A stretch of DNA of 35,613 nucleotides from Candidatus Parvarchaeota archaeon (GTDB taxonomy: Archaea > Nanobdellota > Nanobdellia > JAFCGN01 > DAOVEB01), in assembly GCA_030669205.1 (NCBI GenBank), contig DAOVEB010000001.1, positions 1 to 35,613 of the forward strand, in the 5' to 3' direction. The position numbers and the translations under genes were made by a program. Below are positions 1-35,613 of the stretch, one piece after another. The notes under the pieces were generated by a model. It had not been told where the DNA came from. It searched no databases and was given only the letters and a program-made list of their open reading frames with translations. Positions within the stretch are counted from its first letter, which is position 1. Each line of letters starts with the position of its first letter.

Positions 1-1
1 G

Positions 2-304
2 GGTTTCATAGACATCTTTGAGGAGAGGCCTCTTGGAGTCCTGAGTCAGGATGAGATGAGGTTCTATGAGAAGATAGCGAGGGCGCATGGATTTGTACTT
101 CCCGGTTTCCGGCGCGTGAAACTCTGCATAAAAAACCTTGAGACGCTCGGCTTTCTCATCAACAGGAAAAGGTATGAGAAGGGTGAGATATATACAGTCC
201 ATCCACGGATAGTTGCTGCTCTGAAAAAAGAGCAAAACAACAAGATTTTTAACAATGCCTCTAAAGGTGATTCGCATGGGCAAAAAGAGGAAAAAAAAGC
301 CTAA
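2..304 (+). CDS. Hypothetical protein, 3' fragment open to the window edge; possible winged-helix-like C-terminal domain with a Lys-rich tail
   Basis: Frame 2 is open from nt 2 (GFIDIFEERPLGVLSQDEMRFYEK...) to TAA at 302-304. No catalytic motif recognised. The fold guess rests only on the residue pattern. Confidence 0.4.
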   Translation, partial: GFIDIFEERPLGVLSQDEMRFYEKIARAHGFVLPGFRRVKLCIKNLETLGFLINRKRYEKGEIYTVHPRIVAALKKEQNNKIFNNASKGDSHGQKEEKKA

Positions 305-521
305 GTACTGGTTCAACAAACCAGTATTTTACAACACACAGTTCCTGATTGTGGTTTATGTACTGTGCATGATACTATCCTGGTCCGTCCTTTTTACACT
401 GCCTATGAACTGTGAAACAGTGAATCAGACGAGCTTCTTCGCAGAAGGGGGGGAGAGTTATATGGTGCAGAGCTGTACAAGCATCATGGGAAACGCTGTG
501 CGGGTGGTGTATTTCAAATGA
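276..521 (+). CDS. Small single-pass membrane protein (81 aa), hypothetical
   Basis: Basic N-terminus MGKKRKKKPKYW, then TM helix FLIVVYVLCMILSWSVLFTL. TATA-like TTTTTAAC at 246-253 lies about 26 nt upstream of ATG 276. The stop overlaps the uppS start (ATGA at 518-521). The track ORF begins at 255; the start choice is uncertain. Confidence 0.4.
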   Translation: MGKKRKKKPKYWFNKPVFYNTQFLIVVYVLCMILSWSVLFTLPMNCETVNQTSFFAEGGESYMVQSCTSIMGNAVRVVYFK

Positions 522-1156
522 TTCATATTGCCCTGATACCTGATGGTAACCGCAGGTTTGCAGAGAAAGCTGGAAAACCCGTGTTCTGGGGCCACGCGAT
601 GGGCATCGCCAAGATGCATAAGTTCATAGACTGGGTTCTGGAGAACGATGAGATAGATATGGTGTCCACATACGCCCTGTCCCATGAGAACCTCTCTAGA
701 CCAGAGGAGGAGAAGGAAAAACTATGGGACTACTACAAGGAGGAGTTTTTCGGGCTCAAAACAGACCAGAGGATAATCAACAACAAGGTGAAAGTAAGGG
801 TAGTGGGAGACTCAAGTTTGTGGAGGGAAGATGTGAGGAAGGCTGCAGAAGAACTGGTGGAAGCCACATCAGGTTTCTCCAACAAGACGTTCAACATACT
901 CCTCGTGTACTCAGGAAGAGACGAGGTTGAGGAAGCAATGAAAAAGGGTGGATTATCCGAGAACCTCATGGTACTCAGATCAGTCGACCTCATAATCAGG
1001 ACGGGTGGGGAAAAAAGGCTCTCGGGTATGCTGCCGCTGCAGAGCGCGTATGCAGAGATATACTTCTCTGACTCGTTTTTTCCCGCGTTCACACGAGAGG
1101 AGTTCGAAAGTATAATAAAGTGGTTCAGCGAGAGAAAGAGAAAGTTTGGAAGGTGA
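518..1156 (+). CDS. uppS: cis-prenyltransferase (undecaprenyl/dehydrodolichyl diphosphate synthase family)
   Basis: Motifs IPDGNRRFA, ALSHENLSRP and DLIIRTGGEKRLSGMLPLQSAYAEIYF match the UppS family signature. Length is 212 aa. Confidence 0.92.
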   Translation: MIHIALIPDGNRRFAEKAGKPVFWGHAMGIAKMHKFIDWVLENDEIDMVSTYALSHENLSRPEEEKEKLWDYYKEEFFGLKTDQRIINNKVKVRVVGDSSLWREDVRKAAEELVEATSGFSNKTFNILLVYSGRDEVEEAMKKGGLSENLMVLRSVDLIIRTGGEKRLSGMLPLQSAYAEIYFSDSFFPAFTREEFESIIKWFSERKRKFGR

Positions 1157-1160
1157 TACA

Positions 1161-1253
1161 ATGCCAAAGGGAAAAAGAAAGCGGAAAACCCACTCAAAGA
1201 TAAGATGTAAAAGGAAGAGTAAGTTCTCTGAAAGCAAGAAGAAGGGACGCTAA
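1161..1253 (+). CDS. Possible 30-aa hyper-basic micro-ORF (MPKGKRKRKTHSKIRCKRKSKFSESKKKGR)
   Basis: ATG lies 4 nt after the uppS stop and TAA is at 1251-1253. About half of the residues are K/R. It is below the ORF-track length cutoff and I recognise no homology. Confidence 0.22.
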   Translation: MPKGKRKRKTHSKIRCKRKSKFSESKKKGR

Positions 1254-1435
1254 ACCTCGCGAAGCAGCGGCTCTATCTCGGTCATGGCGTTGATGGGCTG
1301 GCCGTGGAACCTTGCCAATCTGGACAGGAGCTGTGAGTGCTCGGTGACCAGCCAACTGTACTCAACAAGTGAAATCTTGTCGGTTCGCATGAGGTGTGCT
1401 AAGACCTGTTTTCCTGTGAGTTCGTCCTCGCTCAT
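1250..1435 (-). CDS. Small hypothetical protein (61 aa, MSEDELTGKQVLAHLMRTDK...)
   Basis: This is the internal ATG of the 125-aa track ORF. It sits about 25 nt downstream of one arm of a symmetric TATA-containing inverted repeat. The longer version would collide with the divergent DUF123 gene. Confidence 0.45.
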   Translation of the reverse strand: MSEDELTGKQVLAHLMRTDKISLVEYSWLVTEHSQLLSRLARFHGQPINAMTEIEPLLREV

Positions 1436-1454
1436 CCTACTGGTAAGGCTGCGA

Positions 1455-1495
1455 CCAAATAAAAGGTTTGTGGGAACCAAATTGCTTTTATTTGG
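1455..1495. promoter_or_regulatory. Symmetric divergent promoter: perfect 11-bp inverted repeat CCAAATAAAAG / CTTTTATTTGG, each arm carrying a TATA-like box
   Basis: Arms at 1455-1465 and 1485-1495 are exact reverse complements. Each lies about 20-30 nt upstream of an ATG (1435 on minus, 1515 on plus). Confidence 0.5.
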
Positions 1496-1514
1496 AGGTT
1501 GTGACAGGTGGTTT

Positions 1515-1994
1515 ATGGGAAAAACCAAGAACGTGCAGAAGATACTGGCGTCCAGGATGAGGAAGAAGACAAAGTGGAGGAGGCCCGGCACATACTCACT
1601 CATTGTCAAGGTTGAGGATGAGTTCACCGCAGAGGTGGGTGCTCTTGGTGAGATTCGATTCGCGTCGGGTTACTACGTCTACACGGGAAGCGCGATGAAC
1701 GACGTGGAGTCAAGAATCAGATACCACCGCAAGAACAAGGATAAGCTCTACTACCACATAGACTACCTGCTGCACCACGCCAAACTATCAAACGTCCTAG
1801 TCCATAAGTCCAGGAGAAGGCTGGAGTGTAAGATAAATGGTGATATTATGGGGCTCAGGAACGCGACCCCAGTCAAAGGCTTCGGCTCAAGCGACTGCAG
1901 GTGTCCATGCCACTTGGTGTACTTCAAGAAAAATCCAATCAGAAAACTAAGGAGAATGTACCTCGGGCTGAGAGGAGAAACTATAAAAAGATGA
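1515..1994 (+). CDS. DUF123-type GIY-YIG superfamily nuclease-like protein
   Basis: GTYSLIVKV..., GYYVYTGSA, RIRYHRK and YHIDYLL, followed by a Cys cluster (SSDCRCPCH), fit the archaeal DUF123 pattern. The start was moved to the internal ATG at 1515 using promoter geometry. Confidence 0.75.
   Translation: MGKTKNVQKILASRMRKKTKWRRPGTYSLIVKVEDEFTAEVGALGEIRFASGYYVYTGSAMNDVESRIRYHRKNKDKLYYHIDYLLHHAKLSNVLVHKSRRRLECKINGDIMGLRNATPVKGFGSSDCRCPCHLVYFKKNPIRKLRRMYLGLRGETIKR
1982..1989 (+). promoter_or_regulatory. TATA box (TATAAAAA) for the downstream surface-protein/ABC operon, embedded in the 3' end of the DUF123 gene
   Basis: About 29 nt upstream of ATG 2014. Confidence 0.45.
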
Positions 1995-2013
1995 TGGAAT
2001 TGTGTTGAATCAC

Positions 2014-3108
2014 ATGAAAACCACTGGCATAAAAAAATTAACTCCACTTCTCTTACTATTCCTTTTAGGGGGCGCAGAAGCAGTGCTCTCCATATCTCCA
2101 TCTGTCAGTCCAGCCTCAATATACCCGAACTACGATGGCATAATCACCCTGACAATAGGTAGCACGACCCTGCAGAACGACGTCAGGGTAAATGTCCAGA
2201 GCAGTGAACTAACACTTGACAGGAGCACTTCGAACCTTGGCCAAATCCAGGAGAACGGGCAGCGCTCAGCCACGTTCAAGTTCACAGCTCCCTCCACAGC
2301 AGGGTTCTACACAGTGAACTTTGAAATTTCTTATGGGACCCAGAAAACATATCAGACAGTCGCGATTAACGTGATTGGCCAGCCCGAGTTTTCAATCACA
2401 GACAAGTCGCCGCAGACCATCTACTCTGGTCAGGAAAACAACCTGAACATCACTGTTGAGAATACGGGTTACAAGGACGTCACAAATGTGATATTCGAAC
2501 TTGTTGTGCCAGAGCACTTCTCCGTCCTGAGCACAAACAGAAAATCCTTTGACACGCTGAACGTAGGAGACGAACAAATATTGGATTTCAACATATTCAT
2601 TGACAGGGACGCAGTTCCTGGAACCTACGAGTTCACCTTCAACACCATCTACCCTGGAGGCACGGATACGCAGACTTTTCACATACCTGTAATAGGAGTC
2701 CCAAATCTGGAGATAGCCGGGGTCACATTTGACCCAGAGAGTGTCAAGGCAAACCAAGCTTTGACAATAGCTGTACGATTCGAAAATACAGGCACAGCAG
2801 AAGCAAAGAGCGTGAAGGTTTCTATGAACAACCCAACAATCATCGGGCAAAAAGAGGACTACTTGGGTTCAATGGACATAGACGACACTAGTTCTGCTGT
2901 CTTTGACATATACAGCCAGGCGCTGGCAGGAGAATACACTCTGAATATGGAGGTAAGATTCATGGACGAGTATGGCAACTCCTACTCGGATTTGTTCGCA
3001 GTTACTTTGCCTGTTTTAGCTGGGCAGACGGATGTAACAGAATATCTCTACCTCGTCATAGTTGTTCTTGTCATTCTGCTTGCCCACACATGGAGAAAGA
3101 AGAAGTAG
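2014..3108 (+). CDS. Secreted, C-terminally membrane-anchored surface protein with CARDB/COG1361-like beta-sandwich repeats
   Basis: Signal peptide MKTTGIKKLTPLLLLFLLGGAEA. Repeated 'L..NITVENTGYKDV' and 'LTIAVRFENTGTAEAKSV' modules. C-terminal TM helix YLYLVIVVLVILLAH followed by WRKKK. It lies upstream of an FtsX permease and ATPase. Confidence 0.75.
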   Translation: MKTTGIKKLTPLLLLFLLGGAEAVLSISPSVSPASIYPNYDGIITLTIGSTTLQNDVRVNVQSSELTLDRSTSNLGQIQENGQRSATFKFTAPSTAGFYTVNFEISYGTQKTYQTVAINVIGQPEFSITDKSPQTIYSGQENNLNITVENTGYKDVTNVIFELVVPEHFSVLSTNRKSFDTLNVGDEQILDFNIFIDRDAVPGTYEFTFNTIYPGGTDTQTFHIPVIGVPNLEIAGVTFDPESVKANQALTIAVRFENTGTAEAKSVKVSMNNPTIIGQKEDYLGSMDIDDTSSAVFDIYSQALAGEYTLNMEVRFMDEYGNSYSDLFAVTLPVLAGQTDVTEYLYLVIVVLVILLAHTWRKKK

Positions 3109-3186
3109 GGTTTGAAGAGATGATTTTTAGACCATAATCATACTTGGTGAAACAATTATAAACCGACCATTGATAAGAAAACGAAT

Positions 3187-4326
3187 ATGTTAAAGATAGT
3201 TTTCAATAACATGATGAGGAGAAAACTCAGGACAGCCTTGGCAACGCTCGGAATCGTTCTTGGTGTCACTGTCCTGGTCTCCATTGTCTCAATATCAACA
3301 GGTATGACGCAGCAGTCATTAGACGCACTTGGCAAGTTGCAAGGGATACAGGTGATAAAAAAAGGTTCAATGGATCCAGTCATGAGCAGCATCCCAATAG
3401 AGTACGCGGATGAGATAAAAAGTATGACAGGTGTCCAAGCTGTTTCCAAACAGGTATGGGTGTGGGCGACCTCCATCGAAGGTCCCTCTGAAGGTTTCAG
3501 CCTTTCGAGCTTCTTCACAGCAGTGCTTGGGGTAGAACCCTCAGAGATGGGTCTCATCAAATCATCATATAGTGCCTCGCTCATAAAGGGGCGCCAGTTG
3601 GAGGCAGGAGACAGGTATGTCACTGTTGTAGGGAAGGACGTGGCAGACGAGCATAATAAGAGAGTTGGGAGTAACATCGAAATCAATGGTGTGGATTTCA
3701 AGATAGTTGGCATATTCCATGCTGGCTCGCGCTTCATCGACTCTCAGATGGTAATTCCAATAGACATCGCCAGGGAGATATCAGGATTCCCTAATGATAG
3801 GATATCGATGGCACAGGTCGAGCCAGAGAACCCAGAAGATGCGCAGAAATTAGCAAGGAAGATAGAGTTGAGAATGGATGACGTTGACGCCAAGACGCAG
3901 CAGGAGTTCTCCGAGGACATTGGCGAACTACTGGGAACAATGAAAACAGTACAGTGGCTTTTCTCCAGCATAGCTGCCATAGTTGGTGGAATAGGTGTGA
4001 TGAACACAATGATAATGAGTGTTATGGAGAGGACTAAAGAGTTTGGAATGATGAAAGCGGTTGGGTGGACAAACAGGGATGTAATGAAGAACGTGCTGCT
4101 TGAATCCATAGTGATAGGCACGATTGGTGGAGTCATCGGCCTGTTGCTAGGTTTCATAGGCTCAATGGCAATAAACACAATGATAGGGGGATTGGCAATG
4201 GTCACAGTAGAGCTCGCAATGGAATCGTTTATCTTCGCAGTTGCGCTTGGGGCTCTTGGAGGGTTGTATCCGGCTTATCGGGCGTCGAAACTCAATCCAA
4301 TAGAAGCGCTGAGGTATGAGGGATGA
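3187..4326 (+). CDS. ABC transporter permease, MacB/FtsX family
   Basis: N-terminal TM helix (RRKLRTALATLGIVLGVTVLV), a large extracytoplasmic domain, and a C-terminal FtsX-type three-TM bundle ending in YPAYRASKLNPIEALRYE. Confidence 0.9.
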   Translation: MLKIVFNNMMRRKLRTALATLGIVLGVTVLVSIVSISTGMTQQSLDALGKLQGIQVIKKGSMDPVMSSIPIEYADEIKSMTGVQAVSKQVWVWATSIEGPSEGFSLSSFFTAVLGVEPSEMGLIKSSYSASLIKGRQLEAGDRYVTVVGKDVADEHNKRVGSNIEINGVDFKIVGIFHAGSRFIDSQMVIPIDIAREISGFPNDRISMAQVEPENPEDAQKLARKIELRMDDVDAKTQQEFSEDIGELLGTMKTVQWLFSSIAAIVGGIGVMNTMIMSVMERTKEFGMMKAVGWTNRDVMKNVLLESIVIGTIGGVIGLLLGFIGSMAINTMIGGLAMVTVELAMESFIFAVALGALGGLYPAYRASKLNPIEALRYEG

Positions 4327-4991
4327 TAGAGGTAAAGCACGTCTGGAAGAAGTACAACCCGGGCATGAAAAATGAGGTGGTTGCGCTAAAAGATATAAGC
4401 CTGAATATCGAAAGGGGTGAATTTGTATTCATCTCCGGACCATCGGGCTGTGGAAAATCCACACTCATGCATATAATAGGGTGTCTGGACAATCCGACGA
4501 GAGGGGAGGTCTACATGGATGATGTCAAGGTCTCATCCCTGAATGATGGGGAGCTCTCAAAAATCAGGAGAGATAAAATTGGATTCGTCTTCCAAGCCTT
4601 CAACCTCATCCCATCCCTAAACGCAATGGAGAACGTGATGCTTCCGATGATACTGGTTGCGACAAACAAGGAGGAACTCAGGAACCAGGCAAAGACACTT
4701 CTGGAAGCAGTCGGACTCGGACACAGATTGAAGCACAAGCCGAACCAGCTTTCAGGTGGTGAACAACAACGGGTGACAATAGCGCGCGCAATGCTCAACG
4801 ATCCAGAGGTCATACTCGCGGACGAGCCAACTGGCGAACTCGACTCCAAGACAGGCGAGGGAATACTCAAGCTCCTAAAAAAGGTCAACAAGGAGAGGGG
4901 AACAACAGTTGTAGCAGTGTCCCACAACATGCTCACAAAAAAGTACTGCGACAGGCACCTGAAGCTCAAGGACGGGAAGATAGTGCGCTAA
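4323..4991 (+). CDS. ABC transporter ATP-binding protein (MacB/LolD-like)
   Basis: Walker A GPSGCGKST, Q-loop, signature LSGGEQQRV, Walker B ILADEPTGELD, H-loop VSHN. ATGA overlap with the permease gene. Confidence 0.95.
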   Translation: MIEVKHVWKKYNPGMKNEVVALKDISLNIERGEFVFISGPSGCGKSTLMHIIGCLDNPTRGEVYMDDVKVSSLNDGELSKIRRDKIGFVFQAFNLIPSLNAMENVMLPMILVATNKEELRNQAKTLLEAVGLGHRLKHKPNQLSGGEQQRVTIARAMLNDPEVILADEPTGELDSKTGEGILKLLKKVNKERGTTVVAVSHNMLTKKYCDRHLKLKDGKIVR

Positions 4992-6043
4992 GGAAAGTAC
5001 TTTTCCAACTTCTTCTTCATAATGTCCAGTTTGAGTGTCTTGTCAGTTTTTGACATCGATTCACCCTGTTCGGCTGCACTCAAACTGGCCCGGATTGCGT
5101 CTATGTTCTCCGGCACTGCATCCGACTCCTGATGCACATAGTACATGAGCATTATCTTGTTTCCCTTTGTTTTTATGGTGTCCTTGAGCAACACTATGTT
5201 CATTATGTCGTTCCTCGGCACGATGTCCAGGTCCCTTGCCATCTCAATGATAACTGACGTGGAGGGTGGTTTTCCCCTGTAGTTTCCAACCAACGCCAGG
5301 CGCGTCTCCTTCGCGAGCTTGTCCGTGACTGTGCCAGAGTCCGGTTTATCCTCTGTCTCCACAATCATCGCATGCTGGTGCATGGCTGTCATTGGAACCT
5401 TTCCACCAAAAGAGACTATGTCCACACCGGGCATTATGGTCTGAACATCTGGCGCGTGATGGGATGGCAGGCTGGTTGGCACATACGAGTTTATCGGACC
5501 TCTGCCGTCCTCTTTTGGGTCCGCTGCGCGCCTCGCAAGTATGACAAAAACCTCACTGAGCTTGTGAATCTCTGTAAGCGGCTTTAGGACCCTTATTATC
5601 CCTGTTGTGTTGCATGAGACCACGCGGAGTGATTCCTTTCCAACTGCACTGTCATAGTTTGCCCTGGCGTTGAACGACATACCGATATCAGCCTTTTCCC
5701 CCCCTTCAAATATCATGTGGAACTTCTGGCCTTTGTAGATCTTCTCTTTGTTGATTGCACCAACCTTACCAGGCGACGTGTCAACGATGATGTCAATGTC
5801 GCCGAATATCTCTGGCAAAGGCTTCGCCTTTATGCCAAAATCGGCGAACCTCTTCTGGGAAGCTGCGAAATCAAAGTTCTTGTCTGCGCAGAACATGTCA
5901 TACCCCATACCAACAGCCTTCCGCGCGTTGGCATCTGGCGACGTCTTGGCAACGCCAATGAGTCTCATGTCGTTCTGTTGGGAAACGGCCCATGCAACCC
6001 TCTTCCCTATCGCACCAAAGCCGTTAACTCCGACTGAAATCAT
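4988..6043 (-). CDS. gap: Glyceraldehyde-3-phosphate dehydrogenase, archaeal type II
   Basis: N-terminal Rossmann motif VGVNGFGAIGKRVAWAV and catalytic VVSCNTTG. The 351-aa length is typical of archaeal GAPDH. Confidence 0.9.
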   Translation of the reverse strand: MISVGVNGFGAIGKRVAWAVSQQNDMRLIGVAKTSPDANARKAVGMGYDMFCADKNFDFAASQKRFADFGIKAKPLPEIFGDIDIIVDTSPGKVGAINKEKIYKGQKFHMIFEGGEKADIGMSFNARANYDSAVGKESLRVVSCNTTGIIRVLKPLTEIHKLSEVFVILARRAADPKEDGRGPINSYVPTSLPSHHAPDVQTIMPGVDIVSFGGKVPMTAMHQHAMIVETEDKPDSGTVTDKLAKETRLALVGNYRGKPPSTSVIIEMARDLDIVPRNDIMNIVLLKDTIKTKGNKIMLMYYVHQESDAVPENIDAIRASLSAAEQGESMSKTDKTLKLDIMKKKLEKYFP

Positions 6044-6065
6044 AGGAGTCCTCTAAGAAGAGAAA

Positions 6066-6108
6066 GGTATAAATAGTTTATGATTCCGTATTACCATATA
6101 TTATAAAA
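6066..6108. promoter_or_regulatory. Back-to-back TATA boxes for divergent gap and pgk
   Basis: TATAAA at 6068-6073 reads TTTATA on the minus strand and lies about 27 nt from gap ATG 6043. TTATAAAA at 6101-6108 lies about 24 nt from pgk ATG 6128. The spacer is AT-rich. Confidence 0.5.
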
Positions 6109-6127
6109 TATTATTATGTGCTTGTAA

Positions 6128-7444
6128 ATGAAAAAAGCTGATTTTTCAAACAAAACAGTTCTCATGCGGGTAGACTGGAATCTCTCCTTGAACGGCGAGG
6201 AGGTCTCCCACAGCGACATAAGCGACGTGTCCAAGATCATGAAGAGCGTGACCACTATCCAGCACCTGTTCAAGCACGGTGCCAGAACAGTCCACATGAT
6301 AACCCATCAGGGTAGGCCAGGTTCCAGAGGATTCACGTCAACAAAGTTCCACGCAGACGTGCTCTCAAGGGCGCTGAAACCGTACAACATACGTGTAGAA
6401 TACGCCGGCGACTTCACAGAAGAGTTGAAGAATCTGGAACTGTGTCTGAAGAACCAGCGCGAAGGCCATGTTTATGTCTGGGACAACATAAGGAAACTGG
6501 CATACGAGAGCGAGGCGTTCAAGGATGTGGACCTGCTTGACCATGACACTGAAAAGGTCAGGTCCCTGGTTAACGCTCGGATGAAGGAAATCCCACTTGT
6601 CAAAGTGATAACCGAGCGCTGCAGACCTGAAGACACAGTCTACATAAATGACGCCTTTGCCACACATCACAGGGTGAGCCATCTCAGCATAGGCCCGCTT
6701 GGCATGTTCCTGAGAGACAACGGTTATGACTTTTTCTACGGGCCGACGTTCAACGACGAGCTGGCAAAGGTGAATCTGCTGAAAAGAGAGATGAACAGCA
6801 GCGAGACAAACTTCTTCTTTGGCGGAGCCAAGATAAAGGACTATGTCAAACTCATACCGAATCTCCTGAACAGCTATCCAGACTCCAACGTGTTCGCGTC
6901 AGGACCACTGGCGCTGGCACTTCTGAAGTTCGGTGAGGGTAGGGACATCGGGGACAGAAACCTTGACCTGATAGAGGAGGTGCATGGAAACGGCCTTGGA
7001 AAGGAGCTTGGACGGATTTATAAAAAACACAAGAACAGGATACATCTGCCGTCGAGCTTTATGGTGGTTGAAGGCAAGGTTGTAAGCGGTGAGGAAGTAG
7101 AGGTGGACATCGATTCGCTAAGTAACGCATTTGTGGTTGACATCGGCAACAAAACCATAAAGGACTATGAAGAAATCCTCAGGAGAAGGCATAGCTCAGT
7201 GAATCTGATAAACGGGGGCTGTGGCTTCCACGAAGGCGGGTTTGTAGACGGCACACTGAAGATATTTGAGCATACAAGGGACAACGGCTCATTTGTGGTT
7301 GTCATAGGCGGAGATGCAAACCTGACATGGAGCAACCATGCTGTGGACATAGATGAACCTGACATCAGGTCAATGGCGGGCAAGGCGTTCCTCAACGCCA
7401 TAGTGCATGACGAGATACCACTAAAAAGGTTCATGGAAACGTAG
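6128..7444 (+). CDS. pgk: Phosphoglycerate kinase (divergent)
   Basis: FSNKTVLMRVDWN, THQGRP, NDAFATHHR, GGAKIKD, DIGNKTIKDYEEIL and VIGGDA line up with archaeal PGK landmarks. Confidence 0.85.
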   Translation: MKKADFSNKTVLMRVDWNLSLNGEEVSHSDISDVSKIMKSVTTIQHLFKHGARTVHMITHQGRPGSRGFTSTKFHADVLSRALKPYNIRVEYAGDFTEELKNLELCLKNQREGHVYVWDNIRKLAYESEAFKDVDLLDHDTEKVRSLVNARMKEIPLVKVITERCRPEDTVYINDAFATHHRVSHLSIGPLGMFLRDNGYDFFYGPTFNDELAKVNLLKREMNSSETNFFFGGAKIKDYVKLIPNLLNSYPDSNVFASGPLALALLKFGEGRDIGDRNLDLIEEVHGNGLGKELGRIYKKHKNRIHLPSSFMVVEGKVVSGEEVEVDIDSLSNAFVVDIGNKTIKDYEEILRRRHSSVNLINGGCGFHEGGFVDGTLKIFEHTRDNGSFVVVIGGDANLTWSNHAVDIDEPDIRSMAGKAFLNAIVHDEIPLKRFMET

Positions 7445-7446
7445 AA

Positions 7447-8193
7447 CTACGTTATTCTGTTGAAGAAGCACGCCCCTATTGCGAGCATTGTCAAGCAGAA
7501 TACTGATAGAACTCCAAGACTCAGCGCAAGCGGATAGGTCGAAACTCCAAGCAAGACGCTTCTCATCCCATCAACCGCGTACGTTAGCGGGTCGATTGAG
7601 ACAAAGAACATTAGAGGTGCTGGAAGATTTTCTATTGGGAAGAACGCTCCGCTCAGCATGAACATTGGCATGACGAGGAAGTTCATTATAAGCTGGAAGC
7701 CATGCGGGTCATCCATTTTGGAGGCAATCGCGAGACCCATCGAAACAAAGGTAACAGAAGTTATTACCATGATAACCAAGGCTATCGTAAGTCCAAAGAT
7801 GGAAAACGGGACCATGCCAAAGGCTGTGACTACAAACAATACCAGAAGTCCTTGGAGTATCGACGTTGTCGCACCCCCCAACGCCTTACCTAACATAATA
7901 GACAGGCGTGACACGGGCGCAACAAGTATCTCCTTCAAGAAACCAAACTGTTTGTCCCAGAGAACAGAGACACCTGCAAAGATCGATGAGAACATTATAG
8001 TCATACAAACTATTCCGGGGGCCATGAAAGTTGTGTAGCTGGTGCCTGAAATCTCAACTATGTTGTTCAGTCCAAAACCCACTATAGCCAAAAAGAAGAA
8101 AGATTGTGCCAGTATACCCACAATGCGCGACTTCGCACGCCAGAACCGCTTCAGCTCCCTCAACCAGAGTGTATATATAGCCTGGAAAGTCAT
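7447..8193 (-). CDS. ABC-2 type transporter permease
   Basis: N-terminus YTLWLRELKRFWRAKSRIVG followed by six predicted TM helices. ATGA overlap with the upstream ATPase gene. Confidence 0.85.
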   Translation of the reverse strand: MTFQAIYTLWLRELKRFWRAKSRIVGILAQSFFFLAIVGFGLNNIVEISGTSYTTFMAPGIVCMTIMFSSIFAGVSVLWDKQFGFLKEILVAPVSRLSIMLGKALGGATTSILQGLLVLFVVTAFGMVPFSIFGLTIALVIMVITSVTFVSMGLAIASKMDDPHGFQLIMNFLVMPMFMLSGAFFPIENLPAPLMFFVSIDPLTYAVDGMRSVLLGVSTYPLALSLGVLSVFCLTMLAIGACFFNRIT

Positions 8194-9167
8194 CTCCTCA
8201 TCCTCGCCATCCTTCTTGCTCTGAATTTAGACATCTTGTCCGCTTTCTCCTCTCTTATTCTTCTGCCGGTGTAGTGCAGGAAAACGTCGTCAAGCGTGGG
8301 TTTCTGCATTTTTATTGAATCTATCTTGTCGCCCCCAACAGCTCTCATTATCTTTGGAAGAGATTTTTCCGCGTCTTTCACGCTCAGGCTCAGGCTTGAA
8401 TTGAACTCCCTAATTTTGGTTGCAAACTTCTTCAGCTTAGATTTGAGTTTTTGCACGTCCTTGCCTTTCAAGACTATCAAATCCCCGCCAAGACTATTTT
8501 TCAGTTCTTCGGGTGTATCAAGTGCGATTATCTTACCATTGTCCATTATAGCGATTCTGTCGCAGAGTTTGTCCGCCTCTTCCATATAGTGCGTTGTCAG
8601 GATAACCGTAACACCATATTTTTTCTTGAGTTCGACTATATATTTCCAGATGACATGTCTTGTCTGCGGGTCCAGACCGAGTGTTGGTTCGTCAAGAAAA
8701 AGTACCTTTGGGTAATGCATCAAGCCGCGTGCTATCTCCAGTCTCCTTCGCATGCCACCTGAAAAAGTCTCGACAAGGGAGTCTGCTCTATCCTGCAAAC
8801 TCACCATCTCGAGAACTTCCTCAATTTTGTCCTCGCGTTTCTTGCTGGACATACCGTACATCCGCGCGTGAAAGTCCAAGTTCTCACGGGCTGTCAGTTT
8901 CTCATCCAGGCTCGGGTCCTGAAATACGATTCCTATACACCCACGTATATCATAAGGCTCGGAACACACATCATATCCACAGACTTTTGCCTCACACTCG
9001 GTCGGCTTGAGAATGGTTGCGAGCACTGATATAATTGTAGTTTTCCCTGCACCGTTCGGACCAAGGAGCCCAAATATCTCACCCTTCCCAACGCTGAACG
9101 ATATGTCGTCAACTGCGACCAGTCCGTTGAACTCCTTTCTCAGTTTCCTGACGTCAATTATTGCCAT
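8190..9167 (-). CDS. ABC transporter ATP-binding protein (DrrA/CcmA-like, ABC-2 system)
   Basis: Walker A GPNGAGKTT, signature FSGGMRRRLEIA, Walker B LFLDEPTLGLD, H-loop TTHYMEEA, plus a C-terminal extension. Confidence 0.93.
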   Translation of the reverse strand: MAIIDVRKLRKEFNGLVAVDDISFSVGKGEIFGLLGPNGAGKTTIISVLATILKPTECEAKVCGYDVCSEPYDIRGCIGIVFQDPSLDEKLTARENLDFHARMYGMSSKKREDKIEEVLEMVSLQDRADSLVETFSGGMRRRLEIARGLMHYPKVLFLDEPTLGLDPQTRHVIWKYIVELKKKYGVTVILTTHYMEEADKLCDRIAIMDNGKIIALDTPEELKNSLGGDLIVLKGKDVQKLKSKLKKFATKIREFNSSLSLSVKDAEKSLPKIMRAVGGDKIDSIKMQKPTLDDVFLHYTGRRIREEKADKMSKFRARRMARMRR

Positions 9168-9184
9168 TATTCTGTAGAGTACAA

Positions 9185-9212
9185 CCCAACAGGTTTAAAA
9201 TATTTTGTTGGG
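9185..9212. promoter_or_regulatory. 7-bp inverted repeat (CCCAACA...TGTTGGG) bracketing a TTTAAAATATTT TATA element upstream of the ABC-2 operon
   Basis: Arms at 9185-9191 and 9206-9212 are exact reverse complements. The enclosed AT-rich box lies about 25-35 nt upstream of ATG 9167 on the minus strand. Confidence 0.35.
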
Positions 9213-9247
9213 AAAGCTTTTTATGTGAGTGGTTGGAAGAAAGGTGC

Positions 9248-9592
9248 ATGAGACTGCTCTCCCTGTTCCTGCTCGTTGTGGCGCTTGGATGCACGACAAT
9301 TGTTGCGGCAAACCCTGACCGCGGGGCGATAAACGACTCAATCGAGCTCCTCCTCAGGGAAGGTGTAATGGGTGAAGCTGAAGTGGAGTACATCCCTGAA
9401 AACACGGCCAGAGGGGACAGTTACTCGCTCTCTTACGAGTGGTGCACGGACAACGTCTGCAAAGTGCTCACAGACCTTCAGGTCTACTGGATGTCTAACT
9501 ATGACAAGGCGCTGGTTCTCGAAATCTACACGCACTACAACGGAACTGTCATGAACTACACTGTTATTGGTGAAGACACGGTTTTGAGGTAA
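9248..9592 (+). CDS. Small secreted or lipobox-like protein, hypothetical (114 aa)
   Basis: Internal ATG gives signal-like MRLLSLFLLVVALGC. TATA-like CTTTTTATG at 9216-9224. The stop overlaps the next start (TAATG). Confidence 0.55.
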   Translation: MRLLSLFLLVVALGCTTIVAANPDRGAINDSIELLLREGVMGEAEVEYIPENTARGDSYSLSYEWCTDNVCKVLTDLQVYWMSNYDKALVLEIYTHYNGTVMNYTVIGEDTVLR

Positions 9593-10761
9593 TGATGGGT
9601 TTTTTCAGTTCGCTCTTCAAGAAAAGGCGTGTTCCTGTAGAGGAGAAGGTTGACATCCACAAGAAGATAGAATCTCTCCAGTCAACACCAAAGCAATTTG
9701 TCAAGATGTTTGATGAGATAAAAGACAGGACTACCAAGGCTTTGAAGGAGCTGGAAGGTGCTGAGTTCAAGGAAGAGATAGACTCCAGACTGAGAAAGAT
9801 GATAGACGGCTCAAGAAAAGCTTTTGTGACCAAGATGAGGGGCCATATAGAAAAGGTTGAATCAAGTCAAAGGCTGGATGAGTTCAGGGACGAGCTGAAG
9901 AGATTTCTGGAGAGGTCCAACAAAGAGATGGTGCGCTATGCTGACAGGGTCGCGCTTGGCTTTGACAGAGAACTCCGCACATTTTCGTCGAGGATGGCGA
10001 AGTTCAACGACGTATCTGAAAGGACTGAAGGTCTCATAAAAAGAAATGATGATGAATTGAACTCGCTTCTGTCAGAGGTCGAAAACAAACGAACCCTGGA
10101 CAGGTTGAAGGGGGAGAGGGAAAGGATAAAGGCCGGGTTGGAAAGAACTCTCAAGGTAATAATGGTCAAGAAAAGGCAGCTGCAATCAACAAATGAAGAG
10201 ATGAAGACCCTTGAGTCAGGCAACAAGGCCTCCAAACAGGCGACTCTGAAGAGGGAGTTGGAAAAGCTCAAGGCAGAGAGAAATGGGGTTGTAGGGGTGA
10301 TAAGGCTGTTCAAAACAGGGGTTGAAAAGGGGCTGAGGGACTACATGCGGGGTATAGAGACCACAGCAATGCACAGTGCCATCAAAGATTTTCTTGAGAG
10401 TCCGGAGAGCCTCAGGGAGGTCGAACTTTTGACAGTTGCAGTATCGGACATGATTTCAATCGTGAAAAAGGGGGATATCCACCTGACAAGCAAGAGGAGG
10501 AAGAAACTCATGAAGGCGGCTGACATGGACATAAAACAGCTTTTCAAATCTCTCGCCAAGGTTGAAGATGAGATCTCTGCCAAAGAGGGGGTGCTCAAGG
10601 TCTTGGGTTTCTCGTCCGTACGCGCTGAACTCAAAGGAAGGGCAAGCAACCTCACATCCGATATAAGGGAGCTGGAGAGTTCGGTGAAATCGCTCGAAAA
10701 GAGGAAAAGTGACGCCAGAAAGGCAGAACTCAAGCTGATAAAAGAAACTCAAAAAGAATAA
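9592..10761 (+). CDS. Long coiled-coil protein, hypothetical (389 aa)
   Basis: K/E/R/L-rich heptad-like sequence throughout. N-terminal MMGFFSSLFKKRR amphipathic/basic motif. No TM helix and no enzymatic motif. Confidence 0.7.
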   Translation: MMGFFSSLFKKRRVPVEEKVDIHKKIESLQSTPKQFVKMFDEIKDRTTKALKELEGAEFKEEIDSRLRKMIDGSRKAFVTKMRGHIEKVESSQRLDEFRDELKRFLERSNKEMVRYADRVALGFDRELRTFSSRMAKFNDVSERTEGLIKRNDDELNSLLSEVENKRTLDRLKGERERIKAGLERTLKVIMVKKRQLQSTNEEMKTLESGNKASKQATLKRELEKLKAERNGVVGVIRLFKTGVEKGLRDYMRGIETTAMHSAIKDFLESPESLREVELLTVAVSDMISIVKKGDIHLTSKRRKKLMKAADMDIKQLFKSLAKVEDEISAKEGVLKVLGFSSVRAELKGRASNLTSDIRELESSVKSLEKRKSDARKAELKLIKETQKE

Positions 10762-10874
10762 AAAAACGCCCAGAACCCCTCCTAGGCGTGTAGAACAAAA
10801 TAAAGTCTCTTCCATTAAAAACTTTTCTGTAATCGGACACTAAAGTTATATAGCCGGAGCAACACCAATGGACC

Positions 10875-11495
10875 ATGGTGAAGGCCATAATTGCCATCAT
10901 CGCAGCCATAATAGTTGTGACTGGTGTTATCTTCGCTGCAGACGCCATGCTAAACCAGTATGGCCTGGACCTGAGCTCTCTGCTCAACATCCTGTTCGCG
11001 TCCATGTCAGCAAGCGACGTGAACGCCATGGAGTTCGATGATGTCAACTCGTCGATGATTGGCGGGGAAACTTACGAGACCCTGAGCAACGAAAAGGAGC
11101 AGCTCGAAGACGCCTTCGAGTATGCGAGGCCCACGATAGATGAACTGAACAATGACACAGAACTCACCAGCGCAATGATGGAGGCGCTTGGCGAGTACTA
11201 CGTCGTCTATCTCTACTCCGTTGTGCGCGAACCCATAGAGTTCAAGGTCTTTGAATGGACCATAATATTCGAGAACGGGCTTGTTACCGGCTTTGAGGAC
11301 GGCAAGACAGTTGAAATCCCCAATGTCCAGATAGTAGCTGACCACGAAATAGTCGGGCAGCTCCTCGCACAGAACTGCACCCAGAGCGAGATAATAGGAT
11401 GGGTGGAGGAGCAGAGGATAATTGTAAGTCCCATAACTGAGGTAGGTAGGGTCCTCCAGGTCCTGCCAACAATCCTCGAAAGACTTGACATATAA
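10875..11495 (+). CDS. N-terminally membrane-anchored acidic protein, hypothetical
   Basis: TM helix MVKAIIAIIAAIIVVTGVIFAA followed by an acidic soluble domain. TTATATA at 10846-10852 lies about 26 nt upstream of the ATG. Confidence 0.65.
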   Translation: MVKAIIAIIAAIIVVTGVIFAADAMLNQYGLDLSSLLNILFASMSASDVNAMEFDDVNSSMIGGETYETLSNEKEQLEDAFEYARPTIDELNNDTELTSAMMEALGEYYVVYLYSVVREPIEFKVFEWTIIFENGLVTGFEDGKTVEIPNVQIVADHEIVGQLLAQNCTQSEIIGWVEEQRIIVSPITEVGRVLQVLPTILERLDI

Positions 11496-11502
11496 AAAGC
11501 AC

Positions 11503-12102
11503 TCAGAAGCCGTCATCTTCTGACAGATGCTTGCGTTCCTCTTTCTCTGCCCGGTTCTTCATGCGGTGGAACAACGCAACAGCAACTCCCACAACAAAAC
11601 CCGCAAAATGTGACATGTGCGCAACGTTGTCAGCTGCCACAAAGTTAAGGAGGAACTCACCCGCTGCGAGCAGTGGTCCAGCTATCCTCACAGGCATAGG
11701 TATGGCAAATGCTCCTATTGGGAAGAGCACCTTTGCGCGCGGGATAAGTATAAAGGCTGCTGCTATAAGAGCATAGATATAGTCAGAAATTCCCACAACA
11801 ATCACCCCAGGATACATCAGCCTGAATGTGACATCAGAAACAGCCACAGAGAACATCAGAAGTATCAGCGTGAACCTCTGCCCAAATCTCAGCTCAACCA
11901 GGTTTCCAAAGATAAAGATGTTGAGCAGGTTGTAAAAGAGGTGGAGGGGATTGGCATGGACAAGGGAGGAGAGCAGTGGTATCGGTGCCAGATATCTGTT
12001 CAGCGGTGTGAGGTAAACCACCAGACATGCAACTATGAGCGAGACCGTGACCTTCCCAAGGTGAATCTCTATTTCCTCTGAATGGAACTCAATATCTTCC
12101 AT
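11503..12102 (-). CDS. Rhomboid family intramembrane serine protease
   Basis: HANPLHLFYNLLNIFIFGNLVE (rhomboid H..N motif), GISDYIYALI (GxSx serine motif) and AHMSHFAGFVVG (catalytic His helix). Six TM segments. Confidence 0.85.
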   Translation of the reverse strand: MEDIEFHSEEIEIHLGKVTVSLIVACLVVYLTPLNRYLAPIPLLSSLVHANPLHLFYNLLNIFIFGNLVELRFGQRFTLILLMFSVAVSDVTFRLMYPGVIVVGISDYIYALIAAAFILIPRAKVLFPIGAFAIPMPVRIAGPLLAAGEFLLNFVAADNVAHMSHFAGFVVGVAVALFHRMKNRAEKEERKHLSEDDGF

Positions 12103-12114
12103 AGAAGCATATCA

Positions 12115-12131
12115 CTTATATAGATAAAAAA
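12115..12131. promoter_or_regulatory. Back-to-back TATA boxes for divergent rhomboid and prs genes
   Basis: CTTATATA at 12115-12122 lies about 27 nt from prs GTG 12146. TTTTTTATC on the minus strand (12123-12131) lies about 25 nt from rhomboid ATG 12102. Confidence 0.45.
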
Positions 12132-12145
12132 GGCTTTCCATTGGC

Positions 12146-12994
12146 GTGGAGATAGTTGGTGGGTCCTTTGCGCGCAGGATTGCTGAGTACCTGAAAATCA
12201 GATATATCCCACTCGAGTTGAGAGTATTCCCGGACAAGGAGGTGTGCCCCAGGGTGGTGGGTGAGGTCGGGAAGGAAACAATTCTGGCGCTCAGGATGGA
12301 GGTGGACCCCAACAACTACCTGACAAAACTCCTTCTCACAGCCAGCACTCTGAGGGATTCAGGTGCCCAGAAGATAACGTGCGTTGTCCCATATCTCATC
12401 TACGCCAGACAAGACAAGGTATTCAAAGAAGGAGAATCTTACAGTCTAAAATATATGCTCGACTCTTTGTACAGCGCGGGCGTCGATGAAGTGATAACCG
12501 TGAACAGCCATGCGCAGAGGTGGAAGAGGGAGATAAACATATCCAAGTGCAAGGTGTACAACCTCAACGCGATGCCTGTGATAGCAAAAGCTGTAGATGA
12601 CTTCGACTTCGTGATGGGACCTGACGCTGGCACGGAGAGGTGGGTGAAGGAGATAGGTGAGATGAACAAGGTTCCGTATGGCCACTTCAGCAAGGTCAGG
12701 GATCGTGAGACAGGGGATATTGAGATGTCAGGCGAGTCGGGACTCAAGGGGATGGATGTCCTCATAGTCGACGACATAATATCTTCAGGCAAAACCATAC
12801 TCAAGGCTGTGGAGAATGTGAAAAAATCTGGTGCGGAGAAGATATGGGTCGCAACCGTGCATGGTCTATTTCTGGGTGAATCGCTCAGCGACCTGGAAAG
12901 TTTGTGTGATGGCGTCTTTGCGACCAACACACTCCCACACGATGCAAAAGAAATAGACATAATTCCGCTGATTTGCGGAAAGATTAAATCGTAG
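12146..12994 (+). CDS. prs: Ribose-phosphate pyrophosphokinase (PRPP synthetase)
   Basis: FPDKEV, VVPYLIYARQDK and the PRPP-binding loop VLIVDDIISSGKTI. Apparent GTG start. Confidence 0.9.
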   Translation: MEIVGGSFARRIAEYLKIRYIPLELRVFPDKEVCPRVVGEVGKETILALRMEVDPNNYLTKLLLTASTLRDSGAQKITCVVPYLIYARQDKVFKEGESYSLKYMLDSLYSAGVDEVITVNSHAQRWKREINISKCKVYNLNAMPVIAKAVDDFDFVMGPDAGTERWVKEIGEMNKVPYGHFSKVRDRETGDIEMSGESGLKGMDVLIVDDIISSGKTILKAVENVKKSGAEKIWVATVHGLFLGESLSDLESLCDGVFATNTLPHDAKEIDIIPLICGKIKS

Positions 12995-13023
12995 TTCGCT
13001 CTTCTAAAATCTGGTGATGAACC

Positions 13024-13584
13024 ATGGGCAACGTAATTGAGAATGTTATGAAACTGAAGAATATGAGCGAACTTATGGTGGACCTGGCTTATTCAGCGGT
13101 CTTCCTGCGGGACAAACGCATCTCAGAAGAGGTGGTGAAGATGCAGAAGCAGGTAGATACAGTCATGGCGGATACGCTAAAACACATATTCAAAGTCAGG
13201 GGGTCTGAGGACCAGCAGGTCAGGATGGTGGAATTCATAGACTACATCACAGATATCACAAAGACAACAGCACATATGGCTCAGCTGGTTCAGAAGGGCT
13301 CGATACCGGATTATATGAAGGATATATTATCAGAAACGGACAAACGGGTGATGACTTTCGATGTGAAAAAGGGTTCTGCACTTGCGAACAAGTCGGTGGG
13401 TAAATCCGTTGTCAGGTCGCGCACAGGCGCTAATATAATAAGCGTTAGAAGAGGCGAGGAATGGATTTTCAGCATAGACAAAGAGACAGTACTCAAGGCA
13501 GGAGACATGGTTGTGGTAGTTGGCAACAAGGAGTCAGAGTCCCTGTTAAAGAAGTTCGCTGATGGCCGGATAAAGGGAGTTTAG
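13024..13584 (+). CDS. PhoU-like plus TrkA-C (RCK_C) domain regulatory protein (COG3273-like)
   Basis: N-terminal helical PhoU-like segment (MSELMVDLAYSAVF...) and C-terminal TrkA-C pattern (GSALANKSVG...RTGANIISVRRGEEWIFSIDKETVLKAGDMVVVVG). Confidence 0.78.
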   Translation: MGNVIENVMKLKNMSELMVDLAYSAVFLRDKRISEEVVKMQKQVDTVMADTLKHIFKVRGSEDQQVRMVEFIDYITDITKTTAHMAQLVQKGSIPDYMKDILSETDKRVMTFDVKKGSALANKSVGKSVVRSRTGANIISVRRGEEWIFSIDKETVLKAGDMVVVVGNKESESLLKKFADGRIKGV

Positions 13585-13663
13585 TTCGATTAAAGCGGGA
13601 AGTTATCTCAACCATAAAACTAATCCAACCATGAGTGGTCTATAACTGGATACGGGATATGAT

Positions 13664-14200
13664 ATGAACAAGGACTTCAAGGAAATATTCTCTTCCCAGG
13701 TTATCTCTATAGTTGGGGGGGCGGTTGCTGGTATTGCCCTCTCTGTTTTTACCAATAGATTAGAGGTGGTTCCGGGGCTGCTCGTACTTCTGCCCGGATT
13801 CTTGGGTATGAGAGGGAATATAAGTGGTTCCTTGTCAGCGCGGCTCGGCTCGGCAATGCACCTTGGCAAACTGAAACCAAAACTGAAGAACACCAAGATT
13901 CTCAGAGAGAACATACTCGCAACACTTGTACTTGCAATTGTTGTTAGCACTTTTTTGGGTTTGATTGCTTATGCTTTCACAAGGTTTGCTTTCGGAATTG
14001 ATTTTCCTAAAATAATACTCGTATCTGTCCTGGCGGGACTGATATCAAACTTCATACAGATGCCACTAACAGTCTTGGCCTCATTCTATCTCTATTCACG
14101 TGGTCATGACCCTGACAATATAATGGGTCCCTACATAACAACACTGGGAGATATTGTCAGCGTAGCATCATTATTGGCTGTGATACTGGTGATAGCGTGA
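13664..14200 (+). CDS. MgtE/SLC41-like divalent cation transporter membrane domain protein (COG1824-like), half 1
   Basis: Multi-TM protein with GHDPDNIMGPYITTLGDIVSV (MgtE-type PD..P..T..D motif). Confidence 0.78.
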   Translation: MNKDFKEIFSSQVISIVGGAVAGIALSVFTNRLEVVPGLLVLLPGFLGMRGNISGSLSARLGSAMHLGKLKPKLKNTKILRENILATLVLAIVVSTFLGLIAYAFTRFAFGIDFPKIILVSVLAGLISNFIQMPLTVLASFYLYSRGHDPDNIMGPYITTLGDIVSVASLLAVILVIA

Positions 14201-14760
14201 GGCACAGATTATTCGCGAAAATAGTGAAGGAGAGTCTAAAGGCGATTATCCTAGCGTCGCTTATCAGCTCGGTCGGGGGCTTTGGTTTGCAGAGCGTTGA
14301 GCAGAAGATATTCACCATTGTACCTTTGTTGATACTATTCCCAACACTGAACAATATGGTCGGCGGCTTTGGTACGGTAATCTCATCAAAGTTCACCAGC
14401 CTACTTTATGAAGGTAGGATAAGGGGTAAGCTTTCGCGCTCCAAGCCACTAAGGGATATGTTCAGGACAGTAACCATGGTTGTTCTGATATCTTCCCTTC
14501 TTGTTGCCGGAGTCGTCTATCTCGCATCTTATTTTATGGGCTCCAACCCAACATCAAGCACAGTAGTCAAATTACTCATCATATCAGTTGTATCCACATC
14601 TTTTATCTTCCTGATAATTTCAGTTATTGCAGTTGTCGGCGGTATCTACATACACAAGCATCAGCAAGACCCAGACAACTTTCTCATCCCGTTAACAACG
14701 TCAATAGCTGACCTTGGAACCATGGTCATATTTACACTCCTTGTCATGGTGCTCTTCTGA
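14197..14760 (+). CDS. MgtE/SLC41-like divalent cation transporter membrane domain protein, half 2
   Basis: QQDPDNFLIPLTTSIADLGTMVIF motif. GTGA overlap with half 1. Confidence 0.78.
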   Translation: MRHRLFAKIVKESLKAIILASLISSVGGFGLQSVEQKIFTIVPLLILFPTLNNMVGGFGTVISSKFTSLLYEGRIRGKLSRSKPLRDMFRTVTMVVLISSLLVAGVVYLASYFMGSNPTSSTVVKLLIISVVSTSFIFLIISVIAVVGGIYIHKHQQDPDNFLIPLTTSIADLGTMVIFTLLVMVLF

Positions 14761-16113
14761 TTACTTCCTCTTCGGCCTTCCCAGAATCTGCTTGAACGCT
14801 TCCGAGCGCCATGCGTTGTAGAAGAAAAATCCTATGACGAGCCAGATGGCGCCGATGAGAAGCGCTGACTGGTCCAAGAATGGTATGAGCAGGAGCGGCG
14901 CAACAATGCCAAAGTAAGAGGAGTAGGGATAAAGTGGGACCTTGTAGAACCTCTTCATTACCGTCTTAACAGGTTTCCTGCGGAGTGTTATTACAGACAT
15001 GCAAACCATTGACACAACCAACATATACGAGAAGTTTGAAACAGATGCAATTGAGGTGGCGGTGCCGGAGAAAATGAGTAACATAGCCACAACAGAAGAC
15101 AGAACTATCGCATAAACCGGGCTGTCCTTTTTGGACAGTTTGGAAAACACGTTTGGCAGAAAGCCGTCGCGCGCGAGCGCGTATGCATTTCTGGATGCGG
15201 CCATGAGGCCGATGTTCAGAGATGACAGGATTGCAAACAGCGCTGCTGCAAACAGGGCGAGCCTCATAATGTCTGTTCTGAAAAACTGGAGCAGCGCTGT
15301 ATCCGGGTTGGTGATGGCACTGTGGTCCACCGCACCAGCAAAGACCAGTGAAAACGAGATGTACAGGGCGCCAGAAATAATGACGGACCATATGAGAGCT
15401 TTGGGTATGTTCTTTGTGGGATTCTTCACCTCGGCTGAGATGGTTGTTATTGTTTCAAATCCCACGTAGCACAGGAAAACCAGACTGGTCGCAGGAAGCA
15501 GAGCCAGTACCCCATTTGGAAAGATATTCGAGAAGTTGGAAAGGTCGAAGAAAGAGGCCCCCCTGACTGTAAATACGCAAAATATGACGATTAAAACGAC
15601 TGTGAGCAACTTCTCTATCTCGATTACGCTCCTTATACCAGTCAGATTTACGACTGAAAAGATGGCGAGGGTTGCAATCGCGACTAGAAATGGTGATATT
15701 GAGGTCCCGTTGGTCACGTAGAGTGCAAAGGCCACGGAGCAGAACCCTGCATAGGCTATGTTACCAAGCCATATAAGCCAGCCGATATAGTACGCAGACG
15801 AACCAAACGCCTCCTCTATAAATGAGTAACCCCCTCCCTCAACAGGGCTGAGAGAGGCCATCTCAGCGTAGTGCGTGGCAATCACAATGGCTATTATGAA
15901 GTTTATGACGAATGCAATGACCACTGACGGGCCTGTCAGTACAGTGGCTTCGCCCAGGAGAACGAAGATTCCCGCGCCAACTGTGGCTCCAACACCCAGC
16001 ATGAGCAGGCCGAAGAAGCCGATTGTCTTGTTGAACTCCCTCTCCTTGATAAGAACCATTGGATTGTTTGTAGACCCGCCAGCAATATATTTGTATCGCT
16101 CTCCCAAGCCCAT
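14761..16113 (-). CDS. APC superfamily amino acid/polyamine permease
   Basis: FGLLMLGVGATVGAGIFVLLGEA N-terminal motif and about 12 TM segments. ATG at 16113; the track start at 16116 is TTG. Confidence 0.9.
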   Translation of the reverse strand: MGLGERYKYIAGGSTNNPMVLIKEREFNKTIGFFGLLMLGVGATVGAGIFVLLGEATVLTGPSVVIAFVINFIIAIVIATHYAEMASLSPVEGGGYSFIEEAFGSSAYYIGWLIWLGNIAYAGFCSVAFALYVTNGTSISPFLVAIATLAIFSVVNLTGIRSVIEIEKLLTVVLIVIFCVFTVRGASFFDLSNFSNIFPNGVLALLPATSLVFLCYVGFETITTISAEVKNPTKNIPKALIWSVIISGALYISFSLVFAGAVDHSAITNPDTALLQFFRTDIMRLALFAAALFAILSSLNIGLMAASRNAYALARDGFLPNVFSKLSKKDSPVYAIVLSSVVAMLLIFSGTATSIASVSNFSYMLVVSMVCMSVITLRRKPVKTVMKRFYKVPLYPYSSYFGIVAPLLLIPFLDQSALLIGAIWLVIGFFFYNAWRSEAFKQILGRPKRK

Positions 16114-16164
16114 CAAAAAACATTTAAATATGCGTTAAACATCTGGGTTCAACCGGTGTTTGTC

Positions 16165-16341
16165 ATGCCTGTTTGTGAGATTTGTGAGAACAACTCAATC
16201 GAGGTTTTCGAGTGTAAGAAGTGCGGTGTGAAGTTCTGCAGCAAGTGCGGAGACAGTGAGAGGGATATATGTGAAGACTGCCTCGACTATGAGAACGCTT
16301 ACCATTCTGGAATGTCGGGGGATGAAGAATCCTCCGACTAA
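16165..16341 (+). CDS. Small Cys-rich (4x CxxC) zinc-binding protein with acidic tail
   Basis: MPVCEIC...CKKC...CSKC...CEDC gives eight Cys in four CxxC pairs. TATA-like TTTAAATA at about 16131-16138. Confidence 0.55.
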   Translation: MPVCEICENNSIEVFECKKCGVKFCSKCGDSERDICEDCLDYENAYHSGMSGDEESSD

Positions 16342-16346
16342 TCAAT

Positions 16347-16358
16347 TTTTTTCTTTCA
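16347..16358 (+). terminator. Oligo-T tract (TTTTTTTCTTTC), candidate archaeal intrinsic terminator
   Basis: Run of 7 T begins 6 nt after the stop at 16339-16341. Confidence 0.35.
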
Positions 16359-16403
16359 AAAAGCTTTATAACTTGGAAGCCCTATGGTTCAAAGGGATAA
16401 AAA

Positions 16404-16739
16404 ATGGTAGAATACAACGCTGAAAACCTGCCCTTTGCAAAAGCAGAGGTCGTCAGGTTAATGAAAGAACTGTTACCCTCAAACAGATGGGTAACCGAAA
16501 AAGTGAAGATTGAGGCGAATCTCCTCCTGTACAAGATATTAAAGGATATCACTCTGAAACTTGCAGAGGAGCCCTTCGCAACCATCAACTATGCCATGTT
16601 CAATGAGGCGGCGATGAAGTATGATAGGTTGGATGAAATCGAGGCTGAGAAGACCCGCATCATCCGCTCAATCGAAAAGATAAAGGCGGACTGTGACGTT
16701 CTGGCGGAAGCGGTTGAGAGGAAGTTCAAACAAGATTAA
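16404..16739 (+). CDS. Histone-fold-like protein with C-terminal coiled-coil extension
   Basis: LPFAKAEVVRLMKELLP...VTEKVKIEANLLLYKILKDITLKLAEEP.ATINYAMFNEAA follows the CBFD/NFYB/HMF helix-strand-helix spacing. The usual basic RKT loop is FAT here. About 40 extra helical residues follow. Confidence 0.5.
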   Translation: MVEYNAENLPFAKAEVVRLMKELLPSNRWVTEKVKIEANLLLYKILKDITLKLAEEPFATINYAMFNEAAMKYDRLDEIEAEKTRIIRSIEKIKADCDVLAEAVERKFKQD

Positions 16740-16743
16740 CATG

Positions 16744-16775
16744 TTACTAATCCCTAATTAGTAAAGCTAATTAAG
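16744..16775 (+). promoter_or_regulatory. Palindrome TTACTAAT-N5-ATTAGTAA plus repeated CTAATTA / TATA-like box upstream of the giant gene
   Basis: Arms at 16744-16751 and 16757-16764 are exact reverse complements. CTAATTAAG at 16767-16775 lies about 27 nt upstream of ATG 16798. Confidence 0.35.
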
Positions 16776-16797
16776 AAATGCTTCCTCTATTTAGAGC

Positions 16798-16863
16798 ATG
16801 TTGAAAGAGATATCGGCAGCTATGCTTTTATTGTTGCTGTTACCACTCGCACCCCTTTTCGGT
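16798..16863 (+). other. Signal peptide of the giant protein
   Basis: MLKEISAAMLLLLLLPLAPLFG: n-region with K, Leu-rich h-region, small residues before ERN. Confidence 0.7.
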
Positions 16864-19800
16864 GAGAGGAACATTGTGGTTCTAAATCCATATGAGACAC
16901 CAGAAGTTGGTGGGGGGTGGACGGTCCGCTTCGCAACCAACGGCACCGGACTTCTGAAAATCACCAACCTGTATCCCGACGACGTCGAGTTCAACTCTAT
17001 CTACAGCGCAGAGGTGTACGCAGATGTCAGCGGGGAGTGGAAGAAACTTGAGCCGCTGGTGTCTGGCAACACGCTCTACATCTTCTGGAACTACAACTAC
17101 GGAAAGGTCGTCTACCGCGTCTGGAAGAGGGGCTCGCACGAGCTGAGGTTTGAGTTCGGAAACACTGCCCACGCGTACAACGCAGCAGGCCAAGGAACCC
17201 AGAGGGAGTTCGTGCTGAACCTCACAGACCCCATCTTTCTCTACGAGCAAACCCATCTGAACACATCTGACGAGGGTGGATTCCGCTTCTCAGGCTCTGA
17301 AACGAGATACAGTGGTGTCTCACTCCCCAACAATATCACACTCATCTATGCTTACTTAAACATAACAGGTAGTATAACACCAACCAAAACTTCGTCACCA
17401 GGGGAGATCTATGACATAAAGATAGTAGATATACTGACCGACGCCCTAGAGGATGGAAATGAAACGGTTGTAGCTATCGGAGGGGGTGGAAACTACTACA
17501 CAAAGGTCCTTAACAACTCTTTTTATGAAAAAAAATCGTTCACTGCTGGAGACACAGTAAATGCAATCGACATTGCTAACATTGATCCAGACTTGCCAGG
17601 TTTGGAGGTTGTGGTAGGCTCGGACGACTACAGCGTCTACCTTCTGAACTACTCCTTAGTTGAAATATGGAGCAAGTCATCAAGCTATGTTATCAATGAC
17701 GTGGCCGCAGGTGAGTTAAACAGCACCTATAATGGACAGGAGATAGTTGCTGGATACGGTGGTGACAAGGTCACTGTTTTCAATATGACTGGCCAGACCG
17801 TTTGGACTATACAACCAGGTGGGGCTACAAAAACGGTTGCAGTTGGCGATGTTAACGACAGTGCAGGCAATGAGGTAGTTATTGGTTCTATCAACCACAC
17901 TATCATCTATGACTCGAAAGGTTCCCAATTATGGAACGAAAGCATACCCTCAGGCTTGATAAACGCCATTGACGTAGAAAACATATCTGGCGGCGCTTAC
18001 GAAGAGATAGTACTTGTTGACTCCCTTGGTTATCTGAGGCACCTAAACTCCTCAAGAAAATGGTGGAACACATATGTAGGCGGTAACTTGCTCTCTGTTG
18101 CTGCAGGAGAGATAGACAGCAGTTCTGACGGTCTGGAGATTGTTGTCGGTACAGACAATGGAGAGGTGAAGGCTTTCAATTCAACAGGGGGTTATTTGTG
18201 GGAGTACTCGGTTGGCACAACCAGAGAAGTTAAAGGGATTGATATAGGAAACTTTACAACCGAGGCAGGACAGGAAGTGGTTGTTGGTGTGAGGTTGGGC
18301 TCAGGTGACAACGTATACTCATTTAATTTTGACAACTTCCCCACAGAGTCCTACATAGAGATTGGCGGGGACCTCTCATCAGAGTGGGACTGGGTCAACG
18401 GGAGCAAGTTCAGGGGTAATGGTGAGATAACCAACGGGAGTATGTGGGGGAACATCTCTGACTACATGGACACGTGCGACGCCTGGCTCTGTGACGTCCC
18501 GTTCACAGCGAACTCAACATATGCAGGCGAGTTCGACTTTGACCTAAACGTGACGTACGACTACAACTTGAGCAGTGTTGTGAAAATGGAGTTGGTGAAT
18601 GTTTGGTCAAGGACATACGAGGTGAAAGTGAACGAGACAATGGGAAACCAGAGCTACAACATTTCATTCGAGATGAACCCGCAGGAAAGCCTGCTGGTCC
18701 AGCACGTCGTTCTGAACGAGACAGCGACCCTCTGCCACTTCAACAACACTGTTTATAACATGAGCGCGTCTGGTTGCGACGTGGCGGACTTCATAGTAAC
18801 GCCGACCAGCAGTCTGCCGCCATCGGCCTTGTACTGGGACAACAACATGTCGCGCACAATGCCGGTTGTGATAAATATGAGCGAGAACTTCTACGCCGCA
18901 CCATGGAAGCACAAAAACATAACAGTGAGGAACGACACAACACACGGACCAAACATCATATTCTACAACGTGACAGCAAATCTCAGTTTCGCCGGCCAGG
19001 GTTTCGCGAGTCCTATAACCTTCTCAGTTGACTGGTGGTCGAACGGCACCTTCTGGAACATAACTCCCTCAACGCTCACCGAAACTTGTAACACCACCTC
19101 ACCAACGTATGAGAGCAGGGTGCTTGGCGGCGAGACCTTCTTCATCTGCGGCCAAGACACAGATGGGGACGCGCAGCTGGATTACATAAAGTGGAAGCAA
19201 CCGCACACCTTCTTCAACGACTCGTCGCAAATAGATTACATGCTCAACGGAACCGGCAACACTCCACCGGTCTACTGGGTTGATAGTGTGGATGTCACAC
19301 CCTCCACTGACATCTGGGGCCATGTCTTCAACTTCTCAATCACTTTCAACGACAGCGAGGAGGACCCGGTGAACGCGACGCTCTACACTTGCACACCACT
19401 AACAGGATGCCTCGCAAACGAAACGCTCAACTCAACTTCAACAACAAACTACACCTTTGTGTGGAACATCACGTCCTGGAACGACTGGGTGAACAGCACA
19501 GCAAACAACTACTTCTACTTCGAGTTCAAGGACCCATACATAGGCTGGAACAGCACGGAGAACTTCTACGGTCCGGCTGTGGTCAGGAGGGACGCCATCC
19601 TTGAACCAATCACGAACGAAACAGTTGTGAACAGGACGGGCACAAACACAACCTATTTTCTCTTCAGGGTATACGACCCGAATGCAACGGACTATGTCGG
19701 CTCAGGCATAAGCTGTCTGGTGAACGTCACAGAAAACGGCTCCAACTATGACGATGGTAACCTTGATGTCACCAACCCATCCGGGGACTGCAACATAACC

Positions 19801-22800
19801 TTTGACCCAGACGGAAACTACTCGGTTGGTGTGCAGAAGTTCACAGTCGGGGTATTCAACAGCTCATACTACAACGACAATATCACAGAGATGTATGGCC
19901 TCGAGCTCGAGATATATGGCGACCTTGACGTGTCTCTGTCTGTTGACCCGACAGGCATAGTTGACAGGTGGAACAACAGCGATCGCCATGACTCGAACAT
20001 AACCTGGACGATATCCGGTGTCCAAGACGACAACGGCACAGACGTCTCTGGCTACACCGTCTGGCTCTACTGGCGCAACTCCCTGCTCAACACAACTGAC
20101 CAGAGCCAGGGGTTCATCGACATACCGGATGAAGCCCCACTGGACCAGTCCGACGACTACTTCCAAGTTGTCGTTGGCAAGCAGTACTTCAACAACCATA
20201 CCAACACATCAGCGGATTACCTAGTTGAGGGCAAGCTCAACTTCACGATTCTCACCCCGAACGGGAGCCAGGTTATGAGGACATTAGGAAGCCCAAACAG
20301 GCTAAACCTCACGATAAATGTGACGGACGAGCTCGGGAACAGCGTGGAAGACACCAACCTTGAAATAGTATGGTACATCCCGCCTGACGGTTGCATCAAC
20401 CTCTACAACAGCAGCGGCAACTACACCTGCGAGTTCAACCCTGGTCCAGCAACACTCGGTCTCTACAACTGGAGTGTCTTCGTCAACCGCAGCGACTATG
20501 ACTGGGTCGCGAACCTCACAGACTCGTGGATGCACATAAACGGCACGATGAACTTGACGATAATGACAACAACACCGTTCAACAGGACAGTTGAAAAGAA
20601 CATAGCAGCGAGGATAATGGATGAAGCCAAAAGCACAATAGTCGAGCAGGGGCACAACTGCACATGGTACATAGACGGTGCAGAGGTCGGAACAAGCTCC
20701 ACGAACAGCAGCGGCTACTGTGTCATGAACTGGACAAGCACATGTGGCGACCCCCTCGGCAAGCATACAATAAATGTCTCGATAACAGGGGTGAACAGCA
20801 GCTTCTGGACACCGATCACCGAGAACAAGACCCAGGTGCTCCACCTCATGGACGTATTTTATATCACCATCGACTCGCCAAACAACACCATAGTGCACAG
20901 GGGTGAACCATTTGACCTGAACGCGACTGTCTTTGACTCGTGTGGACCTGCAACTGGCTTCAACCTCACATGGTACAATGAGACCACCAACCTGACAGAT
21001 GGCACAGAGGTGAACAACACATGGACCATACCAGACAACTATAGACTCAACTATACCGAGATAAACACAACCGCAATCGGCGGCAACTACACGACCAATG
21101 CCACGTCCTTCTTCCTCAGGGTCTTTGGCTGGGCCGAGCCAATCTGGATTTCGCCGATGGACAACATAACATTCGGTGTTGAGTACAACCTAACCTGTCT
21201 CATAAGGGATAACACCACTCTCGAATTCATCTCTGGTTACAACGCGTCCTTCTGGCAGAATGAAACAATGCCACCTCCACATTCCGGGATTGACATCTTC
21301 ATAGGAACAGGTACGACAAATTCAACTGGCTACGCCCTAATGAACTGGACTCCGTTACACTACAGCGGCACATACGGCGTCATGTGCAACCTCAGCCATA
21401 ACGAGACCCTCTGGTATAACAACAGTGGTGTGGAAGCCTTAGTAGTCCTGCCTGTCTACGACAACGAACCTCCCAGTATAAATGAGACGCTGATAAGCAA
21501 CAAAACAGTTGAGGCAAACTACGAATACACATTGATATGGGCAAATGTCACAGATGATGTAGACATCGATATGGTCTGGGCAGAGATAGAGAACGACACC
21601 TCTGTTGAAAATATCACTCTCAACTTCAAGAGCGCCCAAATCATAGACGGGCACGTGCAGGAGGTATGGGACTATGAATATTTCCCACCAATCGGAGGAA
21701 TTTACAACGTCACTGTATGGGTCAACGACAGCACGAACCACACAGTATCCCAGTTTGTTGGAAACTTCACTACAATAGGCCACACAACTTCGGACCTGTG
21801 GGTGGCGACAGATGATGTCTACCACGCGGCGGATGAAGTGACCGAATATCCGTACGACCACGACACCTTCTGGCTCGACACGTACGTGAACAACACCGGC
21901 AACGGAACCATGTACAACATGGTGGTAGAGTTCACAGGACCTTCGGGTATCTACTTCAACGAGCAACCGACATACACAACTGACCAGACAAATGTAACAC
22001 CGGGTAGTAGCACAACTCATACCGCGGTCAATGTGAAGACAACAACGTACCCGCCGCTGGGCAACAACACAATAACAATAACCCTCAAGTGGCAGAATGC
22101 GAACCTAACAGACGGAGAAGTCGTGAATACCACATTGGTCGACCTCAAAAACATGACCTACATCGAACTCACAGACCAGGGTGCGGTCATACCTCCAATA
22201 GTGATCGATTATATTCCGAACGGCACATCGAGGATTTCCAAAAATATCACCATAGAGGCCTACGGCACAACAGAACTCTTGGACGTGAACATCACATTCG
22301 GCACCTGTGATATCTCCTCTTGGCTCAACTTTACGCCGTTCTGGGACATCTCGTACATCGGGAAAAATGAGCAGAACGCTACCGGCCTCAACGTCACAGT
22401 GCCTGCAGGCGAGTCGCCAGCCATAAGGACATGTGAGATAATATTCAATGCAACCGGCTCGGCAGAGGTCTGCGGAGGTCCGGGAGAGAGATGTGACAGG
22501 CAGTTCACATACGAACTCCATATAGTATCAGAGGAGTGGAATGTGACGCCTTTGCTTCTGAACAAGACCGTTGGTCAGAACTCGTTCGGCGCGATTGGAA
22601 CCATAAACGTAACCAACAGGGGAAACAACATACTGAGTTTCAATATGTCTGTCTTTGGCGCGGGTGGGAATGTCACAGCACATAACCTCACCACGAACGA
22701 CGAAATCAGCAACTTTACAGTGGGCCCCTTTGAAAGTGTGCCAGTACTTGCCCGATGGAATGCAACAGGCGCGGAGCCAGAGAATCACACAGCCGAGATT

Positions 22801-25800
22801 GTCTTTGACATCAACGACCCACTGAGAATCCCACAGCAGGAAAATGTAACCGTCTTCCTAAATGTAACAGACGTAACATTCAACATAGTTTGGCCGCATC
22901 ACTCCAGTCCAAAAACAAACGTAACAGAAGATGACGTAATAAACATCATAGTTGATGCTCAACTGGGCGGAACACCAATCGGAACGGGTGAAATAGAGTG
23001 GAGTGTGAGTGTCGGCGGTGAGTTAGTTGGAAGTATGGTTGAAGGGAGCGTGCAGTGTAATGTCATAAACGCTGTCTTCAACTCAATTGGCGATTACATG
23101 TGGAACCTGAACTGCACAGCCCCTCACATAGAAGGCAATGTCATAGACAACATGCTCTTTGTTGAAGGCAACATAACAGCGCAGAGCATAGTGACCAACG
23201 ACTATGAGCTGGACGCGGTTGTCTATAGGGACGTGACTGCCCCAAGGTTCACCGACATAAACAGCTCGTGTGTGCAACCAGGGGAGACATTCATACTCCA
23301 CTTCAACGTCACTGACAATACAGGAATAGCCAATGTCACTGCCACATTCCAGTATGAGGATAACGCGCCAACAAACATAACCGCAAACCTCTCCTATGAG
23401 GGAAACAATAGGTGGAACTGCACGCTTTACGGTCTCACTTCAGTAGGCGACTACTGGATAAACGTAACCGCAGTTGACACCAGCTCCTACCAACACAGGA
23501 ACAACACAGTTGTCTGGTTCGACGTCTTCAACCCAGTATACTTCGACGGCACCATGAAGGACCCATTGGATAACAACGTAACAGCGGTTTTCAACTTCTA
23601 TGTCCCATCATACAAGAGTAAGAATGGCGCTGTGCTTGCCCACACCTTCAACACATCACAGAGTGCGGAGTTCAACAGAACATTGCACAAGAGGGCATAC
23701 GACCTCGAAATCCTGGCGTTCAACCACACACTCGACTATTTCAACCTGAGCACAGACGTCCCGGACAGTAACATAAGTGACTATATAACTCTGGACAACC
23801 TCGATGCCAGCTCAATAAATGTTGACCCAGACATCACATACTACAGTGTCATAGGGGTCTACGTTGGAAATCTTCTCTCCTACAAATCAGCCGCAATCAG
23901 AATCAACTTCACAACAGCCACACCTTACGTAACCCATTATGGGCTGGGTGACTTCTACCCTACCAGGTTCAGGGTCTACAGGTGCGACAACTGGAACTTT
24001 TCATCTGTCTCGTGCAGCGGGTCGTGGACAAGCGCTGGTGGAATGGTTGACAACAACCCAGCATCACCCTACTACGAAACAGTCTATCTCACAACAACAT
24101 CGACCTCTGCCTTCGGCCTCATACAATGCGAAAGGGATGACTGTGCCGGACCGCCTGAACCACCAGGTCCTGGTCCAGGTCCTAGTCCAAGTTATCCCCC
24201 AAGCACAACAACCGTGTGCGGCAACGGCATCTGCGAAACCGGTGAAAACTCCGAGAACTGCCCGCAGGACTGTGGGGAGGCCGCACTCCAACTTGGTGCT
24301 GAGACAACGCTGTCCGAGGTGTACATGAAACCAGGCGAGAACAGGACCTTTACACTCACCATAAGCAACACACACACCTCAACAAAGAGCGTCTATGTGG
24401 CGATATCCGGAGAGATAATGAATTACATAAAACTCGGTGAGACCTTTCTCAACATACCCGGACAGTCGTCAAGGACGATTCAGATGGTGGCAACCATACC
24501 TATGGAAGCCGAACCAGGGGCCTATACAGGAGACATAATTATAACCTCTGAAGGCAGGAGCAGGCAGGTTCCGGTCACGCTGATAATCAGCTTGGAGGGC
24601 GCGACGTCCCTCCAGCTCGCGCTCAACGCGCTGACCAAGCAGGTCTCTCCTGGGGAAACGTTCAAGTTCAACCTCATAATATACGACCTGGGTCTTGTGA
24701 AGGTCGTTCCAGTCAACCTGACATACAACGTGAAGGACGTGGCAACTGAGAGCATCACTGCCCAGGTTGAGAAGAGCATGGTCGTCGAGTCCACCCAATC
24801 ACTGATAGAATCGATGGATATACCTGAAAACGCGTCGCTCGGCAACTACTTGATAGAAGTCGTTGCCGTGTATTCAAACAAAACCGTGTCAGCAATCGAC
24901 CAGTTCGAGATAGTGTTGCCATTTTGGACACCTGAGCGCATAGGCATTGCCCTAATATTCATCATAGCGATCAGTGGCACGATGCTGGCGTACTACGGCA
25001 GAAAGAGATATATGGAGTGGAAGTTTGAGCGGGCCAAGTATATCTTCCCAATCAGTTACAGGGCGCTGCCGATGAAGAAAGAGAACTCAATCTGGCTGGG
25101 TAAGATTGCTGAGACAAACAGGAAGGCGTGGTTCTATCCAGACCTGATGACTACACACGTGCTGGTAAGTGGCTCGACTGGAAGCGGCAAAAGCGTGGCA
25201 GCATCCATAATAGCAGAGGAAGTCCTCGAAAAGAAAATACCAGTCATAGTCTTTGACCCAACAGCCCAGTGGACAGGGTTTGTGAAACCATGCACAGACA
25301 AAAAGATGAAGGAGAACTACATTTCCTTTGGGCTTGGTGAGAACGATGCGAGGCCCTACAAAGGAATGATATTTGAGGTCGATGACCCTAACACCTACAT
25401 CGACATAAAAGAGTACATGAACCCTGGAGAGATAACTATATTCACGCTGAACAAACTAAAACCAGGCGAATACGACACTGCTGTATGGAACATCGTTGAC
25501 TCAATCTTCTCGATAAGTTGGGAAGAATCAACCGAACTTAAGATGATAGTCGTCTTTGATGAGGTCCACAGGCTGCTTGAGAAGTATGGCGGTCGTGGGG
25601 GTTATGTCGCCCTTGAGAAGGCGGCTCGTGAGTTCCGTAAGTGGGGTATTGGACTGGTGATGGTCTCCCAGGTGTCAAGTGACTTCAAGGAGGCAATCCA
25701 AGGCAACGTTTTGACAGAGGTACAGATGAGTACCAAATCGATGACAGACATAAAGAGGATAGAAAGCAAGTTTGGTCCTGATTTCGCCAAGCGCATATCG

Positions 25801-26118
25801 CGTGAAGCCGTAGGCGTCGGCATGCTCCAAAATCCAAAGTTCAACCGTGGAAAGCCTTACTTCATAGAGTTCAGACCAACAAAACATTTCCCACACAAGC
25901 TGCCTGACAAGGAGCTGGAGATGTACAAAGATTTCACCGCCAGGCTGGAGGTTGTGGAAGAGCTCATCTCACAGAAAAAGAGAAAAAGAGAGGACGTTAT
26001 GGACTATCTACTGGAGCTCAAGCTTGCGAAGGAGAAGCTCCATAGCGGAAGGTTCAGGATGGCAAAGATATACCTTGACTCGCTTGAGCAGAAACTTGGT
26101 GTAAAAGATGCCAGTTGA
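16798..26118 (+). CDS. Giant (3,106 aa) type I membrane surface protein with a cytoplasmic HerA/FtsK-type P-loop ATPase domain
   Basis: Uninterrupted 9,321-nt ORF. Contains a signal peptide, FG-GAP-like propeller, sequon-rich Ig-like tract, Pro hinge with Cys module, CARDB-like domains, one TM helix, Walker A GSTGSGKS, Walker B VVFDEVH, and GIGLVMVSQ. Confidence 0.95.
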   Translation: MLKEISAAMLLLLLLPLAPLFGERNIVVLNPYETPEVGGGWTVRFATNGTGLLKITNLYPDDVEFNSIYSAEVYADVSGEWKKLEPLVSGNTLYIFWNYNYGKVVYRVWKRGSHELRFEFGNTAHAYNAAGQGTQREFVLNLTDPIFLYEQTHLNTSDEGGFRFSGSETRYSGVSLPNNITLIYAYLNITGSITPTKTSSPGEIYDIKIVDILTDALEDGNETVVAIGGGGNYYTKVLNNSFYEKKSFTAGDTVNAIDIANIDPDLPGLEVVVGSDDYSVYLLNYSLVEIWSKSSSYVINDVAAGELNSTYNGQEIVAGYGGDKVTVFNMTGQTVWTIQPGGATKTVAVGDVNDSAGNEVVIGSINHTIIYDSKGSQLWNESIPSGLINAIDVENISGGAYEEIVLVDSLGYLRHLNSSRKWWNTYVGGNLLSVAAGEIDSSSDGLEIVVGTDNGEVKAFNSTGGYLWEYSVGTTREVKGIDIGNFTTEAGQEVVVGVRLGSGDNVYSFNFDNFPTESYIEIGGDLSSEWDWVNGSKFRGNGEITNGSMWGNISDYMDTCDAWLCDVPFTANSTYAGEFDFDLNVTYDYNLSSVVKMELVNVWSRTYEVKVNETMGNQSYNISFEMNPQESLLVQHVVLNETATLCHFNNTVYNMSASGCDVADFIVTPTSSLPPSALYWDNNMSRTMPVVINMSENFYAAPWKHKNITVRNDTTHGPNIIFYNVTANLSFAGQGFASPITFSVDWWSNGTFWNITPSTLTETCNTTSPTYESRVLGGETFFICGQDTDGDAQLDYIKWKQPHTFFNDSSQIDYMLNGTGNTPPVYWVDSVDVTPSTDIWGHVFNFSITFNDSEEDPVNATLYTCTPLTGCLANETLNSTSTTNYTFVWNITSWNDWVNSTANNYFYFEFKDPYIGWNSTENFYGPAVVRRDAILEPITNETVVNRTGTNTTYFLFRVYDPNATDYVGSGISCLVNVTENGSNYDDGNLDVTNPSGDCNITFDPDGNYSVGVQKFTVGVFNSSYYNDNITEMYGLELEIYGDLDVSLSVDPTGIVDRWNNSDRHDSNITWTISGVQDDNGTDVSGYTVWLYWRNSLLNTTDQSQGFIDIPDEAPLDQSDDYFQVVVGKQYFNNHTNTSADYLVEGKLNFTILTPNGSQVMRTLGSPNRLNLTINVTDELGNSVEDTNLEIVWYIPPDGCINLYNSSGNYTCEFNPGPATLGLYNWSVFVNRSDYDWVANLTDSWMHINGTMNLTIMTTTPFNRTVEKNIAARIMDEAKSTIVEQGHNCTWYIDGAEVGTSSTNSSGYCVMNWTSTCGDPLGKHTINVSITGVNSSFWTPITENKTQVLHLMDVFYITIDSPNNTIVHRGEPFDLNATVFDSCGPATGFNLTWYNETTNLTDGTEVNNTWTIPDNYRLNYTEINTTAIGGNYTTNATSFFLRVFGWAEPIWISPMDNITFGVEYNLTCLIRDNTTLEFISGYNASFWQNETMPPPHSGIDIFIGTGTTNSTGYALMNWTPLHYSGTYGVMCNLSHNETLWYNNSGVEALVVLPVYDNEPPSINETLISNKTVEANYEYTLIWANVTDDVDIDMVWAEIENDTSVENITLNFKSAQIIDGHVQEVWDYEYFPPIGGIYNVTVWVNDSTNHTVSQFVGNFTTIGHTTSDLWVATDDVYHAADEVTEYPYDHDTFWLDTYVNNTGNGTMYNMVVEFTGPSGIYFNEQPTYTTDQTNVTPGSSTTHTAVNVKTTTYPPLGNNTITITLKWQNANLTDGEVVNTTLVDLKNMTYIELTDQGAVIPPIVIDYIPNGTSRISKNITIEAYGTTELLDVNITFGTCDISSWLNFTPFWDISYIGKNEQNATGLNVTVPAGESPAIRTCEIIFNATGSAEVCGGPGERCDRQFTYELHIVSEEWNVTPLLLNKTVGQNSFGAIGTINVTNRGNNILSFNMSVFGAGGNVTAHNLTTNDEISNFTVGPFESVPVLARWNATGAEPENHTAEIVFDINDPLRIPQQENVTVFLNVTDVTFNIVWPHHSSPKTNVTEDDVINIIVDAQLGGTPIGTGEIEWSVSVGGELVGSMVEGSVQCNVINAVFNSIGDYMWNLNCTAPHIEGNVIDNMLFVEGNITAQSIVTNDYELDAVVYRDVTAPRFTDINSSCVQPGETFILHFNVTDNTGIANVTATFQYEDNAPTNITANLSYEGNNRWNCTLYGLTSVGDYWINVTAVDTSSYQHRNNTVVWFDVFNPVYFDGTMKDPLDNNVTAVFNFYVPSYKSKNGAVLAHTFNTSQSAEFNRTLHKRAYDLEILAFNHTLDYFNLSTDVPDSNISDYITLDNLDASSINVDPDITYYSVIGVYVGNLLSYKSAAIRINFTTATPYVTHYGLGDFYPTRFRVYRCDNWNFSSVSCSGSWTSAGGMVDNNPASPYYETVYLTTTSTSAFGLIQCERDDCAGPPEPPGPGPGPSPSYPPSTTTVCGNGICETGENSENCPQDCGEAALQLGAETTLSEVYMKPGENRTFTLTISNTHTSTKSVYVAISGEIMNYIKLGETFLNIPGQSSRTIQMVATIPMEAEPGAYTGDIIITSEGRSRQVPVTLIISLEGATSLQLALNALTKQVSPGETFKFNLIIYDLGLVKVVPVNLTYNVKDVATESITAQVEKSMVVESTQSLIESMDIPENASLGNYLIEVVAVYSNKTVSAIDQFEIVLPFWTPERIGIALIFIIAISGTMLAYYGRKRYMEWKFERAKYIFPISYRALPMKKENSIWLGKIAETNRKAWFYPDLMTTHVLVSGSTGSGKSVAASIIAEEVLEKKIPVIVFDPTAQWTGFVKPCTDKKMKENYISFGLGENDARPYKGMIFEVDDPNTYIDIKEYMNPGEITIFTLNKLKPGEYDTAVWNIVDSIFSISWEESTELKMIVVFDEVHRLLEKYGGRGGYVALEKAAREFRKWGIGLVMVSQVSSDFKEAIQGNVLTEVQMSTKSMTDIKRIESKFGPDFAKRISREAVGVGMLQNPKFNRGKPYFIEFRPTKHFPHKLPDKELEMYKDFTARLEVVEELISQKKRKREDVMDYLLELKLAKEKLHSGRFRMAKIYLDSLEQKLGVKDAS
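17401..18336 (+). other. Seven-blade FG-GAP/PQQ-like beta-propeller region (aa ~202-513)
   Basis: Seven repeats of the pattern [D/G-x-acidic loop]-E-[IV]-V-[VA]-G followed by a strand ending in W or N. Examples: GNETVVAIGGGG, GLEVVVGSDD, GQEIVAGYGG, VAVGDVNDSAGNEVVIGS, YEEIVLVDS, DGLEIVVGTDNG, GQEVVVGVRLG. Confidence 0.65.
18337..24147 (+). other. About 1,900-aa beta-rich tract of repeated Ig-like modules, saturated with N-x-S/T sequons
   Basis: Recurrent module ends such as SGYCVMNWTSTCGDPLGKHTINVSITG, TGYALMNWTPLHYSGTYGVMCNLS and GNYTCEFNPGPATLGLYNWSVFV resemble bacterial Ig-like (Big/invasin-type) domains. Module boundaries not resolved by eye. Confidence 0.55.
24148..24273 (+). other. 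Proline-rich hinge (GPPEPPGPGPGPSPSYPPS) followed by four-Cys module CGNGICETGENSENCPQDC
   Basis: Read directly from the translation (aa 2451-2492). Confidence 0.8.
24280..24912 (+). other. Two membrane-proximal CARDB/COG1361-like beta-sandwich domains
   Basis: VYMKPGENRTFTLTISNTHTSTKSVYVAISGE...PGAYTGDIIITSEGRSRQVPVTLIIS and VSPGETFKFNLIIYDLG...LGNYLIEVVAVYSNKT have the same pattern as the 2014-3108 and 30465-31478 proteins. Confidence 0.55.
24940..24999 (+). other. Single transmembrane helix of the giant protein (aa 2715-2734)
   Basis: IGIALIFIIAISGTMLAYYG followed by RKRYMEWKFERAK (positive-inside). Confidence 0.85.
25075..25917 (+). other. Cytoplasmic HerA/FtsK-superfamily (DUF87/COG0433-like) ATPase domain
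   Basis: THVLVSGSTGSGKSVAASIIAEEVLEKKIPVIVFDPTAQW (Walker A at 25171-25194), KMIVVFDEVHRLL (Walker B at 25543-25569), and AAREFRKWGIGLVMVSQVSSDF (the HerA-type RK.G.GL...SQ motif). Confidence 0.75.
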
Positions 26119-27100
26119 AAAGCAGACGATTTCGGGTAAGGAACTACTGATAAAGGTAGAGAAAGCAGACGTGCGCATTGAATCCATTGAGTCAAAACTA
26201 ACAGACATCTTCGACCACTTCTCCCAGATAAATGAGGAGATAGGGGAAATCCGCTCAATGGTGATAGAAAGGGAAAGGGGGGTTCTTGAGATGCGGACTG
26301 AGTTCGACAAGATGAAAGACGATGTATCACACGTTGAGCCGGAAAAGACTGCGAGAAGGATAGATAGTTTTGACCAGACCCTGCTTGAGACAGCAGCCAG
26401 GATAGAAAAAACAGAGGCCAAGGTCGAGGAGTTGAAAAACGGACTCGACGTCTTCAAGGAGAAGTTAAAGGGTATTCAGAGCACGGAGAACCTTCTCGAC
26501 CTCCTAAAAGAATTAGACGAGAAAGCAAGGAATGTAACCGAGTACAGCAATCACTCGGAGAGGATGGCCGCAAAGGCTGAGAAGATGTTCTTGGAGATAG
26601 ACAAAAGGCTTCCGGAGATGGAAAGTGCGATGGACAAAATCAATGACGTGGGTGGTATGGTAAACCAGATAGTAATGGATATTGACGCGATAAAAATAGA
26701 GTTGAAAACGGCCGTGCACAAAGAGGACATAAAGAGGATATGGGGCGAGATAGATGACATCAAAGGTATGCGGCCGCATAGGGAAGAGGCCATAACCAGA
26801 ATACCCAAAACAGGGGAAGTGTTGGAAATAGAACTCCCTGGAGAAGAGGTGCCAGAAATAATTGAAATTCCAAGACCTGTGACAGAAGAGAGTGAGACGA
26901 AGGAAGATGTGATTCCTGCCATGTTGGATGAGGCATATGGCTACCTGAAGATGGGGGGGAAGAGTTCTGCAATGCAGATATACCGGAAAGCCTTGGAAGA
27001 TTACAAGGAGATGCGAACGACCAACCCGATCAAGGCAGCTGACCACTATGAAAGGATAAACAAACTCTACAAGGACATCCTGGCCCAAGGGTCAAAATGA
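26108..27100 (+). CDS. Coiled-coil protein with acidic linker and C-terminal MIT/TPR-like three-helix motif
   Basis: Start overlaps the giant ORF end by 11 nt. About 220 aa of heptad-like helices, then an E/P-rich linker, then AMLDEAYGYLKMGGKSSAMQIYRKALEDYKEM...AADHYERINKLYKDIL. Confidence 0.75.
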   Translation: MPVEKQTISGKELLIKVEKADVRIESIESKLTDIFDHFSQINEEIGEIRSMVIERERGVLEMRTEFDKMKDDVSHVEPEKTARRIDSFDQTLLETAARIEKTEAKVEELKNGLDVFKEKLKGIQSTENLLDLLKELDEKARNVTEYSNHSERMAAKAEKMFLEIDKRLPEMESAMDKINDVGGMVNQIVMDIDAIKIELKTAVHKEDIKRIWGEIDDIKGMRPHREEAITRIPKTGEVLEIELPGEEVPEIIEIPRPVTEESETKEDVIPAMLDEAYGYLKMGGKSSAMQIYRKALEDYKEMRTTNPIKAADHYERINKLYKDILAQGSK

Positions 27101-27405
27101 AGCATGAATATATCTGCAAGAAATGCGGCTACAGATGGAGAAGTGATGGGGCGCGCTACTGTCTCAACTGCCACTCTGACCGGGTAGAAAGGCACTCCTC
27201 CAGCAGAAAACTGCTTCAGACCCTGAGGAAATTGTTCTCAACTGACAGAAGAAAATATCGAGATCAGTTCACCAAAGGACGCGAAAAGGCGATGGATTTG
27301 TTGGTTGACGTCTGGCACAGCGCAGCGACATTCATTTTTGTCATAGCGGTCTTCATCGCCCTCTTGCTGCTGATGTTCCTCCTGTCCCAAAGAGGTTTTG
27401 TCTGA
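27097..27405 (+). CDS. Tail-anchored zinc-ribbon protein
   Basis: ATGA overlap with the upstream gene. CKKCGYRW...CLNCHS zinc ribbon, a basic linker, and C-terminal TM helix AATFIFVIAVFIALLLLMFLL. Confidence 0.7.
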   Translation: MKHEYICKKCGYRWRSDGARYCLNCHSDRVERHSSSRKLLQTLRKLFSTDRRKYRDQFTKGREKAMDLLVDVWHSAATFIFVIAVFIALLLLMFLLSQRGFV

Positions 27406-27790
27406 CGAGTCTGATAATCTCCTTTGTCTTTCCTGATTTCAATCGCTTAAGCTTCCAGTTGCGACCTCCAACAACCTCAAGTTCGTAGTAGGAGAAGTTC
27501 AACACCAGAAGCACCGCACCAAAGACCCAACAGACAAACGCCAGAACAAGAAGGAGCGGTTCAAAGAAGGTCAGGTACACAAAAAGCACGCCGAATGCTA
27601 TGAGGGACGCGCCGAGACCACGGTTGTTCTTGGAACCTGTTCTTATGCCGGATATGCAGTCATACGGCAGGTCTGCGAAGTCCTCGCCCCCAAAGTGCTT
27701 GTCGTACTGTATCAAACGGCGATTGGTAACATAGTAGTTTCCTACGTTCAAAATCACCTTCTCTCCCTTTGTCAGGAAGTCCTCAACCAC
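27353..27790 (-). CDS. PH-like (bacterial PH/YdbS-like) membrane protein segment; no ATG anywhere in frame, possibly the 3' part of a frameshifted gene
   Basis: GEKVILNVGNYYVTNRRLIQYD...DLPYDCISGIRTG pattern, a TM hairpin, then YYELEVVGG..WKLKRL. The only candidate starts are GTG at 27790 or TTG at 27871. Confidence 0.5.
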   Translation of the reverse strand: MVEDFLTKGEKVILNVGNYYVTNRRLIQYDKHFGGEDFADLPYDCISGIRTGSKNNRGLGASLIAFGVLFVYLTFFEPLLLVLAFVCWVFGAVLLVLNFSYYELEVVGGRNWKLKRLKSGKTKEIIRLVRQNLFGTGGTSAARGR

Positions 27791-27794
27791 GATC

Positions 27795-27971
27795 TCACCT
27801 GAGAATCCAGTCAATGGTCGCAACCAGAACCAAGACTGCCGTGAAACCAGAGCCGATGATGCCCGTTGCAAGAGCTGCCCCGGTTACCCTTGGCATACCT
27901 GAGCCAGAACCTATAACTATCATGAATAGTGACAAGATTGCAATCAAAATAAACTCTCTGCCGAACTTCAT
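27795..27971 (-). CDS. 58-aa two-TM protein (MKFGREFILIAILSLFMIVIGSGSGMPRVTGAALATGIIGSGFTAVLVLVATIDWILR), possibly the 5' part of the PH-like gene
   Basis: Hand-translated. Its ATG overlaps the PRC-barrel stop (TAATG). It ends at TGA 27795-27797. It is below the track cutoff. Confidence 0.5.
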   Translation of the reverse strand: MKFGREFILIAILSLFMIVIGSGSGMPRVTGAALATGIIGSGFTAVLVLVATIDWILR

Positions 27972-28270
27972 TACAGGATGTCCTCTTCAGCAACTACAAC
28001 AAAGTCGCCCACTGCGACAACGGCATGATATGGAATTTGGTATCTGCCCTTAGAGTCTTTCTCAAGCTCAAAAGACGCCGCGAAACTAGTGGGTTTATCA
28101 AGGATTACAAAGATTATCTCACCAGTCCGGGTCTCGAACGCCATGTCACCAACCTCTCCAAATCTCTTCCCGCTCTTGGAAACTACTGTTTTACCTATAA
28201 GATTTTTTGATAACAACCTTTCCTTTTCAGCCAATTTAATCCCTCTTATCGAATCTATTGTGCTAAACAC
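27971..28270 (-). CDS. PRC-barrel domain protein
   Basis: LIGKTVVSKSGKRFGEVGDMAFETRTGEIIFVIL...IPYHAVVAVGDFVVV is the typical PRC-barrel pattern. GTG start is uncertain. Confidence 0.78.
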   Translation of the reverse strand: MFSTIDSIRGIKLAEKERLLSKNLIGKTVVSKSGKRFGEVGDMAFETRTGEIIFVILDKPTSFAASFELEKDSKGRYQIPYHAVVAVGDFVVVAEEDIL

Positions 28271-28298
28271 TTATTGTTATTTAATACTTTCGTTGCAC

Positions 28299-29021
28299 TC
28301 ACTCAGCGTATCTAGGACCTGTTGGTGCTGGCAGAAGACGCTGCACTACGAAAAAACCAACAACAAGTACCAGGAAAAGGAGTAACAGTGACTCAATCAG
28401 TCCAAGGAACGGTAAAGTGAGCAGGAGTGTTATCGATAGTGCCAGGGAGACGACCCAGGCAGCAACGTTCCATGAGAGTATCTTGCTGCCATCCAGTGGC
28501 GGGATTGGTAACAGGTTGAACAGAGCCACCCACAGGTTCATCTCGATAAAGTAGGTGAAAAATGCCGGATGGACAGGGTGTAAGACCTTCAACAGAAGCG
28601 CGAGCAAAACATTAGCAATCCATCCTGCAACGGCCACCTCCCCTGTCTCTTTAAGTGTCAGTCCCATGAACTTGTAGCCAAGGCGCATCGAGTACTTTGT
28701 GGATACGTTCACAAAACCAACAGCAGCAACAACCAGCACAAACTGGCCAAAGCTCATGATGGAGATGAAAAGAGTGAGCAAAATGGAGACAGCTATGAAG
28801 TGTGGGGACATGAAGTAGATGGTCCTGCACTCGTAGCGGCGCGCCATGAGCTTCTGGGCTGCAACATGCAGGGTCCACACAACCCCACTGAGAAGTGTTG
28901 CCATGAGCAAGTTCATCAGCCAAGGCGAACCCTCAGGAAGAAAACCCGGGGAGAATGAGAACAGAAAGCCAAGTGCGACTATGGAAACCAACATGTCCCC
29001 TACCTCGCGGATTGTGAACAT
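28299..29021 (-). CDS. Site-2 protease (M50)-like membrane protein with degenerate active site (HVAAQ in place of HExxH)
   Basis: Retains the NLLPIPPLDGSKIL (NxxPxxxLDG) helix and the polytopic layout. The expected HExxH position reads TLHVAAQKLMARRY. ATG at 29021. Confidence 0.72.
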   Translation of the reverse strand: MFTIREVGDMLVSIVALGFLFSFSPGFLPEGSPWLMNLLMATLLSGVVWTLHVAAQKLMARRYECRTIYFMSPHFIAVSILLTLFISIMSFGQFVLVVAAVGFVNVSTKYSMRLGYKFMGLTLKETGEVAVAGWIANVLLALLLKVLHPVHPAFFTYFIEMNLWVALFNLLPIPPLDGSKILSWNVAAWVVSLALSITLLLTLPFLGLIESLLLLFLVLVVGFFVVQRLLPAPTGPRYAE

Positions 29022-29059
29022 AGACAATTGATAGTCCTGCCTGATATTTATTATTTATC

Positions 29060-29848
29060 CTAAACACTGCTAAGATAGATTATGTAGTTTATTTCAGGCT
29101 CTGAGTAATCGAGTGTAAATGTCCCGCAAAGCTCGATTGTATCCCCTTCGGAAAAGACGGTCTCCTCAACATCGTACAGCTTCCATATTTCGACATTCTC
29201 TCCGTCACAAAGAAGGAATATCTGGTACAGATTTCCGGCGCGTGAGGTATAGGTGTCGATATCAGAGCACACCGTGCCGTTTGTGATGACTTGCACCCCG
29301 TCGTATGCGTCTTGCTGGGCGATGAGCGAACTTATGGATATATATTCGCCCTCACAGGTGACAGCCCTCTGTGGTGCAAGTATGAGCGCAACTGAGAAGA
29401 GGGCGACGAAGCCGAAGGTAAACCGCCTTATCTTCTTTGGAGGAAAATGGTTGAGCATCTCAACTATGGCGTAACGGTTTGCGAGGAGAACGCCGCATAG
29501 CGCAATCGTCCCGATGTTGAAAACAGGGTCTCCGGAGGCAACCAGCCTGAAGGAGAAACTCCTCAGGTAGGGATAAAGGAACATGACGCCCATTGGTGTT
29601 ATGGAGTCAAGCGCGATGTGGGAGAAGAAGCCGAGGAAAAGCGAAATTGATGCGCGTTTTCCGAACTTCCACTGGACCAAAGCTGTGAGCAGGAGGCCAA
29701 AAAGCAGTGAGTGGAAAAACGTCCTGTGCGCAATCGGCAGGAGGAGGTCTATGTCCGGCACAACCGCGCCGAAGACCACGAATGGCATGTCCAGTACTAG
29801 GAGCATCGAGAGCGTGAGCGCGGCAACCACGTGGGTTATCGAGTGCAT
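29060..29848 (-). CDS. Membrane-bound metal-dependent hydrolase, DUF457/YdjM family, with extra C-terminal soluble domain
   Basis: MHSITHVVAAL..., VVPDIDLLL..HRTFFHS and GFFSHIALDSITPMGVMFLYP fit the YdjM motifs. ATG at 29848. Confidence 0.72.
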   Translation of the reverse strand: MHSITHVVAALTLSMLLVLDMPFVVFGAVVPDIDLLLPIAHRTFFHSLLFGLLLTALVQWKFGKRASISLFLGFFSHIALDSITPMGVMFLYPYLRSFSFRLVASGDPVFNIGTIALCGVLLANRYAIVEMLNHFPPKKIRRFTFGFVALFSVALILAPQRAVTCEGEYISISSLIAQQDAYDGVQVITNGTVCSDIDTYTSRAGNLYQIFLLCDGENVEIWKLYDVEETVFSEGDTIELCGTFTLDYSEPEINYIIYLSSV

Positions 29849-29884
29849 AGTCTGGATTCCGAACTCCAACTATAAAACAATTAC

Positions 29885-30427
29885 TCAGAACCCTAACAGC
29901 GAGGTTAGCAGCTGAAACCCGTCTGTTCCGGGCAGTGGAAGCATATTGAAGGCAAAGAGCCACATGTTTATCTGTTTGAATACATGGAAGTAAAGGTAGT
30001 TCCTGCCCGAGGCCAGTTCATATTTGGTCACCACATAGCCAACAAGGAAAAAGATTAGGTTGACCACTGGCCCAGCAAAGGCGATTGCGGCGTAGGCGAG
30101 GCGCGAGCCGAAACCGTAGATGGAAACGTACGCCGGTACGAAGAACAGGAACGGGAAGCCGAACATCTTCATAAGAACCCCGATACCAAGCCAGGTGTAC
30201 GACGCATGGTAAACAGCTGTGAAGCCAAAGGACATTGCGACGAACTTGTGACCGAGCTCGTGGACTATGACTGCAGGCGAGACAACCAGCATCGCCAGCA
30301 TGAAGTTCCTCCTGTCCTCCCCTCGGTACAGGAACTCGGTTGTGGGCAGGCGAAACATGTCCTTGAACATGTAGCCTATTGCAACCACTGTCACAACCAT
30401 GCCAAAGAGTTCGGATACGTTGAACAT
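29885..30427 (-). CDS. Site-2 protease (peptidase M50) family, minimal form
   Basis: Canonical VIVHELGHKFVA (HExxH) and FNMLPLPGTDG (NxxPxxxxDG) motifs. Confidence 0.85.
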   Translation of the reverse strand: MFNVSELFGMVVTVVAIGYMFKDMFRLPTTEFLYRGEDRRNFMLAMLVVSPAVIVHELGHKFVAMSFGFTAVYHASYTWLGIGVLMKMFGFPFLFFVPAYVSIYGFGSRLAYAAIAFAGPVVNLIFFLVGYVVTKYELASGRNYLYFHVFKQINMWLFAFNMLPLPGTDGFQLLTSLLGF

Positions 30428-30464
30428 AGACGTTGGAACCAGATGGGCTTTTAAAAAGGTTGTT

Positions 30465-31478
30465 TTACCTTCTCACTACCTTCCAGACCAGGTAAAGTAC
30501 AACAAGCACGAGGAACGTTATGAGTACGCCTCTCATGGTGCTGTCGCCCAGCATGTCCATGAGCCTGTCGAAAAAAGTTCCTTCTGTTAATTGCAGAGAA
30601 ACTGTCGACGTCGAGCCGTCCGAATCGATGTAGTTCATCTCCACTGACTTGACCCCCGCTGATGTTGGGAGGGTGAAGTTGTGCTCTGTGCTCTCGCCAG
30701 ACTCTACCTCAAGGAACCTATCAAACGTCTCTTCGCCTGTTGAAATCAAGAATGAGAAGTTCTGGTCCATGTTGCCGTCGTTGGTCACCTTCACATGCAG
30801 AACAGAAAACCCTTCGGAGGCAAAGGTGTAGACATCTGTGAGGTTGACGGAAACAGACGGAACCACTATGTTGATGTTCAGGTTCAGGGAATGTCTCAGC
30901 GTGCCGTTTTCCCCTCTCACTGCAAGGGAGGCGCTCAAGCTCTCGGTTCTCTGTATCTGGACAGTTATATCTTGGGTCTCGCTGACTCCAAGTTTGAAAT
31001 AAAGTGGTGACACTGAGTAGATGCGTGTTGGGATTATCGAAATCTCAAGGGGTATGTTACCCGTGTTCTGGAGGTTGTAAACCTTTGTTGTTATATTGTC
31101 AAACGCATAGACAGTGTCGGAGGTTACCATGGTAAGCAACGCCTCAGCTGTTATCTCCAAATTAGCTGTTGTGCTCGCTGTCTCCCCATTCTCAGCAAAC
31201 ACCTCAAACCTTATTGTGTAGTTGCCAGCCGGCGTGTTGGACACGTTCCACTCGTACTGGCTGGAAAGGCCGCTGGCGAGCGTTGTGTGGTTGAAGACCA
31301 GAATGTCATTTGCGCGAGCTGAGAAGTTTGTGAGTGACGGCTCGTCCAATGAAAAGGAATAGGAGATGATGACCTTATCTCCGAGACCAACCTGGTCCCT
31401 GTTGAGTTCAACGCTGGCCGATATTGCAGAGGCTCCACCAATCAACAACAGGCCAAGGAAAACCAATAGCTTCCTCAT
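30465..31478 (-). CDS. Secreted, C-terminally membrane-anchored surface protein with CARDB-like beta-sandwich repeats
   Basis: Signal peptide MRKLLVFLGLLLIGGASAISA, modules such as YNLQNTGNIPLEISI and LHVKVTNDGNMDQNFSF, and C-terminal TM helix GVLITFLVLVVLYLVW followed by KVVRR. Confidence 0.75.
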   Translation of the reverse strand: MRKLLVFLGLLLIGGASAISASVELNRDQVGLGDKVIISYSFSLDEPSLTNFSARANDILVFNHTTLASGLSSQYEWNVSNTPAGNYTIRFEVFAENGETASTTANLEITAEALLTMVTSDTVYAFDNITTKVYNLQNTGNIPLEISIIPTRIYSVSPLYFKLGVSETQDITVQIQRTESLSASLAVRGENGTLRHSLNLNINIVVPSVSVNLTDVYTFASEGFSVLHVKVTNDGNMDQNFSFLISTGEETFDRFLEVESGESTEHNFTLPTSAGVKSVEMNYIDSDGSTSTVSLQLTEGTFFDRLMDMLGDSTMRGVLITFLVLVVLYLVWKVVRR

Positions 31479-31510
31479 ATTAAATATCACTCCAGTCTGA
31501 AATAAAAAGG

Positions 31511-32203
31511 TTACCTTAGGAGCTGCAGCCGCGGTATTTCGGATATGTTGCGGACTTGGAAGTCGCTGCGGTCCTTTGATATCTTACTCGATATCAAAAC
31601 TGTTTTCATTCCTGCAGATGACGCGCCAGTGAGGTCCTCCTCAAAGGAACTTACAAAGATTGACTCTCTTGGCTTTGACTTGGTGAGTTCCATGGCTGTC
31701 CTGTACATCCGTTTGTCCGCCTTTGTACTCCCGACCAAGTCAGAGGTGACAACAAAGTCAAGGTACCCGAGCAGACCTGCTGTATTCAGATGGTACAGCG
31801 CCCTCTCATAATAAGAGTTGGTAAGCACATAAAGTCTGAATCCTCTTCCTTTCAGCGCCTTCAGCGCTGTTTCCGCACCCTGCTCGGCGTGCATATTCCT
31901 CACTCTCGCCTCCAGCAACATCTTGTAAGCTGATTCAAGCTCGGCATCAGTCGGCTTCACGAAGAATCTCTTGAGGAAGTACCTGAGGTAAAGTTTGTAG
32001 TCGTATATCTTCACAGAGCTCAGGCCAAATGTTCCGATGAGCTCCTCATACGTCTCCCTATCTGCCCGGGTTATCTGGTAGGTTGTGCCAACTGTGTTGA
32101 ACTTTTTCAGGATGTCCTTCATCACATCTGGCAGCGCTATATAGGTCTTTGTCTCCACATGTATCAGACAGCGGTTCTTGTCAAAGAAGATGTTTTTTAT
32201 CAA
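31511..32203 (-). CDS. HAD-superfamily hydrolase-like protein (atypical motifs)
   Basis: Motif I is IFFDKNRCL (DxN instead of DxD). Motif II is YVLTNS. Motif III Lys is in KADKRMY. Motif IV region is IFVSSFEEDLTGASSAGMKTVLI. TTG start overlaps the leuS stop (TTGA). Confidence 0.65.
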   Translation of the reverse strand: MIKNIFFDKNRCLIHVETKTYIALPDVMKDILKKFNTVGTTYQITRADRETYEELIGTFGLSSVKIYDYKLYLRYFLKRFFVKPTDAELESAYKMLLEARVRNMHAEQGAETALKALKGRGFRLYVLTNSYYERALYHLNTAGLLGYLDFVVTSDLVGSTKADKRMYRTAMELTKSKPRESIFVSSFEEDLTGASSAGMKTVLISSKISKDRSDFQVRNISEIPRLQLLR

Positions 32204-34950
32204 GTGACCACCACTATCGCGGGTTTCCCGGGCATTGCGTTGCGAGCCTTGGGTTCCTTGGATTTCTCCTCATGCTCAACCATGACCTTTGCGCGAAAAA
32301 CCAGGTCGTTGAGGAGGGCAAACTCCTGATTAGCAGAGAGCAGGTGCTCCGGCACCTTTGACGGGTCCTTGAGAAGCGACTGTACCACTCCAGCTGTCTC
32401 CTTTCGCCTGAACCTCATGTCCTTCATTATCTCCTTCATGACAGCATTGAACGGTGTTCCCCTGTCCAGATGCGACTTAACAGCCGAGACCAGCTTGTAC
32501 TTCCAGCCAGACGCCACTACTATCTTGACTGACTTCGGCTTCTTTCCAATGATTTTAGTTATGTGGTTTATGTCTTTGGCAACGTTGTCCAGGTAGTTCT
32601 CTCCAACAACAACCGATTCGTCAACGTATCTTTTCACAACCTTCGGCCATTTAGCGTTATGAACAAGGGTTTTGTGGAACTTTGAATGAATCTCCTCTGC
32701 CAAGTGCGGAGCGAATGGTACCAGGAGCTTGGCAAAGGTTTCCATCGCGTACTCCATAGTCTTCCTGTCAGGTTTGTCTATTTTTGACAGGTACTTGGTT
32801 ATGTCTCCGAGCATCCCATGAAAAGCGTGCTGCAGGGCCTGGCGGTTCATGAGTTGCTCCAGGAACTCTGTTGTGTACCTGATGCGCTCCTGTACCATTG
32901 CCAGGAGCCATCTATCCATTGTCCGCTTCTTGTATGACTTCATGTCTTTGACCGAGTCGGTTGCTGCGAGTATCCTCTTCACCTTTCTGAGGAAAGCCAT
33001 GGCGTTCTCGGACCTGAAGTCCGGGTCGTCCAACCCTTCTGCTGTGTCCAGTATCGAAACCCTGAACGCGTCCGCACCGAACTTCTCAAGAACATCTGAA
33101 AGAGGCAGGAAGTTGCCTAAAGACTTGGACATCTTCTGCCCCTCATTCCTCACCCAACCGTTGACAGATATGGCCCTCGGCCACTTGTCCTCGGGGAACA
33201 AGGCCACATGGTTGTAGATGAAGAAGCAAAGATGGTGGGGGACTAAGTCCTTGCCGCTTCCGCGCAAATCGACCGGATAGAAGTAATCAAACTCCTTCTT
33301 TATCCGGTCCAGCATGCTCTTTGGAAGTCCTGTTCTCTCGACGTCAACCTCCCTGTCCAAAAGCACATGGTCAAAGAACTCATCTGTGAGGTTGTTCTCA
33401 CCTACAAGTCCGGCATTTATGTACTTGGCTATGATGTAGTAAGCCATGTAAATTGTCGAGTCAGACAGTGGTTCGACTATCCAATTATTATCCCAGGGCA
33501 GAGGGGTTCCAAGTCCCGATTTCCTTGCACAAGCCTTGTCAATCATGTTGTTTATTGAGTTCTCGAACCACTGACGGGCCTCTTCAGGATAGATTTTCAT
33601 CTTTGACAGGCAGCGAAGCGCACGGGACTTCCACTTCCTGTCACTGTACTTTATGAACCACTGGTTCCTTATCATCTTCACATGGTTCGGGGTTTTGCAC
33701 CTGCACACAACAGGCTCACTCGTGTCGTAAAGAACTGCGGCCCAGTCCCTGTTCCCAAAGTAGTTCATTATCTCTTCCTTTGTCCCGGAAACGCGCCTGC
33801 CAGCGAACTTGCCGCATCTCTCGTTCATGACCCCTTTGTGGAACTCATTTCTGTAAACTGTGTTGGTTGCCTTCTCAAGTTTGGGGTCGTCCTGTGAGCG
33901 GATTCCCATCTCTTCGCAGACGCCAACAGCCGGATGCTGGGGGAAGTTTGGCGTGTCTATGAGATGGATGTAGTCCAGCCTCTTTTTCAGGTCAACCAGG
34001 GCAGCATGGTCGTACGGTGCGTGGCTTGGCACCGACATAACAATACCTGTCCCGTTCTCAGGTTTCACAAATGATGCTGGAAGTATAGGGGCTTCGTCCC
34101 CGTTCACCGGGTTTGTACACACATTCCCAACCAGTTTGGCCCCCTTGACCTTCCCAGCCCTTGCAAGAGCATAGTCCTGGTCTTTCAGTTTTGTGAATGC
34201 ATCCTCGCTCAACAGCCAAGTCTCACCACCAAGTCGCGCCTTGACGTATTCAGTATCAGGATTCACCCACATGTTGGTGACTCCATAAGTTGTTTCAGGT
34301 CGGAGCGTGGCAGCCGGAACAATCATCTCCCCGCACCTGAATTTTATCACAGTATATTTGAGGATTGTTGCGTTTTCACCCTGTAGCCTGTCATGGCTGC
34401 CTGTAGGGCTATCGCATGACGGACAGTATACCACTGGATGGAGACCCTTGCCTATGAGACCCATCCCCCTGAGGCGCAGGAACTGCCATCTGACAAAGGC
34501 GCTGTAGCAGGGATTCAGTGAGGTCGTAAAAAATGTCCTGCGCCAGTCTATTGCAAAGCCGGCCTTATGGAACTGTTTCTCCCATTCTCCTATAAAATAG
34601 CGTGCCATTGTCTCCGGATCGCTGAAGGATGGTATCACGCTATCAGGAACCCCTGCAACTTTGAAGATTTTGAACTGCTCCTTGTCCTTTGCTGCGATGC
34701 GCTTTGCAGCACCCATGAGGGGCTCGCCGGTCATATGCCAGCCCTGAGGGAACAGGGAGTTGTAGCCCTGCATGCGTTTGAACCGGGCAACCATGTCGAC
34801 CCGTACGGCAGAGTATGTATGGCCAATGTGCGGCGGGCAGTTGACGTACGGGTAGGGAAAGGTTACAAAGTATTTTTTCCCCTCTGGCTCTGCCTCAAAG
34901 ATTTTTGACTTGTGCCATCTCTCCTGCCACCTTTTCTCAATCTCAATCAA
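32200..34950 (-). CDS. leuS: Leucyl-tRNA synthetase, archaeal type
   Basis: HIGH motif PYVNCPPHIGHTYS, KMSKS motif GQKMSKSLGN, an editing-domain-sized insertion, 916 aa. Apparent TTG start with no in-frame ATG nearby. Confidence 0.96.
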   Translation of the reverse strand: MIEIEKRWQERWHKSKIFEAEPEGKKYFVTFPYPYVNCPPHIGHTYSAVRVDMVARFKRMQGYNSLFPQGWHMTGEPLMGAAKRIAAKDKEQFKIFKVAGVPDSVIPSFSDPETMARYFIGEWEKQFHKAGFAIDWRRTFFTTSLNPCYSAFVRWQFLRLRGMGLIGKGLHPVVYCPSCDSPTGSHDRLQGENATILKYTVIKFRCGEMIVPAATLRPETTYGVTNMWVNPDTEYVKARLGGETWLLSEDAFTKLKDQDYALARAGKVKGAKLVGNVCTNPVNGDEAPILPASFVKPENGTGIVMSVPSHAPYDHAALVDLKKRLDYIHLIDTPNFPQHPAVGVCEEMGIRSQDDPKLEKATNTVYRNEFHKGVMNERCGKFAGRRVSGTKEEIMNYFGNRDWAAVLYDTSEPVVCRCKTPNHVKMIRNQWFIKYSDRKWKSRALRCLSKMKIYPEEARQWFENSINNMIDKACARKSGLGTPLPWDNNWIVEPLSDSTIYMAYYIIAKYINAGLVGENNLTDEFFDHVLLDREVDVERTGLPKSMLDRIKKEFDYFYPVDLRGSGKDLVPHHLCFFIYNHVALFPEDKWPRAISVNGWVRNEGQKMSKSLGNFLPLSDVLEKFGADAFRVSILDTAEGLDDPDFRSENAMAFLRKVKRILAATDSVKDMKSYKKRTMDRWLLAMVQERIRYTTEFLEQLMNRQALQHAFHGMLGDITKYLSKIDKPDRKTMEYAMETFAKLLVPFAPHLAEEIHSKFHKTLVHNAKWPKVVKRYVDESVVVGENYLDNVAKDINHITKIIGKKPKSVKIVVASGWKYKLVSAVKSHLDRGTPFNAVMKEIMKDMRFRRKETAGVVQSLLKDPSKVPEHLLSANQEFALLNDLVFRAKVMVEHEEKSKEPKARNAMPGKPAIVVVT

Positions 34951-34995
34951 AGTACTGCCTCTGGGTGTGTAAGGTATGTAACCTAAGACGTGATT

Positions 34996-35002
34996 AAAAA
35001 AA
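34996..35002 (-). terminator. T7 tract downstream of rpl10e; doubles as part of the leuS TATA region
   Basis: The minus strand reads AAGTTTTTTTAAT starting about 10 nt after the rpl10e stop and about 45 nt upstream of the leuS start. Confidence 0.35.
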
Positions 35003-35011
35003 CTTTGGAAA

Positions 35012-35533
35012 TTAGGATGATGTTACAACAACTGTTGTCTTGCACGGAAGTTTCTTCCCTGCCTTTTTCAGGGACTCCAACGCATTGTCCAGGTTCTCCT
35101 TGTTAACCCTGATATACATGAGTTCCTGCCCTTCCCTGACCCTCGCAGCCGTCCCGATTGATTTCCCGTAAGCTTTCTGCATGCCGGTTGAGAAACGGTC
35201 TGCGCCCGCGCCTGTTGCCAGTGCATGCTCCCTCATCACATGGTGGGGAAATATCTTTATCTTGAAGTGGTACAGCGCCTTTCCAACCTTTCTGGACATA
35301 TTCTTGTTTACAGCTATACGCGCTGATTCGAGCGCGTTGTGCCTTATGTTGATTGCTGTCTTGGAAAACAGGGAAACCCTGTCCGTGAACTCTCCAGACC
35401 TGTTACCCATCTCAAATATCCGTATCTTTGAAGCGGGCACACCTCCTACGAAGTTCTTTTTCCTGTACTTGGACTTCCTGGTGAAAGGACGCTTCAACTT
35501 GCGGTACGCGCTGGCTGGTCTGAGCCTTGCCAT
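35012..35533 (-). CDS. rpl10e: 50S ribosomal protein L10e (uL16)
   Basis: MARLRPASAYRKLKRPFTRKSKYRKKNFVGGVP..IRIFEMGN is the typical L10e N-terminus. 173 aa. Confidence 0.93.
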   Translation of the reverse strand: MARLRPASAYRKLKRPFTRKSKYRKKNFVGGVPASKIRIFEMGNRSGEFTDRVSLFSKTAINIRHNALESARIAVNKNMSRKVGKALYHFKIKIFPHHVMREHALATGAGADRFSTGMQKAYGKSIGTAARVREGQELMYIRVNKENLDNALESLKKAGKKLPCKTTVVVTSS

Positions 35534-35554
35534 GGAAAGGTGTGTGTCCGGCTG

Positions 35555-35563
35555 TTTTATAAA
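35555..35563 (-). promoter_or_regulatory. TATA box (TTTATAAAA on the minus strand) for rpl10e
   Basis: Centre lies about 26 nt upstream of ATG 35533. Confidence 0.45.
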
Positions 35564-35613
35564 CTTTTCAGTCCGGCATCTTTTCAGAAAAATCTGTACG
35601 ATTACTGTCGCAG

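Follow-up and report, generated by a model that had tools for sequence, protein, structure and literature searches.

Known systems related to the giant gene

In the tiny genomes of DPANN archaea no genes stand out more than those for giant surface proteins, which are the leading candidates for the attachment of these organisms to their hosts and the exploitation of those hosts. One published family of such proteins is SPEARE, whose architecture, with adhesion-type ectodomain domains expected to include at least one laminin-G domain, was described in 2019 together with proteomic detection, the only kind of published evidence on members of the family (Hamm 2019, PMC6642349). The intracellular part was originally labelled a 'restriction endonuclease'. 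The giants were re-annotated in 2023 as having a transmembrane (TM) segment and a VirB4/TraG-like ATPase (Reva 2023, PMC10266531), and a 3,105-aa protein of the mud-volcano DPANN MAG KA24 had by then been named SPEARE in 2021 (PMC8470020).

The ring ATPases FtsK/SpoIIIE/TraB, VirB4 and VirD4/TrwB belong to the same superfamily as the ATPase described below and, like it, have a membrane tether N-terminal of the motor; the concept shared with them is that of a polymer pumped toward or through the membrane. FtsK/SpoIIIE/TraB and the type IV secretion system (T4SS) ATPases lack a giant ectodomain and have two to four TM helices in each subunit. ATPases of the FtsK-HerA class can also export proteins, an example being EccC of type VII secretion, and in the SIR2-HerA and DUF4297-HerA complexes the HerA ring serves as a scaffold for assembly. 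CedB and CedD, from the crenarchaeal Ced DNA import system, are membrane-anchored HerA-like ATPases as is the protein analysed here; in the Ced proteins a VirB4-NTD-like domain lies in the cytoplasm and a large ectodomain is lacking (PMC11868833).

Identification of a SPEARE-family member

The stretch of DNA analysed here (the window) is 35,613 nt long and contains, at 16798..26118 on the + strand, a single unbroken ORF of 9,321 nt which by the ORF list and its translation encodes a protein of 3,106 aa. The original prediction held that no characterised protein with this architecture was known, a claim that does not survive comparison with the literature, where the architecture has been published as SPEARE (PMC6642349, PMC10266531, PMC8470020). 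Judged by sequence similarity, the 3,106-aa protein is almost certainly a new member of that family. Over 598 positions, residues 2510-3103 align without large gaps with the C-terminal end of SVXNc_0300 (9,409 aa; 44% identity, E 2e-157), and the last 627 aa align with the giant of nanohaloarchaeon SG9 (8,573 aa) at 42% identity over 635 aligned positions. A short paralogue, P0099, is 41% identical to the window protein over 593 aa, and P0088, which is AQV86_02330, a locus tag listed as SPEARE by Hamm et al. (PMC6642349), is 54% identical over the cytoplasmic domain. The KA24 protein (locus L025) is nearly equal in length to the window protein (3,105 vs 3,106 aa) and 33% identical over 78% of it.

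The window protein resembles the SPEARE giants of Nanohaloarchaeota and the EX4484-52 lineage in its signal peptide, its beta-propeller head, the length and adhesin-like character of its ectodomain, the lone TM helix near the C-terminus and the cytoplasmic ATPase that ends in helices; over the final ~600 aa the identity is 42-44%. It differs in being about one third of the size of the nanohaloarchaeal giants, in having one propeller where they have two, and in coming from a lineage that is non-halophile by its LeuRS, the best named matches of which are Nanoarchaeota/Nanoarchaeia (50-58%) and Aenigmatarchaeota (46%). We put the probability that the locus is best explained overall as a SPEARE-family giant of a DPANN archaeon at roughly 75%, with the translocation mechanism graded separately below.

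Topology and ectodomain

By hydropathy, the 3,106-aa protein has only two hydrophobic segments, at aa 5-23 and aa 2715-2734. The former is the hydrophobic peak of a signal peptide (aa 1-23, 16798..16866, + strand), and an equivalent N-terminal peak is present in complete homologues. The latter is the single TM helix (24940..24999, + strand; hydropathy peak 2.09), with the sequence IGIALIFIIAISGTMLAYYG followed by RKRY, and the AF2 model m6b4cb7afab01 has an unbroken helix across model residues 233-266, covering this region. N-terminal to the TM helix lie 160 NxS/T sequons, against 47 ± 6 expected from shuffling, and the 361 cytoplasmic residues hold 0; the pI is 4.2 outside vs 9.0 inside, and the sequon and pI asymmetry changes over exactly at the TM helix. 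The product is predicted to be a type I membrane glycoprotein with its ATPase C-terminal and cytoplasmic. The order proposed at the outset, with a signal peptide, an ectodomain, one TM helix and a cytoplasmic ATPase arranged N-out/C-in, is borne out by hydropathy, sequons and pI.

The AF2 model mbf996c1f2681 has a small beta-sandwich (aa 134-211, 17197..17430, + strand; strands in model residues 2-78), which is followed by a seven-bladed beta-propeller head (aa ~223-544, 17464..18429, + strand) supported by AF2, Foldseek and Pfam. In the same model the head has 28 strands in seven sets of four at a pLDDT of 80-93, its Foldseek matches are beta-propellers, and Pfam assigns it PQQ_2 (BamB-like) at 35.7 bits vs a cutoff of 27.6. 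Seven FG-GAP-like blades had been predicted; the number of blades stands, and the FG-GAP label gives way to PQQ_2/BamB-like.

The central ectodomain, ~1,900 aa long (18430..24129, + strand), where the original prediction placed Ig-like modules that stay putative here, is rich in sequons (10-19 per 200 aa) and matches no database family. Pfam gives no match in it even at E<=1, a BLAST search for internal repeats found none, and it resembles only weakly the part of SVXNc_0300 that the literature describes as Ig-like. Nor did Pfam match any endonuclease domain or, unlike in some reported SPEARE proteins, any laminin-G, protease or toxin-like domain, which is a weak negative with Pfam blank across the whole central 1,900 aa.

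The conserved core module starts with a Pro-rich hinge (aa 2452-2472) and a 4-Cys module (aa 2474-2492, sequence CGNGICETGENSENCPQDC), together at 24151..24273 on the + strand. Both elements had been predicted, and the Cys module is kept across the family, with the consensus CGxxxCx8CxxDC common to short and giant homologues. Between it and the membrane, where two CARDB-like domains had been proposed, model m6b4cb7afab01 has two Ig-like (CARDB-type) beta-sandwich domains (aa 2499-2597 and 2605-2705, 24292..24912, + strand) with a pLDDT mostly >90. Foldseek matches this pair to WxLIP, RbmA and the CEP192 SPD-2 domain, and the sub-threshold Pfam matches (NPCBM_assoc, DUF4625 and FixG_C) are CARDB-type folds.

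The cytoplasmic ATPase

The cytoplasmic region (25000..26115, + strand) contains a P-loop ATPase of the HerA clade, with its core at aa ~2765-3025 as found by Pfam, NCBIfam, PDB and Foldseek, and C-terminal helices after the core at aa 3037-3099, within the same interval. All of the ATPase motifs quoted in the original prediction could be located on the + strand: the Walker A motif GSTGSGKS (aa 2792-2799, 25171-25194), FDPTAQW (aa 2819-2825), the Walker B motif MIVVFDEVH (aa 2916-2924, 25543-25569) and the Arg-finger/sensor motif REFRKWG..SQ (REFRKWGIGLVMVSQ, aa 2944-2958, 25627-25671). Their key residues, G-TG-GKS, FDE-HR and REFRKWG-G..SQ (Walker A, Walker B, Arg finger and sensor Gln), are invariant among 55 homologues, and the cytoplasmic domain as a whole is 50-74% identical to homologues across several DPANN lineages.

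Pfam places the ATPase above its cutoff for the DUF87/HerA central domain (PF01935, E 7e-10) and also matches HerA_C, and the top matches in both the PDB sequence search and the fold search are HerA structures. In structure and profile comparisons the best matches are HerA, SIR2-HerA and DUF4297-HerA, the PADLOC models HerA and mad8 match at E 1e-15 to 1e-16, and the top NCBIfam match is CedD (E 1e-14). The RecA-like core, Walker A/B, Arg finger and sensor Gln are common to the window ATPase, HerA (PDB 4d2i, 9x1l) and the SIR2-HerA and DUF4297-HerA proteins. On these profile and structural comparisons the ATPase is HerA-like and is not a VirB4, an FtsK or a restriction enzyme. Placing a HerA/FtsK-class ATPase behind one TM helix was correct according to Pfam, PDB and Foldseek, and it improves on the published label of 'restriction endonuclease'.

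Assignment to any of the named systems was rejected. A HerA orthologue is not indicated by the NCBIfam equivalog (36.5 bits vs a cutoff of 800), and in the AF2 model the TM helix leads directly into the ATPase core with no N-terminal HAS barrel. The window protein further differs from HerA in being anchored in the membrane by a TM helix and in having an extracellular domain, and no NurA, Mre11, Rad50, SIR2 or DUF4297 gene, nor any other defence effector gene, lies near the giant gene. CedD (53.9 bits vs 600) and CedB (24.4 vs 700) likewise score under their cutoffs and differ in architecture; no genes for a CedA-type channel or Ups pilus were found near the giant gene, and the adjoining genes include no polytopic membrane partner. 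For FtsK/SpoIIIE, which would bring a multi-TM N-terminal domain and a gamma domain, PF01580 reaches only E 0.049 (13.5 bits vs a cutoff of 24), the window protein has a single TM helix, and FtsK PDB chains match at E 0.4-0.6 only. A VirB4/TraG-type T4SS ATPase was rejected on the lack of PF03135, of T4SS genes nearby and of a significant VirB4/VirD4 structure. The VirB4 N-terminal domain PF03135 was not found in the window protein and is not listed for P0099, and no VirB4, VirD4 or FtsK structure appeared at E<=0.01 in the PDB or among the best 50 Foldseek matches. The matches of this type are sub-threshold Pfam hits to AAA_10, TrwB_AAD_bind (E 0.0023) and T4SS-DNA_transf, and a weak match to IcmO/DotL (E 0.0025).

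A conserved coiled-coil partner gene

The stop of the giant gene is overlapped by 11 nt by the start of a gene for a cytoplasmic coiled-coil protein of 330 aa (26108..27100, + strand). This gene is homologous to genes downstream of SPEARE loci in N. occultus (E 4e-22) and SG9 (E 5e-22), and 64 of 71 loci (about 90%), the window included, have a homologue of it downstream in the same orientation. The only database matches of its product are generic coiled coils, and the published SPEARE descriptions that we found in the literature do not mention such a partner. Overlapping the coiled-coil gene by 4 nt is a gene for a small Zn-ribbon protein of 102 aa with a C-terminal TM helix (27097..27405, + strand), which is weakly similar to a 108-aa gene at the equal position in N. 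occultus. The CxxC..CxxC and tail-TM pattern was found at this position in the window, L001 and L071 only, and tblastn finds a homologue of the protein in L068 too.

The downstream coiled-coil gene is common to the window and the nanohaloarchaeal SPEARE loci, of which N. occultus also has the small Zn-ribbon/TM gene. The giant gene would be co-transcribed with the conserved coiled-coil gene, with the small tail-anchored Zn-ribbon gene next, as in nanohaloarchaea. No VirB6/CedA-like, pilin or other T4SS gene was found in the window or the conserved neighbourhood. A short paralogue follows immediately in L001, L082 and eight other loci, but not in the window locus.

Size and variation of the family

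Family matches in species-representative genomes number at least 551 stretches, and at E<=1e-30 the search yields 350 cluster representatives, the longest of 7,878 aa, the ectodomain ranging from about 160 aa to >7,500 aa. The full-length query found 13 giants. Most of 80 genome loci contain giant ORFs, and comparable size classes turn up repeatedly; P0122-P0128 (~2,900-3,100 aa) are collinear with the window protein, and for proteins of 2,200-3,000 aa the collinearity covers most of it. On these alignments the giants are short forms with enlarged ectodomains, because the same core also exists as short proteins of ~550-700 aa, which keep the order of 4-Cys module, Ig domains, TM helix and ATPase.

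Average identity is ~33% for whole proteins vs ~60-65% for the cytoplasmic domain alone, and the window ectodomain is ~30-35% identical to its nearest relatives. The ectodomain evolves faster than the motor, as would suit a variable binding surface. Among tandem arrangements of a giant and a short protein, the two ATPase domains are mutual nearest relatives in 8/10 pairs, and these domains look like recent duplicates or gene-conversion products. By its sequence matches the family reaches beyond DPANN, being present in Hydrothermarchaeota, for example on a 1.9-Mb contig of JdFR-18 (L046). To our knowledge Hydrothermarchaeota are not known as symbionts, and therefore a purely host-directed role cannot be general.

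Possible function and alternative explanations

In the mechanism that we propose, a Sec signal peptide would export a heavily N-glycosylated arm of ~2,700 aa, made up of the beta-propeller head, a long variable stalk and the Pro hinge, which is grafted onto a conserved core of ~600 aa comprising a 4-Cys knot, two Ig-like domains, the TM helix, the HerA-like ATPase and the C-terminal helices. The ATPase would form a hexameric ring directly beneath the membrane, like its HerA relatives, the fast-evolving arm would bind another cell, and the ring and the coiled-coil partner would use ATP and move a polymer at the contact site. Of the conceivable cargoes DNA would be the likeliest, since it is what characterised HerA and the Ced ATPases related to it act on, and the analogy with Ced is that of a DNA-handling motor at a cell-cell contact. 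Contact-dependent polymer translocation is our best guess for the function, offered tentatively and by analogy. A combined adhesin and translocation motor, as originally predicted, is plausible, and Reva et al. (2023, PMC10266531) had put forward essentially this idea for the homologous giants of nanohaloarchaea. Against translocation of DNA, six single TM helices would not be enough to surround a pore wide enough for DNA, and the genes beside it were found to include no conserved polytopic partner resembling CedA or VirB6. It is also possible, if doubtful, that the ATPase and coiled-coil gene pair is the conserved core of a kind of archaeal membrane motor not described before and separate from T4SS, Ced and FtsK, with variable ectodomains grafted on and with giant and short paralogues co-assembling in mixed rings, e.g., one arm per ring.

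The ring might instead serve as an anchoring hub that translocates nothing, clustering adhesin arms in a nucleotide-dependent manner while the coiled-coil partner links it to a cytoplasmic scaffold, so that ATP would govern assembly, avidity or mechanical coupling without any cargo being pumped. We consider this unlikely. One TM helix per subunit with no conserved channel partner would suit such a hub, as would a long coiled-coil protein as the conserved partner in most loci, the presence of the scaffold-forming SIR2-HerA and DUF4297-HerA among the best structural matches, and the tandem giant-short pairs with mutually nearest ATPase domains, which would fit co-assembly in one ring. The invariant Walker A/B, Arg finger and sensor Gln and the very strong conservation of the domain, however, are expected of an active motor, although they fit a switch as well.

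We hold it improbable that the protein is part of a T4SS-like 'straw', in which the ATPase is of the VirB4/TraG type and the arm forms or guides a channel that injects protein effectors into the host, as Reva et al. (2023, PMC10266531) proposed for SVXNc_0300 and BNXNv_0298, which are homologues. For that consortium a related paper reports cytoplasmic bridges, seen by cryo-ET, and a possible transfer of methyltransferase. The straw also gains from the sub-threshold T4SS-type matches given above and from the precedent of protein export within the FtsK-HerA class (EccC), but the significant profile and fold matches are HerA-type only, PF03135 is missing and the locus offers no T4SS genes.

Chance fusion of a surface protein to a canonical HerA, acting as a DNA end-resection helicase, or to a HerA-based anti-phage system is barely credible: the HerA, SIR2-HerA, DUF4297-HerA and PADLOC matches point toward it, but the scores are far under the NCBIfam equivalog cutoffs (about 36 bits vs 800), the HAS barrel and the customary neighbouring genes are missing, and the conserved partner is a coiled-coil protein instead. 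Although the window comes from one assembly, its exact protein has no record elsewhere and short stand-alone versions of the ATPase protein exist, an adhesin and a separate ATPase joined by mis-assembly or a missed stop, a concern raised with the original prediction, can be discarded because the same ectodomain-ATPase junction is conserved in dozens of independent assemblies, the Ig domains, TM helix and ATPase aligning contiguously in SVXNc_0300, the SG9 giant and P0099 so that the junction falls inside the conserved core, with the order kept in short forms, collinear large proteins of recurring size classes, and a sequon/pI switch exactly at the TM helix.

Significance for the SPEARE family

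The window locus by itself is not a discovery; it adds to SPEARE a compact, non-halophile member of ~3,100 aa. What the comparison brings out for the family is the HerA-like motor, the conserved coiled-coil partner and the range beyond DPANN, all of which bear on the design of biochemical and cryo-ET work. If the reading as an undescribed motor is true, the window protein would be one instance of a membrane machine found at at least ~550 places in species-representative genomes, including those of Hydrothermarchaeota.

Reading frame, topology and ectodomain of the giant protein

The giant gene is a single unbroken ORF of 9,321 nt at 16798..26118 (+), just as the original prediction had it, and both the ORF listing and the translation of the window give a product of 3,106 aa in which every motif string quoted in that prediction was found at its expected place. 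Membrane-spanning hydrophobicity is limited to two segments, one at the N-terminus (aa 5-23) and one at aa 2715-2734, the latter followed by RKRY. N-terminal of this TM helix we counted 160 N-glycosylation sequons, compared with 47±6 from shuffling, whereas the 361 residues C-terminal of it contain none, and the pI is 4.2 on the N-terminal side versus 9.0 on the C-terminal side. Because of this asymmetry of sequons and pI around the TM helix, a predicted type I topology (N-out/C-in) is well supported.

The head had been described as seven FG-GAP-like blades. A model of this region, generated from an alignment of eight sequences (mean pLDDT 77, with 80-93 in the propeller portion), contains a small beta-sandwich and then seven four-stranded blades, and Foldseek searches with it retrieved beta-propellers. 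The number of blades therefore stands, but FG-GAP-like is a loose label, as the head region scanned alone gave PQQ_2/BamB-like Pfam matches above cutoff. For the central ~1,900 aa of the ectodomain, Pfam gave no match up to E≤1 and BLAST detected no internal repeats; the sole basis for calling them Ig-like is a weak similarity to a tract of SVXNc_0300, a 9,409-aa nanohaloarchaeal SPEARE protein, for which others obtained Ig-like models. A Pro-rich hinge (aa 2452-2472) comes directly before a 4-Cys module (aa 2474-2492), and the last 627 aa, modelled with 54 homologues in the alignment (mean pLDDT 89), are predicted to form a pair of Ig-like sandwiches, then a single long TM helix, then a RecA-like ATPase core that is followed by three C-terminal helices.

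The cytoplasmic domain is a HerA-clade ATPase

Placing a HerA/FtsK-class ATPase behind the one TM helix proved to be a good assignment, with Pfam, PDB and Foldseek searches all pointing to the HerA type. The DUF87/HerA central domain of Pfam is above cutoff in the window protein and HerA_C matches too, while the top NCBIfam models are CedD, HerA, TraB and CedB, all far under their orthologue cutoffs. Apart from a weak match to IcmO, single-sequence and profile searches of the PDB retrieved only HerA-type chains, namely Sulfolobus HerA (4d2i), SIR2-HerA (8wiv), HerA-NurA (9x1l), DUF4297-HerA (8ziq/9c1m) and YjgR (11kk); neither a VirB4 nor an FtsK chain was found at E≤0.01, and the Foldseek result is in line with these searches. 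Walker A, the DE pair of Walker B, the REFRKWG..SQ arginine/sensor motif and the PxxHxPHK motif are invariant across 55 sequences. The window protein has this catalytic motif set intact, together with a HerA-type fold, within an architecture of signal peptide, arm, TM helix and ATPase and with the topology described here.

The cytoplasmic domain is thus a HerA-clade ATPase, and it is not orthologous to HerA, CedB/D, VirB4 or FtsK. Canonical HerA identity is effectively excluded by a score far under the orthologue cutoff and by the absence of a HAS barrel from the window protein. A defence-system identity was also rejected, as PADLOC gave domain-level HerA/mad8 matches only, without partner genes. 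Our literature search found no report on DUF87 in DPANN archaea and nothing relevant on a DPANN membrane HerA ATPase.

Membership, breadth and evolution of the SPEARE family

The original prediction held that this architecture had no known counterpart, which is not the case: the SPEARE proteins were published in 2019 and re-annotated in 2023, and homology to them can be aligned directly. Hamm et al. (2019; PMC6642349) gave this name to giant proteins of Nanohaloarchaeota, one of which was detected by proteomics, placed their conserved part inside the cell, beyond a C-terminal TM helix, and reported similar sequences in Woese-, Aenigm- and Micrarchaeota and in Altiarchaeales. Reva et al. (2023; PMC10266531) reinterpreted the intracellular part as an ATPase of VirB4/TraG-like type with a coiled coil after it, gave the domain order as signal peptide, Ig, PQQ-like propellers, Ig repeats, TM and ATPase, and proposed a T4SS-like 'straw'. 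Residues 2510-3103 of the window protein are 44% identical to the C-terminal end of SVXNc_0300 (E 2e-157), and identity is 42% to the 8,573-aa giant of SG9, likewise nanohaloarchaeal, and 41% over 593 aa to the short paralogue P0099. A 3,105-aa protein of the DPANN MAG KA24 was named SPEARE in a mud-volcano study (PMC8470020); this MAG is our locus L025, where the giant ORF is also 3,105 aa. Judged by sequence homology, the window protein adds a compact member from a non-halophile to the published family. The earlier worry about a chimeric join of adhesin and ATPase genes can be dismissed as effectively excluded, since giants recur in independent assemblies, SVXNc_0300 and the SG9 giant align across the junction, and other relatives are collinear with the window protein.

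With the TM and ATPase part as query, 397 proteins were retrieved at 50-74% identity, the named sources being DPANN archaea (Woese-, Aenigmat-, Nanohaloarchaeota and Nanoarchaeia). Complete matches are typically just 550-700 aa long and share the signal peptide, 4-Cys module, two Ig domains, TM helix and ATPase with the giants; the full-length query added 13 more giants of 1,896-5,242 aa from independent assemblies. Short and giant proteins are related as a short core and its giant extension.

When one genome was scanned for each GTDB species, relatives turned up in at least 551 genome stretches, with several genomes holding two or three copies. ORFs of ~2,200, ~2,950 and ~3,100 aa recur in the best 80 loci, which also hold ORFs >3,900 aa truncated at the edge of the locus. 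Most named sources are Aenigmatarchaeota; the others include Woese-, Pace- and Nanohaloarchaeota, EX4484-52 and Hydrothermarchaeota. The Hydrothermarchaeota MAGs, which lie outside DPANN, carry giant SPEARE-type genes with a coiled-coil partner (L046, on a 1.9-Mb contig of JdFR-18, L057 and L033). For several loci the source label is Methanosarcinales, Heimdallarchaeota or Makaraimicrobium, which may reflect mis-binning. An exhaustive search of representatives at E≤1e-30 yielded 350 clusters, the best 150 of which have a median length of 1,574 aa and a maximum of 7,878 aa, and proteins of 2,200-3,000 aa match most of the window protein in collinear fashion. The closest relative in the species set is ~34% identical overall, whereas the cytoplasmic domain reaches ~60-65% in the same comparisons; therefore, the arm evolves much faster than the strongly conserved motor.

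A coiled-coil partner, tandem paralogues and other neighbours

The gene at 26108-27100 encodes a 330-aa coiled-coil protein and overlaps the stop of the giant gene by 11 nt. Homologues of it lie 3' of the SPEARE loci in N. occultus (E 4e-22) and SG9 (E 5e-22), and clustering of downstream ORFs found the family in 72 loci. Downstream sequence of at least 1.5 kb was available at 71 loci, and at 64 of these a coiled-coil gene lies on the same strand, a median of 38 nt past the ATPase match. This near-universal partner is operon-linked to the ATPase gene and is not mentioned in the SPEARE papers that we consulted. Pfam scans of 36 members and a PDB profile search returned generic coiled coils only, and PADLOC returned SMC-type coiled-coil noise only. 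Members differ at the C-terminus, where there are several types; in one subset, to which the window copy belongs, the protein closes with a short helical 'D.G...A...Y..L...Y' motif.

The gene that follows (27097-27405) encodes a 102-aa Zn-ribbon protein with a C-terminal TM helix. A strict motif scan found it only in the window and at the nanohaloarchaeal loci L001 and L071, and tblastn added a homologue at L068. As a general partner it was ruled out, its same-position counterparts being confined to nanohaloarchaeal loci.

Two tandem family genes lie upstream of the coiled-coil gene at 12 loci, and at 10 of these (L001, L045, L052, L053, L054, L058, L060, L068, L071 and L077) the downstream copy is a short paralogue. 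The ATPase domains of such giant and short pairs are mutually nearest relatives in 8/10 cases, with a distance of 0.027 at L071, which suggests recent duplication or gene conversion. Because the paired ATPase domains are nearest to each other, the two copies would suit co-assembly in one ring.

Directly 5' of the giant gene is a 111-aa ORF (16404-16739, +) that has no Pfam or PADLOC match and is not kept upstream of giants at other loci. Upstream of it lies a 58-aa Cys-rich ORF (16166-16342, +) with several CxxC pairs (MPVCEICENN...) and a TATA-like box on its 5' side. Many Aenigmatarchaeota loci (L002, at 27-2858 and 2863-3081, and 16 others) have ORFs of ~785 and ~76 aa just upstream of the giant gene; these have no Pfam match, and neither was found in the window.

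Elsewhere the window has the gene content of an ordinary archaeal chromosome (L10e, LeuRS, PGK, PRPP synthase, MgtE). Judged by its LeuRS, which is 58% and 50% identical to entries from Nanoarchaeota/Nanoarchaeia and 46% identical to Aenigmatarchaeota, the organism belongs among DPANN. Two ORFs with partial Peptidase_M50 matches (28299-29027 and 29885-30427, -) flank a YdjM-family membrane gene (29060-29869). A 341-aa type I membrane glycoprotein (30465-31490, -) has a signal peptide, many sequons, a C-terminal TM helix and an Ig-like region with a weak Cep192_D3 match; kinship with the Ig pair of the giant was ruled out, the two being unrelated by BLAST.

Possible function

Characterised HerA/FtsK-class enzymes are hexamers, and by analogy the ATPase would form a hexamer beneath the membrane. 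The arm may bind another cell, judging from the way DPANN archaea live and from its propeller and Ig-type domains, and the ring would then move a polymer at the cell contact. We rank contact-dependent DNA handling first, tentatively and with a probability of roughly 0.35, because DNA is the cargo of characterised HerA and related Ced ATPases and because DPANN cells depend on imported nucleotides. One rival is the T4SS-like effector injector already published (Reva et al. 2023; PMC10266531). Another is a non-translocating hub for clustering or anchoring, built with the coiled-coil partner. Three observations speak against a simple pore: one TM helix per subunit, no conserved polytopic partner found at the loci, and the presence of the family in Hydrothermarchaeota, which are not known to be symbionts. 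What this work adds to the SPEARE family is the HerA-clade assignment, the near-universal coiled-coil partner, the relation of short core to giant extension, the way tandem paralogues behave and how widely the family is spread.

Follow-up and report, generated by a model that had tools for sequence, protein, structure and literature searches.

Among the genes of DPANN symbionts, those for giant SPEARE-type proteins are the most striking, and the proteins are thought to mediate host contact. To our knowledge, the internal ATPase of these giants has no known role. In the stretch of DNA analysed here, 35,613 nucleotides long and hereafter called the window, such a giant is directly followed by two short genes, one for a coiled-coil protein and one for a tail-anchored Zn-ribbon protein, and the question is which of its neighbours work with it. 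The sequence-only reading had proposed a three-gene module, to which two small upstream genes might also belong. We consider it probable that the SPEARE-type giant and a dedicated coiled-coil partner make up a minimal module, with a lineage-specific Zn-ribbon gene behind them and the upstream genes outside.

The features on which this rests are collected in Table 1. Both gene overlaps that had been reported at this locus were confirmed, and a GGTG is found 9–12 nt 5' of the start codon of the partner gene. Overlaps are seen in seven of the 21 same-strand neighbour pairs of the window, including a HAD hydrolase and a Leu-tRNA synthetase that are unrelated, so that overlaps alone are no more than expected by chance and are weak evidence for a module. 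The matched stoichiometry that had been read from the tight coupling carries little weight, because tight overlap is common in this genome. From the stop of the giant to the end of the Zn-ribbon gene the plus strand holds no run of five or more T, except one located within the codons of the transmembrane (TM) helix of the 102-aa protein, and the Zn-ribbon gene is probably co-transcribed with the giant and the partner. Its last 53 nt overlap a convergent gene encoding a bPH domain, and the genes flanking the module are unrelated. The upstream Cys-rich gene (16165-16341) and the 111-aa histone-fold gene (16404-16739) both occur independently of the ATPase, and on that pattern they are placed outside the module.

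Table 1. Coordinates of the genes, overlaps and protein features discussed in the text (positions in the window; TM, transmembrane).
Feature	Position	Strand	Detail	Basis
Giant surface protein gene	16798-26118	+	3,106 aa, stop TGA 26116-26118	translation
Single TM helix of giant	24940-24999	+	residues ~2715-2734	hydrophobic stretch, aligned with TM of 21 homologues
Cytoplasmic HerA-clade ATPase domain	25003-26115	+	371 aa	alignment A5, 22 domains
Walker A of ATPase	25171-25194	+		
Walker B of ATPase	25558-25569	+	DEVH	
C-terminal helix-Gly-helix hairpin of giant	26005-26097	+		conserved columns, end of A5
Overlap, giant end and partner start	26108-26118	+	11 nt	
Coiled-coil partner gene, family Y	26108-27100	+	330 aa, start ATG 26108	
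Conserved helical core of partner	26153-26782	+	residues 16-225	homologue alignment, AF2 helices
Acidic Pro-rich linker of partner, predicted disordered	26768-26899	+	residues 221-264	pLDDT <50
C-terminal three-helix TPR-like unit of partner	26900-27094	+	residues 265-329	pLDDT 75-85
Overlap, partner stop and Zn-ribbon gene start	27097-27100	+	ATGA, 4 nt	
Tail-anchored Zn-ribbon gene	27097-27405	+	102 aa, start ATG 27097	
Zn ribbon of 102-aa protein	27115-27171	+		
TM helix of 102-aa protein	27322-27387	+	residues ~76-97, 5 residues after it	

The translation of the giant gene shows an N-terminal hydrophobic leader, an NxS/T-rich ectodomain of ~2,700 aa with a PQQ-like beta-propeller, and one TM helix. 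Pfam searches gave DUF87 (E 6.7e-10, 39.9 bits against a cut-off of 23.2), HerA_C (E 6.2e-6, 25.6 bits against 22) and PQQ_2 (5e-6), as well as a weak match to ResIII, the family on which the original SPEARE naming was based. The motifs G-TG-GK, DEVHRLL and REFRKWG are invariant in an alignment of 22 ATPase domains (A5), and the profile made from these 22 sequences has its best PDB match in the Sulfolobus HerA 4D2I (E 8.7e-14), followed by defence HerAs. Judged from these motifs and profiles, the ATPase is catalytically intact and of the HerA clade. An assignment as a repair or defence HerA equivalog was rejected, as the NCBIfam HerA models score 14.6–29.2 bits against cut-offs of 800–970.

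SPEARE proteins are giant membrane-anchored surface proteins of Nanohaloarchaeota, described by Hamm et al. 2019 (PMC6642349) and re-annotated by Reva et al. 2023 (PMC10266531). According to the accessible parts of these papers they start with a signal peptide, followed by a huge ectodomain that includes Ig-like parts and a propeller of PQQ/WD40-like type; a single TM helix close to the C-terminus leads into a conserved P-loop ATPase in the cytoplasm, and a helical piece ends the chain. In all of this the giant of the window resembles them. The layout of a very long ectodomain, a C-terminal TM helix and a cytoplasmic tail was found here as well. As many as 311 long proteins match the ATPase domain of the giant at E <=1e-10, and P-loop homology to the SPEARE type was established via one of them, a protein named Ca. 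Nanohalobium sp. (54% identity over this domain), not via the published SPEARE sequences. By layout and homology the giant, read as a glycoprotein, is thus assigned to the SPEARE type, which has been published but is functionally unsolved. The accessible text of Hamm et al. 2019 (PMC6642349) ascribes to SPEARE proteins one or more laminin-G domains together with protease and nuclease domains, which was disputed by Reva et al. 2023 (PMC10266531); here, the 15 Pfam families that matched with E <=0.1 include no laminin-G, protease or nuclease domain, in a single scan in which divergent domains of a 3,106-aa protein may be missed. The same papers, as far as their accessible parts go, describe a coiled-coil tip inside the giant protein and, further downstream, a second ATPase gene of VirB4-like type, whereas the window has a separate coiled-coil gene, and the best PDB relatives of its ATPase are HerA rather than VirB4. 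A separate coiled-coil partner gene of SPEARE-type giants was not found in the literature searched.

The partner itself was modelled by AF2 with helices at residues 10-74, 78-202 and 205-224, a disordered stretch (221-264) and a three-helix unit (265-329), at a mean pLDDT of 63. Heptad (3.5-residue) periodicity peaks at residues 10-74. Searches against Pfam and NCBIfam returned only sub-threshold coiled-coil matches, among the Pfam ones a weak Nsp1_C match (E 0.08), and no nuclease or Sir2 domain. The core is marked by three motifs (IGEIRS-type, Pro at the helix break, K-x-E) and aligns with 14 homologues at 18–28% identity, nearly gapless over ~200 columns. Because of this near-gapless alignment and the common motifs, the homology is taken as real and goes beyond composition. 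We define family Y by a helical core of ~200 residues with these three motifs, encoded by a gene adjoining a membrane HerA-like ATPase; the partner of the window has all of these. Its TPR-like unit is present only in homologues of 72–73% identity and is lineage-specific. This unit matches the designed protein CTPR3 (E 0.033) and Pfam TPR_6 (E 0.019, 16 bits against 26.3) weakly, and fold matches of the model to TPR-like parts reach Z ~9.2–9.4. A by-eye, unscored likeness in spacing was seen between partner residues 272-296 and the C-terminal hairpin of the giant.

What carries the pairing of giant and partner is its recurrence. A search of 401 genomes of the class gave 64 ATPase-domain matches in 43 genomes. 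Of these matches, 33, spread over 30 of the genomes, are followed on the same strand by a Y core −7 to 2,354 nt downstream (limit 2.4 kb). In another three, a tandem second ATPase gene lies in between and Y follows 5.4–5.7 kb downstream. Of the 31 misses, 11 are minus-strand matches that lie no more than 2.4 kb from the start of a contig and were left out, and 17 of the 53 judgeable matches have no Y nearby, one of them a paralogue in the same genome as the window (contig C49). Among 40 relatives and the own genome there are 11 strong ATPase homologues, and for eight of them the best P0001 match comes immediately downstream in the same orientation; in one further case (G016:C1) the partner is located directly upstream of the giant. 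The Y profile matches only two genes in the own genome, both behind ATPase paralogues. The degree to which the neighbourhood of the coiled-coil gene is conserved far exceeds chance. The sequence-only reading would have given up its module if homologues of the giant were never found next to the partner genes; because homologues of the coiled-coil gene do adjoin the ATPase in related genomes, that objection fails for this gene, and its role as partner is upheld by the 30 genomes and by congruent trees. Of the proposed conserved triad only this part is supported, as the Zn-ribbon gene has no homologue in 28 related modules.

Pairwise distances of ATPase and Y correlate across 29 pairs (r = 0.91), a value reached by none of 2,000 label shuffles, although the congruence partly reflects shared species history. 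Genome G014 contains two modules that fall into different clades, in the ATPase tree and the Y tree alike, and the nearest neighbours of the window are identical in both. These patterns indicate that the ATPase of the giant and Y are inherited as a unit. Modules of this type occur widely across this class of archaea with small genomes. In 20 of the 28 related modules, ATPase and partner are separated by one intermediate gene or two, belonging to families X1 or X2; the window, with no gene between them, is an atypical form.

The Zn-ribbon gene has a different distribution. Its protein has CxxC-x11-CxxC at C7, C10, C22 and C25, and AF2 predicts strands at 3-7, 13-16 and 30-32 (pLDDT 80–86) and one helix at 35-99, with a mean pLDDT of 72 for the whole model. 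Pfam Zn_Ribbon_1 stays below its cut-off, yet two CxxC knuckles sit on a small beta structure as in Zn ribbons, and the four Cys are invariant in eight sequences. A tail anchor with a cytoplasmic soluble part, as had been proposed, fits the C-terminal hydrophobic stretch and the basic N-terminal part (19 K+R against 9 D+E in the first 75 residues), the topology following from the positive-inside rule. Two homologues of equal length are 87–94% identical, and five distant full-length relatives of 97–114 aa share invariant C7, C10, Y12, W14, C22, C25, W73 and F81 (the relatives are P0004, P0005 and P0015-P0019); with such conservation the reading frame can be taken as a real gene. The family is very small, with six representatives among 1.84 billion proteins, and no true homologue was found in 400 other genomes of the class.

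Whether this protein belongs to the complex can be argued both ways. If it were an obligate subunit that pins the scaffold and the ATPase ring, in matched stoichiometry, to the membrane's inner face, co-expression would agree with the ATGA overlap and with the lack of an oligo-T run between the genes, the protein's basic soluble part would face the cytoplasm, and its retention in the two close relatives would be expected. In four of the 28 related modules, too, the partner is immediately followed by a small membrane protein, and the C49 ATPase paralogue is followed by a 182-aa protein with three TM helices and a C-terminal Zn ribbon. However, those four proteins are unrelated in sequence and have no CxxC pairs, the C49 protein resembles the 102-aa protein in the Cys knuckle alone, overlaps are frequent between unrelated genes here, and none of the 28 modules holds a homologue. 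An obligate three-protein complex is therefore rather unlikely. It is somewhat easier to believe, at a little below an even chance, that the product is a small membrane protein with no relation to the other two, its gene lying at the operon's 3' end in a tightly packed genome, and that the giant and the coiled-coil gene alone form the set. The frequent overlaps, which join functionally unrelated genes too, agree with this, as do the tiny size of the family, its absence from related modules and the occurrence of family Y without it everywhere else. Set against it are the apparently shared transcript, with no terminator-like T run, and the predicted basic cytoplasmic Zn-ribbon head, a protein- or nucleic-acid-binding kind of module at the membrane.

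Two further alternatives concern the function of the pair. Reva et al. 2023 (PMC10266531), in the accessible text, describe the domain as VirB4/TraG-like and suggest that the nanohaloarchaeal giants act as a secretion 'straw', and weak sub-threshold matches to CedD, CedB, TraB, TrwB and T4SS-DNA_transf would agree with a Ced- or T4SS-like transporter, in which the ATPase pumps DNA or effectors through a channel and the two small genes encode channel or coupling subunits. All such matches lie far below the curated cut-offs, in Pfam AAA_10 stays below its cut-off like TrwB_AAD_bind and T4SS-DNA_transf, and the 22-sequence profile prefers HerA by a wide span over DotL (8e-4) and FtsK (~1e-3), with no VirB4 chain at E <=0.01. 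No polytopic channel gene is adjacent, the neighbours having zero or one TM helix, and the second VirB4-like ATPase gene that the accessible text of Reva et al. (PMC10266531) places downstream is absent in the window. We regard a transporter as improbable. Still less probable, and in our view very much so, is that the partner is an ESCRT-III/PspA-like membrane-remodelling polymer, assembled or disassembled by the ATPase at the base of the giant fibre. The model has a helical hairpin that turns near residue 76, Vipp1, PspA and ESCRT-III chains are among the best fold matches (Foldseek 9eom, E 0.29; VIA 8qfv, Z 10.5, rmsd 7.1 over 201 residues; VIA 4whe, Z 9.6, rmsd 3.0 over 122 residues), and the C-terminal unit can be superposed on MIT domains (2w2u, TM 0.70, rmsd 2.1 over 67 columns). 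None of these fold matches is significant, however; helical Z values below ~13 may reflect a common arrangement only, many unrelated coiled coils tie at Z 9.4–10.5 with this model of pLDDT 63, and the own genome has no match to PspA_IM30 (PF04012, E <=0.001) or Snf7 (PF03357, E <=0.01).

Among known systems, the profile places the ATPase in the same clade as HerA of HerA-NurA end resection and of Sir2-HerA and DUF4297-HerA defence. A ring ATPase encoded beside a dedicated partner is the general pattern of HerA. The window differs in that its ATPase is tethered to the membrane and fused to a giant ectodomain, and in that the partner is a coiled coil. The Ced importer (CedA, CedA1, CedA2, CedB), to which the locus had been compared, likewise has a membrane-associated HerA/VirB4-like ATPase encoded with small partner genes, but no polytopic CedA-like or two-TM CedA1/A2 gene is adjacent here, one of the small proteins being a soluble coiled coil and the other having a single TM helix, and the analogy fails at the level of profiles too (NCBIfam CedB 17.3 bits against 700, CedD 46.6 against 600). 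In FliH and FliJ with FliI, and in the stalks of A/V-ATPases, a protein with a helical hairpin or coiled coil is encoded next to a hexameric P-loop ATPase and acts on its cytoplasmic face. The partner has no sequence or fold match to them, and the analogy is a mechanistic one. DPANN-specific coiled-coil proteins (CCPs) with weak nucleoporin-like matches, for which a host-contact role has been proposed, adjoin type-IV-pilus-like loci and are defined by CpaF/TadC neighbours, according to the accessible text of Hamm et al. 2023 (10.1101/2023.02.24.529834). The partner, with its Nsp1_C match, is also weakly nucleoporin-like, whereas its neighbour is a giant ATPase, a comparison made by description and not by sequence. 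New here are the minimal module without an intermediate gene, the TPR-like end of the partner and the small family of Zn-ribbon tail anchors.

In the module of giant and Y partner that we favour, the ATPase would assemble beneath the membrane into a ring like that of HerA. The partner, built from the ~200-residue helical core, a flexible acidic linker and a small TPR-like end found in this lineage only, would bind the cytoplasmic face of the ring as scaffold, stator or regulator, and may dock via the helix-Gly-helix hairpin at the C-terminus of the giant. The Zn-ribbon protein would be a lineage-specific addition; that it works with the other two, e.g. by tethering the partner to the membrane, is possible, if not quite an even bet. 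A bolder speculation, which we hold to be a long shot, is a new kind of envelope-spanning motor in which the cytoplasmic ATPase ring, braced by a coiled-coil stator or an ESCRT-III-like polymer and with the Zn-ribbon protein added in this lineage, pulls, rotates or resets a megadalton adhesin holding the host cell. If true, the ATPase would perform mechanical work on a surface fibre and not transport of DNA or protein.

That the ATPase has a dedicated partner speaks against its being a relic that stands alone. The co-evolving cytoplasmic partner is a small, expressible protein, suited to tests of binding, ring regulation and polymerisation. The very rare Zn-ribbon tail-anchor family provides a candidate membrane tether that could fill this role, and the window, with giant and partner and nothing between them, is the simplest version of the module seen here and a short route to reconstitution.

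The conserved unit at this locus consists of two genes, one encoding the giant SPEARE-type surface protein with its C-terminal ATPase domain, and one encoding a 330-aa coiled-coil protein, hereafter the partner. The sequence-only reading had proposed a three-gene module that also included a 102-aa zinc-ribbon gene. The pairing of giant and partner proved to be conserved, whereas a link to the 102-aa gene was not seen beyond its own lineage.

Genes at the giant/partner locus, with positions in the window
Feature	Position	Strand	Remarks
Giant ORF	16798-26118	+	3,106 aa, stop TGA
Partner gene	26108-27100	+	330 aa; GGTG 9-12 nt upstream of start
102-aa gene	27097-27405	+	ATGA overlap with partner gene
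Convergent bPH_3-domain membrane gene	27353-27871	-	53-nt 3'-end overlap with 102-aa gene (27353-27405)

The 11-nt overlap between the giant and partner genes and the ATGA overlap that follows it, both taken earlier as signs of co-expression, are present in the sequence. By themselves these overlaps are not meaningful evidence, because 7 of the 21 same-strand neighbour pairs of the window overlap in our own gene calls; a 4-nt overlap is also found in four other pairs, one of them a HAD hydrolase and the Leu-tRNA synthetase. No run of at least five T's occurs on the plus strand between the three genes, the sole such run nearby lying within the TM codons of the 102-aa gene, and this absence fits a single transcript for all three. 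The flanks of the window hold ordinary chromosomal genes (PRPP synthase, MgtE, an amino-acid permease, M50 peptidases, Leu-tRNA synthetase and L10e), and the genome as a whole comprises 0.91 Mb in 68 contigs, at 87.6% completeness.

The evidence for the two-gene unit comes from related genomes. A first sample of 40 relatives and the genome itself yielded 11 strong homologues of the ATPase domain besides that of the window (40-52% identity, E 1e-83 or better), each terminating an open frame, the longest of 12,056 aa. At 8 of these 11, the best match to the 330-aa protein in a single-sequence search lies directly downstream on the same strand. A ninth case was recovered with A4, a profile of the conserved partner core, in G016:C1 (134492-135424), where the partner is directly upstream of a 5,222-aa giant. 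The second sample covered 401 genomes of the class, with thresholds of E 1e-20 for the ATPase domain and E 1e-5 for the partner-core profile. The ATPase domain gave 64 matches in 43 genomes, and the profile matched 55 genomes. A partner core follows on the same strand at -7 to 2,354 nt for 33 of these 64, spread over 30 genomes, and this bears out the claim that the coiled-coil gene is a conserved companion of the giant ATPase. In 3 more a second ATPase gene stands in tandem with the first and the partner core comes after it, 5.4-5.7 kb downstream. Of the misses that remain, 11 lie on the minus strand no more than 2.4 kb from a contig start, and the DNA downstream of them is missing. Three weak secondary profile rows were excluded before counting. 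Seen from the partner side, an ATPase within 5 kb on the same strand, counted downstream-wise, is absent for 26 of the 59 rows used. Ten of these 26 (family f19, weak matches at E 1e-10 to 1e-14) were rejected as members of the partner family, because the one examined, in G114, is a 429-aa coiled coil situated amid housekeeping genes. Metagenome contigs scanned with the partner sequence, and then with alignment A3, gave no locus of close relatives.

Several features argue that the homology of the partner family is genuine and not a matter of composition. Fifteen partner sequences can be aligned with hardly a gap across some 200 columns; identities are 18-28%, or 73-74% for the two close homologues. 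Common to them are an IGEIRS-type motif, a K-x-E motif and, where the helix breaks, a Pro. Within the genome itself the profile matches only two genes, each of them behind an ATPase paralogue (contigs C54 and C17). When 29 ATPase domains were compared with their 29 partners, the pairwise tree distances correlated at r = 0.91, a value reached in none of 2,000 label shuffles, with the partner evolving at roughly twice the rate of the ATPase. The nearest neighbours of the window's genes are the same in both trees (G014:C1 and G000:C17). The two modules of G014 fall into separate clades in the ATPase and partner trees alike, which is not what species history alone would produce. Judged from the trees, the ATPase/partner pairs have been inherited as units.

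The surroundings of the pair vary. We annotated 31 related loci, and the partner is present in 28. It follows the ATPase gene directly, itself or as a longer fused form, in 8 of these, as in the window, and one or two genes intervene in the other 20; the window thus carries the shortest form of the module. The intermediate genes belong to two unrelated families. X1 (6 loci) is marked by a SHOCT-like motif, in most cases together with a Lys/Arg-rich tail; X2 (14 loci) is about 110-410 aa long and includes L071 and L080 through weak links; the loci listed are within L043-L049 and L063 for X1 and within L065-L081 for X2. The second intermediate of L076, a 119-aa ORF, matches neither. Behind the partner, 6 of the 28 loci (L043, L044, L047, L049, L050 and L063) encode a conserved protein of about 300 aa, Z, with a TrmB-type wHTH match (E 0.15) as its sole, weak Pfam signal. 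In L045, L065, L068, L074 and L081 the next gene encodes a second large secreted protein, truncated at the edge of the locus after more than 985 aa; these are split versions of the system with an ATPase anchor and a separate giant. A small membrane protein lacking CxxC pairs stands behind the partner in 4 of the 28 loci, and unrelated genes in the rest. The genome of the window encodes three ATPase paralogues and two partners, and neither X1 nor Z was found in it. In its second module, on contig C17, a 687-aa fused partner has behind it the genes of two small helical proteins, of 88 and 109 aa, with a SHOCT-like G-x-[IV]-S motif (L046 3812-4440). Tandem ATPase-bearing genes, 2-5 kb apart on one strand, were observed in G176:C1, G246:C1, G309:C16 and G330:C10, with a single partner gene behind the second ATPase gene in three of the four pairs.

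The 102-aa gene is evidently real. Two homologues of the same length are 94% and 87% identical to its product, with mostly conservative changes. When 1.84 billion representatives were searched exhaustively with HMMER, 6 proteins came out at E 0.001 or better, five of them distant relatives of full length (97-114 aa). Eight aligned sequences share the invariant residues C7, C10, Y12, W14, C22, C25, W73 and F81. In the AF2 model a three-stranded zinc-ribbon head gives way to a single long helix reaching into the TM segment. By the positive-inside rule, the basic head, together with a tail of 5 residues, speaks for a tail-anchored protein oriented N-in. The distribution of the gene does not support its place in a conserved triad, since no homologue was found in the 28 related modules and none that is genuine across the class. 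Its zinc-ribbon profile does match 69 of the 401 class genomes, almost always over the N-terminal knuckles alone. Two long matches, in G373:C11 and G177:C21, were rejected as read-through artefacts spanning stop codons. In the former, a 48-aa zinc-ribbon ORF is joined by read-through to the TM portion that opens a large multi-TM gene resembling that of an AglB-type oligosaccharyltransferase, and the latter is in the corresponding place before a homologous multi-TM gene and has no open frame (one frame checked). A search with a three-sequence zinc-ribbon subset returned generic Cys knuckles only, from a Desulfurococcales and a Bacteroidales MAG. The relatives of the 102-aa protein sit on short contigs of 677-7,943 nt. 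We regard the gene as encoding a lineage-specific tail-anchored zinc-ribbon protein whose membership of the module is possible, at somewhat less than even odds. The third ATPase paralogue of the genome (G000:C49, 944 aa) has no partner gene. Behind it is the gene of an unrelated 182-aa protein (L053 1914-2462), which has three TM helices and, at its C-terminus, a double-CxxC zinc ribbon, a likeness to the 102-aa gene that is suggestive and does not amount to homology.

Two small genes upstream of the giant had also been considered possible members. Both were rejected, as they are distributed independently of the ATPase gene. The 111-aa protein, given a 'histone fold' label in the sequence-only reading, matched nothing in Pfam. 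It has homologues in 10 of the 40 relatives; no strong ATPase homologue (E 1e-80 or better) exists in nine of these genomes, and the tenth encodes the two on different contigs. Relatives with the giant are, with one exception, without the 111-aa protein. For the Cys-rich protein, 23 of the 40 relatives have a homologue, some of them lacking a strong ATPase homologue. In genomes with both, its strong matches and the giants are on different contigs; a weak match (E 0.004) in G014:C4 is separated from an ATPase gene by about 8.5 kb. The Cys-rich gene is preceded at about 40 nt by a TATA-like box (TTTAAATA, 16123) and directly followed by a T7 run at 16346, which suggests a separate small transcription unit (16123-16350).

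The fold of the partner was modelled with AF2 from 15 sequences, at low confidence (mean pLDDT 63). The model has two long helices (10-74 and 78-202) with a break at the conserved Pro, of which about residues 26-126 are treated as an antiparallel hairpin by fold aligners, then an acidic, Pro-rich disordered linker (221-264) and a better defined three-helix unit (265-329, pLDDT 75-85). Foldseek against the PDB gave no match at E 0.001 or better, the wide fold search VIA gave tied helical matches only, and the sole match in the ESM Atlas is a hypothetical Nanobdellota cluster (score 0.76). For the three-helix unit, designed CTPR3 (E 0.033) and Pfam TPR_6 (E 0.019) give weak hints of a TPR, and its superpositions on MIT and TPR-like domains are non-significant. 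The unit is limited to the partner of the window and its 72-73% identical relatives, most other members of the family (family Y) having instead a 'G-x-I-S-x-x-x-Y' helix pair after the core, presumably SHOCT-like. By eye, residues 272-296 of the partner and the conserved C-terminal hairpin of the giant have a common spacing, A-x3-L-x2-G-x4-A-x3-Y, which we treat purely as a lead to a candidate docking site.

The giant itself begins with a hydrophobic leader in translation, followed by an ectodomain of about 2,700 residues rich in NxS/T sequons and with a PQQ-like propeller, a single TM helix (about residues 2715-2734) and a 371-aa cytoplasmic domain that passes the Pfam cut-offs of DUF87 and HerA_C, with Walker A and B intact. 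In the parts considered here, Hamm et al. (2019, PMC6642349) describe SPEARE proteins as giant and C-terminally anchored, interpret the cytoplasmic part, which is conserved, as a type III restriction enzyme and mention SPEARE-like sequences from further DPANN lineages; neither 'ATPase' nor 'coiled' appears in the main text. The corresponding passages of Reva et al. (2023, PMC10266531) reinterpret the cytoplasmic part as a VirB4/TraG-like ATPase bearing a coiled-coil tip, note a second VirB4-like ATPase gene downstream of the giants and propose a secretion 'straw'. The giant of the window fits the layout in these accounts, whereas its ATPase is by profile nearest to HerA (4D2I, 8.7e-14) and not to VirB4. 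The analogy to the Ced importer drawn in the sequence-only reading did not hold up, the NCBIfam CedB and CedD profiles scoring below their cut-offs. DPANN coiled-coil proteins beside type-IV-pilus loci are mentioned in the portion of a preprint considered here (Hamm et al. 2023, 10.1101/2023.02.24.529834), and in the literature passages searched we found no description of a separate partner gene.

The protein database holds 311 long relatives of the ATPase domain at E 1e-10 or better. Those with names are mostly labelled Aenigmatarchaeota, at 54-65% identity, and one is named Ca. Nanohalobium sp., at 54%. The closest, labelled Aenigmatarchaeota or Anstonellales and 55-65% identical, exceed anything in the 400 sampled genomes of the same class (52% or less), which hints at gene exchange between DPANN lineages, or at sampling gaps.

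The same ATPase domain ends frames of 12,056, 9,416 and 8,055 aa, in G014:C3 (3' end in L047), G330:C10 and G221:C4 respectively, and these are very large archaeal genes. In the unit of the window, the partner may act as a scaffold or regulator at the cytoplasmic face of a putative ATPase ring.
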